Positions 1-49,064 of a stretch of DNA of 49,064 nucleotides are shown piece after piece. The position numbers and the translations under genes were made by a program. Numbering within the stretch: the stretch's first letter is position 1; every line of letters starts with the position of its first letter. The stretch covers positions 1-49,064 of the forward strand of contig WRJK01000008.1 of assembly GCA_009782285.1 (NCBI GenBank). Reading direction: 5' to 3'. The notes beneath the pieces were generated by a model that saw nothing but the letters and a program-made list of their open reading frames with translations, ran no database searches and was not told the DNA's origin. This DNA comes from Clostridiales bacterium (lineage in GTDB: Bacteria > Bacillota > Clostridia > Peptostreptococcales > Anaerovoracaceae).

Positions 1-32
1 TTTGCATATAGTGTTTCAAATATAAAGGAAGG

Positions 33-1382
33 GTGAGACTGGCAACTCGAGTAAAAACCATGCTATACGATCAAGAACGATTAAAAAACTTTCTGCTGTC
101 AAAAGGCGGTGCTGTTTTGCTGTCTGAACTGTACCAAGGCAGCGCTGAACACCAGCAGAGGCGCTACGTGCAAGCAGTGGAGCGGTTCGCTGGACGTTTT
201 GGCGACACCCTCGCCGCTGTTTTTTCTGCCCCAGGGCGCACCGAACTCTGCGGCAACCACACCGACCACCAGCGGGGCCGGGTGCTGGCTGCGGCTGTCA
301 CGCTCGACATCGCAGCCGTTGCTTCTCCTACTGAATCAAGGGTAATCCGCTTGTTTTCAGAGAGTTTCGACCGCATGTACGAAGTCGGCATCGACTCGCT
401 TTCCCCGCGAGCTGATGAAAAAAACACTCCTGCCGCCCTCATTCGCGGTGTAACAGCACGGCTTTCTGAGCTCGGGTACAAAGTGGGCGGGTTCAATGCC
501 CTTGCAGCGTCTCAGATTCCAGTGGGCAGTGGCTTGTCCTCGTCGGCGGCTTTCGAGGTTTTAGTCGGCACCATCCAAAACCATTTGTACAACAGTGGGA
601 AAATTTCCGCCCTTGAAATCGCAAAAATCGGGCAGTACGCTGAAAACGCCTACTTTGGAAAGCCTTGTGGGCTGCTGGACCAAGCGACTTCTTCCATTGG
701 CGGTGTCGTACACATCGATTTCAACGAGCCTAGCGCACCAGTGGTTGAAAAACTGGACATGCCTCGCTGGGGCTTTGACATTTGCATAGTGAACACCGGC
801 GGCAGCCACGCAGGACTCACCAGTGAATACGCGGACATTCCCCGCGAGATGCGCGAAGTCGCCGCTTATTTCGGATGCGAGGCTTTGCGCGAGGTGGATC
901 GCGAGAAATTCACGGCAGAAATGAGCACTATAAGAAAAACCATGCCTGACCGGGCTGTTTTGCGTGCCATGCACTTTTTCAGCGAAAATGAACGCGTCCT
1001 TCGACAGGTGGAGTCGATCAGGGAGAGGCGGTGGGGGGACTACGTAGCAGCCATGATAGAATCGGGGCACTCCTCGTTCATGCTGCTGCAAAACGTCTAC
1101 CCCTTAAGCAGTTCGGCGGAGCGCGGCAACGCCTTGGCACTTGCAGTGTCGGAAAAGCTGTTGAAAGGCAAGGGGGCTTGGCGCATCCACGGAGGCGGGT
1201 TCGCTGGGACGGTTCAGGCATTGGTTCCTTGCGATTGCACAGATGATTATCAAGAGAAAATGGAGAGCCTGTTCGGTGAAGGCAGCGTTTGCCGACTGGC
1301 CATACGCCCATGCGGCGGGCACATGCTCGCATCGTTGAGCCCTACAAGACAGGAGAGCAGCCATTGGTTATCAAGTACATAG
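33..1382 (+). CDS. galK: galactokinase (GHMP kinase family)
   Basis: Translation carries GHMP/galactokinase motifs PGRTELCGNHTDH (GRxNxIGEHTDY-like) and IPVGSGLSSSAAFEV, and a C-terminal GAWRIHGGGFAGTV block typical of GalK. Alternative start M at 60. The C-terminal ~15 aa tail overlaps the galT start. Confidence 0.8.
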   Translation: MRLATRVKTMLYDQERLKNFLLSKGGAVLLSELYQGSAEHQQRRYVQAVERFAGRFGDTLAAVFSAPGRTELCGNHTDHQRGRVLAAAVTLDIAAVASPTESRVIRLFSESFDRMYEVGIDSLSPRADEKNTPAALIRGVTARLSELGYKVGGFNALAASQIPVGSGLSSSAAFEVLVGTIQNHLYNSGKISALEIAKIGQYAENAYFGKPCGLLDQATSSIGGVVHIDFNEPSAPVVEKLDMPRWGFDICIVNTGGSHAGLTSEYADIPREMREVAAYFGCEALREVDREKFTAEMSTIRKTMPDRAVLRAMHFFSENERVLRQVESIRERRWGDYVAAMIESGHSSFMLLQNVYPLSSSAERGNALALAVSEKLLKGKGAWRIHGGGFAGTVQALVPCDCTDDYQEKMESLFGEGSVCRLAIRPCGGHMLASLSPTRQESSHWLSST

Positions 1383-2881
1383 ACGGACTGGTCGCATACG
1401 GGATCAGCAAAAACCTGATCAAGCAGCAGGACGAAACCTATGCCCGCAACAGAATACTGGAGCTGCTGCGCCTGCAGGGCAGCAGCGGCATGTGCGAATC
1501 GGCCTTCGAACGGCAGTCGGAACCGTCAGATTTGCACGATTTGCATGAGTTGTTGTCTGCTTTGACGGGCTATGCGTCAGAGAACGGGCTTTGCACGGAC
1601 ACCGACGCCTCGCGGGGGCAGTTCAGCTCGGCCTTGATGGGGCTGTTGGCGCCGCCGCCCTCTGTTGTATCCGGCCGGTTTCAAAAACTGTACAAAAAAT
1701 CGCCGGAGGCGGCCACAGACTACTTCTACGAGTTTTGCCAAGACGTCAATTACATCAGCCGCTATCGGACCGCCCTTGATGTGCGCTGGAAAACCATGAC
1801 AGAGTACGGCGAGCTTGACATCACGATAAACCTTTCCAAACCCGAGAAAGACCCCCGCGACATAGCGGCGGCGGTTGCCGCCCCAGTGGGCGGCTATCCG
1901 GCGTGTTTGCTCTGCGCAGAGAACGAAGGCTACGCCGGGAGCGCGAGCCACCCTGCGCGCCACTGCCTCAGGATTGTCCCTGTGCAGATTTGCGATGAAG
2001 CTTGGGGTTTCCAGTATTCGCCATACACCTATTACAACGAGCATTGCATAGTGCTGAATATGCGGCACACGCCCATGGTTATCGACCGCTTGGCGTTTGA
2101 CAAGCTGCTTTCTTTCGTTGCGGCTTTCCCGCACTACTTTGTGGGGTCCAACGCGGACTTGCCGATAGTGGGCGGAAGCATACTCTCCCATGAGCATTTT
2201 CAAGGCGGGCGCTACGTGTTCCCGATGGAGCGCGCACCTGTCGAGCACAGTTTCCAAGTCGAGGGGTACGGGGACGTGGACGCCGGGACTCTACGGTGGC
2301 CGATGTCGGTGATACGAATAGCTCACAGCGACCCCGGCAGGCTGGCTGGTTTGGCGGACCGCGTTTTGAACAAGTGGCGAAACTACTCTGACCCGTCTGC
2401 CGGAATTTTCGCATGCACAGGAAGCGTACCTCACAACACTGTCACGCCGATTGCGCGTTTCCGGAACGGGAAGTACGAATTCGACCTCGCGCTGCGAAAC
2501 AACATCACGACGGCAGAGCACCCGCTTGGAGTGTTCCATCCCCACGCTGAACTGCACAACATCAAAAAGGAAAACATAGGCTTGATTGAAGCAATGGGGC
2601 TGGCTGTACTGCCGCCACGCCTTCACGCAGAGATGGAAACGCTCAAATCCGCACTGCTCAGCGGACAGGGCATTACCGGCACAGAAAGCATAGCCAAGCA
2701 CACCGAATGGGTAGAATCGTGGAAGAAGCATTACAACATAACCCCTGAAAACGCAGACTGCATACTCCGCAGCGAAATCGGAAAAGCCTTTGCGCAGGCA
2801 CTGGCGCACTCCGGAGTCTTTAAGCGCGACGCAGCCGGAAAAGCCGCGTTTGCCAGGTTTGTTGAAGCGCTGGGCAACTGA
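1364..2881 (+). CDS. galT: galactose-1-phosphate uridylyltransferase, type 2 (Firmicutes-type GalT)
   Basis: N-terminal IKYIDGLVAYGISKNLIKQQDETYARNRILELL resembles the start of Gram-positive ~500 aa GalT. The ORF track opens at 1289 inside galK; a TTG at 1364 preceded by GGAGA gives ~505 aa. Start uncertain. Confidence 0.75.
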   Translation: MVIKYIDGLVAYGISKNLIKQQDETYARNRILELLRLQGSSGMCESAFERQSEPSDLHDLHELLSALTGYASENGLCTDTDASRGQFSSALMGLLAPPPSVVSGRFQKLYKKSPEAATDYFYEFCQDVNYISRYRTALDVRWKTMTEYGELDITINLSKPEKDPRDIAAAVAAPVGGYPACLLCAENEGYAGSASHPARHCLRIVPVQICDEAWGFQYSPYTYYNEHCIVLNMRHTPMVIDRLAFDKLLSFVAAFPHYFVGSNADLPIVGGSILSHEHFQGGRYVFPMERAPVEHSFQVEGYGDVDAGTLRWPMSVIRIAHSDPGRLAGLADRVLNKWRNYSDPSAGIFACTGSVPHNTVTPIARFRNGKYEFDLALRNNITTAEHPLGVFHPHAELHNIKKENIGLIEAMGLAVLPPRLHAEMETLKSALLSGQGITGTESIAKHTEWVESWKKHYNITPENADCILRSEIGKAFAQALAHSGVFKRDAAGKAAFARFVEALGN

Positions 2882-2948
2882 CATGCGCTAATATTTAACA
2901 CAATTGTCATTATTAAAACCTGCTCGCATGTGTTAATATAGTACTGTT

Positions 2949-3965
2949 ATGAAGAACATATTCACGAAGAAAAACAAGCAATTCAAATACGAAAGCAAGA
3001 TGCGAATGTTCATCAAGACCTTTGTGATGACTTTCACGCTGATCCTCATCGTTGTGACGCCTGTCCTTGCTACGGTGACGAAGATCGGCGACCTCAACCC
3101 CGGAGGCCGGGAGGCTCCTGTCATTGAAGAGGAGCTGGATTTTCTGATTTCCTCCGACAGCCCGTTCTTCGACGCTTTCACTTATTCCAAAAGAGTCAAC
3201 ATACTGGCGCTTGGGGTAAACGAGAACGAGGGCCTTACAGACACGATCATGCTCGCCAGCTTAGACATCGAAAACAAGCACTTGGACCTGATATGGATTC
3301 CCCGAGACACGTACTACTACAGGGAAGGGTACAAGAGCTCCGACTTGGCCCAATTCAAGATCAATGCCGCATACCGCAAAAATCCGCTAAATTCAGCCAA
3401 GGCTGTTTCAGAGGTGCTTATGGGCATCCCGATCAATTACTACGCAGTGTTGAGCTACGACGGCGTCGCGAGGATTGTGGACTCGATGCGCGGCGTGCCG
3501 ATGGACATACCGTTCCACATGAAGTACGACGACCCCCTCGACAAGCCGCCGCTGCACGTGAACATACCAAAAGGGGAGCAGGTCCTTGACGGGGATCACG
3601 CCATACAGTTCTTGAGGTACAGGTCAGGATACGCAGACGCAGACCTTGGCCGGATCAAGGCGCAGCAGCAGTTCATGAAAAACGCGTTCAAGCAATGCCT
3701 GAGCTTCGAATTGCCCAACATCGCAAGAACCGTTTTCAACAACGTCACCTCTGACATCAATCTCAGGACAGCGCTTTATTTGGCGGGCAAAGCGGTAGGG
3801 ATCAGCAGCGATGACATCACTACCTACATGATGCCTGTAGGTAAAGTGGACCACTATGTGCACCCCGACGTGGAGAAGATTTCGGAGATGCTTGAAGAAA
3901 TCTACTCTATTGGCCAACATGCTGAAGAAGAAGCCGAAGAAGGAGAAGGTTCAGAAGCTCATTGA
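2949..3965 (+). CDS. LytR-CpsA-Psr (LCP) family cell-envelope phosphotransferase
   Basis: N-terminal TM segment, then an LCP core (NILALGVNENEGLTDTIMLASLDIENKHLDLIWIPRDTYY; YAVLSYDGVARIVDSMRGV). Acidic C-terminal tail. Last 15 nt overlap the convergent gene 3951..5336. Confidence 0.75.
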   Translation: MKNIFTKKNKQFKYESKMRMFIKTFVMTFTLILIVVTPVLATVTKIGDLNPGGREAPVIEEELDFLISSDSPFFDAFTYSKRVNILALGVNENEGLTDTIMLASLDIENKHLDLIWIPRDTYYYREGYKSSDLAQFKINAAYRKNPLNSAKAVSEVLMGIPINYYAVLSYDGVARIVDSMRGVPMDIPFHMKYDDPLDKPPLHVNIPKGEQVLDGDHAIQFLRYRSGYADADLGRIKAQQQFMKNAFKQCLSFELPNIARTVFNNVTSDINLRTALYLAGKAVGISSDDITTYMMPVGKVDHYVHPDVEKISEMLEEIYSIGQHAEEEAEEGEGSEAH

Positions 3966-5336
3966 ATTTAAGAACCGGAGCAGCGCCTTGGCGGCGTTAA
4001 GCGGTTTGTCGCCGCTTGTGCACATCGATGCCGCGCTCAAGCCAGGGTTCCGGTTTTTAAGGACAGCCCATTCGCTTTCTTGCAGGCTTTTTTCTATTGC
4101 CGAAGCGTCGCCTAGGCCTTCTTCAAGCAGTGCGGACAATTCGCGGGCGAGCCCGTCGTCGTTTGACGTAACGGGCGAGATTTCGTTTTCGGTGCATGCC
4201 ATGCCTGAAAGCCAGCATATTGACTTGATGGTTTCTGCAAGATCTTCCGCTGTGTCAGCAGTCAAGCTTCTGGCATTGATGCCGGCTGAAAATATGCCTG
4301 TGTGGGTGGAAACAGTGCCAAGAGTGGAAACGGAAACAAGTGCGCCGTCTACGCCTGCCTGCCGCGCACCGTCGGGCGCCATGACAAGAAGGCTTGTGAT
4401 GCTGGCAAAGTCTTCTTCGGATATGACCTTGGCGGGAAGCGGGACTTCCGTGAACTCGTACGTCAAGCCCGGGTTCGCCTCTGCGCTGGTGTCCAGGTAT
4501 TTTTCGCGGGCAGCTGACACCCTCTCCGTGAACCGGCTTGAGTCGCCATCGCTTACCAGCACTGTCATAGTGGCAACGGAAGGTGGGGCGGTTATGGAGT
4601 TCCCGCCGTTGAGCGCCGCCAGTTCGAGCTTTACACCTGCTCCTTTTGCGCCGGAAACAATGCCAACAAGAGCTTTTATCGCGTTTGGCGCCGGGTTTTC
4701 CCCCTCTAAAAACCCAGAGTTTGAAACATCAAGGCCGTCGATGGTTATTTCATACGCGGTTTTGCATGTCGGGGCGACCCACCTGATTTTTCTCGTCAGG
4801 TAGTAATCAGAAATCCCTGCGCTGGCTGTCGTAATCGTGTTTTCCTTCTGGTTGTCGAGGTTGATGAGCCTGTCAGCCATCAGGTATTGCCCGTTTATTT
4901 TCTGCACACCCTGCATGTCCCCGGCTTTGTCGGCCGTCAGCAGCAGTTCCAAGGCACCGTGGTTTTCCGCGTTGGCGAGGACGAACAGTGCCGTCGCAAT
5001 GGATTTAGTGCGCTTTTCCACCTGATCCAAGGAAAGCGCACAGTGCAGTATCGTCGATTTTTCCTTTTCAAACCCGGCTGAGGCGCTTTTCGAAATTACG
5101 ACGTTGTCGTATGCATCTGAATACAAGGCATATTTATGGCTGCCAGCCCATTCAGACAGGTATTTCTTCACATCCGAAAGCGAGCCGGCTGCTTCCATGG
5201 TTTTCGACAAGTTCTTGTATTCGGACTGGAAGCTTTGGTTCACCCTGCTTCCGACAGCGACCTCGCGGGGGTCGTCGCTGAAGCCGATTGCAGCAATAAG
5301 GGATATGACGATTATAACTAACATGACCTTTTTCAT
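3951..5336 (-). CDS. secreted protein of unknown function; weak resemblance to M20C (PepD-like) dipeptidase fold with non-canonical metal ligands
   Basis: N-terminal signal peptide MKKVMLVIIVISLIAAIGFS with no lipobox Cys. Start has an RBS-like AAGGAA/GGTGA. Internal GALELLLTADKAGDMQG and LINLDNQKEN blocks recall PepD, but the HxDxV and EE motifs are not intact. Product uncertain. Confidence 0.5.
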   Translation of the reverse strand: MKKVMLVIIVISLIAAIGFSDDPREVAVGSRVNQSFQSEYKNLSKTMEAAGSLSDVKKYLSEWAGSHKYALYSDAYDNVVISKSASAGFEKEKSTILHCALSLDQVEKRTKSIATALFVLANAENHGALELLLTADKAGDMQGVQKINGQYLMADRLINLDNQKENTITTASAGISDYYLTRKIRWVAPTCKTAYEITIDGLDVSNSGFLEGENPAPNAIKALVGIVSGAKGAGVKLELAALNGGNSITAPPSVATMTVLVSDGDSSRFTERVSAAREKYLDTSAEANPGLTYEFTEVPLPAKVISEEDFASITSLLVMAPDGARQAGVDGALVSVSTLGTVSTHTGIFSAGINARSLTADTAEDLAETIKSICWLSGMACTENEISPVTSNDDGLARELSALLEEGLGDASAIEKSLQESEWAVLKNRNPGLSAASMCTSGDKPLNAAKALLRFLNSMSF

Positions 5337-5356
5337 CTTTTCACCATGAATTCCTT

Positions 5357-6529
5357 TTAGGCAGGCGTTCCGCTTGCGAAAGCCTTCTCAAGCAGGCCCA
5401 GGTAGTCCTCTTCGCTGACGTCGCGGCAATTGTCTGGCGTCGAGCCATTGACGAACGACGCCTCTGCCAGCCGGCCAAAATCGGCGCGGTCAACTCCAGG
5501 CACGTCTTTCAGCTGCGGGATGCCGATATCGTGAGCAAGCCGGCGCAGTTCCGCTACCAGCGCCGCAGATGCCGCCAGATCGTCGAGCCCCTCCACGGGC
5601 AGGCCGCATATTCTGGCTGCTTCGGCATGCTTGGCAGGGTTTGCCGGCACGTTGAATTCCGTCACAATGGGCAAAAATATGGAATTGGCCACCCCGTGCG
5701 GCGTGTCGTACAATCCCCCCAGCGCTTCTGCCAAGCAATGCACCGCTGCAACGTCTGCATGGGAAAAGGCCACGCCAGCCATTAGGGAGCCCAGCATCAT
5801 CTCGTCCCGGGCCTTTTTTGTCCCGTTTACCGCCGCTTCGCGCAGGTTCGGAAAGATGCGCCTCATCGCCTCTCTTGCCCACGCGTCCGAAAAGGGCGAC
5901 GCAGCTTTGCAGGTAAACGCTTCGATTGCGTGCACGAAAGCATCCATGCCGGTTGAGGCAGCAATCGCCGGCGGCAGGGAATAAGTAACCTGCGGATCGA
6001 CAATCGCCAGCCTTGGCGCCATTCTTATGTCCTTTATCGTCATTTTGAATTTGCGGCCAGTGTCAGTAATCACAGCAGAACGAGTCACTTCCGAGCCGGT
6101 GCCGGCTGTCGTCGGCACTGTGACCAGCGGAGTTACGGCGTTTTGCACTTTGCCGCGCCCTTCGTACTGCGCAAGCCGCCCTTCGTGGGTGTGCAGCATG
6201 GCTATTGCCTTGGCGGCGTCAAGCACTGAGCCGCCGCCCACGGCCAGGACAATGTCAGCGGCAAACTCCCTTATCAGCTCGCCTCCGGCTTCGCAGTCGG
6301 CGTCTTTCGGGTTGGGCTGGACCCGGTCGAAAAGCTCTGTTTCATATCCGTTTGATTTCAAACCGTCCAAGACAGGCTCGACAATTCCGGCCTGCATCAA
6401 GCCCGGGTCGGTCACTAGGAACACCCGCTTTCCTTCGACAGTGTTTTTTATCATTGAAGCTGCTTCGCATGCGATGCCGGCTTGAAACTCCACTTGCGTT
6501 GGCAAGGAAAAACTGTAACGCTCAAACAT
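5357..6529 (-). CDS. iron-containing (group III) alcohol dehydrogenase
   Basis: GGGSVLDAAKAIA NAD-binding motif and a conserved His cluster (HAIEAF, HCLAEALGG, TPHGVANS) typical of Fe-ADH/lactaldehyde reductase/1,3-propanediol dehydrogenase. Sits 20 nt upstream of 3951..5336 on the same strand. Confidence 0.85.
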   Translation of the reverse strand: MFERYSFSLPTQVEFQAGIACEAASMIKNTVEGKRVFLVTDPGLMQAGIVEPVLDGLKSNGYETELFDRVQPNPKDADCEAGGELIREFAADIVLAVGGGSVLDAAKAIAMLHTHEGRLAQYEGRGKVQNAVTPLVTVPTTAGTGSEVTRSAVITDTGRKFKMTIKDIRMAPRLAIVDPQVTYSLPPAIAASTGMDAFVHAIEAFTCKAASPFSDAWAREAMRRIFPNLREAAVNGTKKARDEMMLGSLMAGVAFSHADVAAVHCLAEALGGLYDTPHGVANSIFLPIVTEFNVPANPAKHAEAARICGLPVEGLDDLAASAALVAELRRLAHDIGIPQLKDVPGVDRADFGRLAEASFVNGSTPDNCRDVSEEDYLGLLEKAFASGTPA

Positions 6530-6723
6530 GTCATTTTCACCTTCCTTATCTCAATATGATTTTTGAATATTCACATATAGCGTATCACATGCGTTGAGAA
6601 GATTCAATGCAAATTTTTCGCTTTTTCAACGAAAATACAAAAATAAGGGGTTGCTGTGTGGTATAATAAGCTATTGTGTTGCTAAAACCGAGCAAAGCAA
6701 TCGGTGTAAGGAGGAAATCAAAA

Positions 6724-7482
6724 ATGGGCAACCTGAAGACGAAATTGAAGCAGAACGATTTGATAATTGGCACTTGGATTACAATTGCCAGCACCGCCGT
6801 CGCTGAAATACTGTGCCAAGCAGGCTTTGACTGGGTTGCGATTGACATGGAGCATTCGCCAATATCGTTTGCTGAAGCCCAAGAGCTGATAAGGACAATC
6901 GATCTTTGCGGGAAAGCGCCTGCGGTCAGGGTTGGCGAAAACAACGAGTACCAGATAAAGAACGTTCTTGACGCCGGCGCACGGGCGATCGTCGTGCCTA
7001 TGGTGAACAGCAAGGAAGAAGCGGAGGCGGCAGTCCGTGCAGTCAAATACCCTCCGGCAGGCAAGCGGGGCGTGGGGCTCGGCAGAGCGCAGAAGTACGG
7101 TTTTGGATTTGACGAGTACAGGGCTTGGAATGAACGGGAAAGCGTGGTTGTTGTTCAAATCGAGCATATAGACGCTGTACGCAACTTGGAGGGCATACTG
7201 GAGGTTGAGGGCATTGACGCAACTTTTGTCGGCCCCTACGACCTTTCAGGGTCGCTGGGCCAGCCCGGAAATTTCCACATGCCTGAATTCAAACAGGCGC
7301 TTGCAGAATACGAAACGCTCTCCAAGAAGCACAAAATGCCCATGGGGTACCATGTCGGATCACCGGATGCAAAGCTGGCGGAAAGCAAGGCAGCGTCGGG
7401 CTACAGGCTGTTGACAGTAAGCTCGGACGCCATGTTCATGGGGCAGAAATGCAGGGAAACGCTTGCAGGGATGCTATATTGA
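6724..7482 (+). CDS. HpcH/HpaI family 2-keto-3-deoxy-acid aldolase
   Basis: IGTWITIASTAVAEILCQAGFDWVAIDMEHSP...AVRVGENNEYQIKNVLDAGARAIVVPMVNSKEEAE matches the HpcH/HpaI aldolase fold. Start chosen at ATG 6724 after AGGAGGAAATCAAAA; the ORF track gives 6676. Confidence 0.8.
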   Translation: MGNLKTKLKQNDLIIGTWITIASTAVAEILCQAGFDWVAIDMEHSPISFAEAQELIRTIDLCGKAPAVRVGENNEYQIKNVLDAGARAIVVPMVNSKEEAEAAVRAVKYPPAGKRGVGLGRAQKYGFGFDEYRAWNERESVVVVQIEHIDAVRNLEGILEVEGIDATFVGPYDLSGSLGQPGNFHMPEFKQALAEYETLSKKHKMPMGYHVGSPDAKLAESKAASGYRLLTVSSDAMFMGQKCRETLAGMLY

Positions 7483-7499
7483 GAGCGGAGGGGATTGAA

Positions 7500-8045
7500 A
7501 TGGAATCAAGGAACATATTGCTGAGAAATACGCGTTTTGACGATTTTATACACTTTGCCGAATGGGAAAAGCAAAAACAGGTCACGGACTTTTTGAGCAT
7601 CGAAGAAGGCAGGTCGTATGAGGAGATTGTCAGGGAATCAATACTGCGGGAGTCGGACCCGTCCAAGCTTCAGTTCACAATCGTCCTGAAAGAGGAGGGC
7701 GAGCCAATAGGGAGGGTGTACATCAGCAGGATCGACCGCGAAGCGGATTCGCTGGACATCACGAGGATTTACATTGCCGACATGAAGCACAGGGGGCGGG
7801 GCTTTGGCGAGGAGGCCATGCTGCTAATCCTTGAATACAGTTTCATGGGCCTTCACATGGAGCGGGTCACCCTTGACCACTACACGGGGAATTCGGTCGC
7901 ATCGTCGCTTTACCTGAAATTGGGGTTCCAGTACGAAGGCGTGGCAAGGAACGCATGCAAAAAGGACGGAAAGTACTACGACCTTAATCTTATGTCCATG
8001 ACAAGGGCAGAGTACTTCGAAAAAGTCCATGTTAAGAAATACTAA
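7500..8045 (+). CDS. GNAT family N-acetyltransferase (RimJ/RimL-like)
   Basis: Acetyl-CoA binding pattern RGRGFGEEAMLLILEYSF and C-terminal YLKLGFQYEGVARN. Start ATG 7500 after GGAGGGG; the ORF track gives 7449. Confidence 0.7.
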   Translation: MESRNILLRNTRFDDFIHFAEWEKQKQVTDFLSIEEGRSYEEIVRESILRESDPSKLQFTIVLKEEGEPIGRVYISRIDREADSLDITRIYIADMKHRGRGFGEEAMLLILEYSFMGLHMERVTLDHYTGNSVASSLYLKLGFQYEGVARNACKKDGKYYDLNLMSMTRAEYFEKVHVKKY

Positions 8046-8231
8046 ACAGTAAAATTATTATGTAAATTTCGTAGTGCCGTATGTAGCATTAATAGCGATG
8101 TTTTCCTGCTTGTGCAGGAAATTTTGCGACTTGCAGGAAGGCTGCCTGCTTAAGTAACCAATAAAAATGCGTGTTAAAAACCAACTTGACAAGCAATGTA
8201 AAAAATAAATATGCAAAAAGTAAAAACCATA

Positions 8232-8260
8232 TTGACTGTTTCCCTCAGAAGACTTATAAT
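8232..8260 (+). promoter_or_regulatory. sigma-A type promoter for nrdDG (TTGACT-17 bp-TATAAT)
   Basis: Exact TTGACT at 8232-8237 and TATAAT at 8255-8260 with a 17 bp spacer, about 80 nt upstream of nrdD in an AT-rich intergenic region. Confidence 0.65.
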
Positions 8261-8271
8261 TTTTAATGCAC

Positions 8272-8287
8272 CTACAATATATAGTAT
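8272..8287. promoter_or_regulatory. candidate NrdR operator (NrdR box) overlapping the nrdD transcription start
   Basis: ctaCAATATATAGtat matches the core of the published NrdR-box palindrome acaCwAtATaTwGtgt at 10 of 10 core positions. It lies inside an imperfect palindrome CTACAATATATAG/TATATACATTGTAG. A second box is not clearly seen. Confidence 0.5.
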
Positions 8288-8340
8288 ATACATTGTAGGG
8301 CATTCAGGAAAAAGCACTATGATAAAACGTAGGGGGCATC

Positions 8341-10686
8341 ATGAAAGAAATAAAAGCTATAATCAAAAGAGACGGAAGGCGCACCAATTACAATATAGAC
8401 AAGATAGTAGGAGCCATTTTCAAAGCGGCCAAGGTTCTTGGAGGGACGGATATTGACACCGCAAGGTACCTTGCCAGGCAGGTCGAGGCGTACATCCTTG
8501 AAGTCATGCACAAAGACACGCCTACGGTGGAGGAGATACAGGACGCGGTCGAGAAAATCCTGATCGAAAACGGCCATGCTAGGACTGCAAAGGAGTTCAT
8601 CCTCTACCGTGCGGAGAGGACCCGCATTCGCGAGATGAACATGAGGCTCATGAAGATTTACGAGGACCTCACTTTCAAGGACGCAAGGGACAACGACATC
8701 AAGCGCGAAAACGCCAACATAGACGGCGACACGGCGATGGGCACGATGCTGAAGTACGGTTCGGAAGGTGCCAAGCAGTTCTACGAGATGTTCGTGTTGA
8801 AGCCGGAGCATTCGAAAGCCCACACCGAGGGCGACATCCACATACACGACATGGATTTCCTGACATTGACGACCACATGCTGCCAGATAGACATAGAAAA
8901 GCTGTTTAAAGGCGGTTTTTCGACCGGCCACGGGTTCCTCCGCGAGCCGAACGACATACAGAGCTACACCGCCCTCGCCTGCATAGCGATACAGTCCAAC
9001 CAGAACGACCAGCACGGCGGCCAGAGCATACCGAACTTCGACTACGGCATGGCAGCCGGCGTGAGGAAGACGTACAAGAAGCTGTACCGCACCAACCTTG
9101 GCAAATTGATGAACATGCTCTACGATGTCGAAGACGGCGTTGAAAAGGCGAAGGATATCGCAGACAAGCTGGAAAAGGAGAAGGGCCTTTGCCCGGCTAT
9201 GGGGTGCGGGAGCGGCTACTGCCAAGAAGAAGCGGAGCTGCTAAAAGAGTTCGTCAACGAAAAGGACATAGAAAAACTCCAAGCGGGGGCAAGGAAATAC
9301 GCCGACCAGGAGATAAGGAGGGCTACGTACCAAGCGATGGAAGCCTTCGTCCACAACCTGAACACCATGCATTCCCGCGCCGGCGCACAGATACCGTTTT
9401 CATCGATCAACTACGGGACGGACACGTCGCCCGAGGGCAGGCTGGTGATCGAAAACATCCTGCTTGCCACGGAGGCGGGACTTGGCAACGGGGAAACCGC
9501 AATTTTCCCCATACACATTTTCAAGGTCAAGGAAGGCGTGACATTCAACCCGGAAGACCCGAACTACGACCTGTTCAAGCTGGCATGCAGGGTTTCAGCC
9601 AAGAGGCTGTACCCGAACTTCTCGTTCATCGACGCGCCTTACAACCTGAAATTCTACGTTCCGGGGGACGTGGACACGGAGGTCGCCTACATGGGGTGCA
9701 GGACGAGGGTCATAGCCAACGTCCACGACGCGGATAGGCAAGTTGTCGGCGGCCGGGGGAACCTGAGCTTTACGTCGATAAACCTGCCGCGTATAGCGAT
9801 TAACGCCAACGGCAACACCGATTTGTTCTTCGACGAGCTGGACAGGAAGATCACGCTGGTGATCGACCAGCTTCTGGAAAGGTACGAGATACAGGCGTCG
9901 AAAAAAGTCAAAAACTTCCCGTTCCTGATGGGCCAGGGGATTTGGATGGATGCGGACAAACTGGGGCCCGAGGATTCGGTTGGCGAGATTTTGAAGCACG
10001 GGACTTTGACGATGGGCTTCATAGGCCTAGCAGAATGCCTCAAATGCCTCATAGGGAGCCACCACGGGGAAACCCAGGAGGCTCAGAACCTAGGGCTCAA
10101 CATCATAGGGTACATGAGGAAAAGGCTTGACGAAGCCGCTGCGGAAAAGGGGTTTAATTTCACCTTGATTGCAACTCCGGCTGAAGGGCTTGCCGGGAGG
10201 TTCGTCCGGATTGACAAGAAGAAGTACGGAACCATTGATGGCGTGACCGACAAGGAGTACTACACCAATTCCTTCCACATACCTGTATACTACAATATTT
10301 CCGCTTTCGAAAAGATAAGGCTGGAGGCGCCTTACCACGCATTGACCAACGCGGGGCACATTACCTACGTTGAGCTTGACGGCGACCCCTGCAAAAATCT
10401 CGACGCCTTTGAGAAAATCGTCCGGTTCATGAAGGAGTCTGGGGTGGGCTACGGCTCGATAAACCATCCGGTGGACAGGGACCCCGTTTGCGGCTACACG
10501 GGCGTCATCGACAACGAATGCCCGTCCTGCCACAGGAAAGAGGAGGACGACGGCATCAAGTTCGAGAGGATCAGGAGGATAACGGGCTATCTTGTGGGCA
10601 CTGTGGACCGTTTCAACAACGCAAAGAGGTACGAGGAGAAGGACAGGGTGAAGCACACGGTTGCGCTGGAGACGGAAGCGATATGA
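8341..10686 (+). CDS. nrdD: anaerobic ribonucleoside-triphosphate reductase (class III RNR)
   Basis: N-terminal ATP-cone (MKEIKAIIKRDGRRTNYNIDKIV), C-terminal Zn-ribbon CPSCH and glycyl-radical motif RRITGYLVGTVDRFNNAK; 781 aa. Confidence 0.9.
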   Translation: MKEIKAIIKRDGRRTNYNIDKIVGAIFKAAKVLGGTDIDTARYLARQVEAYILEVMHKDTPTVEEIQDAVEKILIENGHARTAKEFILYRAERTRIREMNMRLMKIYEDLTFKDARDNDIKRENANIDGDTAMGTMLKYGSEGAKQFYEMFVLKPEHSKAHTEGDIHIHDMDFLTLTTTCCQIDIEKLFKGGFSTGHGFLREPNDIQSYTALACIAIQSNQNDQHGGQSIPNFDYGMAAGVRKTYKKLYRTNLGKLMNMLYDVEDGVEKAKDIADKLEKEKGLCPAMGCGSGYCQEEAELLKEFVNEKDIEKLQAGARKYADQEIRRATYQAMEAFVHNLNTMHSRAGAQIPFSSINYGTDTSPEGRLVIENILLATEAGLGNGETAIFPIHIFKVKEGVTFNPEDPNYDLFKLACRVSAKRLYPNFSFIDAPYNLKFYVPGDVDTEVAYMGCRTRVIANVHDADRQVVGGRGNLSFTSINLPRIAINANGNTDLFFDELDRKITLVIDQLLERYEIQASKKVKNFPFLMGQGIWMDADKLGPEDSVGEILKHGTLTMGFIGLAECLKCLIGSHHGETQEAQNLGLNIIGYMRKRLDEAAAEKGFNFTLIATPAEGLAGRFVRIDKKKYGTIDGVTDKEYYTNSFHIPVYYNISAFEKIRLEAPYHALTNAGHITYVELDGDPCKNLDAFEKIVRFMKESGVGYGSINHPVDRDPVCGYTGVIDNECPSCHRKEEDDGIKFERIRRITGYLVGTVDRFNNAKRYEEKDRVKHTVALETEAI

Positions 10687-11204
10687 GCGCAAAGCCTGGC
10701 ATCATAAGGGTTGCGGGCTTAGTCCGGGAGTCCATCGTCGACGGACCCGGCATAAGGTTTGTCGTGTTCGCTCAGGGCTGCCCTCATAGGTGTGAAGGCT
10801 GCCACAACGAGGCTGCCCTTGATTTTTCCGGCGGCTATGAACTGGAAACAGGGAAAATCATGCTTGAGATCGAAAAGAACCCGCTGCTCTCCGGGGTCAC
10901 CTTCAGCGGCGGGGAGCCCTTCTGCCAGCCGGAAGGGTTTTTGCGTCTTGCACGGAAACTGAAAGAGAAAAACACCCACATCATTTCCTATTCGGGGTAC
11001 TCCTTTGAGGATCTCGAGGCGCTGGCTGAACAGGATGAGGACGTCAAAGAACTGCTGGGCAGGATTGACATACTGATAGACGGGCGGTTCGCCATCGAAG
11101 AGCGGGACTTGGCCCTCCAGTTCAAAGGGAGCGCGAACCAGCGGTACATCGACATGAACGCCACTAGGGAGAGCGGGGGGCTGGTGGTGCTGGACAGTTT
11201 GTAG
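10683..11204 (+). CDS. nrdG: anaerobic ribonucleotide reductase activating protein (radical SAM)
   Basis: MSAKPGIIRVAGLVRESIVDGPGIRFVVFAQGCPHRCEGCHN carries the CxxxCxxC-type cluster. ATG 10683 overlaps the nrdD stop (ATATGA). The ORF track start 10488 lies inside nrdD and was rejected. Confidence 0.85.
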   Translation: MSAKPGIIRVAGLVRESIVDGPGIRFVVFAQGCPHRCEGCHNEAALDFSGGYELETGKIMLEIEKNPLLSGVTFSGGEPFCQPEGFLRLARKLKEKNTHIISYSGYSFEDLEALAEQDEDVKELLGRIDILIDGRFAIEERDLALQFKGSANQRYIDMNATRESGGLVVLDSL

Positions 11205-11208
11205 AGAA

Positions 11209-11406
11209 TTATACCACAGTACGGCTGTTCTCGCCTGATTTAACCTGATCACCGCAGACAGGCGTAATCCCATGCTGTTTTAGCATGGGTTCTGTTTGTG
11301 CCTTGATATGCGCTGTTAATTCCGAAGGCGACATATTTTTCGTTTCCTCAAAGAGCGATATGCGGATTGCATTTAAGTCTTTTTCAATCGTGTTTGGGCT
11401 CTTCAT
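11209..11406 (-). CDS. small hypothetical protein (65 aa), possibly ribbon-helix-helix-like
   Basis: Strong RBS (GGAGGT, 8 nt spacer) upstream of ATG at 11406. Predicted beta strand IRISL followed by helices. However, the C-terminal part overlaps a perfect 8 bp hairpin (11268-11290) that could instead be the nrdDG terminator. Confidence 0.4.
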   Translation of the reverse strand: MKSPNTIEKDLNAIRISLFEETKNMSPSELTAHIKAQTEPMLKQHGITPVCGDQVKSGENSRTVV

Positions 11407-11757
11407 TTTCCAATACCTCCATTGGCGTACATATTATTACAGTCTTATAACCCTCCCGCAAACAGAAGCACAGGCGATATGAGTACTGTCAAATCTATAT
11501 TTTGCCGGAATGATGCCCTCATGTACATTATATGCTGAAAGTATAATCAAATCAATACAGAACAGCAAATCTTAAAACCCAATTATCCTGCTCTTTTCAA
11601 GCACTGACTGCCGCGAAAATTTGATGCAAAATATTGTAAAACAGGCAGATGCATGATATCATAAAATGTCAAGCAATTAGAGGCAATCTATCGAAAATTC
11701 ATGTAGCGATAATGGTAATGTAAAGTGATTTGCTGAACAGAGCAGGAAGGTTGAGAC

Positions 11758-12468
11758 ATGAAAACATCCAGTATGATATTTGCGGCTGCTTCAGCATTAG
11801 CGATCCTGATTTTTTCAGGATGCGGACAGGTTGGTGAACAAACTCCAAGCGACAGCCGAGCTTCAAGCGACAGCATTTGTCTAATCAAGAATTATACTAC
11901 CGAAATACCGAGGACTATGTGGCCGGTGTTGGACGAAGGAAGATTCATTAGCTTTGAAATAGTTTCCGAAGGGGATGACGATGCCTATACTATTGGGTAT
12001 TCGACGATTATTAACGGCGTCAAAACCGACCATGCTTTGTTTTCAGACGACCGGCAACAATTGGAACGATGGGAGGGGACGGTCGGGTATTCATTTTTGA
12101 TGACAGGAAAGTTCTTTCGTGGCGATGTAACGCTGAACTATGGGAGTTATAAGGATTCGGCAACTAAAAGCAGAAATGCATTAATGCTTGAAATACCAGG
12201 GCGGCAGGATTGGAAAGGCGTGTCTTTCGCGACAAGAATGGAGGGGTTTGGCAGTGAACTGAACAAAGGAGAAGGCTGTATCCTTGCTTATTACTGGGGT
12301 TGGTTCAGTGATGAGGAACCCCCTCTCGATGACGGCGCCAGCACAAGGCTTTTTGAATATAAGACAGTTGACGAGTTTGCACAAGACCCTGACATACGAA
12401 GGTTATCCTTTTGTTTGGTTTATTACATCGAAAACAGTATGGAGGTCGGTCATGAAAGACAATTATGA
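11758..12468 (+). CDS. lipoprotein of unknown function
   Basis: Signal peptide with lipobox MIFAAASALAILIFSGC. No recognisable catalytic motifs. Lower GC than the core genes. Confidence 0.6.
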   Translation: MKTSSMIFAAASALAILIFSGCGQVGEQTPSDSRASSDSICLIKNYTTEIPRTMWPVLDEGRFISFEIVSEGDDDAYTIGYSTIINGVKTDHALFSDDRQQLERWEGTVGYSFLMTGKFFRGDVTLNYGSYKDSATKSRNALMLEIPGRQDWKGVSFATRMEGFGSELNKGEGCILAYYWGWFSDEEPPLDDGASTRLFEYKTVDEFAQDPDIRRLSFCLVYYIENSMEVGHERQL

Positions 12469-12565
12469 TTTTTCAACAGAGGACAGCAATGAAGAAAAAT
12501 CTAATGAAAAATATGCGAACGTGGTGCGGGAGAGTTTACAGGAATATAAGGTCAACACGCCATAA
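12452..12565 (+). CDS. small acidic ORF (37 aa), doubtful
   Basis: ATG 12452 preceded by GGAGG, overlaps the lipoprotein stop. Contains copy A of the 44 bp direct repeat. No homology recognised. Confidence 0.2.
   Translation: MKDNYDFSTEDSNEEKSNEKYANVVRESLQEYKVNTP
12486..12529. repeat. 44 bp direct repeat, copy A
   Basis: gcaatgaagaaaaatctaatgaaaaatatgcgaacgtggtgcgg, about 40 of 44 identical to copy B at 13178..13221. The two copies bracket the toxin-remnant/antitoxin pair. Confidence 0.7.
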
Positions 12566-12584
12566 AAGCAGCAAATTCTGCGAT

Positions 12585-12731
12585 TTACGATTGAAATAGA
12601 TCCGAATGAGTACCCGTGCGCGAAGCGGTTAGCACGATGCTTTTTCCGTCAATAAAATAAACGAGAAGCCAATCTGGAAGGATATGACATTCCCGAAACC
12701 CAGCATAGTCACCCGTTAATGCGTGGTCATG
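12585..12731 (-). pseudogene. YafQ/RelE-family toxin remnant (C-terminal half only, no start codon)
   Basis: Minus-strand translation HALTGDYAGFRECHILPDWLLVYFIDGKSIVLTASRTGTHSDLFQS* aligns with the C-terminal half of E. coli YafQ (HPLQGSWKGYRDAHVEPDWILIYKLTDKLLRFERTGTHAALFG). The frame runs without a Met into the antitoxin stop, so about 45 N-terminal residues are missing. Confidence 0.6.
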
Positions 12732-12745
12732 GTGTTTCGACACGC

Positions 12746-13039
12746 TCAATCCTCCATATCCTCTAAGCCTAATTCCTCAACCATCTCCTTGACAGAAGCA
12801 TAGGACTTTGTTTGTATCCTACCGCTTGCAATATCCCGCGCTTCCTTCATTGCAGCTAATGTCTCATTGTTGTATTTCGGCAAAGTCATATCGAAAGGCA
12901 ACCCGCCGACAATTATTACCTTATGCAAAAAAATATTTACAGCGTCTGCTACGGTTAGCCCGAAATGAGAAAAGATTCCGTCAACAGTTGATTTCACATC
13001 AGGTTCAACACGAATATTTATGTTTGCTGTTTTAGCCAT
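12746..13039 (-). CDS. DinJ/RelB-family type II antitoxin
   Basis: MAKTANINIRVEPDVKSTVDGIFSHFGLTVADAVNIFLHKVIIVGGLPFDM matches DinJ (MAANAFVRARIDEDLKNQAADVLAGMGLTISDLVRITLTKVAREKALPFDL). Looks full length at 97 aa. Confidence 0.8.
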   Translation of the reverse strand: MAKTANINIRVEPDVKSTVDGIFSHFGLTVADAVNIFLHKVIIVGGLPFDMTLPKYNNETLAAMKEARDIASGRIQTKSYASVKEMVEELGLEDMED

Positions 13040-13177
13040 ATCAAATCACCTCATTTTTAGTATGCACTATTTCGGAAGCGAATGCAATACAAACGCAACC
13101 ATTTTGGAAATATATTTTCACAGTTTTTCAAAAAACGATTAACCTCCGGTGCCGTCCAAAGCTCAAGTCGAGCTGTG

Positions 13178-13221
13178 GCAATGAAGAAAATTCTTATGAA
13201 AAAAATGCGAACGTGGTCGGC
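13178..13221. repeat. 44 bp direct repeat, copy B
   Basis: gcaatgaagaaaattcttatgaaaaaaatgcgaacgtggtcggc. It sits in a different reading frame from copy A, so the duplication is at DNA level rather than a conserved protein. Confidence 0.7.
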
Positions 13222-13342
13222 TTTTTGCGTTGTCATAGTTTTGGTCTCTCGTAGCTATGGTCTCCAGACGGAGGATTTTCATGTGAGTATTCATGTTTTT
13301 TCAATTAAAGTGAATTGTTTTGAATTGTATCTTGAATACTAT

Positions 13343-13370
13343 TGACTTATAAAATCAAGGTAAGTATAAT
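13343..13370 (+). promoter_or_regulatory. consensus-like promoter upstream of the NTPase gene
   Basis: TTGACT (13343-13348), 16 bp spacer, TATAAT (13365-13370) inside a strongly AT-rich leader. Confidence 0.5.
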
Positions 13371-13441
13371 ATCTATTATCTATGTATATTGTAATATTAA
13401 AGTTTGATGAGCAATGCTTTTTGAAACGGGGGATAATTCAA

Positions 13442-15298
13442 ATGGATAATGATCGGAAATTCATTCAAAATGGCAAATATTTGATTGAAGAGGCTAATCT
13501 AGATACAATGCAGAGCATCGACAACTATGAAGATTTTTCATTACAGTACATAGGTAGCCCTGATGCAAAGAGAGAATGGGACAAAAATCCAGAACTTACA
13601 GGTGATATGTTTATTCACACAAGAGCATATCACGCTTTCAAGGATGAAGACAATTTAATTTTGCTTGGAAGAACAGGCACTGGAAAAACGGCGATACTTC
13701 GGTGTCTCGAATGGGAAGTTAGACATAATTCTTCAGATTTTGGAATGGCATATAACATCGCAGTTATGATTGAAGCAGAACAATTCCTAAAAGTTTTAGC
13801 ATTGTATGAAATGTTAGATACAAATAGCACTGCGGCGAACCTTCAAATTTCTGAAGCATTACGGCGGATAGTTTATCTGTCCATCATGGAAAAAATACTT
13901 GATAGCTGTGAAAAGCCAACTCAATATCAGGCGATTTATCGTTTCTTAACATCAGCACACGAGTTGAGAGGGAATTTGAAATACACTAAAAGCCAACAAG
14001 CCAGGGATAAAGCTAGTATTTTTGCGCAAGCAGAGATACTCGGTACTGCGACAGAATTTGGTACAATTTTAAAAGATGTGCAGACTGTCACACGTCTTTT
14101 CGATATTTTGTACGCGACAAATTATGAAGCCGCAAGAGAGGAATGTAAAGGATACCTCAACAATAAAAAAGTGCTTGTTCTCATTGATACATTTGAAACA
14201 TATGATTTGTCGAATGCGAAAATGATACAAATAATACGAAACCTTCTTGAGGTTTGTTTTGAGTTTTATAATAATCCAACAAAAAATATATTCGTCAAAA
14301 TTGCCTTACCAATTGAGATTTACAATAGGGTTCTTTATGGGCTGCCACCAAAAAAATCTTCAAACACTGTCGTTATAAGATGGACAAATAGAGAACTGCT
14401 TGCCATGGTTGCATTGAGAATTGTGGCAGGCTATCAGCAAGGTAAGCTGAAAGGAGTGCTCGAAGATCAGGGGAGGGAAATTCTTTTTGATTATTGTGAG
14501 CAGTTTTCATTAAGTGACTTTTACGCAGATAGAGAGAAAGGGATCAGTGTGGCATATGAAAACGCTCGAAATCTATTACAAAACATATTACCAAAAGAAT
14601 GTGTAACAAGATGTGCTTATTCATGTGATGCAATACTCTATTGCATGAAACACACATTGAAAAAACCAAGAGAGCTAATGAAGATGTTTGATGGTTTTAT
14701 TTCTCAAATTATTAAAAACAATAACCGCGATTACTATAAAATAAATAACGGGGAAAACATACGAGATACTGTTCATGCCATGGAAGAATATATGATCAGA
14801 TCTGCATTAAGCGTGTATGAAGATTCTTACCGAGGATTGGGAATAGCATGTGACGAGTTTTTTACTGACGCCGTATTTGTTTTTGAAAAAAACACACCAA
14901 TAGTAAATAAGCTCAAGGCAGCTATCGTTAAGGCAAAAGAAGCAAATTGGAGACACTTAACGCCGGCAGAACAGCATACTGTTGAGTCATTGTTGGATGA
15001 GACAACTTTTATATCAGTCTTAATGGAAAGTGGCTTGATTGGAGAGATTAACTCAAAAAAAATCCAAGTTAACGAAAAATTCTTCGACGCGAATGAACCT
15101 ACATGCACTATTATTGCTGATTTTGAATTTAAAATAACAAGACCAAACAATTATCAGTTATTTGCAGGTAGACAATATGTTATACATCCAATGTGTTATG
15201 AATACTATTCGTGTAAAGTGGACCGGAATACATTTGTTTATCTCGAAAAAGGAAAACGCGAGGCACCCATTTATCACTCCCAGTTGATAGATCTCTAA
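13442..15298 (+). CDS. P-loop NTPase of unassigned family with a Cys-rich C-terminal region; candidate defence or abortive-infection ATPase
   Basis: Walker A LLGRTGTGKTAIL preceded by a beta strand. Candidate Walker B KKVLVLIDTFETYD about 170 aa later. C-terminal CVTRCAYSCDAILYCMKH and HPMCYEYYSCK Cys clusters. Very AT-rich codon usage, unlike its flanks. Start taken at ATG 13442 with GGGGGA RBS; the ORF track starts at 13382 (near-leaderless alternative). Confidence 0.75.
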   Translation: MDNDRKFIQNGKYLIEEANLDTMQSIDNYEDFSLQYIGSPDAKREWDKNPELTGDMFIHTRAYHAFKDEDNLILLGRTGTGKTAILRCLEWEVRHNSSDFGMAYNIAVMIEAEQFLKVLALYEMLDTNSTAANLQISEALRRIVYLSIMEKILDSCEKPTQYQAIYRFLTSAHELRGNLKYTKSQQARDKASIFAQAEILGTATEFGTILKDVQTVTRLFDILYATNYEAAREECKGYLNNKKVLVLIDTFETYDLSNAKMIQIIRNLLEVCFEFYNNPTKNIFVKIALPIEIYNRVLYGLPPKKSSNTVVIRWTNRELLAMVALRIVAGYQQGKLKGVLEDQGREILFDYCEQFSLSDFYADREKGISVAYENARNLLQNILPKECVTRCAYSCDAILYCMKHTLKKPRELMKMFDGFISQIIKNNNRDYYKINNGENIRDTVHAMEEYMIRSALSVYEDSYRGLGIACDEFFTDAVFVFEKNTPIVNKLKAAIVKAKEANWRHLTPAEQHTVESLLDETTFISVLMESGLIGEINSKKIQVNEKFFDANEPTCTIIADFEFKITRPNNYQLFAGRQYVIHPMCYEYYSCKVDRNTFVYLEKGKREAPIYHSQLIDL

Positions 15299-15315
15299 AG
15301 ATATCTAAAAAAACA

Positions 15316-15346
15316 CTTGAACTCCCACCCCTTCTTATGGTACAAT
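15316..15346 (+). promoter_or_regulatory. rpmB promoter with extended -10
   Basis: TTGAAC (15316-15321) and TGgTACAAT (15338-15346). Confidence 0.5.
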
Positions 15347-15422
15347 ATTTATCGTGCTTGAATCGACACGAAATAAGCAATTACAGCGAAAGAGCGATTT
15401 GATAGAAGGAGGTGCGGCAGGC

Positions 15423-15617
15423 ATGTCAAGAAGGTGCGAGGTGTGCGGGAAAGGGCAGGTTTCAGGGAACAACGTGTCCCATTCCAACAGGCATACGAGA
15501 AGGAAGTGGAATGCGAACATCCAGACGGTCAAGGTTACCGAGAACGGGACTACGAGAAGGGTAAAGATGTGCACGAGGTGCATACGCTCGGGCAGGAAGG
15601 TTAGCGGTGCCAACTAA
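15423..15617 (+). CDS. rpmB: 50S ribosomal protein L28
   Basis: MSRRCEVCGKGQVSGNNVSHSNRHTRRKWNANIQTVKV...RVKMCTRCIRSGRKV is canonical L28. ATG 15423 after GGAGG; the ORF track start 15354 was rejected. Confidence 0.9.
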   Translation: MSRRCEVCGKGQVSGNNVSHSNRHTRRKWNANIQTVKVTENGTTRRVKMCTRCIRSGRKVSGAN

Positions 15618-15709
15618 TGACGGATGAGGCCAGGTAATCAATCTTGGTCTTATTTTTTATTGTGTCAGAAGCCACGTTTTTATTCTTAAGCGGAAGAGGG
15701 GCGGCAGTT

Positions 15710-16102
15710 TTGATATACAGGGTGGAGACTCCCACTGGAAGCATATCTTTTTCAAAAAACATCATAGGCAGGATCGTGCTTGAGGCTGTCCTGCAGTTTG
15801 GCGGCAAGGTGATGGTTTCAAACCACAAAGGGAAAACCGTTGGGCTGTCGCAGAAGCGCGGAGGCCTCGACGCCATTGGCACCATGGACATAACCATGGG
15901 AGCAAAGGGCCTTGACCTTCGGATTTACGTCGTGATACGTTTTGGCACCAGCATAGGCATGGTGACGGACAGGCTCATCGAAGGCATTTACATGCGCACC
16001 AAGGAACTGACAGGGCTTGCGCCGAACAGCGTTGCAATCGTGGTCACAGGGATGATTTCAAAGCAGCAGATGGCGCGAAGGAACATCGAGGTAATAAAAT
16101 AA
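15710..16102 (+). CDS. Asp23/Gls24 (alkaline shock protein, DUF322) family protein
   Basis: GSISFSKNIIGRIVLEAVLQFGG...LAPNSVAIVVTGM pattern. TTG start at 15710 after AAGAGGGG chosen over the in-frame upstream ATG 15644. Same position as yloU in Bacillus (rpmB-asp23-recG). Confidence 0.7.
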   Translation: MIYRVETPTGSISFSKNIIGRIVLEAVLQFGGKVMVSNHKGKTVGLSQKRGGLDAIGTMDITMGAKGLDLRIYVVIRFGTSIGMVTDRLIEGIYMRTKELTGLAPNSVAIVVTGMISKQQMARRNIEVIK

Positions 16103-18126
16103 TGGGCATCGGCGAGCATGTGACAACTGTGGCAGGGGTCGGTAAAAAGAAAGCCGAGGCGCTCAAAAAACTGAAGGTAGAAAAAGTTGAAGACTTTCTC
16201 TTTTTTTACCCAAGGAGCTACCAGGACAGGAGGAACGTTTCAAAGATAAGCGAACTGTCCCCCGGCAGGGCCTTTCTGATCAAAGCCACAGTGCAGCGTG
16301 TGGAAAAAGGCAACCCATACAGCAAAAAAAAGGTCCTTAAGCTTTTGGTAAGCGACGAATCTGCGGCGCTGGACGTGGTTTTTTTCAATGCGGGGTACCT
16401 TGCGAGCTCTTTCCAGCAAGGTTGCGAATGCTTTTTTTACGGGAAAGCGACAGCTGAAAGAGGCAAGCTGGTGATGGCCCACCCGGAATTTCAAGCAGCG
16501 GGCAAGCCGGATGAAACCGGCATAATACCCGTGTACCCGCTGACGGCCGGGGTTTCCCAAGCGGAGATGAGGAAATGGCAGAGGGCTGCCGTAGAATTTG
16601 CCCAAGACATGGACGAACACATGCCAGAAGGCATCATCAAGAGGAACAGGCTCTGCGGCATACGTCATGCGCTCAAGCACATACATTTCCCCGGCGACGG
16701 GCAAAAACTCAAAGAAGCAAAATTCAGGCTCGTCTTCGACGAACTGTTTTTCCTGCAGGCAGGGCTGCTGTCCGAAAGGCCCAAAGCAGACGCAGCAAGC
16801 GGGATACAGTTTTCAAAAGACGCAGACGCGGGTAAGTACGTATCGGGCCTGCCATACAATTTAACAGGCGCACAGGCCAAGGCTGTCTCAGAAATAACGG
16901 CAGACATGGAATCGGCGAGGGCAATGAACAGGCTGCTGCAGGGGGACGTGGGCTGCGGAAAGACTGCGGTCGCCGAGGTTGCCCTGTACAAGGCTTGCAT
17001 GAGCGGTTACCAAGGGGTCCTGATGGCTCCCACCGAGCTGTTGGCAAGCCAGCACTACGGAGCGCTTAAAGAAAGCTTTTCCGCTTATGGCATACAGGTC
17101 GCTTTCCTTTCCGGGAACATGGGCGCAAAGGAAAAAAGAGAAGCGTTGGCAGCGCTTGAGGACGGGCGGGCAGGCATCCTGGTGGGCACCCACGCGATAA
17201 TCCAGCCCAGCGTCAAGTTCAAGAATTTGGGGCTGGTCATAACCGACGAGCAGCACCGTTTCGGAGTGAACCAGCGGCTTCTGCTCGCGCAGAAGGGGAC
17301 ATGCCCCGACGTCCTTGTCATGTCAGCCACCCCGATTCCGCGCACACTGGCTATGATACTCTACGGCGACCTTGACATTACGGTAATCGACGAACTGCCC
17401 CCAGGCAGGCAGAAAACAATTACAAAGGCTGTAGGCAAGGGCTCGAGGGAGGCGGCTTACGAATTCATCAGGCGCGAGGTGCAGTCCGGGAGGCAGGCCT
17501 ACGTGGTCGCCCCGCTGATAGACGATTCCGATGTCATCGACGCGCGTTCAGCCGAGAGCATCTTCAAAGACTTGGAGCAACGCTTTTCAGGGCACAGCGT
17601 TGCGTTGCTCCACGGCGACATGAAGCAAGTTGAAAAAGACGAAACGATGAGGAAGTTTTACGAGGGCAGCGTGGACGTCCTCGTGTCCACTGTCGTCATC
17701 GAGGTGGGCATCAACGTCCCCAACGCCACTGTAATGCTCATAGAAAACGCTGAAAGGTTTGGCCTTTCGCAGCTCCACCAGCTGCGCGGCCGGGTCGGGA
17801 GGGGGAGCGGAAAATCCTACTGCATCCTCGTGACGGAAAACGAAACGGAGCTGGCTGCCGAAAGGGCGAAGGCGATGGTGAGGACACAGGACGGGTTTGA
17901 AATAGCGGAAATGGACCTGTCCCTGCGGGGTCCGGGAGAATTTTTCGGCACTAGGCAGCACGGCCTGCCGGATCTTAGGATAGCAAACCTGCTCAAGCAC
18001 GCCGGCATGCTTGAGTCTGTCAGGGAAGAAGCTAGGATGCTGCTCGCGGAAGACCCGGACCTGTCCCTGCCAAAACACTCCTTGCTGAAGGAAAAAATAC
18101 AGAAGCAGTTTGATTTGACGCTTTGA
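16102..18126 (+). CDS. recG: ATP-dependent DNA helicase RecG
   Basis: N-terminal wedge domain (FFYPRSYQDR), SF2 helicase motifs GDVGCGKT, DEQHRFGV, SATPIPRT, QLRGRVGRG and TRG-like C-terminus; 674 aa. Confidence 0.9.
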   Translation: MGIGEHVTTVAGVGKKKAEALKKLKVEKVEDFLFFYPRSYQDRRNVSKISELSPGRAFLIKATVQRVEKGNPYSKKKVLKLLVSDESAALDVVFFNAGYLASSFQQGCECFFYGKATAERGKLVMAHPEFQAAGKPDETGIIPVYPLTAGVSQAEMRKWQRAAVEFAQDMDEHMPEGIIKRNRLCGIRHALKHIHFPGDGQKLKEAKFRLVFDELFFLQAGLLSERPKADAASGIQFSKDADAGKYVSGLPYNLTGAQAKAVSEITADMESARAMNRLLQGDVGCGKTAVAEVALYKACMSGYQGVLMAPTELLASQHYGALKESFSAYGIQVAFLSGNMGAKEKREALAALEDGRAGILVGTHAIIQPSVKFKNLGLVITDEQHRFGVNQRLLLAQKGTCPDVLVMSATPIPRTLAMILYGDLDITVIDELPPGRQKTITKAVGKGSREAAYEFIRREVQSGRQAYVVAPLIDDSDVIDARSAESIFKDLEQRFSGHSVALLHGDMKQVEKDETMRKFYEGSVDVLVSTVVIEVGINVPNATVMLIENAERFGLSQLHQLRGRVGRGSGKSYCILVTENETELAAERAKAMVRTQDGFEIAEMDLSLRGPGEFFGTRQHGLPDLRIANLLKHAGMLESVREEARMLLAEDPDLSLPKHSLLKEKIQKQFDLTL

Positions 18127-18136
18127 GGGGCCGGGC

Positions 18137-18673
18137 ATGCGGATAATAGCGGGAAATTACAAAGGACGGGTGCTGGGCGCCCCAAGCGGAAGCGGCATAA
18201 GGCCGACCGCCGACAAGGTCAAAGGAGCCGTATTTTCAATGATCGGCGAAATCTTGGAGGGCTGCGTCGCCGTGGACCTGTTTTCGGGCACCGGGAGCTT
18301 GGGCATTGAAGCCTTGAGCCGGGGCGCTAGGATATGCTACTTCGGCGACGTTTCGCCCGAAAGCGTTGCGCTTACGAAATCAAACATAGGCATTTGCGGC
18401 GCAGGCAGCCGCAGCGTTGTCATTGCAGGGGATTTCGAGAAAACGCTGATGAAAATCCCCGAAAGGGCAGACTTGGTTTTTTTGGACCCCCCCTACAAAA
18501 AAGGCTTGATGGAGAGCTGCTTGAACCTCATTTGCAGGCAAGGCATCCTTAGCGAGGGCGGCATAGTCGTCTGCGAGCACGAGGGGGGCGAGGATCTGCC
18601 GGACGCAGTGGCTGGCCTCCAAAAGCTAAAAGAAAAAAAATACGGCAGAACTCTAATATCGTTATATGGTTGA
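18137..18673 (+). CDS. rsmD: 16S rRNA (guanine966-N2)-methyltransferase
   Basis: MRIIAGNYKGRVLGAPSGSGIRPTADKVKGAVFSMIG...DLFSGTGSLGIEALSRGA...FLDPPY are signature RsmD motifs. Confidence 0.85.
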   Translation: MRIIAGNYKGRVLGAPSGSGIRPTADKVKGAVFSMIGEILEGCVAVDLFSGTGSLGIEALSRGARICYFGDVSPESVALTKSNIGICGAGSRSVVIAGDFEKTLMKIPERADLVFLDPPYKKGLMESCLNLICRQGILSEGGIVVCEHEGGEDLPDAVAGLQKLKEKKYGRTLISLYG

Positions 18674-18738
18674 ATTATTCATCAAATTGTGTTAAGATTG
18701 TTTCATCCGTTTTGGCAAATGCAAAGGGAGGTCACTCA

Positions 18739-19233
18739 ATGATAATAAAAGCCTTATATGCAGGTTCTTTCGACCCAGTCACCAACGGGCACCTGGACAT
18801 CATAAACAGGGCGGCGAAGCAATACGACAGACTCGTGATAGGAGTGATAGCGAATCCAGCGAAAACACCGTTTTTTTCCATCGAGGAACGGAAAGAAATG
18901 ATCAAAATCGCCACATGCCACCTAACCAACGTGGATATTGTCAGCTTTCAAGGGCTTTTGGCAGATTACGTGAACAGCAACAATTTCGACGTGGTTGTCA
19001 GGGGGCTGCGGGCTATCACGGATTTCGAGTACGAAATACAGATGGCTCAGATGAACGCGCGGCTTTTCAACGACAACGTCGAGACTATATTTCTGATGAC
19101 CAGCCCGAGCTACTCTTTTATCAGTTCAAACCTGATAAGGGAGGTCCATCAGCTTGGCGGAGACATAAGCGGGCTTGTGCCTGGGAAAATACTAATGATC
19201 ATGAATCATAAAAGGGGGATTGTGTCAGAATGA
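18739..19233 (+). CDS. coaD: phosphopantetheine adenylyltransferase
   Basis: MIIKALYAGSFDPVTNGHLDIINRAAKQYDRLVIGV carries the (H/T)xGH nucleotidyltransferase motif. ATG 18739 after GGGAGG. Confidence 0.9.
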   Translation: MIIKALYAGSFDPVTNGHLDIINRAAKQYDRLVIGVIANPAKTPFFSIEERKEMIKIATCHLTNVDIVSFQGLLADYVNSNNFDVVVRGLRAITDFEYEIQMAQMNARLFNDNVETIFLMTSPSYSFISSNLIREVHQLGGDISGLVPGKILMIMNHKRGIVSE

Positions 19234-19760
19234 AAGTTTTAGAACTACTGGACGAGCTTGAAGAAATCGTCGACACTGCGTCAGGTTTTCCGCTGACCGG
19301 GAAAATAATGGTTGATGCCGGGGAGCTGCTGGAAATAATAAAAGAGATCAGAATCGAGTTGCCTGACGAGATTCAGCAGGCGCAATGGATAAAAAACGAG
19401 CGGCAGAGGATTTTGGACGAAGCCAAGCGGGAATACGAGACTGTGCTCCGGGACGCGCAAAGGCAGGCGGAGATGCTCATCGAGAACGACGACATAATCG
19501 TCAAGGCGAAGGTCCGGGCAGACGAAATTATCAAAATTGCCGAAGCGAACGTGAAGCACCTGAAAATGAGCACTTTCGACTACATCGACAGCATACTGTA
19601 CAATTTTCAGGAGAAGATGGACCAGCTGAACGCCCAGTATTTCGGCGACATGTTCAACAACTTGGAAAAGACCTTTGAATCCATTGGCACGACGCTGACC
19701 GACAACCGCAACGAAATCAAGGAAATGGCGTACAGGACCAAAATGGAGGGCGATTATTAG
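19230..19760 (+). CDS. conserved hypothetical coiled-coil protein (ylb-cluster position)
   Basis: Start ATGA-overlaps the coaD stop after an AGGGGGA RBS. Predicted all-helical, charged; no catalytic motif recognised. Confidence 0.6.
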   Translation: MKVLELLDELEEIVDTASGFPLTGKIMVDAGELLEIIKEIRIELPDEIQQAQWIKNERQRILDEAKREYETVLRDAQRQAEMLIENDDIIVKAKVRADEIIKIAEANVKHLKMSTFDYIDSILYNFQEKMDQLNAQYFGDMFNNLEKTFESIGTTLTDNRNEIKEMAYRTKMEGDY

Positions 19761-19791
19761 CCCTTTTCCGGCGAAGGCGGCACCATCCAAA

Positions 19792-21009
19792 ATGAAAGTT
19801 TTAGGCATCGTAGCTGAATACAACCCTTTTCACAAAGGGCACCTTTTCCATCTGGCAGAGTCGAAAAGAATGTCGGGCGCCGGTGCCTGCGTCGCCGTAA
19901 TGAGCGGAAATTTCACCCAGCGCGGCGAAGTGGCTTTTTTCGACAAATGGGAAAGGGCCAGGATCGCGGTGGACTGCGGCGTCGATCTTGTGCTTGAGCT
20001 GCCTTTTGCCTACGCTTGCAACACTGCGGAGCATTTCGCCAAGGGAGCTGTCCAGATACTGGACGGCCTTTCTTGCGTAGACGCCATGTCTTTCGGCAGC
20101 GAGTCGGGGGATTTGACAAAACTGTCAGAATCCGCAAGCTGCCTTCTTAGCGAAGACGAAAAGTTCCGGGAAAACTTGAAGAGCGGCTTGGAGAAGGGGG
20201 ATTCTTTCCCAAAAGCAAGGGCTGGCGCCCTTCGCCTTGCCGCAGGTGAAGAAATCGCGGAGATGCTTAGCAGCCCGAACAACATCCTTGCTGTAGAATA
20301 CTTGAAGCAGCTGATGCTTGCCGGCAGCAGCCTTGCCCCGCTTACGGTTAGGAGGGAAGGCGCTGGCCACAATTCAAAGGCGCCGTCGGGCGGGTTTTCC
20401 AGCGCGGCTTCGATAAGGGGCATGCTGGGGGCAGGCGGCATGAATGAAGCGTCGAAATACGTCCCCGATGAATGCTATGATCGCATAAAAAAAATTAATA
20501 TAGGCTTTAATGAAAAAATTAATAACCTATTTTTGTTGATATCAGCGAAAATATTTTCTGAAACTGAAGAAAAACTCGAAGAAACCCTGTCGGCAGGCGA
20601 GGGGCTGGGCTGCAGGCTGAAAAAAGCGGCAAGGGGGGCGGACTGCCTTGAAAGCCTAGTGTCAGGAACAAAGTCAAAACGCTACACCAGGACGCGGATT
20701 CAGAGGCTGCTCGTGCATGCGCTTTTCGATCTGAAAGCTGCAGATTTCCATGGGATCCTCGACGCTGGCTTGAACTATGCCAGGGTGCTGGCTTTCAACG
20801 CTGAAGGCGCCGCCCTGCTCAGAAGGGCCAAGGGCGCCGGCACAAGGATACCGGTTATTACCAACATCAACAAGCAGGTGCGCGACGGGGACGAAATATT
20901 CAGGCTGCTGAAGTACGATCTGCTCGCTTCGGACCTGTACAATTTGGTTTCAGGCAGCGATACACGCGTGAAAAGCGATTTTGTCGTTCCGCCTTACCAC
21001 AAATTTTAA
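19792..21009 (+). CDS. tmcAL: UPF0348/YlbM-family nucleotidyltransferase (tRNA-Met cytidine acetate ligase TmcAL-like)
   Basis: [26 protein letters not shown]...[28 protein letters not shown] matches the YlbM/TmcAL N-terminus (HxGH-like NPFHKGH). Confidence 0.7.
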
Positions 21010-21094
21010 CAAAAGGCTTGAAAATATTGGTGACAGCATTATAATTAATATAGTGAAGCCTTGTGAAAATTATGTAAAACGGAGGAATACAGGA

Positions 21095-22300
21095 ATGAAA
21101 ATACTGGTAATCAACTGCGGGAGCTCTTCTCTGAAGTATCAGGTTTTGGACATGACCGGCGAACAGCTGCTGGCTAAAGGCCTCGTTGAGAGGATCGGAA
21201 TCGAGGGTTCCGCCATCACCCATGAAAAAATAGGCTGCGAAGACAAGCTAAAGTTCACCACCCCGATGAAGGATCACAAAGACGCCATTGGGCACGTGCT
21301 GGATGCCCTTGTTCATGATGAATACGGTGTGATAAAATCGATGGGCGAAATATCAGGGGTAGGCCACAGGGTGGTGCACGCCGGGGAGAAATACGCAAGC
21401 TCCGTTCTGATCACGAAGGACGTAATCCAAGCATTGGAAGAATGCAGCGACCTTGCGCCCCTGCACAACCCGCCCAACCTTTTGGGGATCAGCGCCTGCC
21501 GCGAGCTCATGCCCGACACTCCGATGATCGCGGTGTTCGACACGGCGTTCCATCAGACTATGCCCCCCGAATCCTACATATACGCGCTGCCATACGAGTA
21601 TTACAAGAAATACGGCGTCAGGAAGTACGGTTTCCACGGCACGAGCCACAAATACGTGGCAGAGAGGGCTGCGGACATTTTGAGCATCAACATCGAAGAC
21701 TTGAAGATAATCACCTGCCATTTGGGGAACGGGGCTTCGATGGCAGCGATCAAAAGAGGCAAGTGCGTCGACACTTCCATGGGGTTCACGCCCTTGGAAG
21801 GGCTGGTCATGGGGACCCGCTCCGGCGACATAGACTCGGCAATAGTCAATTTCATCATGGAAAAGGAAGGGCTTTCCTCAAGCGAGCTCAACGACATACT
21901 GAACAAGAAATCGGGCGTGCTGGGGATATCAGGGATTTCCAGCGATTTCAGGGACATCGGCCTTGCTGCGGAAGAGGGGAACGAGAGGGCGCTTCTGGCG
22001 CTCAAGATATTCGCCCACCGGGTCAGGTTCTACATCGGCGGCTACATCGCCGAGATGAACGGTGTTGACGCTATTGTGTTCACGGCCGGCGTTGGCGAGA
22101 ACGACATTTCGATGAGGGACATCATCTGCAACGACCTTGGGAACCTGGGGATCAAGCTCGACCTTGTGAAGAACAAGGTTAGGGGCAAGGAGATGATCAT
22201 ATCCCGCGACGATTCAAAGGTCAAGATACTGCTGGTCCCCACAAACGAGGAGCTCATGATTGCAAGGGACACTTACGACATCATTAAGAGCAAAATATGA
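21095..22300 (+). CDS. ackA: acetate kinase
   Basis: [37 protein letters not shown] and [13 protein letters not shown] are canonical AckA motifs. ATG 21095 after GGAGG. Confidence 0.9.
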
Positions 22301-22317
22301 AAACGCGAAAATAACAT

Positions 22318-22346
22318 TTGACAACCGGGTTTTCAGCAGATATAAT
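22318..22346 (+). promoter_or_regulatory. consensus promoter for rpmF (TTGACA-17-TATAAT)
   Basis: Exact TTGACA at 22318-22323 and TATAAT at 22341-22346 with a 17 bp spacer. Confidence 0.6.
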
Positions 22347-22405
22347 TTAAGAGTTGCATTTCAGTTGGAATTCAAACACAAAACGAGCAAAAGGAGGTGT
22401 AGAGT

Positions 22406-22606
22406 ATGGCAGTTCCAAAGAGAAGGACATCAAGCTCGAAAAGAGACATGAGAAGGGCTCCGAACATGAAGAAGACCCCGCCGGCGCTGTCGATTTGCCC
22501 ACAGTGCCACGAACCGAAGCTTCCGCACAGAGTTTGCCCGAACTGCAATTACTACAACGGCAGGGAAATAGTAGCTTCAGAAGAAAAAAGCAAAGCAGCT
22601 AAATAA
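22406..22606 (+). CDS. rpmF: 50S ribosomal protein L32
   Basis: [17 protein letters not shown]...[25 protein letters not shown] is the L32 zinc-ribbon form. RBS AAAGGAGGTG. Confidence 0.9.
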
Positions 22607-22609
22607 AAA

Positions 22610-22648
22610 CATCCGCAGGCGCCGGCGCATGGCTCCTGCGGATTTTTT
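22610..22648. terminator. bidirectional rho-independent terminator (rpmF / asd)
   Basis: atccgcagg...cctgcggat stem followed by TTTTTT on plus; the reverse complement is also followed by a T-rich run. Confidence 0.7.
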
Positions 22649-22684
22649 AGTTGCAATGATTTGCAATGTTGAGCTTTCGTTGTT

Positions 22685-23686
22685 TCACTGCGCCTGCTTG
22701 GCCAGCACCTCCGCTATCTGCACAGCGTTGGTCGCAGCGCCCTTCCTCACGTTGTCAGCCACCACCCAGAGGTTGAGGCCGTTTTCAACCGAGAAGTCGC
22801 GCCTTACCCTGCCTACGAACACTTCGTCCCTGCCGGATGCGTCCCTGGCAAGGGGGTATACGCTGTTTTCCGGGTCGTCTTTCAGGACTACCCCTGGCGA
22901 TGACGCCAGCAGGGCTTTTACCTCTTCAATGTCAAAAGGCTTTTTCAGCTCCACGTTCAGCGATTCGCTGTGGGAATTGAAGACGGGGACCCTCACCGTG
23001 GTCGCGGTTATGGCGATGCTGCCATCCCCAAGTATCTTGCGCGTTTCGTTTATCATTTTCATCTCTTCCTTCGTGTAACCGTTCTCCAGGAAGGCGTCTA
23101 TGTGCGGCAGGCAGTTCCCGGCGATAGGGTGGGCGTAGGCTGTGGTTTCAACGCTTCCGGTGAGGCCGTTTTCAAGATCAGCAATGCCTTTGACGCCAGA
23201 ACCCGATACGGCTTGGTACGTGGAAAAGACCACCCGCTTGATCCCGTACCTGTCGTAGAGCGGTTTCAAGCAGACGACTGCTTGGATCGTGGAGCAGTTG
23301 GGGTTGGCGATGATGCCCTTGTTCCACAGTATGTCGCCAGGGTTCACTTCGGGTACCACAAGGGGGACGTTTTCGTCCATGCGCCACGCGCTGCTGTTGT
23401 CGACTACAATTGCCCCGCCCCGCACAGCTACGGGGGCGAATTCTTTGCTGACCTCCCCGCCTGCGGAAAACAGGGCTATGTCGACAGGCTTGTCAAAGGA
23501 GCGCTCCGTCAGTTCTTCCACCACGTAGCCCTTCCCCATGAAAGTCACTGTTTTTCCGGCTGATTTCGCTGAAGCCATGATGTGCAGGCTGCCAAAAGGA
23601 AACCCTCTTTCCTCGATAACCTGCAGAAACGTACTGCCTACGAGGCCGGTTGCGCCTACGATGGCAAGGTTCGGTTTCTTGTCCAC
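22685..23686 (-). CDS. asd: aspartate-semialdehyde dehydrogenase
   Basis: KPNLAIVGATGLVGSTFLQVIEER N-terminal NAD fold, catalytic region ...SNPNCSTIQ... and C-terminal FVGRVRRD. GTG start at 23686 after GGAGGG; the longer 23755 start was rejected as reading through the promoter. Confidence 0.85.
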   Translation of the reverse strand: MDKKPNLAIVGATGLVGSTFLQVIEERGFPFGSLHIMASAKSAGKTVTFMGKGYVVEELTERSFDKPVDIALFSAGGEVSKEFAPVAVRGGAIVVDNSSAWRMDENVPLVVPEVNPGDILWNKGIIANPNCSTIQAVVCLKPLYDRYGIKRVVFSTYQAVSGSGVKGIADLENGLTGSVETTAYAHPIAGNCLPHIDAFLENGYTKEEMKMINETRKILGDGSIAITATTVRVPVFNSHSESLNVELKKPFDIEEVKALLASSPGVVLKDDPENSVYPLARDASGRDEVFVGRVRRDFSVENGLNLWVVADNVRKGAATNAVQIAEVLAKQAQ

Positions 23687-23854
23687 TGCACTGCCCTCCT
23701 GTTCGTAAAATGTAATACAAATAAAATTATAGCACCTTGCTGGGCGGTAAAACAAGAAAAACGTTTCAAAACGTAGGGAAATTTTAATACTTATTTGCGG
23801 ATAATTGTGGTATAATATACCAAGATTTCATTGAACAGAAGGGGGTTTTGCGTT

Positions 23855-24691
23855 TTGAGCGTTGCAGAAGCCGTAATACTTGGGTTGGTTCAGGGGCTTG
23901 CCGAGTTCTTGCCGATCAGCAGCTCGGGCCACTTGGCGCTGCTGGAAAAACTTTTCGGGATAGAAGGGGAGAGCGTCCTTGCGTTCGCCGTCCTGCTCCA
24001 TGTGGGTACGCTTGCCTCCGTGCTCGCAGTCTACTGGAAAGACGTGCTTGCGCTTGTTTACGAGCTGTGCATGGTGTTTAAAGACCTGTTCACAGGCAAA
24101 GGGCTAAGGCCGGATGCAAACCCTACGCGGAAGCTGGGGTTTCTGATAATCGCCGCGACGGTGCCGACTGCATTGATGGGCGTCCTGCTTGGCGACGTGT
24201 TTTCAGCGATGTACCTGTCGCTTCCCGTCATCGGGGCAGGGTTCCTGATCACCGGGACCATACTGCTTGCCGCAGAGAGGTTGGGGCAAAACCGCAAGAA
24301 GATAAAGGACATGAAGTACCGCAGCGCAGTTTTTACAGGCATATGCCAAGGCGTCGCAATATGTCCGGGGATATCCAGGTCAGGGGCGACTTTGTTCGGC
24401 AGCCTGATATGCGGGCTGGACCGCGCCAGCGCAGTGAAATTCGCGTTTTTGCTGTCGCTGCCTTCGATAATGGGCTCGGCTGTGCTTGAAGCCCCCAAGG
24501 CGTTTGCGGAAGGGGCGGGGCCGTCTATGGCGGCACCGATCGCTGTTGGGGCGGCAGTTGCTGCAATTGCAGGGTTTTTTGCCATAAAGACGATGATAAA
24601 AGTCGTGTCAAGCAAAAAATTGTTCGGCTTTTCCATTTATACGTGGGCATTGGGTGCTGCTGTTTTGGCGTACGCGTTCATTTTGGCGTAG
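23855..24691 (+). CDS. uppP: undecaprenyl-diphosphate phosphatase
   Basis: [19 protein letters not shown] and later [10 protein letters not shown] motifs of BacA/UppP. TTG 23855 after AGGGGG is preferred; ATG 23831 is possible. Confidence 0.85.
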
Positions 24692-24711
24692 AAAGGCGGG
24701 TGGCTGCTGGC

Positions 24712-27117
24712 ATGGCTGAAAAAAAGAAAAAAAGCAATAATACCGGCAAAACCGACAAAGCTGTCGGCAAGAAAAAGGCCGGTGGGACTGTCGCGTCCCG
24801 TGTGAAGGACGAAATCTGGGCCATCGTCATCATGGCTCTGGGTGCCTTCCTCATCATCGCGCTTCAGACCAGCGCCGCCGGGAAGCTTGGCGGCGCCATA
24901 GCCACGCTGTTTTTCGGGGTCTTTGGGTTTATGGCTTATGTCCTGCCGTACTATTTGATACTGTACGGGATGCTGCTGTTCGCCAAAAAGGCTGCCCACG
25001 TCGGTGGGCGCTCAGCTGCATTCCTCGCGCTGATTTTCTTGATGCTTACAATCATCAACTCGAGCAGGTTCATCGACCCAGAGGGCTTGAATTACAGCTT
25101 TGCCGGCATTTTCAACGCTGGCGTGAAGCTTTCAGGCGGAGGGGTTTTCGGCACCTATGCGGGTAACGTTTTAGTGAAACTGACAGGCAAATCAGGCCTT
25201 TTCATATTCTCCTTCGTTGTCATCCTGGCATCGCTGCTTCTGGTGATCAACACGCCCATATCCCAATTCTTGGACAGCCTTAAGCTGAAGAGGGCCGAAA
25301 GGAGGGAAAAGAAGGCGGGCGAGGCATGGGAAGAACCGGCGGAGGGCTCGGCGGCTGCCGCAAAGCCGCCTGCCGCAAAGCCGCCTGCCGCCCCGCCGCT
25401 TGCCGGGGCGGGGCGCCCTGAGCAGCCTCTGCCGGCGGAGCCGGAAGAGGCTGCGGCAGAAAACGGCGCTCCAAGGAAAAGCCCTTTCGACGAGCTTTAC
25501 GGCGGAATGTCTGTGAACCAGATGAAAATAATGGATTACATGAGCGACGACAACCTGTTTGAAAAAACGGAAGCAGCCAACAGAGCCGTTGAAGAATTCA
25601 GTAAAGCCGAAGAGGCTGCGGAGGCAAAACCCCCGATCGCCGGCGGCGCAAAGCTCAGCAAGCCGGCAACAGCGAAGTACCAGCTGCCGTCCATTGAGTT
25701 CCTGAACAAGGGCATCGACGGGAGCAGGCTCAACTCAGACGCGGGCCTCATGGCGAAGGCGGGCAAGCTGGAAGAGACGCTAAGCAATTTTCACGTCGAC
25801 GCCAAAGTGCTCAGGGTCACCCAAGGCCCGGCGGTAACAAGGTACGAAATCCAGCCAAACACAGGCGTCAAGGTGAACAGCATCGTAAGGCTGGCAGACG
25901 ACATTGCGCTGAACCTCGAAGCAAGGAGCATCAGGATCGAGGCACCCATCCCCGGCAAGGCTGCCGTAGGCATCGAAGTCGAAAACGACAAGGTGACGAT
26001 GGTCACGCTCAGGGACATACTGGCGTCAAAGGAATTCAAGGACTCGAAGTCGAAGATCGCTTTTGCCATCGGCAAGGACATCTCAGGCAACTCCATAGTC
26101 GCCGACCTGAAAGAGATGCCCCACATGCTGATTGCCGGCGCCACGGGCTCGGGCAAGAGCGTTTGCATCAACAGCATCATCATAAGCATCCTGTACAAGG
26201 CGCTTCCCGAGGAAGTCAAGCTGGTCCTGATCGACCCGAAAGTCGTCGAGCTGAGGAACTACAACGGCATCCCGCACCTCTTGATCCCTGTTGTGACGGA
26301 GCCGCCGAAAGCTGCTGCGGCACTGGGCTGGGCCGTTTCCGAGATGACCGACAGGTACAAGAAATTTGCTGAAGAAGGCGTGCGCGACCTGGATTCATAC
26401 AACGGCTCAGTCAGGAAACGAAACGAAAACGACATGGTGCTCCCTCAGATTGTCATCATTATCGACGAGCTCGCGGACCTTATGATGGCTGCGCCGTCCC
26501 AAGTCGAAGAATCCATATGCAGGCTGGCGCAGATGGCGCGGGCGGCGGGCATGCACTTGATCGTCGCCACCCAAAGGCCTTCCGTAGACATAATAACCGG
26601 GGTTATAAAAGCCAACATCCCGTCAAGGATAGCCTTCGCCGTTTCATCCCAGTTCGATTCCAGGACGATTCTGGACATGTCCGGGGCAGAGAAGCTCGTT
26701 GGCAAAGGCGACATGCTGTTCAACCCGATTGGCATCCCAAAACCTGTCAGGGTGCAGGGCACGTTCATATCCGACAGCGAAGTGCACAGGGTCATCGAAT
26801 TCGTGAAATCCCAGTCCAAGGAGGTCGAGTACGCGGACGACGTGATCCACACGATAGAAAAAGGGGACGCAGAGGGCAGCCAAGGCGGCGACGAGCTCCT
26901 GGACGAAGCGATAGAAACAGTCGTAAAGACCAAGCAGGCATCGGCTTCAGGGCTGCAAAGGCGCTTCCGCATAGGGTACAACAGAGCTGCCAGGATAATT
27001 GAAATAATGGAAGCGAAGGGGATTATAAGCAGGGCCGACGGGAGCAAGCCCAGGCAGGTGCTGATGACCGAGGAAGAGCTTTACGAGGCCGGAAACGAGA
27101 AGAAAGGGCTTGAATAG
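24712..27117 (+). CDS. ftsK: DNA translocase FtsK/SpoIIIE
   Basis: N-terminal polytopic membrane domain, Pro/Ala-rich linker ([17 protein letters not shown]), motor domain with Walker [12 protein letters not shown] and Walker [11 protein letters not shown], and a C-terminal winged-helix gamma domain. ATG 24712. Confidence 0.9.
25356..25392. repeat. 15 bp x ~2.5 tandem repeat inside the ftsK linker (AAKPP)
   Basis: tgccgcaaagccgcc tgccgcaaagccgcc tgccgcc. Confidence 0.8.
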
Positions 27118-35867: not shown

Positions 35868-36128
35868 ATGGCAAGCAAAAAAGGGGTCGGCAGTTCGAAA
35901 AACGGCCGGGACAGCGAATCCAAACGGCTTGGCGTAAAAAGAAGCGACGGCCAGTATGTGAGTGCAGGAAGCATTCTGGTCAGGCAGAGGGGGACCAAGT
36001 TCCATCCCGGCAACAACGTCGGCAGAGGCGGAGACGATACGCTGTTTGCGAAAGTTGATGGAAACGTCAAATTTGAACGATATGACAAAAAAAGGAAGCA
36101 AGTCAGCGTATACACTAAGGAAGCTTAG
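35868..36128 (+). CDS. rpmA: 50S ribosomal protein L27 (no Prp-cleaved N-terminal extension)
   Basis: [48 protein letters not shown]. No ysxB/prp gene between rplU and rpmA, consistent with the short N-terminus. Confidence 0.9.
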
Positions 36129-36145
36129 AATTACCGGCTTTATGA

Positions 36146-36168
36146 CCCCTATGAAATAGGGGTTTTTT
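36146..36168 (+). terminator. rho-independent terminator after rpmA
   Basis: cccctat gaa atagggg followed by TTTTTT. Confidence 0.7.
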
Positions 36169-36186
36169 CTTTGACAACAAGGGTAG

Positions 36187-37514
<1,328 letters not shown>

Positions 37515-37521
<7 letters not shown>

Positions 37522-38273
37522 TCGACTTTAAACGAGGCCACTTTGCCCACATAGTCGATTTCGTCAAAGGAATCCAGTATCAGGATTTCCGAGGTTCTGT
37601 CATCGGGGATCAGCAGAATTTTTTCTTTCACGAGGTACATCCTCCTCAAGATCAGGATTTTCCTGTTCCCAGGGTAAAACGCGATGATGTCGCGGTCTTT
37701 CAGCAGGTCTGTCCTTGTCCTTATAATGTACAGGAACGAATGGATGGGGATTGTAGGCGCCATGGCGTTGTCGCCGAGGAACACCGTCATGATTTCGCTG
37801 TCGTTATCTTTTACAATGCCGCCGCTTTCGAGGGTTATCCGCTTTGCGAGGTCGTTTTCGATTTCTGCACCGCCGTCCTTCATGTATTTGCTGGACATTT
37901 CAATTGCGGTCAGCACGTCCATTTCCCGCAGGTACGCCAAAGCGCTATCTGACACGTTGCTTTCCTGCGCCTTGTACAAGGTCTCAAGCATGATTTTGTT
38001 CAGGTTTGACGACGCAAACATGTATTCCTTTATCACGTCCGGCGCCTTTTCGAGATACCCTTGGAAAATAAGCTTCGACTGTTCCTTTGATTCGCAGGCC
38101 TTGGCAAGGATCATTGATACTTCAGGCGAAGGCGGGGGAAGCTTCCCGTTCTTCAGCTGAGAAACGTACGACGGCGTTATGCTCAGCCCAAAATCCGCAC
38201 AGCGTTTTGTTATCTGCCTCAGCGACAATTTGCTTCTGTCTATCATGTCGCACAGCATTTCGGCGTAGCTCAC
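37515..38273 (-). CDS. XRE-family HTH plus S24 (LexA/cI-like) peptidase-domain repressor
   Basis: N-terminal HTH (LSLRQITKRCADFGLSITPSYVSQLKNG) and a C-terminal S24-like segment (FLGDNAMAPTI...). GTG start 38273 sits 8 nt after AAAGGAGG; the ORF track start 38312 reads through the RBS. Confidence 0.65.
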
Positions 38274-38424
38274 TATTAGCGCCTCCTTTGAATATATTAT
38301 TAAATATACCATTAAACAATATCTTTAGTCAAATTATATATTATGGAAAAATATGGCTTTGTGCAAAAACTGCCACTAGTTGAACAAAATGTGATATAAT
38401 ATTTGCTGAAAGGTGGGATTTGGT

Positions 38425-38982
38425 ATGGAGGACAGGCACCCGGGAAGGGAAGAATGCTTGGAATTGCTGAAAAACTACGGAACCCCTGCCCATGTAGTCA
38501 GGCACTGCATAGCCGTTGCGGACGCAGCACTGGCGATTGCGCGGGCGCTTGTGGAAAAAGGGTTCGTTTTCGACTTGGCGCTGGTGCAGTCAGCCGGCTT
38601 GCTGCACGACGTTGCGAGGGCCGAAACCGAGCACTGGGTGTCAGGGGCGGAATACGCCAGAAGGCTCGGCTTCGCGAAGGAGGCAGAAATAATCAGGAGG
38701 CACATGAACCATTCTTTCGACCCGGATCCGGCGAAGCTGAGAGAGCTGGACCTGGTGTGCCTCGGCGACAGGATAGTCCTTGAGGACAGGTACGTGGGCT
38801 TTGACGCTAGGATGGATTACGTGATAAAAAAAGCCGGCGGCGGCGAGCGGATTGAAAAAATGATTAGCGAAAGCAAAAAAGTGAACAGCGCGCTGGCTAG
38901 GAACATCGAAGAAGTTATTGGCGTTTCCATTGATGAGCTTATGCTCGAAGGGAATAGCAGGAAGGCCGCAGATGAACATTGA
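38425..38982 (+). CDS. HD-domain phosphohydrolase-like protein
   Basis: HCIAVADAAL...LLHDVAR HD motif. ATG 38425 after AGGTGG. Confidence 0.65.
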   Translation: MEDRHPGREECLELLKNYGTPAHVVRHCIAVADAALAIARALVEKGFVFDLALVQSAGLLHDVARAETEHWVSGAEYARRLGFAKEAEIIRRHMNHSFDPDPAKLRELDLVCLGDRIVLEDRYVGFDARMDYVIKKAGGGERIEKMISESKKVNSALARNIEEVIGVSIDELMLEGNSRKAADEH

Positions 38983-40771
38983 GTACGAATTTGAAAAACT
39001 ACTGAAAAGAGTTGAAAAACCAGCCCGTTATACAGGCGGGGAAGTCAACGAGGTGCAGAAGGACCCCGGCAACTGCAGCTTGCGGTTCGGGTTCGCTTTT
39101 CCCGACATGTACGAAATAGGCATGTCGTACCTAGGGCTCCAGGTTTTGTACAGCGTTTTAAACGAGAGGGATGGGACCTACTGCGAGAGGGTGTTCGCTC
39201 CGGCGCCTGACATGGAATCCTTGATGAGGGAACGAGGGGTGCCTCTTTTCACCCTTGAAACCAAGACCCCCGTCAGAGAGCTGGACATTTTGGGCTTTAC
39301 GCTCCAGTACGAGCTTTCTTACACTAACGTCCTGAACATGCTGTCCCTTGCAGGAATCCCTGTTTTCGCCAAGGACAGGGGCGAGGGAATGCCTTTCGTT
39401 GTCGGAGGGGGGCCGTGCGCTTTCAACCCAGAGCCTGTAGCAGGCATTTTTGACGCATTTTTGATAGGGGACGGCGAAGAAGCAGTTGTCAAGCTGTGCG
39501 GCCTGTACGAGAGCTGGAAAGCGTCGGGCGAAGGCAAAGCAAGCTTCCTTGAGGCGGCATGCCGAACGGAGGGCGTCTACGTCCCGAGCTTCTACGAGCC
39601 GTGTTATTTGGAGACCGGAGAAATCGGCGGGGTGAAAAAGCTTTTCGATGGGGCGGCAGACAGAGTGAAAAAAAGCGTCCTTTGGGACTTGAACAGCACA
39701 GTTCCACCGGAAAAATGCATTGTGCCGTTGATTGAAACCGTGCACGACAGGGCGGTTGTGGAAACGTTCCGGGGCTGCACGAGGGGGTGCCGGTTCTGCC
39801 AAGCAGGCATGATATACAGGCCAGTGCGCGAAAGGTCCTCAGACAGCATAATTGGGTCAGCTGAAAGGCAGCTCAAGGCTACCGGGCACGAAGAGCTTTC
39901 GCTGCTGTCGCTTTCCACAAGCGATCATTCGGAATTTGAGCCGCTTGCAACCCGCCTTATGGCAATGTGCAAGGAAAACAACGTATCGCTTTCGCTGCCT
40001 TCGCTGAGGCTCGATTCTTTCTCTTTCAAGGCCCTTGGCGAGATCGGAGGGTACAAGAAGTCAGGGCTTACCTTCGCCCCTGAGGCGGGCACTCAGAGGC
40101 TCAGGGACGTCATCAACAAGAACATCACGGAGGAAAGCATATTTGGTTCCGTCAGCCAAGCGGCTGAGCTGGGCTGGGGGACGGTAAAGCTGTACTTCAT
40201 GGTTGGCCTTCCCACCGAAACCTACGAAGACCTTGACGGTATTGCCGAAATAGCCAGAAGGATAATGGAGGCCTGCCGCAAAGGCCGCATGAAACTTACA
40301 GTGAGCGTTTCCAATTTCGTCCCCAAGGCCCACACGCCTTTCCAGTGGGAGGCTCAGGACGCATACGAAGACTTTGTCAGCAAGCACGACTACTTGAAAG
40401 AAAAACTGAAGATTAAGGGCGTTTCGTTCAGTTACCACGACAGCTGCATGAGCGTTGTCGAGGCAGCTCTTGCAAGGGGCGACCGCAGGGTGACGGCGGC
40501 GCTGGTGAATGCGTGGGAAAAAGGCTGCAGATTTGACGCATGGTCGGAGCATTTCAATTACAGCCTCTGGAAAGAGGCGTTTGAGGAAGCGGGGGTCAGC
40601 ATGGGCTATTACGCGTCAAGAAAACGCAAGTATGACGAGGCACTGCCTTGGGACGTCATAGACTGCCTAGTTTCAAAGGAATACCTCATCACGGAAAATG
40701 AGAAGTCGAAATCAGCCGAAACAACGGAAGATTGCAGGCAGGGGTGCAGACAATGCGGAATAAATACGTAA
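38972..40771 (+). CDS. radical SAM protein, TIGR03960-like (B12-binding-like N-terminal domain)
   Basis: MNIEYEFEKLLKRVEKPARYTGGEVN start, CxxxCxxC (RGCTRGCRFCQAG), ~600 aa; the conserved partner DUF2344 gene follows with an overlapping start. ATG 38972 overlaps the HD gene stop. Confidence 0.8.
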   Translation: MNIEYEFEKLLKRVEKPARYTGGEVNEVQKDPGNCSLRFGFAFPDMYEIGMSYLGLQVLYSVLNERDGTYCERVFAPAPDMESLMRERGVPLFTLETKTPVRELDILGFTLQYELSYTNVLNMLSLAGIPVFAKDRGEGMPFVVGGGPCAFNPEPVAGIFDAFLIGDGEEAVVKLCGLYESWKASGEGKASFLEAACRTEGVYVPSFYEPCYLETGEIGGVKKLFDGAADRVKKSVLWDLNSTVPPEKCIVPLIETVHDRAVVETFRGCTRGCRFCQAGMIYRPVRERSSDSIIGSAERQLKATGHEELSLLSLSTSDHSEFEPLATRLMAMCKENNVSLSLPSLRLDSFSFKALGEIGGYKKSGLTFAPEAGTQRLRDVINKNITEESIFGSVSQAAELGWGTVKLYFMVGLPTETYEDLDGIAEIARRIMEACRKGRMKLTVSVSNFVPKAHTPFQWEAQDAYEDFVSKHDYLKEKLKIKGVSFSYHDSCMSVVEAALARGDRRVTAALVNAWEKGCRFDAWSEHFNYSLWKEAFEEAGVSMGYYASRKRKYDEALPWDVIDCLVSKEYLITENEKSKSAETTEDCRQGCRQCGINT

Positions 40772-41421
40772 TAAAGCTCGCGAAGGGCGGATACCTTAAG
40801 TACATATCGCACCTAGACATGGTGCGGCTCTTCAAGAGCGCTTTCAAACGGGCCGGAATCAGGCTAACCCACTCCCAAGGGTTCAACCCCCACCCGAGGC
40901 TCAGTTTGGCGCAGCCGCTGCCTTTGGGTTACTCTTCAACGTGCGAGCTGTTGGAATTTGAAATTTCAGAGGACATGAAGCCTGCGGAAATACTGGACAA
41001 GATGCGCCAAGCGGTGCCGGAAGGGATCAAGCTCTTGGGATGCGGGAGGGCGGCAGAAGGCAAGAGCCTTGCAGCCAGGGCCGTCGCTGCATCGTATGAG
41101 GTGCGCATCCCGCTTGATGCCGGGTTTGAGTGCGATTTTGGCGAGCTTTGCGAGAATTTTATGAAACAGGAAGCGATTCCGGCTTTGAAGCGTCAGAAAA
41201 AGGCCGATGTGAAAAAAGAGACAGATATTAAAGGCATGATAAGGGAGCTTCAAGGCGAAAAAGTTGACGATAACCTTATTCTGTATATCAAAGTTGACGC
41301 AGGCAACCGCTCAAATTTAAGCCCTGAACTGCTGATACCTGCGTTCGCTTCTTTTGCCGGCATAAACACCGCACGTGAAGAGATGGACGTCACGAGGACA
41401 GGGCTGTATTTTTTGCGCTAG
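40753..41421 (+). CDS. DUF2344/TIGR03936-like radical-SAM-linked protein
   Basis: MRNKYVIKLAKGGYLKYISHLDMVRLFKSAFKRAGIRLTHSQGFNPHPRLSLAQPLPLG matches the conserved partner of TIGR03960 radical SAM proteins. Confidence 0.75.
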   Translation: MRNKYVIKLAKGGYLKYISHLDMVRLFKSAFKRAGIRLTHSQGFNPHPRLSLAQPLPLGYSSTCELLEFEISEDMKPAEILDKMRQAVPEGIKLLGCGRAAEGKSLAARAVAASYEVRIPLDAGFECDFGELCENFMKQEAIPALKRQKKADVKKETDIKGMIRELQGEKVDDNLILYIKVDAGNRSNLSPELLIPAFASFAGINTAREEMDVTRTGLYFLR

Positions 41422-41436
41422 CAGGAGGTGGCGTCA

Positions 41437-42258
41437 ATGCCAGAAACAACATTTGTATCATCAGACAGGCTGCTGTTCATGTTCATCACGCTGGGCTTGT
41501 CCGTTTTGTTCCCCATTGCGCTGTGGATTGTGTTTGCTCTGCGGAAAAAGCGGGTCACAGCTGCTGTGCTTGCCGGGACAGTGGGGTTCGTAGTCCCTCA
41601 GTTGTTCATTCGGGTACCTGTCTTGCAGCTGATGGCGCTGAACCAGCAGTGGGTTGCGTTCTGCGCCAGGAACACCGTACTTTCGTGCGCGTTCTATGCC
41701 TCGACGGCGGCATTGTTTGAGACTGCAGGGCGCATACTGGTCCTGCGCGGGCTGCTGCATAAAAGCCTGTCCTACGACACGGCCTTGGGCGCAGGCTTGG
41801 GGCATGGCGCCGCCGAATCCATAGGATTGATCGGCATGACTTATGTCAACAACATCATACTCAGTTTTATGATTAACGCCGGCACCCTGCCGGCTGCACC
41901 TGAGCTGCAGCCGGCTGTAGAAGCGCTGACCCAGACCCAGCCAAGCCTGTTCCTGCTGGCTGGGCTTGAGCGCGTGTTCACCATAGCGTTCCACATGGCT
42001 CTGACCACGGTTTTATCCCTATTCATCTTGAAGAAAGACCTGTTCAAAGGAGCGCTGCTGGTTATTGCCATGCATTTTGCCGTTGATTTTATTGTTCCGC
42101 TGGCAATGGCGAAAGGGCTAAACGCTTGGGCGGCAGAATGCATCATTTGCCTTGTTGCGCTAGGAAGCGCAGCACTCATCGCACTGCTCAAATCGAAATT
42201 CCCCGTCGTCGAATCGCCAGAAGACCCAGCAGCCATCGCCCTCAGAGAAGGCTACTAA
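41437..42258 (+). CDS. polytopic membrane protein, putative YhfC/CPBP-type intramembrane metalloprotease
   Basis: At least 6 predicted TM helices. Candidate motifs FETAGR (ExxxR), AFHMA and HFAVD (HxxxD). ATG 41437 after AGGAGGTG. Confidence 0.5.
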   Translation: MPETTFVSSDRLLFMFITLGLSVLFPIALWIVFALRKKRVTAAVLAGTVGFVVPQLFIRVPVLQLMALNQQWVAFCARNTVLSCAFYASTAALFETAGRILVLRGLLHKSLSYDTALGAGLGHGAAESIGLIGMTYVNNIILSFMINAGTLPAAPELQPAVEALTQTQPSLFLLAGLERVFTIAFHMALTTVLSLFILKKDLFKGALLVIAMHFAVDFIVPLAMAKGLNAWAAECIICLVALGSAALIALLKSKFPVVESPEDPAAIALREGY

Positions 42259-42428
42259 CTACCAACTACAAACTACCAACTACCAACTACCAACTCCCCA
42301 CTACAAACTAACAACTACCAACTCCCCACTACAAACTACCAACTACCAACTCCCCACTACCAACTAAAAACTACCAACTACAAACTAAAAACTACCAACT
42401 ACAAACTACAAACTACCAACTACAAAAG
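42254..42428. repeat. heptanucleotide tandem array, 25 units of AC[CA]AACT (variants CCCCACT, AAAAACT, AACAACT), G-free on the plus strand
   Basis: ACTAACT ACCAACT ACAAACT ACCAACT ... ACAAACT ACCAACT ACAAAAG. It fills the entire spacer from the stop codon of 41437..42258 to the AAAAGGAGG RBS of 42441..42755. Confidence 0.9.
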
Positions 42429-42440
42429 GAGGAAAAAAAC

Positions 42441-42755
42441 ATGTTAATGACAACTACAGAGATTATTCCAGGCAAAGAGTACACCATCATAGGCATTGCA
42501 AAAGGCGGGACCATCCAGTCGAAGCACATTGGCAAGGACATCATGGCCAACTTGAAGCAGATCGTCGGAGGCGAGCTTGTAGGCTACAATGAAATGATGA
42601 ACGAGGCGCGGGCGCTCGCGACGAAGCGCATGGTTGAGGAAGCGGCATCGATGGGTGCCGATGCCATCGTCTGCCTTCGGTATTCGACATCAGCCATAAT
42701 GGCTGCTGCCGCTGAAGTCATGGCTTACGGCACGGCAGTCAAATTTAAATCCTGA
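42441..42755 (+). CDS. YbjQ/UPF0145 (DUF74) family protein
   Basis: MLMTTTEIIPGKEYTIIGIAKGGTIQSKHIGKDIMANLKQIVGGELVGYNEMMNEAR is typical YbjQ. Confidence 0.8.
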   Translation: MLMTTTEIIPGKEYTIIGIAKGGTIQSKHIGKDIMANLKQIVGGELVGYNEMMNEARALATKRMVEEAASMGADAIVCLRYSTSAIMAAAAEVMAYGTAVKFKS

Positions 42756-42766
42756 AAAAAACAGTA

Positions 42767-42796
42767 TTGACATTATATGGTATGATATGCTATAAT
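42767..42796 (+). promoter_or_regulatory. promoter upstream of comEA (TTGACA-18-TATAAT) followed by a 7 bp leader hairpin
   Basis: TTGACA 42767-42772, TATAAT 42791-42796; downstream leader hairpin gaggagc...gctcctc around 42810-42836. Confidence 0.5.
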
Positions 42797-42861
42797 AACC
42801 AAAGAAGGTGAGGAGCAGTCGTCTATCGGCTCCTCATCTGATATCACAAGGAGGAGAGGTT

Positions 42862-43530
42862 ATGAACATCAGTACCATTAAAGCGTACATACTGGAAAAC
42901 AAAAGCAAATCAATGAAAGCAGGCGCCGTTGTTTTTGTGTTGGTTGTAGCGCTGACAATTTTCCTGACAGGGAACTCAGGAAAAACCAACGACATCACAG
43001 TGGTCGAGGCGAGTACGGCAGGGCCTGCCGCAGAGGAGGAGGTTGCCGTTTTAGCTGAAGAAGAAAAAGAGGCGTTCATTGTTGTGGACATCGAAGGCGC
43101 CGTAAAGGCACCCGGCATAGTGCGCCTGCCAGAAGGAAGCAGGGTGAACGACGCCGTTGTGGAGGCTGGCGGGCTGGCAGCCGGCGCAGACACTATGGAA
43201 GTCAATTTGGCTGCGCGGCTTTCGGACGGCGACAAAGTGTACATCCCGAAAGAAGCAGAACAGCAAAGCGATTCGCCGGCAGCGGTGGGCATCGTCACAA
43301 GCGAGGTTTCCGGCCAGCAGCCGGGCATCGCATCAGGCAGCATGATCAACATAAACACAGCGAATTCCGAACAGCTTCAGGCATTAAACGGGGTAGGGCC
43401 GGCTACCGCCCAAAAGATCATCGACTACCGCGAAAGCTCCGGCGGGTTCAAAAAGGCCGAAGACCTCATGAATGTGAGCGGCATCGGAAGCAAGACCTTC
43501 GAGAAAATCAAGGACAAAATTATAGTGTGA
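42862..43530 (+). CDS. comEA: competence protein ComEA (SLBB + tandem helix-hairpin-helix DNA-binding domain)
   Basis: N-terminal TM segment, SLBB-like VVDIEGAVKAPGIVRLPEGSRVNDAVVEAGG, C-terminal INTANSEQLQALNGVGPATAQKIIDYRESSGGFKKAEDLMNVSGIGSKTFEKI. ATG 42862 after GGAGG. Confidence 0.85.
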   Translation: MNISTIKAYILENKSKSMKAGAVVFVLVVALTIFLTGNSGKTNDITVVEASTAGPAAEEEVAVLAEEEKEAFIVVDIEGAVKAPGIVRLPEGSRVNDAVVEAGGLAAGADTMEVNLAARLSDGDKVYIPKEAEQQSDSPAAVGIVTSEVSGQQPGIASGSMININTANSEQLQALNGVGPATAQKIIDYRESSGGFKKAEDLMNVSGIGSKTFEKIKDKIIV

Positions 43531-43628
43531 AAAACCGAACAGAATATTGCAATTCAGGCTAACTTGGATTAAACTGTGAGATAACGGCAACAAAAACGAT
43601 ATGAAGCAAAATATCTTAAGGAGGTTAT

Positions 43629-45038
43629 ATGTCACAGGATAACAATCAAGCAAACGCCCTGGAAAGGGTTCTCGTCAAGGACATCTGCCAGAACTGCCAA
43701 GAGTGGCTGGGGCAGCGTCTGAAGGTTTCGGGTTGGATAAGGACCGTGCGGAAATCGAAAAACTTGGCTTTCATCGAGTTGAACGACGGCAGCGTATTCA
43801 GCAACCTGCAGATAGTGGTAGAGGACGTGGACATGGCTGAGAGCCTGAACCTATCGGCAGGGATCACCGCAACCGGGGTTTTGGCAGCCACTGAAGGGGC
43901 AAAGCAGCCTTTCGAGCTGAAAGCCGAAAGCTTGGTGGTCGAAGCGGACTGCAGCCAAGACTACCCCATACAGAAAAAGCGCCACACCTTTGAGTACCTG
44001 CGCACGGTATCCCACCTGCGGCCGAGGACGAACACTTTTTCGGCCGTGTTCCGAGCCAGGTCGGTGCTGGCTCAAGGCATCCACGATTATTTCGCAAAAA
44101 GGGGCTTTATCTACGTGCACACCCCGATCATTACCGGCAGCGACTGCGAAGGCGCGGGCAAGATGTTCCGCGTTTCTACGCTTGAGCCGGGGGAAAACCC
44201 GCGCACGGAAAAAGGCGGGTTCGACTACAGCCAAGAATTTTTCCGCAGGGAGACCAACCTGACCGTCAGCGGCCAGCTCCAAGGCGAAGCCTACGCTTTG
44301 GCCTTCGGCAACATCTACACCTTTGGCCCGACATTCAGGGCAGAAAAGTCGGTCACGGCGCGCCACGCTGCCGAATTTTGGATGATCGAACCCGAAATCG
44401 CCTTTGCAGATCTAAACGACAACATGGCTCTGGCAGAGGACATGACCAAAAGCATCATCAGCTACTGCTTGGACAAAATCCCTGCTGACATGCGCTTCTT
44501 CAACGATTTTGTCGACAACGGCCTGCTTCAGCGCCTAGAAGGCATACTGAACAAGGATTTTGGGTGCCTTACGTACACAGAAGCCATCGGGATTCTGGAA
44601 AAAGCGGACAGGAGCTTCGAATTCCCCGTCAGCTGGGGCATCGACCTGCAGACCGAGCACGAGCGCTATTTAACTGAAGCAGTATTCAAAAAACCTGTTT
44701 TCGTCATCGACTACCCCAAAGACATTAAAGCCTTCTACATGCGTGGCAACGACGACGGCAAAACCGTTGCAGCCATGGACATGCTAGTGCCCGGAGTGGG
44801 CGAGCTGATCGGCGGGAGCCAGCGAGAAGAGCGCTTGGACAAGCTGGTCGCGCGGATGGAGGAGATGAACATGGGAACGGAGGACTACGAATGGTACCTT
44901 GAGCTGCGCCGCTTCGGGGGTGTGAAGCATGCAGGCTTCGGCATGGGTTTTGAACGCCTTCTGATGTATTTGAGCGGCATGGCGAACATCCGCGACGTAG
45001 TGTCCTTCCCGAGGACATACGGCCATTTTGAACTGTAG
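43629..45038 (+). CDS. asnS: asparagine--tRNA ligase
   Basis: Class IIb aaRS with OB-fold N-terminus and [21 protein letters not shown] (AsnRS pattern [21 protein letters not shown]) and GGSQREER motif 3 region. Confidence 0.85.
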
Positions 45039-45096
45039 AAAGGGGCAGCAAGCAGGGCGTTTTGTTTTAGTTGATTGATTCAAATCGGAGGTGAAA

Positions 45097-46842
45097 ATGT
45101 ACAAAAACCAGTACCGTACGCATCATTGCGGAGAGCTTCGAGAGGAAAACATCAATGAAAGGGTCAAATTGTCTGGCTGGGTTGACACAATAAGGAATCA
45201 TGGGGGCGTAATATTCATCGACCTCCGCGACCACTACGGCGTTACGCAGGCAGTGCTCCATGACGAAGACCTGATAAAGGGGATTGGAAAAGAAAGCGTG
45301 GTATCCGTAGAAGGGGTGCTGATGAAAAGGGGCGATGAAACCACAAACCCCAAGATTGGCACAGGATACGTAGAAGTAAAGGTTGAAAAGCTGGAGCTTT
45401 TGAGCAAATCGATCACTCAGCTGCCCTTCGAGATCGGCGCGTCCACGGGCACCCGCGAAGAAGTGAGGCTGAAATACCGCTTCCTCGACTTGAGGAACCC
45501 AAGGATTCACGACAACATAGTCTTTCGTTCCAAGGTAATAAGCAGGCTCAGGTCAAAGATGGCAGAATTAGGGTTTTTGGAGATACAGACGCCCATTTTG
45601 ACATCCTCGTCGCCAGAAGGCGCAAGGGACTACATCGTGCCCAGCAGGAAGCACCCCGGCATGTTCTACGCCCTTCCCCAAGCCCCTCAGATTTTCAAGC
45701 AGCTGCTGATGGTTTCCGGGTTCGACAGGTACTTTCAGGTAGCGCCCTGCTTCCGGGACGAGGACGCAAGGACGGACCGTTCCCCCGGAGAGTTCTACCA
45801 GCTGGATTTTGAGATGTGCTTCGCAACCCAGGAGGACGTGTTCGACGTTGCTGAACAGGTTCTTTACGACGCCTTCAGCCATTTTTCCGACAAGGCAGTG
45901 TCAAAGCCCCCCTTCGAAAGGATTCCCTACGAAGAAAGCATGCTTAAGTACGGCACAGACAAGCCGGACTTGAGGAACCCCCTCGTCATAAGCGACATGT
46001 CGGCTTTCTTTTCAGACGTTGATTTCATGCCCTTCAAGAACAAACCTGTCAGAGGTGTGCTGGCGCCTGCCTGCGCGTCCATGCCCAAATCGTTTTTTGA
46101 GAACATGCTTGGCTTTGCCACCGGCATCGGCATGAAAGGCCTAGGGTACATTTCAGTCGCGGAAGGCATGCAGCTCAAGGGGCCGATCGTGAAATTCCTG
46201 TCCGAAGAAAAGCAGCAAACCCTTGTGGAAATTCTGGACATGAAGGAAAACGACACGCTGTTTTTCATATCAGACCATTTCAAAACCGTTGACAAGCTGG
46301 CAGGGGCAATCAGGGACGAACTGGGGAAGCGCCTTGGCCTGATCGACGAAAATTCGTTCAAATTCTGCTTCGTGGTGGATTTCCCCATGTTCGGGCTCAG
46401 CGACGAAACTGGGGAAATAGAATTCACTCACAACCCGTTTTCAATGCCGCAGGGCGAAATGGAAGCGCTTGTGGAGAAAGACCCGCTGGAAATTCTGGCC
46501 TGGCAGTACGACATAGTATGCAACGGAGTCGAACTCTCGTCGGGGGCCGTCAGGAACCACGTTCCGGAAATCATGGTGAAGGCATTTGAAATAGCCGGCT
46601 ACAGCGCGGAAGACGTCAAGGGGAAGTTTGGCGCGCTTTATTCGGCGTTCCAATACGGTGCCCCGCCCCATGCCGGAATGGCGCCGGGGGTGGACAGGAT
46701 AGTCATGCTCCTTACAGGGGAAGACAGCATAAGGGACGTCATCGCTTTCCCGATGAACAGCAATGCACAGGACTTGCTCCTGGACGCACCGAACACCGTG
46801 ACGAAGAAGCAGCTCCGCGAGGTGCACATAAGGGTTAAGTAG
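45097..46842 (+). CDS. aspS: aspartate--tRNA ligase (bacterial type, probably non-discriminating given gatCAB)
   Basis: MYKNQYRTHHCGELREENINERVKLSGWVDTIRNHGGVIFIDLRD, QLDFEMCF, GAPPHAGMAPGVDRIVM. ATG 45097 after GGAGGTG; the ORF track gives GTG 45091. Confidence 0.9.
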   Translation: MYKNQYRTHHCGELREENINERVKLSGWVDTIRNHGGVIFIDLRDHYGVTQAVLHDEDLIKGIGKESVVSVEGVLMKRGDETTNPKIGTGYVEVKVEKLELLSKSITQLPFEIGASTGTREEVRLKYRFLDLRNPRIHDNIVFRSKVISRLRSKMAELGFLEIQTPILTSSSPEGARDYIVPSRKHPGMFYALPQAPQIFKQLLMVSGFDRYFQVAPCFRDEDARTDRSPGEFYQLDFEMCFATQEDVFDVAEQVLYDAFSHFSDKAVSKPPFERIPYEESMLKYGTDKPDLRNPLVISDMSAFFSDVDFMPFKNKPVRGVLAPACASMPKSFFENMLGFATGIGMKGLGYISVAEGMQLKGPIVKFLSEEKQQTLVEILDMKENDTLFFISDHFKTVDKLAGAIRDELGKRLGLIDENSFKFCFVVDFPMFGLSDETGEIEFTHNPFSMPQGEMEALVEKDPLEILAWQYDIVCNGVELSSGAVRNHVPEIMVKAFEIAGYSAEDVKGKFGALYSAFQYGAPPHAGMAPGVDRIVMLLTGEDSIRDVIAFPMNSNAQDLLLDAPNTVTKKQLREVHIRVK

Positions 46843-46881
46843 GGGCTGGCAGCAAAGCAGCAGAATGGAAAGGAGGGCGGC

Positions 46882-47166
46882 ATGCCAACAGACGCAAACA
46901 TACTTGAACTTGAGCGGATGGCAAAGCTGGGCTTGCCCGAAAGCGAAAGGGGGGAAATTCGAAAATATATGGAATTCCTCGCTTGCGACTTTGAAAAACT
47001 GAGGCAAGTCAATACAGAAGGCATTAAACCGCTGATACACGGAATTGAGCTTGAGAACATATTCAGGGAAGACAAGGCTGAAAAAATGATCGGCAGGGAA
47101 ACGCTGCTTCAAAACGCTCCCGAGCACGAAGACGGCTGTTTCATAGTGCCCATGGCGCTGGAGTAG
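46882..47166 (+). CDS. gatC: Asp/Glu-tRNA amidotransferase subunit C
   Basis: MPTDANILELERMAKLGLPESERGEIRKYMEFLACDFEKL... is GatC-like; 94 aa. Confidence 0.85.
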   Translation: MPTDANILELERMAKLGLPESERGEIRKYMEFLACDFEKLRQVNTEGIKPLIHGIELENIFREDKAEKMIGRETLLQNAPEHEDGCFIVPMALE

Positions 47167-47177
47167 GAGGGGGATGC

Positions 47178-49064: not shown

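What the first reader, a model, noticed from the sequence alone, without database searches (positions are those of the whole stretch)
11205..15420. Low-GC accessory island inserted between nrdG and rpmB
Base composition shifts sharply over about 4.2 kb between two GC-rich core operons (nrdDG and rpmB-asp23-recG). The island is visibly AT-rich, most extreme across 13040-15300 (roughly one third GC by eye against well over half in the flanks). It holds only non-housekeeping content: a small RBS-bearing ORF, an orphan lipoprotein, a decayed toxin with an intact DinJ antitoxin, 44 bp direct repeats, and a large AT-rich P-loop NTPase with its own consensus promoter. This is the typical signature of a horizontally acquired defence or addiction islet. 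No integrase is present, so any mobility is old or was driven in trans.
Basis: partly seen in the sequence, partly recalled or inferred. Interest (0 to 1): 0.7.

Follow-up and report, generated by a model that had tools for sequence, protein, structure and literature searches.

The report
Acquired toxin-antitoxin and ATPase islet
A 4.1 kb AT-rich stretch was inserted between two housekeeping genes that sit side by side in every relative examined; it carries three broken toxin-antitoxin modules, an orphan lipoprotein gene and one intact, uncharacterised ATPase that is probably an anti-phage or anti-plasmid gene, which makes it an ordinary kind of accessory islet with one interesting passenger.

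Summary
GC is 0.386 over 11205-15420 against 0.527 in the rest of the window. GC3 is 0.32-0.47 in the island genes and 0.60-0.75 in the core genes. The lowest-GC 4.2 kb window of the contig starts at 11201.

In 22 distinct related contigs (NrdG 55-73% identical), nrdG and rpmB lie 80-350 nt apart and no island gene is present. The region is therefore an insertion. The native rpmB promoter and leader are conserved, which places the right edge near 15300 rather than 15420.

Contents:
- A decayed PIN-like gene with an intact 65-aa partner (dN/dS 0.15).
- An orphan lipoprotein gene fused to a brnT/brnA remnant.
- A 5'-deleted yafQ with intact dinJ, flanked by 40-nt direct repeats.
- A standalone 618-aa ATPase with its own promoter.

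A conspecific contig swaps in brnT-brnA at position 12790, so the islet is polymorphic. A defence role for the ATPase is inferred, not shown. The islet is a new member of a known kind.

The parts
10683..11204 (+). nrdG (anaerobic ribonucleotide reductase activase); left core flank
   Evidence: Pfam Fer4_12 at 5e-35 and Radical_SAM. GC3 0.72. Syntenic in all relatives.
11209..11406 (-). orf65: intact 65-aa gene. It is the downstream partner of a PIN-like gene in other genomes and is a putative orphan antitoxin or regulator.
   Evidence: 13 homologues at 65-82% identity, all 63-66 aa apart from one 94-aa entry. In L027 and L028 it overlaps the end of a 156-aa gene. dN/dS is 0.15 against L027. 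A GGAGG ribosome-binding site lies upstream. No family match.
11402..11526 (-). Decayed remnant of the 156-aa PIN-like gene (putative toxin). Only residues 88-111 and 137-156 remain, in two frames.
   Evidence: tblastn of the L027 156-aa protein gives 83% and 90% identity for the two fragments. The frames are broken. The full-length relative has a weak Pfam PIN match: 19.9 bits, below the 23.6 cut-off.
11758..12468 (+). 236-aa lipoprotein-like ORFan (signal peptide with the lipobox ...LIFSG|C). Its last 12 codons are read out of frame from a brnT-3'/brnA-5' junction.
   Evidence: Only itself was found among 5.8 billion proteins. No family match. The 43 nt at 12433-12475 are 97.7% identical to the brnT end and brnA start in L002.
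12452..12565 (+). 37-aa ORF that starts like brnA (MKDNYDFS) and then diverges. It is a remnant of a brnTA module.
   Evidence: Comparison with the L002 brnT-brnA junction. BrnT in L002 matches Pfam BrnT_toxin at 1e-28.
12486..12525 (.). Direct repeat, copy 1 (downstream of yafQ')
   Evidence: 37 of 40 nt identical to copy 2; no match in 100 shuffles.
12585..12749 (-). yafQ/relE toxin fragment lacking about 40 N-terminal codons
   Evidence: Pfam YafQ_toxin at 2e-20, but profile positions 41-88 of 88 only. TIGR02385 positions 39-88 of 88. The conspecific contig L002 has an extra indel and three substitutions here.
12746..13039 (-). Intact dinJ/relB antitoxin (97 aa), now an orphan
   Evidence: TIGR02384 RelB_DinJ at 69.7 bits (cut-off 45.65), full length. 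Pfam RelB at 2e-14. The same protein is encoded on L025 and L026.
13178..13217 (.). Direct repeat, copy 2 (upstream of dinJ)
13342..13370 (+). Sigma-70-type promoter of the ATPase gene (TTGACT-17-TATAAT)
   Evidence: Matches 11 of 12 consensus positions; the best site in the region.
13442..15298 (+). Standalone Sll1717-family P-loop ATPase (618 aa from the ATG at 13442, which has a GGGGGA ribosome-binding site). Gene callers start it at 13382, giving 638 aa.
15308..15422 (+). Native rpmB promoter (TTGAAC-18-TACAAT, 15317-15346), 5' leader hairpin and ribosome-binding site. This is not part of the insert.
   Evidence: The same layout (A-run, -35, -10, short hairpin, AAGGAGGTGCGG) is seen in L004-L008. 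Promoter scan.
15423..15617 (+). rpmB (ribosomal protein L28); right core flank
   Evidence: Pfam Ribosomal_L28 at 3e-21. GC3 0.74.

Best explanation
The stretch from about 11205 to about 15300 is horizontally acquired accessory DNA. It accumulated, in more than one event, in the short spacer between nrdG and the rpmB promoter.

It is a small addiction/defence islet made of four parts:
1. A PIN-like gene destroyed by deletion, whose 65-aa partner survives under purifying selection.
2. A lipoprotein ORFan fused to the last bases of a brnT-brnA module.
3. A dinJ-yafQ module whose toxin lost its first ~40 codons while the antitoxin stayed intact. The module is bracketed by 40-nt direct repeats.
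4. An intact, separately promoted 618-aa ATPase, which is the most AT-rich and probably the youngest part.

The ATPase is the only likely active cargo. It has an ORC/Cdc6-STAND-type nucleotide-binding core, followed by a helical bundle, a winged-helix-like region and a small C-terminal domain with an invariant HPxCY motif. The inferred mechanism is that it works alone as an ATP-driven switch. It would recognise a phage or plasmid component (nucleic acid or protein) through its C-terminal half, oligomerise, and then block the invader or the cell.

The orphan antitoxins may persist as anti-addiction or regulatory genes.

What is shown: the insertion, its composition, gene decay, family membership, fold, and the neighbourhoods of homologues. 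What is inferred: the defence role, the trigger, the output, and how the DNA got in.
For: Insertion: 22 distinct relatives have nrdG and rpmB 80-350 nt apart and no island gene.

Foreign composition: GC 0.386 against 0.527, and GC3 0.32-0.47 against 0.60-0.75. There are two compositional layers, 0.42-0.46 to the left of about 12800 and 0.34-0.37 to the right.

Both junctions are real. Left junction: contigs L002 and L003. Right junction: contigs L001 and L025. Each pair comes from two separate samples.

Ongoing turnover: the conspecific contig L002 is 99.75% identical up to 12790 and then carries brnT-brnA instead. The window's arrangement (L025) is present in the same sample.

Toxin decay with the partner retained, seen twice.

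ATPase evidence:
- NF047389 at 122 bits, above the cut-off of 75.
- Strongly conserved motifs across 43 homologues.
- The C-terminal half gives only weak winged-helix and NB-ARC-WHD hits.
- The family has 242 clusters at E<=1e-30, and nearly all members are standalone proteins of 540-620 aa.
- Homologues lie next to PIN/Phd toxin-antitoxin pairs and AbiH (L014), TIR proteins, YobI and nSTAND5 (L011), AbiLi/PDC-M38 and HepT-MNT (L020), an AriA-like ATPase (L021), AAA_15-RloB and an integrase (L056), and an integrase with a rolling-circle Rep (L010).
- Rare relatives carry an N-terminal DUF4062 (E 4e-19) or a nuclease-like HSDR_N_2 domain. DUF4062 is a TIR-like NADase anti-phage effector (bioRxiv 10.64898/2026.05.01.722283 and 10.64898/2026.06.25.731849).
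Against: - No known defence model matches the ATPase. PADLOC's best hit is E 2e-4 over 90 residues, and DS41_1 scores 15 bits against a cut-off of 370.
- No enzymatic effector domain is recognisable in this protein.
- No homologue was found in 50,697 phage or 72,556 plasmid records, or in IMG/VR. Mobility of the family is therefore documented only by patchy context.
- No integrase, att-like terminal repeats or tRNA mark the island, and no empty site was found in the same species. The mode and date of insertion remain unknown.
- Six neighbourhoods are a small and non-random sample.
Confidence: 0.8

Rival explanations
1. The ATPase is not an immune gene. It would instead be a maintenance, replication or partition factor (an ORC/Cdc6- or TnsC/MuB-like DNA-binding ATPase) left behind by a decayed integrative element, and the toxin-antitoxin modules would be that element's addiction genes.
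For: The best fold matches include the initiators Cdc6/Orc1 and DnaA and the transposition ATPases TnsC and MuB. The homologue in L010 lies 2 kb from an integrase and a rolling-circle Rep. In L056 an integrase is 1.4 kb away, and in L014 the gene sits next to a tubulin-type partition module.
Against: No partner is conserved (no Rep, transposase or integrase) across the six loci. In L011, L020 and L021 the neighbours are defence genes, not replication genes. Fusions to DUF4062 and to a nuclease-like domain fit an effector-switch logic, not replication. No family member was found in plasmid or phage collections.
Confidence: 0.15
2. The low-GC stretch is native, non-essential DNA that drifted towards AT or was lost in the relatives, not an acquisition.
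For: No same-species empty site was recovered. The relatives examined are distant (NrdG at most 76% identical).
Against: All 22 distinct relatives, spanning GC 0.32-0.58, lack it. Their spacers align with the window's rpmB promoter and leader, so this explanation would need many independent precise losses. The intact ATPase has GC3 0.315 while keeping 38 invariant residues, so this is not decay. Homologues of orf65 and of the ATPase sit in unrelated contexts elsewhere.
Confidence: 0.03
3. The island is an assembly or binning chimera in a metagenome-assembled contig.
For: The window is a MAG contig. Short-read assemblies break inside the island at about 11429, 12790 and 13014. The middle join rests on a 167-nt overlap between L002 and L025.
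Against: The nrdG-island junction is present in L002 (ENA) and L003 (Logan). The island-rpmB-asp23 junction is present in L001 (Logan) and L025 (ENA). These are independent assemblies of two samples at 99.4-100% identity. The breaks coincide with a real strain polymorphism.
Confidence: 0.02

Closest known systems
NCBIfam NF047389, 'P-loop ATPase, Sll1717 family'
   Same: The ATPase scores 122 bits (cut-off 75) over profile positions 1-441 of 454. It is a member by the curated criterion.
   Different: The family has a name only. No paper in the searched library mentions Sll1717, and no relative has a solved structure. The window protein is at most 38% identical to any other member found.
ORC/Cdc6-clade AAA+ ATPases used in defence (BrxC and BrxD of BREX) and the archaeal ATPases SSO1545 and PAB2304
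   Different: Only about 250 residues align, at 10-14% identity. BrxC is 1200-1300 aa and works within a six-gene system, whereas this protein is 618 aa and has no conserved partner. There is no sequence-level relation.
STAND-type single-protein immune sensors (Avs, bNACHT, NLR-like)
   Different: This protein has no effector domain and no repeat-type sensor (TPR, LRR or WD40). Pfam nSTAND3 is only 16.8 bits, below the 27.2 cut-off.
DUF4062 (TIR-like NADase) defence proteins Swarozyc and Evangelion
   Same: A distant family member (P0186) fuses DUF4062 to this ATPase module.
   Different: As described, Swarozyc and Evangelion pair DUF4062 with a domain-less auxiliary region, not an ATPase. The window protein has no DUF4062.
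DinJ-YafQ (RelB/RelE superfamily) and BrnT-BrnA type II toxin-antitoxin systems
   Same: dinJ is a full-length match. The yafQ fragment and the brnT/brnA junction are recognisable.
   Different: Both toxins are destroyed in the window. Only the antitoxin dinJ and a 37-aa brnA-like stub remain.
Defence/accessory hotspots between conserved core genes
   Same: Variable cargo sits at a fixed intergenic site, with atypical GC, toxin-antitoxin and defence-type genes, and strain-level replacement.
   Different: It is very small (4.1 kb), has no mobility gene, and the hotspot is documented in only one species-level lineage. A relative (L044) has an unrelated 5.2 kb insertion one gene further on.

Membership tests
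Genomic island (horizontally acquired) | Composition differs from the host genome | tested here: met
   GC 0.386 against 0.527, and GC3 0.32-0.47 against 0.60-0.75. It is the lowest-GC 4.2 kb window of the contig.
Genomic island (horizontally acquired) | Absent from the same locus in relatives | tested here: met
   22 distinct related loci have nrdG and rpmB 80-350 nt apart and no island protein. No same-species empty site is available.
Genomic island (horizontally acquired) | Mobility genes, a tRNA target or terminal att-like repeats | tested here: not met
   No integrase or transposase domain in any island ORF. No tRNA nearby. No repeats at the two edges.
NCBIfam NF047389 Sll1717-family P-loop ATPase | Score above the curated cut-off over most of the profile | tested here: met
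   122 bits against a cut-off of 75; profile positions 1-441 of 454.
Pfam PF24389 ORC-CDC6-like | Score above the gathering threshold | tested here: inconclusive
   27.8 bits against 27, covering only profile positions 18-175 of 571.
AAA+ ATPase, ORC/Cdc6-STAND clade | Walker A and Walker B motifs and the core fold | tested here: met
AAA+ ATPase, ORC/Cdc6-STAND clade | C-terminal winged-helix DNA-binding domain | tested here: inconclusive
AAA+ ATPase, ORC/Cdc6-STAND clade | ATP hydrolysis and nucleotide-dependent oligomerisation | not testable with these tools
   Needs biochemistry.
STAND immune sensors (Avs/bNACHT type) | Tripartite layout: effector domain, NTPase, repeat or sensor domain | tested here: not met
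   No effector or repeat domain in this protein. N-terminal effectors occur only in rare distant relatives.
Known anti-phage defence systems (PADLOC-DB v2; NCBIfam antiphage models) | Significant full-length match to a system protein | tested here: not met
   Best PADLOC hit is PDC-M28C at E 2e-4 over 93 residues. DS41_1 scores 15 bits against a cut-off of 370.
Defence gene by association | Homologues recurrently next to known defence genes | tested here: met
   Five of six loci have Abi, TIR, AriA-like or toxin-antitoxin genes within about 5 kb. The sixth has an integrase and a Rep. The sample is small and no background control was run.
Type II toxin-antitoxin DinJ-YafQ | Full-length RelB/DinJ antitoxin | tested here: met
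   TIGR02384 at 69.7 bits (cut-off 45.65), positions 1-85 of 85.
Type II toxin-antitoxin DinJ-YafQ | Full-length YafQ/RelE toxin | tested here: not met
   Only profile positions 41-88 of 88 are present, and the fragment abuts the dinJ stop codon.
Type II toxin-antitoxin BrnT-BrnA | Intact toxin and antitoxin genes | tested here: not met
   The window keeps only 43 nt of the brnT-end/brnA-start junction. An intact brnT is present in the variant contig L002.
PIN-domain toxin plus small partner | PIN domain in the upstream gene | tested here: inconclusive
   The full-length relative scores 19.9 bits, below the 23.6 cut-off. In the window the gene is fragmented.
Bacterial lipoprotein | Signal peptide ending in a lipobox cysteine | tested here: met
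   MKTSSMIFAAASALAILIFSG|C was read directly from the sequence. It fits the PROSITE lipobox pattern as recalled from memory. No predictor was run.

The most novel reading that the evidence does not exclude
The Sll1717-family ATPase would be a previously unrecognised single-gene anti-phage or anti-plasmid system. In this reading the ORC/Cdc6-STAND-like ATPase, the winged-helix region and the HPxCY C-terminal module both sense the invader and deliver the output, for example by clamping or occluding invader DNA, without any canonical effector domain. The DUF4062- and nuclease-fused relatives would be its effector-armed versions.
Probability: 0.35. Interest if true: 0.55.

Novelty: new member of a known kind. 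Interest (0 to 1): 0.35.

Why it matters
The islet itself is an ordinary example of accessory DNA piling up at an intergenic hotspot. It does show, in unusual detail for 4 kb, how toxins are lost while their partners persist, and how modules are swapped between strains.

The useful lead is the ATPase. Its family has about 240 clusters (50% identity) with strong matches, carries a database name, and has no literature, no solved structure and no hit in current defence catalogues. Its fold, genomic company and rare effector fusions all point to immunity. It is short, stands alone and has its own promoter, so it is easy to test.

Tried and rejected
- PADLOC, PHROGs, Pfam and NCBIfam scans of orf65, the lipoprotein ORF and the 37-aa ORF gave nothing.
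- Rfam found no RNA family in the island.
- Sequence searches of the ATPase and its profile against PDB chains found only local P-loop matches, with best E 0.016.
- tblastn of the ATPase against plasmid and phage records found no match.
- The IMG/VR pattern scan found no relative.
- Foldseek against viral structures gave no hit at E<=0.001.
- The afdb50 fold library was unavailable.
- A scan of JGI metagenome contigs for the 40-nt repeat found nothing. Even the JGI contig L026, which contains the repeat, was not returned, so that collection evidently lacks it.
- The exact-protein look-up for L28 was not on record.
- Literature searches for 'Sll1717' and 'PF24389' found no papers.
- I considered that dinJ and the divergently transcribed ATPase form a functional pair. 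I rejected this because no homologue of the ATPase has a RelB/DinJ neighbour.
- I considered attC-like or target-site-duplication origins for the 40-nt repeats and could find no support for either.

Full report
**Observation**

A sliding GC profile shows one deep trough in the 49 kb window. 1-kb windows from 11001 to 15500 are 0.35-0.44 GC, against about 0.50-0.58 elsewhere.
- Measured directly, 11205-15420 is 0.386 GC and the rest of the window is 0.527.
- 500-nt windows between 12951 and 14951 are 0.34-0.38.
- Third-position GC separates island genes (orf65 0.47, lipoprotein ORF 0.45, dinJ 0.40, ATPase 0.315) from core genes (nrdD 0.75, nrdG 0.72, rpmB 0.74, asp23 0.65, recG 0.67, rsmD 0.65, coaD 0.60).

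**Is it an insertion?**

I searched representative genomes and JGI metagenomes with NrdG.
- Five genome loci (two Aminipila MAGs and three Bacillota MAGs, NrdG 57-60% identical) keep the order GNAT-nrdD-nrdG-rpmB-asp23-recG-rsmD-coaD.
- Eighteen metagenome contigs (NrdG 56-73% identical, GC 0.36-0.58) in which both genes are visible keep the same order. One of them, L046, is the same contig as L006, so there are 22 distinct loci in total.
- nrdG and rpmB are 80-350 nt apart in every case.
- None has a tblastn match to orf65, the lipoprotein, DinJ, the YafQ fragment or the ATPase.
- The spacers of the relatives share a recognisable layout with the last ~115 nt before rpmB in the window: an A-run, a -35 box, a -10 box, a short hairpin and AAGGAGGTGCGG. 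The native rpmB promoter and leader therefore survive at about 15308-15422, and the foreign DNA ends right after the ATPase stop codon at 15298.
- On the left, the orf65 stop codon lies 4 nt after the nrdG stop codon.
- The limitation is that no closer relative was available. The best one, L029 (76% NrdG identity), ends 180 nt after nrdG. No same-species empty site was seen.

**Not an assembly artefact**

The window is a complete MAG contig. NCBI names it 'Clostridiales bacterium' with locus tags FWG42. Independent assemblies support both junctions.
- ENA contig L002 matches window 683-12790 at 99.75%, and Logan contig L003 matches 9475-11429. Both cross the nrdG-island junction.
- Logan contig L001 matches 13014-15738 at 100%, and ENA contig L025 matches 12624-15738 at 99.97%. 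Both cross the island-rpmB-asp23 junction.

**Anatomy: three decayed toxin-antitoxin modules**

(i) orf65 and a PIN-like remnant.
- orf65 (11209-11406, minus strand) is a real gene. It has 13 homologues at 65-82% identity, all 63-66 aa apart from one 94-aa entry.
- Its dN/dS is 0.15 against the copy in L027.
- In L027 and L028 it is the second gene of a pair and overlaps the end of a 156-aa gene. That gene has a weak, sub-threshold PIN match (19.9 bits, cut-off 23.6).
- In the window, only two fragments of that upstream gene remain (residues 88-111 and 137-156), at 11402-11526 and in different frames.

(ii) Lipoprotein ORF and a brnT/brnA remnant.
- The lipoprotein ORF (11758-12468) has a signal peptide and a lipobox cysteine. 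It has no homologue at all among 5.8 billion proteins.
- Its last 12 codons, together with the start of a 37-aa ORF (MKDNYDFS...), are 43 nt that are 97.7% identical to the brnT-end/brnA-start junction of an intact brnT-brnA module seen in L002.
- The lipoprotein gene was therefore joined to the tail of a brnTA module by a deletion.

(iii) dinJ and a truncated yafQ.
- dinJ (12746-13039, minus strand) is a full-length RelB/DinJ antitoxin.
- The adjoining yafQ covers only profile positions 41-88 of 88 and abuts the dinJ stop codon, so about 40 N-terminal codons were deleted.
- In L002 this fragment has an extra indel and three substitutions within 21 nt, as expected for a pseudogene.

The dinJ-yafQ' unit is bracketed by a direct repeat at 12486-12525 and 13178-13217. 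The copies share 37 of 40 nt, no match occurred in 100 shuffles, and weaker similarity extends upstream across a 37-nt indel. I could not establish what made this repeat.

**Polymorphism**

L002 comes from the same ENA sample as L025 and is identical to the window across the left part of the island. At window position 12790, 45 nt into the 3' end of dinJ, it departs into an intact brnT followed by the start of brnA. That tail has GC 0.37. Two arrangements therefore coexist in one sample, which means the islet is being remodelled now. The left part (GC 0.42-0.46) and the right part (0.34-0.37) also differ in composition, which argues for more than one acquisition.

**The ATPase: sequence and fold**

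- The ORF runs from 13382 to 15298. Homologues begin at the position of the ATG at 13442, which has a GGGGGA ribosome-binding site.
- A TTGACT-17-TATAAT promoter sits at 13342-13370.
- No terminator-like site separates the ATPase gene from the rpmB promoter.
- It matches NCBIfam NF047389, 'P-loop ATPase, Sll1717 family', at 122 bits (cut-off 75). It matches Pfam ORC-CDC6-like marginally and matches no PADLOC model convincingly.
- Its nearest relatives are only 28-38% identical.
- A profile search of 1.84 billion representative proteins finds 242 clusters at E<=1e-30 and 1335 at E<=1e-3. Nearly all of the 150 best hits listed are standalone proteins of 540-620 aa.
- Across 43 members, these are invariant: Walker A GRTGxGK, the Walker B aspartate in VLVLID-x3-E-x-D, a KPR motif, SGLxG, and a C-terminal HPxCY with a further near-invariant cysteine.
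- The AlphaFold model is confident (pLDDT 82, pTM 0.86).
- No relative has a solved structure at the sequence level.

**The ATPase: genomic company**

Six neighbourhoods of homologues were read.
- L010: 2 kb from an integrase and a rolling-circle Rep.
- L011: between two TIR-domain proteins (one ThsB-like by PADLOC), a YobI ATPase, an nSTAND5 protein and PDDEXK transposase-like genes.
- L014: next to two PIN toxin-antitoxin pairs and AbiH, on an element with tubulin, HNH and LexA-like genes.
- L020: 1.4 kb from an AbiLi/PDC-M38 pair and 2 kb from HepT-MNT.
- L021: near an AriA-like ATPase.
- L056: directly after an AAA_15-RloB pair and 1.4 kb from an integrase.

No partner gene is conserved, so the protein acts alone. 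Rare distant members carry N-terminal additions:
- DUF4062 (E 4e-19);
- a restriction-enzyme-like HSDR_N_2 domain, just below threshold;
- a zinc ribbon.

DUF4062 has recently been shown to be a TIR-like NADase effector of anti-phage systems (bioRxiv 10.64898/2026.05.01.722283 and 10.64898/2026.06.25.731849).

No homologue was found in the plasmid or phage collections or in IMG/VR.

**Mechanism**

Shown:
- an inserted, compositionally foreign, polymorphic islet;
- toxin genes destroyed while their partners are kept;
- one intact ATPase of the ORC/Cdc6-STAND type that keeps company with defence genes.

Inferred:
- The ATPase is a single-protein immune switch. It would bind a phage or plasmid cue through its winged-helix and C-terminal half, exchange or hydrolyse ATP, oligomerise, and interfere with the invader or the cell. 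In the armed relatives, an N-terminal NADase or nuclease would deliver the blow.
- The orphan DinJ and Orf65 may neutralise incoming cognate toxins or simply regulate their own promoters.
- How the DNA entered is unknown. There is no integrase, tRNA or terminal repeat, so recombination through the conserved flanks after transfer between related strains is the simplest idea.

**Verdict**

As a class, this is a familiar small accessory/defence islet. The part worth following up is the uncharacterised Sll1717-family ATPase. I put about 0.9 on 'acquired accessory islet' and about 0.5 on 'the ATPase is a defence gene'. The overall confidence of 0.8 refers to the composite explanation, with the mechanism explicitly marked as inferred.

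Noticed in passing
window 15340-15422; L004-L008 spacers: The rpmB 5' leader carries a short hairpin immediately after the -10 box in the window and in all five relatives. The stems differ in sequence, for example GTTCGAGTGCGAAC against TCGTG...CACGA. This may be a conserved 5' stem-loop or a regulatory leader for L28. Rfam reports nothing here.
   Followed up: partly
window 6107-6284 (Fe-ADH-like gene, 5357-6529, minus strand): 24 of the 30 differences between the window and the conspecific contig L002 cluster in 180 nt, mostly at 3-nt spacing. This looks like a short recombination tract in an otherwise identical 12 kb.
   Followed up: no
L044 736-5975: A relative has an unrelated 5.2 kb insertion one gene further on, between rpmB and asp23. 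It carries a 1248-aa hybrid sensor kinase and a double-receiver response regulator. This neighbourhood therefore tolerates insertions at more than one spacer.
   Followed up: partly
window 25314-25398 (minus strand) and 31609-31672 (plus strand): The two tRNA finders disagree. ARAGORN calls an unusually long 85-nt tRNA-Arg(GCG) at 25314-25398. Rfam calls only a 64-nt tRNA at 31609-31672 (40.4 bits). Neither tool confirms the other's call.
   Followed up: no
window 7500-9000, 32500-34000, 37500-38500, 42000-43000: There are shallower GC dips (0.44-0.47) elsewhere in the contig. The first covers the long AT-rich leader upstream of nrdD (8046-8340), where Rfam finds no riboswitch.
   Followed up: no
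L027 10407-20198: The intact PIN-like/orf65 pair in a related metagenome contig lies between a WXG100/DUF4176/YwqH-like (type VII secretion toxin-immunity) cluster and a run of large genes: an FHA protein, a 781-aa PAPS_reduct-domain protein and a 1386-aa protein. That run may be another conflict system.
   Followed up: no
window 11269-11289: The only terminator-like hairpin downstream of nrdG (CCCATGCTGTTTTAGCATGGG followed by a T-run) lies inside the coding sequence of the convergent orf65.
   Followed up: no

Follow-up and report, generated by a model that had tools for sequence, protein, structure and literature searches.

An Sll1717-family P-loop ATPase in an AT-rich island of a Clostridiales contig is a candidate stand-alone defense protein remotely related to DS-41

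We analyzed a 49,064-nucleotide stretch of a Clostridiales bacterium (GenBank assembly GCA_009782285.1, contig WRJK01000008.1), referred to here as the window. Its GC profile shows an AT-rich island of ~4.1 kb (11205..15340) between nrdG, which ends at 11204, and rpmB. Measured in 200-nt steps, the GC content drops from 0.54-0.59 to 0.30-0.47 in the island and is back to 0.55 at 15400. The island contains a 64-aa open reading frame (ORF), a lipoprotein-like ORF, a RelB/YafQ remnant, and an ATPase gene, which places the ATPase gene between nrdDG and rpmB/recG (flanks named by Pfam). The GC contents of the individual genes are 0.566 for nrdG, 0.359 for the ATPase gene, and 0.538 for rpmB, and the ATPase gene lies 16.5 points below the remaining window (0.524), in agreement with the extreme AT bias claimed in an earlier note on this DNA.

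The same note had described a decayed toxin-antitoxin neighbor, and this module is present on the minus strand. The relB antitoxin gene is intact (12746-13039; Pfam RelB, 2.3e-14), and the yafQ toxin gene is 5'-truncated (12585-12749; Pfam YafQ_toxin, 2.1e-20), with its match restricted to profile positions 41-88 of 88. The sole notable repeat in the island brackets this toxin-antitoxin remnant. There is no integrase, transposase, or terminal repeat around the ATPase gene in the window, no insertion scar was found flanking it, and the island holds no structured RNA or tRNA integration site. No known defense system adjoins the ATPase gene in the window; there is just the decayed toxin-antitoxin module. 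For an empty-site comparison at nrdG-rpmB, an exact look-up of the L28 protein gave no match.

The ORF of the ATPase gene runs without interruption from 13382 to 15298 on the plus strand and encodes 638 aa, and an internal ATG at 13442 gives a protein of 618 aa; both starts in the 618- to 638-aa range given earlier are thus present. The internal ATG is also the start in NCBI record MCL1808474.1, and the N termini of homologues line up with it in the alignment. We favor the 618-aa start because a ribosome-binding site read from the sequence, GGGGGA (13428..13433, plus strand), lies 8 nt 5' of ATG 13442, and we take the coding sequence as 13442..15298 on the plus strand, stop codon included. The promoter proposed in the earlier note is found at 13342..13370 on the same strand. 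It is a putative sigma-70-type promoter, recognized by consensus match alone (TTGACT-17 nt-TATAAT), which agrees with the consensus at 11/12 positions and is the top-scoring match within 11000-15800. An AlphaFold2 model of the 618-aa protein has a pLDDT of 81.6 and a pTM of 0.86. The cluster of the protein at 90% identity has three members, and the lineage is sparsely sampled.

We counted residue conservation over 175 aligned sequences, leaving gapped sequences out of each column; the features that follow are all on the plus strand. A conserved N-terminal motif, Y-[IL]-G-x2-D-A-x2-E-W ... F-[IL]-H-T (13544..13621), precedes the P-loop strand, and its residues G38, A42, E45, W46, and F57 vary little or not at all in alignment A1. 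It is followed by an AAA+ nucleotide-binding domain of the ORC/Cdc6-STAND type at about residues 60-315 (13619..14386). Walker A, LLGRTGTGKTA with K82, occupies residues 74-84 (13661..13693), and G76, G79, G81, and K82 are kept in 167-168 of 168 nongapped sequences. The Walker B strand, VLVLIDTFETYD, spans residues 244-255 (14171..14206). Its aspartate, D249, stands 167 residues after K82, so the two motifs lie where they had been placed, about 80 aa from the N terminus and about 170 aa further on. D249 is present in 170/172 sequences and Y254 in 160. The position after the Walker B aspartate, residue 250, is S or T in 159/172 rather than acidic, and for this reason the ATPase chemistry appears atypical. 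An invariant glutamate, E292, stands after strand 4 instead of an acidic residue beside D249.

The model and alignment A1 show a long helical insert of ~125 aa (residues 113-239, 13778..14158) that separates strand 2 from the Walker B strand. The insert is variable across A1, and its residues 175-212 are modeled with low confidence, in part with a pLDDT below 50. Matched by position only, it corresponds to the helix-extension-helix insert of the ORC/Cdc6-STAND clade (PMC12839542). In the model, strand 4 (K286, P290, E292), an LPxK motif (K304), strand 5 (W314), and the first lid helix (R326) follow at 14288..14419. E292 and W314 are found in all 172 nongapped sequences, R326 in 168, K286 in 165, and K304 in 163. 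A beta-hairpin and helix bearing C387, C401, and H404 lead into a T-L-K-K-P-R-E motif (14600..14674), in which P409 is present in 172/172 sequences, R410 in 171, T405 in 167, and H404 in 166. By its likeness to the GDAR motif of Orc1/Cdc6, we take R410 to be a candidate sensor-2 arginine. Together with R326 and K304, R410 is among the nearly universal residues considered for a sensor-2 or arginine-finger role. The remainder of the protein consists of helical and winged-helix-like modules (14732..15295) that include ESGLIG (15026-15043) and HPMCYEYYSC (15185-15214); the C-terminal half gave weak winged-helix matches only. Neither Pfam nor fold comparison recognized an effector domain in the window protein, and any output step is for that reason conjecture. 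The window protein keeps all residues that are universal in the family.

The earlier note had drawn attention to a Cys-rich C terminus, and both of its patterns, C387-x3-C391-x3-C395-x5-C401-x2-H404 and H582-x2-C585-x5-C591, occur exactly as described. As a family feature they hold up less well. C391 and C395 are virtually confined to the window protein, and C387, C401, C585, and C591 co-occur in roughly half of the family at large, with hydrophobic residues at these positions elsewhere; H404 and H582 are nearly universal. The four co-occurring cysteines are most likely an optional structural metal site that would link the hairpin of the lid with strands of the C terminus, and the cysteine clusters are not a conserved hallmark of function. 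It is unlikely that the cysteines form a catalytic centre. We rejected a catalytic zinc cluster because two of the six cysteines are private and the other four are missing from about half of the family.

The window protein is not the orphan that it was first taken for. It matches the curated NCBIfam model NF047389, "P-loop ATPase, Sll1717 family," with 122 bits (E = 3.6e-35; cutoff, 75), and residues 37-560 align in one stretch with profile positions 1-441 of 454. A first search yielded 59 full-length homologues, and all 44 aligned clade homologues match NF047389 nearly full length at E ≤ 1e-5 (best, 9.5e-44), with scores that exceed the cutoff or come close to it. An exhaustive search of 1.84 billion representatives returned 1,385 for the family, 259 of them at E ≤ 1e-30; the family is thus rare, and its distribution is patchy. 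Within NF047389, a model named from its core proteobacterial and cyanobacterial members, the clostridial clade branches at the periphery. The match to Pfam PF24389 (ORC-CDC6-like) is marginal, 28.0 bits against a gathering threshold of 27, and covers only residues 55-224 of the protein, aligned with profile positions 18-175 of 571. PF24389 is also precomputed for several homologues, and some members of both the clostridial and the DS-41 clades (see below) have it.

By its predicted fold, the window protein is an ORC/Cdc6-STAND-type AAA+ ATPase. The nucleotide-binding domain and helical lid of the model superpose on ORC/Cdc6-STAND AAA+ members, in matches common to the AAA+ initiator/STAND branch as a whole (8-15% identity). 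The protein had been called unplaceable by family. This no longer holds for AAA+/STAND, where it belongs, but it does for ABC and KAP: Pfam gave no ABC_tran, SMC_N, AAA_15, or AAA_21 match, and the KAP NTPase model PF07693 did not match at E ≤ 10. Models of GajA and PtuA reached only E = 0.003-0.016, over the P-loop, and the best hits in PADLOC-DB v2 (2023), PDC-M28C (2.1e-4) and mad8 (7.1e-4), were both partial. No housekeeping-family profile scored above its own cutoff. A single-sequence search found no solved relatives, and a profile search for them gave nothing below E = 0.02. A literature search on Sll1717, PF24389, and NF047389 retrieved nothing. Searching 50,697 records of phages and 72,556 of plasmids with tblastn gave no match, IMG/VR held no relatives, and a BFVD structure search produced no meaningful match (TM below 0.25).

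The genomic context of homologues differs in every independent lineage. An all-versus-all comparison of 240 neighbors revealed no conserved partner gene; apart from integrases, neighbors recurred only within the same lineage. As a candidate upstream partner, we considered the 245- to 262-aa genes in two homologue loci and rejected it, since these genes are unrelated to each other and to the window's 236-aa ORF. In 20/20 loci, the homologue gene exceeds its flanks in AT content, on average by 10 points. Gabija lies 326 bp downstream of one homologue (locus L004), PbeC (1.6e-92) neighbors another (L022), and PDC-S49/PDC-S60, HerA-like, HD, and TIR proteins are found near others. Six of 93 homologue neighbors are integrases, conjugation genes also occur near homologues, and one homologue sits inside an SPbeta-like prophage in a moron-like arrangement, on the strand opposite that of the phage modules. 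The metagenome scan contributed six loci only.

Known defense systems (Gabija and Pbe) lie within 5 kb in 2 of 19 independent contexts, a weak statistic at n = 19 (P = 0.034) when set against a null rate of 0.0153 for a known system within that distance (PMC13581612). Including candidate systems and defense domains raises the count to 6/19, by criteria looser than those of the null. Other contexts look ordinary, such as a polysaccharide cluster (L030) and a conserved clpB-adjacent synteny in a Coprococcus-like lineage. In a distant relative (P0164), DUF4062 (3.7e-19) is fused to the ATPase module; such effector fusions occur in distant relatives only. DUF4062/NIR has been validated as an NADase effector in immunity.

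The experimental link to defense comes from DS-41 ("AAA2," WP_033812887.1), a single 502-aa Escherichia coli protein from the DefensePredictor study (Science 2026, PMC13092281). Cloned with its native promoter, DS-41 lowered the plating of several BASEL phages, its authors class it as a remote homologue of Avs1B, and they caution that not all homologues of defense proteins are defensive (PMC13092281). NCBI gives close DS-41 homologues the name "P-loop ATPase, Sll1717 family," which is that of the model whose cutoff the window protein passes. On the DS41_1 equivalog model (NF053860), the window protein scores 15.1 bits (E = 0.0088) over its N-terminal 160 residues only, against a cutoff of 370. 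Among the 44 clade members, 17 match DS41_1 at E ≤ 1e-5, the best of them at 2.8e-12, with none shown to reach the cutoff of 370. Judged by these profile scores, the window protein is not an equivalog of DS-41.

Direct homology between the two clades was tried as a link and proved weak: profile hidden Markov models (HMMs) of the clostridial and DS-41 clades score below 15 bits reciprocally, and hhalign aligns them at E = 7.5e-4 with 25% probability over residues 309-481 only. A broad 175-sequence HMM matched 108/120 DS-41-clade proteins collinearly at 24-28 bits, with 0 matches in a reversed-sequence control. The bridge between the clades consists of the curated NCBI models and this broad HMM only, and the kinship of the two clades is remote. 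They have the same motif order, G-x-x-G-x-G-K-[ST], hhhhD, I-x-W...R, and [KS]-P-R-E-L, and the S-P-R-E-L form is invariant within the DS-41 clade. Like the window protein, DS-41 is encoded by a single gene and is one P-loop ATPase of ~500-600 aa with no recognizable effector domain. Unlike it, DS-41 is proteobacterial rather than clostridial, is ~115 residues shorter, with most of the difference downstream of the PRE motif, and has none of the four cysteines; furthermore, DS-41 is validated by experiment, whereas the window protein is a candidate by family.

We conclude, with moderate confidence, that the window gene is a horizontally acquired stand-alone Sll1717-family ATPase whose most likely role is defense against phages or mobile elements. 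The earlier note had proposed a stand-alone anti-phage ATPase. That proposal gains from the family tie to DS-41, the absence of a partner, the AT-rich composition in 20/20 loci, and the mobile and defense neighbors, and it is tempered by the remoteness of the direct similarity to DS-41. A defense activity of the window protein is plausible by analogy with this remote relative. The result amounts to a family assignment combined with guilt by association and does not add a system of a new kind.

In the mechanism that we propose, the protein would rest as an ATP- or ADP-bound switch until its C-terminal winged-helix-type modules recognize a phage-derived ligand. DNA would be the most likely ligand because the layout of ATPase, lid, and winged helix is Orc1/Cdc6-like. 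Nucleotide-dependent oligomerization on the ligand would then either block phage replication directly or engage a host factor; we infer the DNA ligand, the oligomerization, and the output step alike. A more speculative idea, to which we give little weight, is that effector-less Sll1717-family ATPases, the clostridial clade among them, act as decoy or roadblock initiators on phage DNA or through a new catalytic site composed of H404, R410, H582, and E292. As decoys, they may load onto phage DNA, e.g., at replication origins or intermediates, in an ATP-dependent manner, as Orc1/Cdc6-like proteins with no enzymatic effector. As enzymes, they may use the universal His, Arg, and Glu residues that the lid and the C-terminal module bring together, with the four cysteines as a clade-specific stabilizer.

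The same layout, in which an ATPase and its lid are followed by winged-helix-like modules and no effector enzyme is present, would also suit a STAND/ORC-like signal-transducing ATPase with a winged-helix DNA-binding output, that is, a MalT-type regulator or another non-immune switch carried as accessory cargo. Sll1717 of Synechocystis, the namesake of the family, is reportedly linked to a physiological (redox) phenotype, which we counted in favor of such a regulator. Moreover, non-defense STAND clades are interspersed with defense clades (PMC13581612). We nonetheless consider a regulator unlikely. Regulators normally keep their targets alongside, yet no neighbor family recurs over independent loci, and the foreign composition in 20/20 loci, the fusion of P0164 to an immune NADase, and the defensive activity of DS-41 all speak against this role.

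The integrases, conjugation genes, and prophage around homologues could instead point to maintenance of a mobile element, with the protein serving as a replication initiator or helicase loader (Orc1/Cdc6 or DnaA/DnaC-like) or as a transposition target-selection ATPase (TnsC/MuB/IstB-like) of an integrated element. This role seems quite improbable to us, since homologues keep no transposase, integrase, or replication partner beside them, the window shows no integrase, transposase, or terminal repeats at the gene, the homologue in the SPbeta-like prophage is placed as a moron would be, and the fold matches are generic at their low identity. It is very unlikely that the gene is left over from an old insertion as a decaying passenger without function. 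The truncated yafQ beside it, the repeat scar in the island, and the few members of a sparsely sampled lineage would fit such a fate, but the 618-codon ORF is intact, every universally conserved family residue is kept, a near-consensus promoter and a ribosome-binding site precede the gene, and the model is compact and confident. A housekeeping replication or repair NTPase in a conserved chromosomal context, for which the position between nrdDG and rpmB/recG and the ORC/Cdc6-like fold might speak, is effectively refuted by the low GC relative to the flanks, the change of context with each independent lineage, the rarity and patchiness of the family, and the lack of any housekeeping-family profile above its cutoff.

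If the defense assignment is right, a family whose validation (2026) comes from E. coli alone reaches gut and rumen Clostridia, anaerobes whose phage defenses are almost unstudied by experiment. The window gene is a compact, deeply divergent representative of this family with its own putative promoter. The two branches have in common just the core of ATPase, lid, and PRE motif, and comparing them would reveal the essential parts. This comparison matters because neither branch has a recognizable effector domain and no mechanism for DS-41 was found in the available part of its report.

We also compared the window protein with other known systems. In Avs/NLR-like proteins, the classic layout is an N-terminal effector followed by the NTPase, and P0164 shows it with its NADase. 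The window protein has ~60 residues with no domain match before the ATPase, where the effector would be, and ~300 residues with no repeat matches after the core, in place of the C-terminal repeat sensor of Avs-type proteins (TPR, WD40, or LRR; typically at least 400 aa). The N-terminal ATPase of BrxC/PglY of BREX (PDB 9zll, 9zdx, and 9zn5) is 10% identical to the window protein, but BrxC has 1,200-1,300 aa with extra domains, against 618 aa, and acts as part of a system of six genes that includes a methyltransferase and PglZ, whereas the window ATPase is stand-alone; no BREX genes were found near the window gene or its homologues. The archaeal ATPases SSO1545 (2fna) and PAB2304 (2qen), of Pfam ATPase_2, are ~350 aa long, without the C-terminal extension or the cysteine site, and have no significant sequence similarity to the window family. 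Finally, in contrast to Orc1/Cdc6 initiators, which are origin linked, the window protein has no acidic residue after the Walker B aspartate, carries the large ~125-aa insert after strand 2, and belongs to a family whose context is accessory and variable.

The ATPase gene lies in an ORF that runs without interruption from 13382 to 15298 (+; 638 aa). The ATG at 13442, which gives a 618-aa protein, is the better start, because GGGGGA is located 8 nt 5' of it, the upstream ATG (13382) follows the -10 hexamer by only 12 nt, the homologue N termini line up with it, and NCBI record MCL1808474.1 ("hypothetical protein," Clostridiales MAG) starts there. The promoter match claimed in the earlier note is present at 13342-13370 (+), where TTGACT-17 nt-TATAAT agrees with the consensus at 11/12 positions, better than any other promoter-like site in the region, and the extreme AT bias described there was also found, the GC content being 0.359 in the gene and 0.524 over the remainder of the window. 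By GC profile, the AT-rich tract extends over ~11205-15340, between nrdG and rpmB.

The protein had been described as an orphan, which it is not. It scored 122 bits (cutoff, 75) against NCBIfam NF047389, "P-loop ATPase, Sll1717 family," with residues 37 to 560 aligned to profile positions 1 to 441 of 454, and 44/44 aligned homologues (the window clade) matched this model; Pfam PF24389 "ORC-CDC6-like" was barely above threshold (28 bits versus 27). A word-indexed search returned 59 full-length homologues with 28 to 37% identity, and when 1.84 billion representatives were searched exhaustively with a profile, 1,385 matched at E ≤ 1e-3, of which 259 reached E ≤ 1e-30. By these searches, the family is rare but real. 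The homologues in named genomes come from Clostridia MAGs (Sporobacter, Lachnospiraceae, and Oscillospiraceae) of gut and rumen.

The claim that neither AAA+ nor STAND can accommodate the protein was wrong, because its fold matches lie among ORC/Cdc6 and STAND/NLR-type ATPases: the BrxC N-terminal region (9zll; 12.8), archaeal SSO1545 (2fna; 12.0), Cdc6 (11.6), TnsC (11.4), PAB2304 (11.4), ORC subunits and DnaA (10-11), and plant and animal NLRs and CED-4 (9-10). The model of the window protein has a long helical insert after strand 2 (residues 113 to 239, low confidence in part), and the ORC/Cdc6-STAND clade has a helix-extension-helix insert at the same position (PMC12839542). Both nucleotide-binding motifs read earlier are present, Walker A as LLGRTGTGKTA at residues 74 to 84 and Walker B as VLVLIDTFETYD at residues 244 to 255. 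When residue conservation was scored over 175 full-length family members, the Walker A residues, D249, K286, P290, E292, K304, W314, R326, P384, H404, T405, P409, R410, G531, G534, H582, and P583 were universal or nearly so; E292 is an invariant Glu located after strand 4. The position after the Walker B Asp, where an acidic residue is typical of AAA+ and STAND proteins, was Ser or Thr in 159 of 172 sequences. The K-P-R-E-L motif appears to resemble the sensor-2 GDAR motif of Orc1/Cdc6.

The two Cys patterns, C387-x3-C-x3-C-x5-C401-x2-H404 and H582-x2-C585-x5-C591, are likewise present. Across the 175-member alignment, the window protein is virtually alone in having C391 and C395, and C387, C401, C585, and C591 are each found in roughly half of the family; 65 sequences have all four, 70 have none, and 33 have a partial set. 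Sequences without these four have hydrophobic residues there. The pattern suggests an optional structural site, in a split that mostly tracks clades among nonindependent sequences; most simply, it would be a Cys4 metal site linking the lid hairpin with the C-terminal strands. A catalytic center would not be expected to show this pattern, and the cysteines are unlikely to form one.

DS-41 ("AAA2," WP_033812887.1) consists of one E. coli protein of 502 aa that, according to its paper (PMC13092281, 2026), was cloned under the native promoter in a low-copy plasmid and validated by plating reduced at least 10-fold or smaller plaques; the supplement figures are ~3.6 log (Bas63) and 2.3 log (Bas19), and the passages searched describe no mechanism. 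The equivalog model NF053860, "DS41_1 anti-phage protein," matched 17 of the 44 clade members with E values of 1e-5 or lower (2.8e-12 at best), and the window protein itself reached only 15 bits (cutoff, 370). With the printed part of the DS-41 sequence as the query, we found homologues at 45 to 87% identity, many of which NCBI names "P-loop ATPase, Sll1717 family" and several of which have PF24389; DS-41 and the window protein therefore belong to the same curated family. In both, the motifs come in the order Walker A, hhhhD, I-x-W...R, [KS]-P-R-E-L; the window protein has the longer C terminus and, in addition, a putative clade-specific Cys4 site. Comparison of the two clade alignments by hhalign gave E = 7.5e-4 over residues 309 to 481 only, and reciprocal clade HMMs gave <15 bits. 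The broader 175-sequence HMM matched 108/120 DS-41-clade proteins collinearly at 21 to 28 bits, with no matches in its reversed-sequence control. Judged from these profiles, the kinship is deep.

Among distant family members, P0164 (724 aa; clade-profile score, 191 bits; BLASTP against the window protein, 7e-25 over 432 residues) has an N-terminal DUF4062 domain (3.7e-19). For Swarozyc, Avs2, Vulcan, and Vesta, work of 2026 showed that DUF4062/NIR is a TIR-like NADase effector, and it is enriched beside defense genes. Effector fusions and DS-41 are two independent threads that tie the family to validated defense. Set against these threads, the reading of the window protein as a non-immune STAND/ORC-like regulator seems unlikely. 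Other N-terminal extensions were a weak HSDR_N_2 restriction-endonuclease-like region in P0138/P0139 (~720 aa; 23 bits, short of the cutoff), 340 aa without annotation in P0123 (888 aa), and a zinc ribbon in P0095 (615 aa); none of the extended proteins, P0164 included, matched a PADLOC system.

The homologue gene was AT-richer than its surroundings at 20/20 loci (mean, 10 points; maximum, 25.6). It stands alone, without a conserved partner gene: the immediate upstream genes of two lineages and the window are mutually unrelated, and in an all-versus-all comparison of 240 neighbors from 24 loci, neighbor families recurred within one lineage only, integrases excepted. The contexts are mobile or defense-like at many loci and ordinary-looking at others, namely, a polysaccharide cluster and a stable synteny next to clpB within a lineage resembling Coprococcus. 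The homologue of a goat-caecum Oscillospiraceae MAG (L004, 5798-7492) is followed 326 bp downstream on the same strand by a complete Gabija system (GajA, 7818-10049, 2.8e-257; GajB, 9998-11941, 6.6e-226) and then an integrase. Elsewhere we found HD, HerA-like, and TIR proteins, a protein with a CBASS-type endonuclease effector domain, PbeC (1.6e-92), which belongs to the phosphorothioate-dependent Pbe system, and, in an integrase island, genes for DUF4062, CYTH, and a KAP NTPase (PDC-S60, PDC-S49); a set of 93 neighbors included six integrases, conjugation genes, PDC-S01, PDC-S15, and a SLOG domain. A known defense system was near the homologue in 2/19 independent contexts, where a published null (PMC13581612) puts random genes within 5 kb of one at a rate of 0.0153 (P = 0.034), and counting candidate systems and defense domains, by criteria looser than the null's, gave 6/19 (P ~3e-7). 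These statistics are suggestive of association without being conclusive. One homologue lies in an SPbeta-like prophage, on the strand opposite to the Yom/Yon modules. We consider a mobile-element replication or target-selection ATPase improbable.

The prophage homologue (L026, 8001-9830), amid YomV, YomW, YonB, YonD, YonG, and YonO-type RdRP domains, is two genes upstream of an IS605 OrfB/TnpB (Cas12f-like) gene. Downstream of one other homologue (L023, 10377-15355; L025, 7954-12932), a three-gene block resembles an uncharacterized defense operon: a 912-aa HD-domain protein (weak dGTPase-like match), a protein of 297 aa, and a HerA/DUF87-like ATPase of 454 aa with a further match to mad8; one strain variant has a TIR protein upstream. 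The Coprococcus-like loci (L018, L019, L031, and L032) have the order RTX-like repeat protein, 262-aa protein, homologue, 502-aa protein, and ClpB; the 262- and 502-aa neighbors, in which Pfam found no domain, are kept alongside the homologue in this lineage only.

We favor, at a little better than even confidence, a horizontally acquired single-gene defense ATPase of the Sll1717/DS-41 family. The analysis shows the family and the fold, active-site residues that are intact, a gene that stands alone and is foreign in composition, neighborhoods of mobile and defense genes, and relatives fused to effectors; that this protein itself defends, what it binds, that it oligomerizes, and how it acts are inferred. 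Very tentatively, it might be a nucleotide-gated switch whose C-terminal winged-helix-type modules bind a phage-derived ligand, probably DNA; recognition might lead to ATP-dependent oligomerization, and the oligomer could block phage replication directly or engage a host factor. Decay is seen in the adjoining toxin gene and the active-site residues of the ATPase are intact; a decaying passenger gene is very unlikely. A housekeeping NTPase is effectively refuted because the context varies and the composition is foreign. The Sll1717 family is already catalogued, and one branch is experimentally defensive; the window protein is a divergent clostridial member without a recognizable effector, for specialists a useful candidate with little surprise.

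The earlier note rightly placed the gene next to a decayed toxin-antitoxin module, because the adjoining YafQ retains only profile positions 41 to 88 of 88. The minus-strand neighbor is an intact RelB antitoxin gene (12746-13039, full length), followed by the YafQ remnant (12585-12749, -), the C-terminal half of the profile; the disabled partner is the toxin, not the antitoxin. The AT-rich island also holds a 236-aa ORF with a lipoprotein-like N terminus (…LIFSGCGQ…) at 11758-12468 (+; GC, 0.45) and a 65-aa ORF at 11209-11406 (-), neither matched by Pfam; the former has no kinship with genes upstream of homologues at other loci. The sole tRNA of the window, tRNA-Arg (anticodon GCG; 25314-25398, -), lies far from the island and did not serve as its integration site. 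A 40-nt direct repeat (12486-12525 and 13178-13217; 37/40 identical, 692 nt apart) flanks RelB and the truncated YafQ, each copy inside a small ORF encoding ..AMKK(N/I)LMK(N/K)MRTW.., and has the look of a scar left at the cassette by duplication or insertion.

Follow-up and report, generated by a model that had tools for sequence, protein, structure and literature searches.

The spacer between yhfC and ybjQ is occupied from end to end by a G-free tandem array of seven-nucleotide units, and on balance we favour reading it as a lineage-specific, fast-mutating heptanucleotide microsatellite that was expanded by slippage within this spacer and is tolerated there as an inert linker. The array lies in a 49,064-nt stretch of DNA (the window) from the metagenome-assembled genome of an uncultured member of the Clostridia. 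The genes and signals around it are the following:

38918-40771, + strand: radical SAM gene, upstream of yhfC and closely spaced
40732-41421, + strand: DUF2344 gene, upstream of yhfC and closely spaced
41428-42258, + strand: yhfC, encoding a YhfC-family intramembrane metalloprotease (PF10086, E 2.4e-24)
42252-42427, + strand: heptanucleotide tandem array, identical in extent to the G-free run (TRF; G-free run scan)
42426-42443, + strand: ybjQ ribosome binding site, AAGGAGG, an 8-nt spacer and ATG, as read from the sequence
42441-42755, + strand: ybjQ, encoding a 104-aa protein of the YbjQ_1 (UPF0145) family (PF01906, E 1.5e-33)

Tandem Repeats Finder (TRF) counts 24.6 copies of a period-7 repeat at 42252-42423 (81% matches, score 218) and returns no other substantial period-7 array in the 49-kb window. 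The coding strand of the array consists of 46% A, 39% C and 14% T, with no G at all, and the G-free run on the + strand (42252-42427) extends over 176 nt, the runner-up in the window measuring 37 nt. In the ACNAACT register the array resolves into these parts, all on the + strand:

42254-42260: degenerate first unit ACTAACT, overlapping the final codon of yhfC and its stop (TAC TAA)
42261-42421: 23 in-register full units
42296, 42324 and 42352 (block 42296-42358): three CCCCACT units, exactly 28 nt apart
42359-42372: block ACCAACT-AAAAACT, found twice in a second assembly and the site of a 14-nt difference
42422-42428: degenerate last unit ACAAAAG, merging into the Shine-Dalgarno (SD) sequence

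The full units comprise ACCAACT (A, 11 copies), ACAAACT (B, six), CCCCACT (C, three), AAAAACT (D, two) and AACAACT (E, one), so coded that the allele in the window reads ABAAACBEACBAACADABDABBA, and ACT is invariant in 23 of 23. The two-unit pattern ACMAACTACMAACT, with at most one mismatch allowed, matches 17 times, always within the array, against 0.02 matches expected from shuffles. The array is hemmed in on both sides by coding signals, with the TAA stop of yhfC (42256-42258) inside the first degenerate unit and the GGAGG of the ybjQ SD at 42428-42432, 8 nt ahead of the ATG. The original prediction had counted 25 units over 175 nt, a figure that is reproduced by the 23 full units together with one degenerate unit at each end. 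It had further described a coding strand without G for about 175 nt, an array filling the entire intergenic spacer and flanking genes for a membrane protease and a YbjQ-like protein. These descriptions hold as well, given the 176-nt run, a yhfC-ybjQ spacer of 182 nt that is taken up by the array from stop codon to SD, and the matches to PF10086 and PF01906.

The order of the variant units retains traces of how the array grew. Self-identity of the array is 0.81 at a lag of 7 nt, 0.84 (0.844) at 21 nt and highest, 0.857, at 28 nt. As judged from their placement, the three CCCCACT units mark a four-unit higher-order repeat. Because identity at lags of 28 and 21 nt exceeds that at 7 nt, and because the CCCCACT units stand 28 nt apart, growth by multi-unit duplications is suggested; the later steps would have included duplications of 14, 21 and 28 nt.

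In the public gene calls YhfC starts at 41437 and has 273 aa, and protein P0001 is 100% identical to it. Downstream of ybjQ follow comEA, asnS, aspS and gatCAB. A consensus scan returned neither promoter nor terminator on either strand of the yhfC-ybjQ spacer, and the next promoter-like site, a perfect TTGACA-18-TATAAT, comes only after ybjQ, which suggests that ybjQ is most likely co-transcribed with yhfC. The sense strand of the array contains no G and no TT, and the antisense strand allows its best -35-like and -10-like hexamers a spacing of 12 or 19 nt only.

Where does such an array come from? The nearest homologues of YhfC in a database of 5.8 billion proteins are only 72%, 68% and 62% identical, and in the first two of these relatives ybjQ lies directly downstream of yhfC, behind spacers of 49 and 68 nt. 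A metagenome scan yielded five further yhfC-ybjQ loci at 42-46% YhfC identity, and no relative above 46%. Their spacers measure 3 nt (L125), 5 nt (L126), 4 nt (L128), 38 nt (L130) and 19 nt (L131); L126 and L127 scored identically, and one of the two was read. The array is absent in seven of seven relatives with adjacent yhfC and ybjQ (spacers 3-68 nt, YhfC identity 42-72%), which argues for a recent, lineage-specific expansion. Judged from these loci, the yhfC-ybjQ pair is ancestral and normally tight, and the spacer of 182 or 196 nt (the latter in the second assembly) is derived in this lineage. In two relatives, L003 and L130, A/C-rich sequence is found directly before the SD.

The C-terminus of YhfC ends in E-G-Y-stop also in relatives without the array. 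In the window the corresponding codons (GGC TAC TAA) run in register with the repeat, CTACTAA being followed by CTACCAA and so on. If the array is deleted in silico, what remains is TAA-CTACAAAAGGAGGAAAAAAAC-ATG, a 21-nt spacer that falls within the range of the relatives. The probable seeds of the array are CTACTAA at the stop of yhfC and CTACAAA ahead of the ybjQ SD, two adjacent imperfect copies from which slippage would have started.

The same species is represented by a second assembly, an ENA metagenome contig (L001/L270) that shares 16.6 kb with the window. Over this distance the two differ by 10 substitutions, five in the body and five at the contig end, the latter all within the final 27 nt of the window contig. 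The sole indel is a 14-nt, two-unit duplication within the array, L001/L270 being the longer, with the unit string ABAAACBEACBAACADADABDABBA (25 units against 23 in the window) and a spacer of 196 rather than 182 nt. One random indel would land in 176 of 16,600 nt with a probability of about 0.01. The array appears polymorphic between the two assemblies. These are two full-length alleles (n=2), both from short-read metagenome assemblies and with a repeat of 176-190 nt that is longer than a typical read, and the difference of 23 versus 25 could in part reflect assembly or heterogeneity within the population. Exact-protein look-ups with YbjQ and YhfC led to three sources only, namely the window contig, one ENA contig and broken Logan contigs; the k=31 assembly (Logan) of SRR6220664 is interrupted on either side of the array, with both contig ends entering the repeat.

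This comparison bears on three points raised earlier. The array had been called a classic substrate for slipped-strand mispairing, in line with which the single indel in 16.6 kb proves to be a 14-nt (two-unit) duplication inside it. A change in copy number was expected to alter spacer length and not reading frame, and the two-unit indel indeed lies between stop codon and SD. Finally, the check that had been proposed, copy number across strains, gives a difference of two units between two near-identical short-read assemblies.

The array belongs to a known class, that of bacterial heptanucleotide microsatellites. Heptanucleotide repeats are reported to be the most abundant class of long simple sequence repeats (SSRs) in most prokaryotic genomes (Mrazek 2007, as cited in PMC4679880 and PMC4692102). 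In the accounts that these two later papers give, such SSRs are attributed to polymerase slippage, with a stretch of about 7 nt possibly interacting with the polymerase (PMC4679880; PMC4692102). The present array consists of head-to-tail units within the 1-11-nt range repeated far beyond chance length, appears polymorphic by whole units between close genomes (on two short-read alleles) and is not conserved at the orthologous site in distant relatives. It thus shares with the long prokaryotic heptanucleotide SSRs (Mrazek, Guo and Shah 2007) its intergenic position, length beyond chance, restriction to a lineage, changes in multiples of 7 nt and slippage as the proposed origin. Differently to the heptamer-rich genomes of that class (Cyanobacteria, Xanthomonas, Burkholderia, Bacteroidetes), the host here is represented by an uncultured Clostridia genome, and the array is apparently single in 49 kb, lies within an operon and occupies the whole spacer.

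The closest parallel in position is offered by the TAACTGA repeats of marine Beggiatoaceae, Cyanobacteria and Bacteroidetes (MacGregor 2015, PMC4679880). These arrays are found in forward orientation ahead of start codons, show 7-nt indels between strains and are absent in close relatives (PMC4679880). In both cases forward heptamers end near a start codon, the arrays are long (up to 43 copies for TAACTGA), spacers in close relatives are shorter and free of repeats, 7-nt indels distinguish strains, and the core AACT is common to the units (AACTACC here, AACTGAT there). The unit here is nevertheless not TAACTGA and the array is G-free. An SD is present at its end, whereas few canonical ribosome binding sites occur beside the Beggiatoaceae repeats. 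Set against that network of repeats, the present array is likewise forward and ends at the SD, and is the sole such array in the 49-kb window. A further heptamer, GGGGATT, forms arrays inside the pec operon of Nostoc (PMC4692102).

How could an operon accommodate a spacer of this kind? In the reading as a tolerated microsatellite, the array would be transcribed within the yhfC-ybjQ mRNA as an inert, unstructured linker. Because it is G-free, it can form neither G-C nor G-U pairs, hence no stable hairpins or terminators, and its RNA carries no ATG, GTG or TTG start and no SD-like site. This lack of hairpins, terminators, start codons and SD mimics would explain its tolerance, as would the fact that no sigma-70-type promoter was found within it and that ybjQ retains a strong SD directly 3'. 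The modelled folding agrees: the array transcript is predicted to fold no better than shuffles (z=+1.2), with a centroid structure free of pairs within the array. No Rfam match was obtained at the gathering threshold, and none at E<=1 for 42100-42900 (Rfam 15). With no Rfam match up to E<=1 and folding not above shuffles, a structured RNA or riboswitch was rejected.

The original prediction had also supposed that copy number might alter mRNA structure, an idea that is not borne out by the model. In the partition-function calculation GGAGG is left unpaired with a probability of 0.27 for 23 units, 0.29 for 25 and 0.40 without the array, so that modelled accessibility of the SD changes little, and copy number is predicted to be without structural effect on the SD. 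Each CCCCACT unit does carry CUCC, weakly complementary to the SD; sequestration of the SD by this route was discarded, as it would involve 4 bp only and is seen just in a minimum free energy (MFE) structure with a frequency of 0.04%, the centroid lacking it.

Gaining or losing one or a few units would then have little effect on the expression of ybjQ, and the array is most likely close to neutral in function, which would make it most likely not an evolved regulatory element. If it is a tolerated microsatellite, it offers a strain-typing marker for an uncultured organism, as well as a defined spot at which short-read assemblies break or distort. It also illustrates that a G-free repeat can reach about 180 nt inside an operon free of hairpins, start codons and the promoters and terminators that were scanned for. 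Two properties of the array run against a neutral reading: an untranslated, C-rich, G-free RNA of 176 nt resembles a strong Rho loading site, and CA-rich single strands boost initiation in E. coli (PMC5934652; PMC3879156). By analogy with these systems, it is quite possible that the array has an effect on ybjQ.

The best placed of the alternatives, though an unlikely one, is that the array works as a rheostat of the contingency type, in which the number of repeats would set the length of an untranslated linker and so tune the output of ybjQ. A longer array might offer more loading of Rho after the yhfC stop, or might uncouple translation further, such that ybjQ output would fall as units rise and slippage would yield heritable expression variants. 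Rut sites are stretches of RNA, about 70-80 nt or longer, that are C-rich, G-poor, unstructured and untranslated. The array, at 39% C and 0% G, matches this composition: it is untranslated, is predicted to be unstructured over its 176 nt, well above 80 nt, and contains 23 YC dinucleotides. Natural rut sites, unlike the array, are not tandem repeats. That near-identical genomes differ in copy number, that no separate promoter was found for ybjQ, and that the tight spacers of the relatives (3-68 nt) fit coupled expression are all consistent with such a role.

A precedent exists in the hmw1A and hmw2A genes of H. influenzae, whose 5'-UTR carries a transcribed (ATCTTTC)n repeat that is, as here, a 7-nt unit lying upstream, polymorphic in copy number and neutral for the reading frame, and for hmw1A expression depends inversely on repeat number (PMC12721329). 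There, however, the repeat pairs with a G-rich partner into a long hairpin, which RNase III cleaves (PMC12721329). In the window no such partner was found: within 41300-43400 no arm of an inverted repeat falls on the array, and AGTTGGTAGTT-like sequence is seen only as the array's own complement. The array RNA thus does not pair with a G-rich region, and since no complementary partner exists within 1 kb on each side, the hairpin/RNase III mechanism of hmw1A is excluded; an hmw-like hairpin with any G/U-rich partner was likewise set aside, as the array takes part in no inverted repeat. The genes differ too, the hmw genes encoding phase-variable adhesins and ybjQ a small conserved protein of unknown function that is not a typical phase-variable gene for surface or host interaction. 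Against a rheostat speak, moreover, the lack of conservation of the array among relatives and its occurrence as the only one within 49 kb. In its more specific form, an operon-internal SSR whose linker length sets the expression of ybjQ relative to yhfC through Rho or ribosome sliding, we hold the idea to be somewhat less likely still. If it were true, repeat-driven switching would extend to the intercistronic spacers of housekeeping-type operons, having been known so far at promoters, 5'-UTRs and coding regions of the surface genes of pathogens, and tuning of ybjQ by copy number would amount to a case in which, in an anaerobic Firmicute, repeats in an intercistronic spacer drive variation in expression.

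It is more doubtful again, and on present evidence improbable, that the array serves as a translational enhancer or standby site, in which a single-stranded, CA-rich leader would recruit the 30S subunit and raise or preserve translation of ybjQ. In a variant of this idea, ribosomes that have terminated on yhfC would slide to the ybjQ SD past neither structure nor decoy starts, the G-free array being devoid of ATG, GTG and TTG. Firmicutes depend mainly on strong SDs, and ybjQ already has AAGGAGG. The attraction of the proposal is that the leader is CA-rich and predicted to be single-stranded up to the SD at which it ends, adjoining the ribosome binding site as a standby site would; the A/C-rich stretch before the SD in L003 and L130 points the same way. 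CA-repeat tails serve as ribosome standby sites and strongly raise initiation (PMC5934652), and translation is likewise enhanced by ACA motifs upstream of an SD (PMC3879156). Like these elements, the array places single-stranded CA-rich RNA directly 5' of the SD. The known elements are nevertheless about 10-30 nt long and enterobacterial, as are the supporting data, whereas the array is repetitive and reaches 176 nt. The standby effect in E. coli saturates at 16-18 nt (PMC5934652), which leaves a length of about 170 nt, and the variation between 23 and 25 units, unexplained. In the model the array makes the SD, if anything, slightly less accessible (0.27 with it against 0.40 without), and relatives do without the array altogether.

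Are arrays of this unit found elsewhere? In a scan of one genome per species, three successive ACMAACT units occur in at least 117 genome stretches from many phyla, with Cyanobacteria, Bacteroidota, Patescibacteria, Acidobacteriota, Planctomycetota and a few Firmicutes among the matches listed, and G-free runs of up to 207 nt among them. The 8-kb stretches around the matches listed contain 324 period-7 TRF rows with 127 different units, and no such row was found in 330 kb of unrelated metagenome loci. Viral contigs contain (ACCAACT)3 in 10 stretches, and the controls of the same composition in 47 for (AACCACT)3 and 8 for (ACAACCT)3. Orientation was judged against the neighbouring long ORFs. 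In the co-directional gaps of the matches listed, 15 arrays are sense and 7 antisense (p=0.13, not significant), and the downstream gene is on the same strand in 18 cases and on the opposite one in 14 (p=0.6, not significant). A sequence-specific ACCAACT family spanning phyla was accordingly rejected: 127 heptamer units co-occur, the controls in viral contigs are comparable or commoner, and there is no significant orientation bias. A crude ORF analysis had placed 41 arrays inside sense ORFs, a count dismissed as unreliable given that G-free repeats, having no TAG or TGA, let ORFs run through.

These figures weigh on the proposal, which we regard as very improbable, that the array offers a series of sites, in a 7-nt register, to a protein binding DNA or RNA. 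Such a protein might be a single-strand binder of the Csp/S1 type acting on the sense RNA or a HutP-like reader of UAG-N4 on the antisense RNA. The period of 7 nt is strict and ACT is invariant throughout the full units; the antisense strand reads (UAGUUGG)n, with UAG recurring every 7 nt; and binding of a regulator has been proposed for the TAACTGA arrays (PMC4679880). Yet invariant positions would be expected anyway in a young slippage array, the array is not conserved at this locus, and no promoter was found for an antisense RNA. Among similar arrays elsewhere, orientation is not significantly biased, and in viral contigs the unit is not clearly enriched over the two same-composition controls. 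Measured against the evidence at hand, neither the enhancer nor the binding-site idea is favoured.

Least credible of all is that short-read misassembly made the array or its copy-number difference, for even though the array exceeds typical short-read length and the Logan assembly is broken at it, two independent assemblies give one ordered series of variant units bar one two-unit duplication, both Logan contig ends run into identical repeat sequence, and the interspersed variant units render 141-mers unique.

Among the arrays in other Firmicutes, one in Desulfosporosinus (L009) shows stop codon, array, SD and ATG in that order. In RUG12478 (L122) and in Ruminococcus (L031) the array ends just ahead of an ATG, and in Lachnoclostridium (L111) it precedes a terminator.

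The genes yhfC (an intramembrane metalloprotease, PF10086) and ybjQ (UPF0145, PF01906) are closely linked in this clade, as they are at window positions 41428-42755. Among the fetched loci in which YhfC is at least 42% identical, ybjQ lies directly downstream of yhfC in all except L004, L129, L178 and L189, two of which (L178 and L189) end at or near a contig edge. Where relatives carry the pair with no array (L003, L005, L125, L126, L128, L130 and L131), the spacer measures 3-68 nt. None of the more distant YhfC homologues in the fetched loci (<42% identity) has ybjQ directly after yhfC. Because the pair is both conserved and tightly linked in the clade, the comparison of sequences suggests that the YhfC and YbjQ proteins are functionally linked. 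In L004, the locus of the relative with 62% identity, yhfC is followed by a riboswitch and not by ybjQ; in the window, a promoter of perfect consensus stands directly 3' of ybjQ and upstream of comEA, and the stretch from ybjQ to the promoter showed no intrinsic terminator.

L004 1845-2099: cobalamin riboswitch (RF00174, 31.5 bits, exactly the gathering score)
42767-42796: sigma-70 promoter (TTGACA, 18-nt spacer with TG, TATAAT)

Could the array be translated as part of yhfC? The frame beyond the yhfC TAA is open across the entire array for 62 codons (LPTTNYQLPTTNSPLQ..., window 42259-42446) and terminates shortly past the ybjQ ATG, such that readthrough at the stop codon would give YhfC a long repetitive tail. 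The open frame is probably a mere by-product of base composition, since a G-free sequence contains neither TAG nor TGA.

Arrays of the ACCAACT type also occur at the loci L055 and L031.

L055 3130-3164: ACCAACT array, directly upstream of the prepilin-type N-terminal motif GFTLIELL
L055 4577-4604: ACCAACT array, directly upstream of the prepilin-type N-terminal motif AFTLVEML
L031 3092-3558: array of more than 460 nt, ACCAACT and GCCAACT units alternating with a 14-nt period (Ruminococcus sp. RUG11079)

In L055, both arrays may be part of pilin-like paralogues, lying either in the region for the leader peptide or in the 5' leader; the label of this contig, Limosilactobacillus gorillae, looks like a binning error. 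L031 holds a second array (ACCAACT/ATCAACT), ending 19 nt before an ATG.

Two tRNA calls in the window disagree between tools, and both look doubtful because neither is confirmed by the other program.

25314-25398 (-): tRNA-Arg(GCG), 85 nt, ARAGORN, within a GC-rich 15-nt repeat region
31609-31672 (+): tRNA match, 64 nt, Rfam, 40 bits

The window contains further tandem repeats.

37485-37522: perfect 18-nt tandem duplication (2.1 copies of GTACACCGAAGACTAAAG), extending across the apparent stop codon of the Obg-like GTPase gene
33587-33677: in-frame repeat, 33-nt unit, 2.8 copies
33423-33480: in-frame repeat, 18-nt unit, 3.2 copies

The first is a second slippage-type duplication placed exactly at a gene end. 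Both in-frame repeats lie within a single 332-aa protein with no Pfam match, whose gene adjoins a sortase-like gene. Position 33664, one of the five substitutions that differentiate the window from a second, near-identical assembly in the body of their overlap, falls inside the 33-nt repeat.
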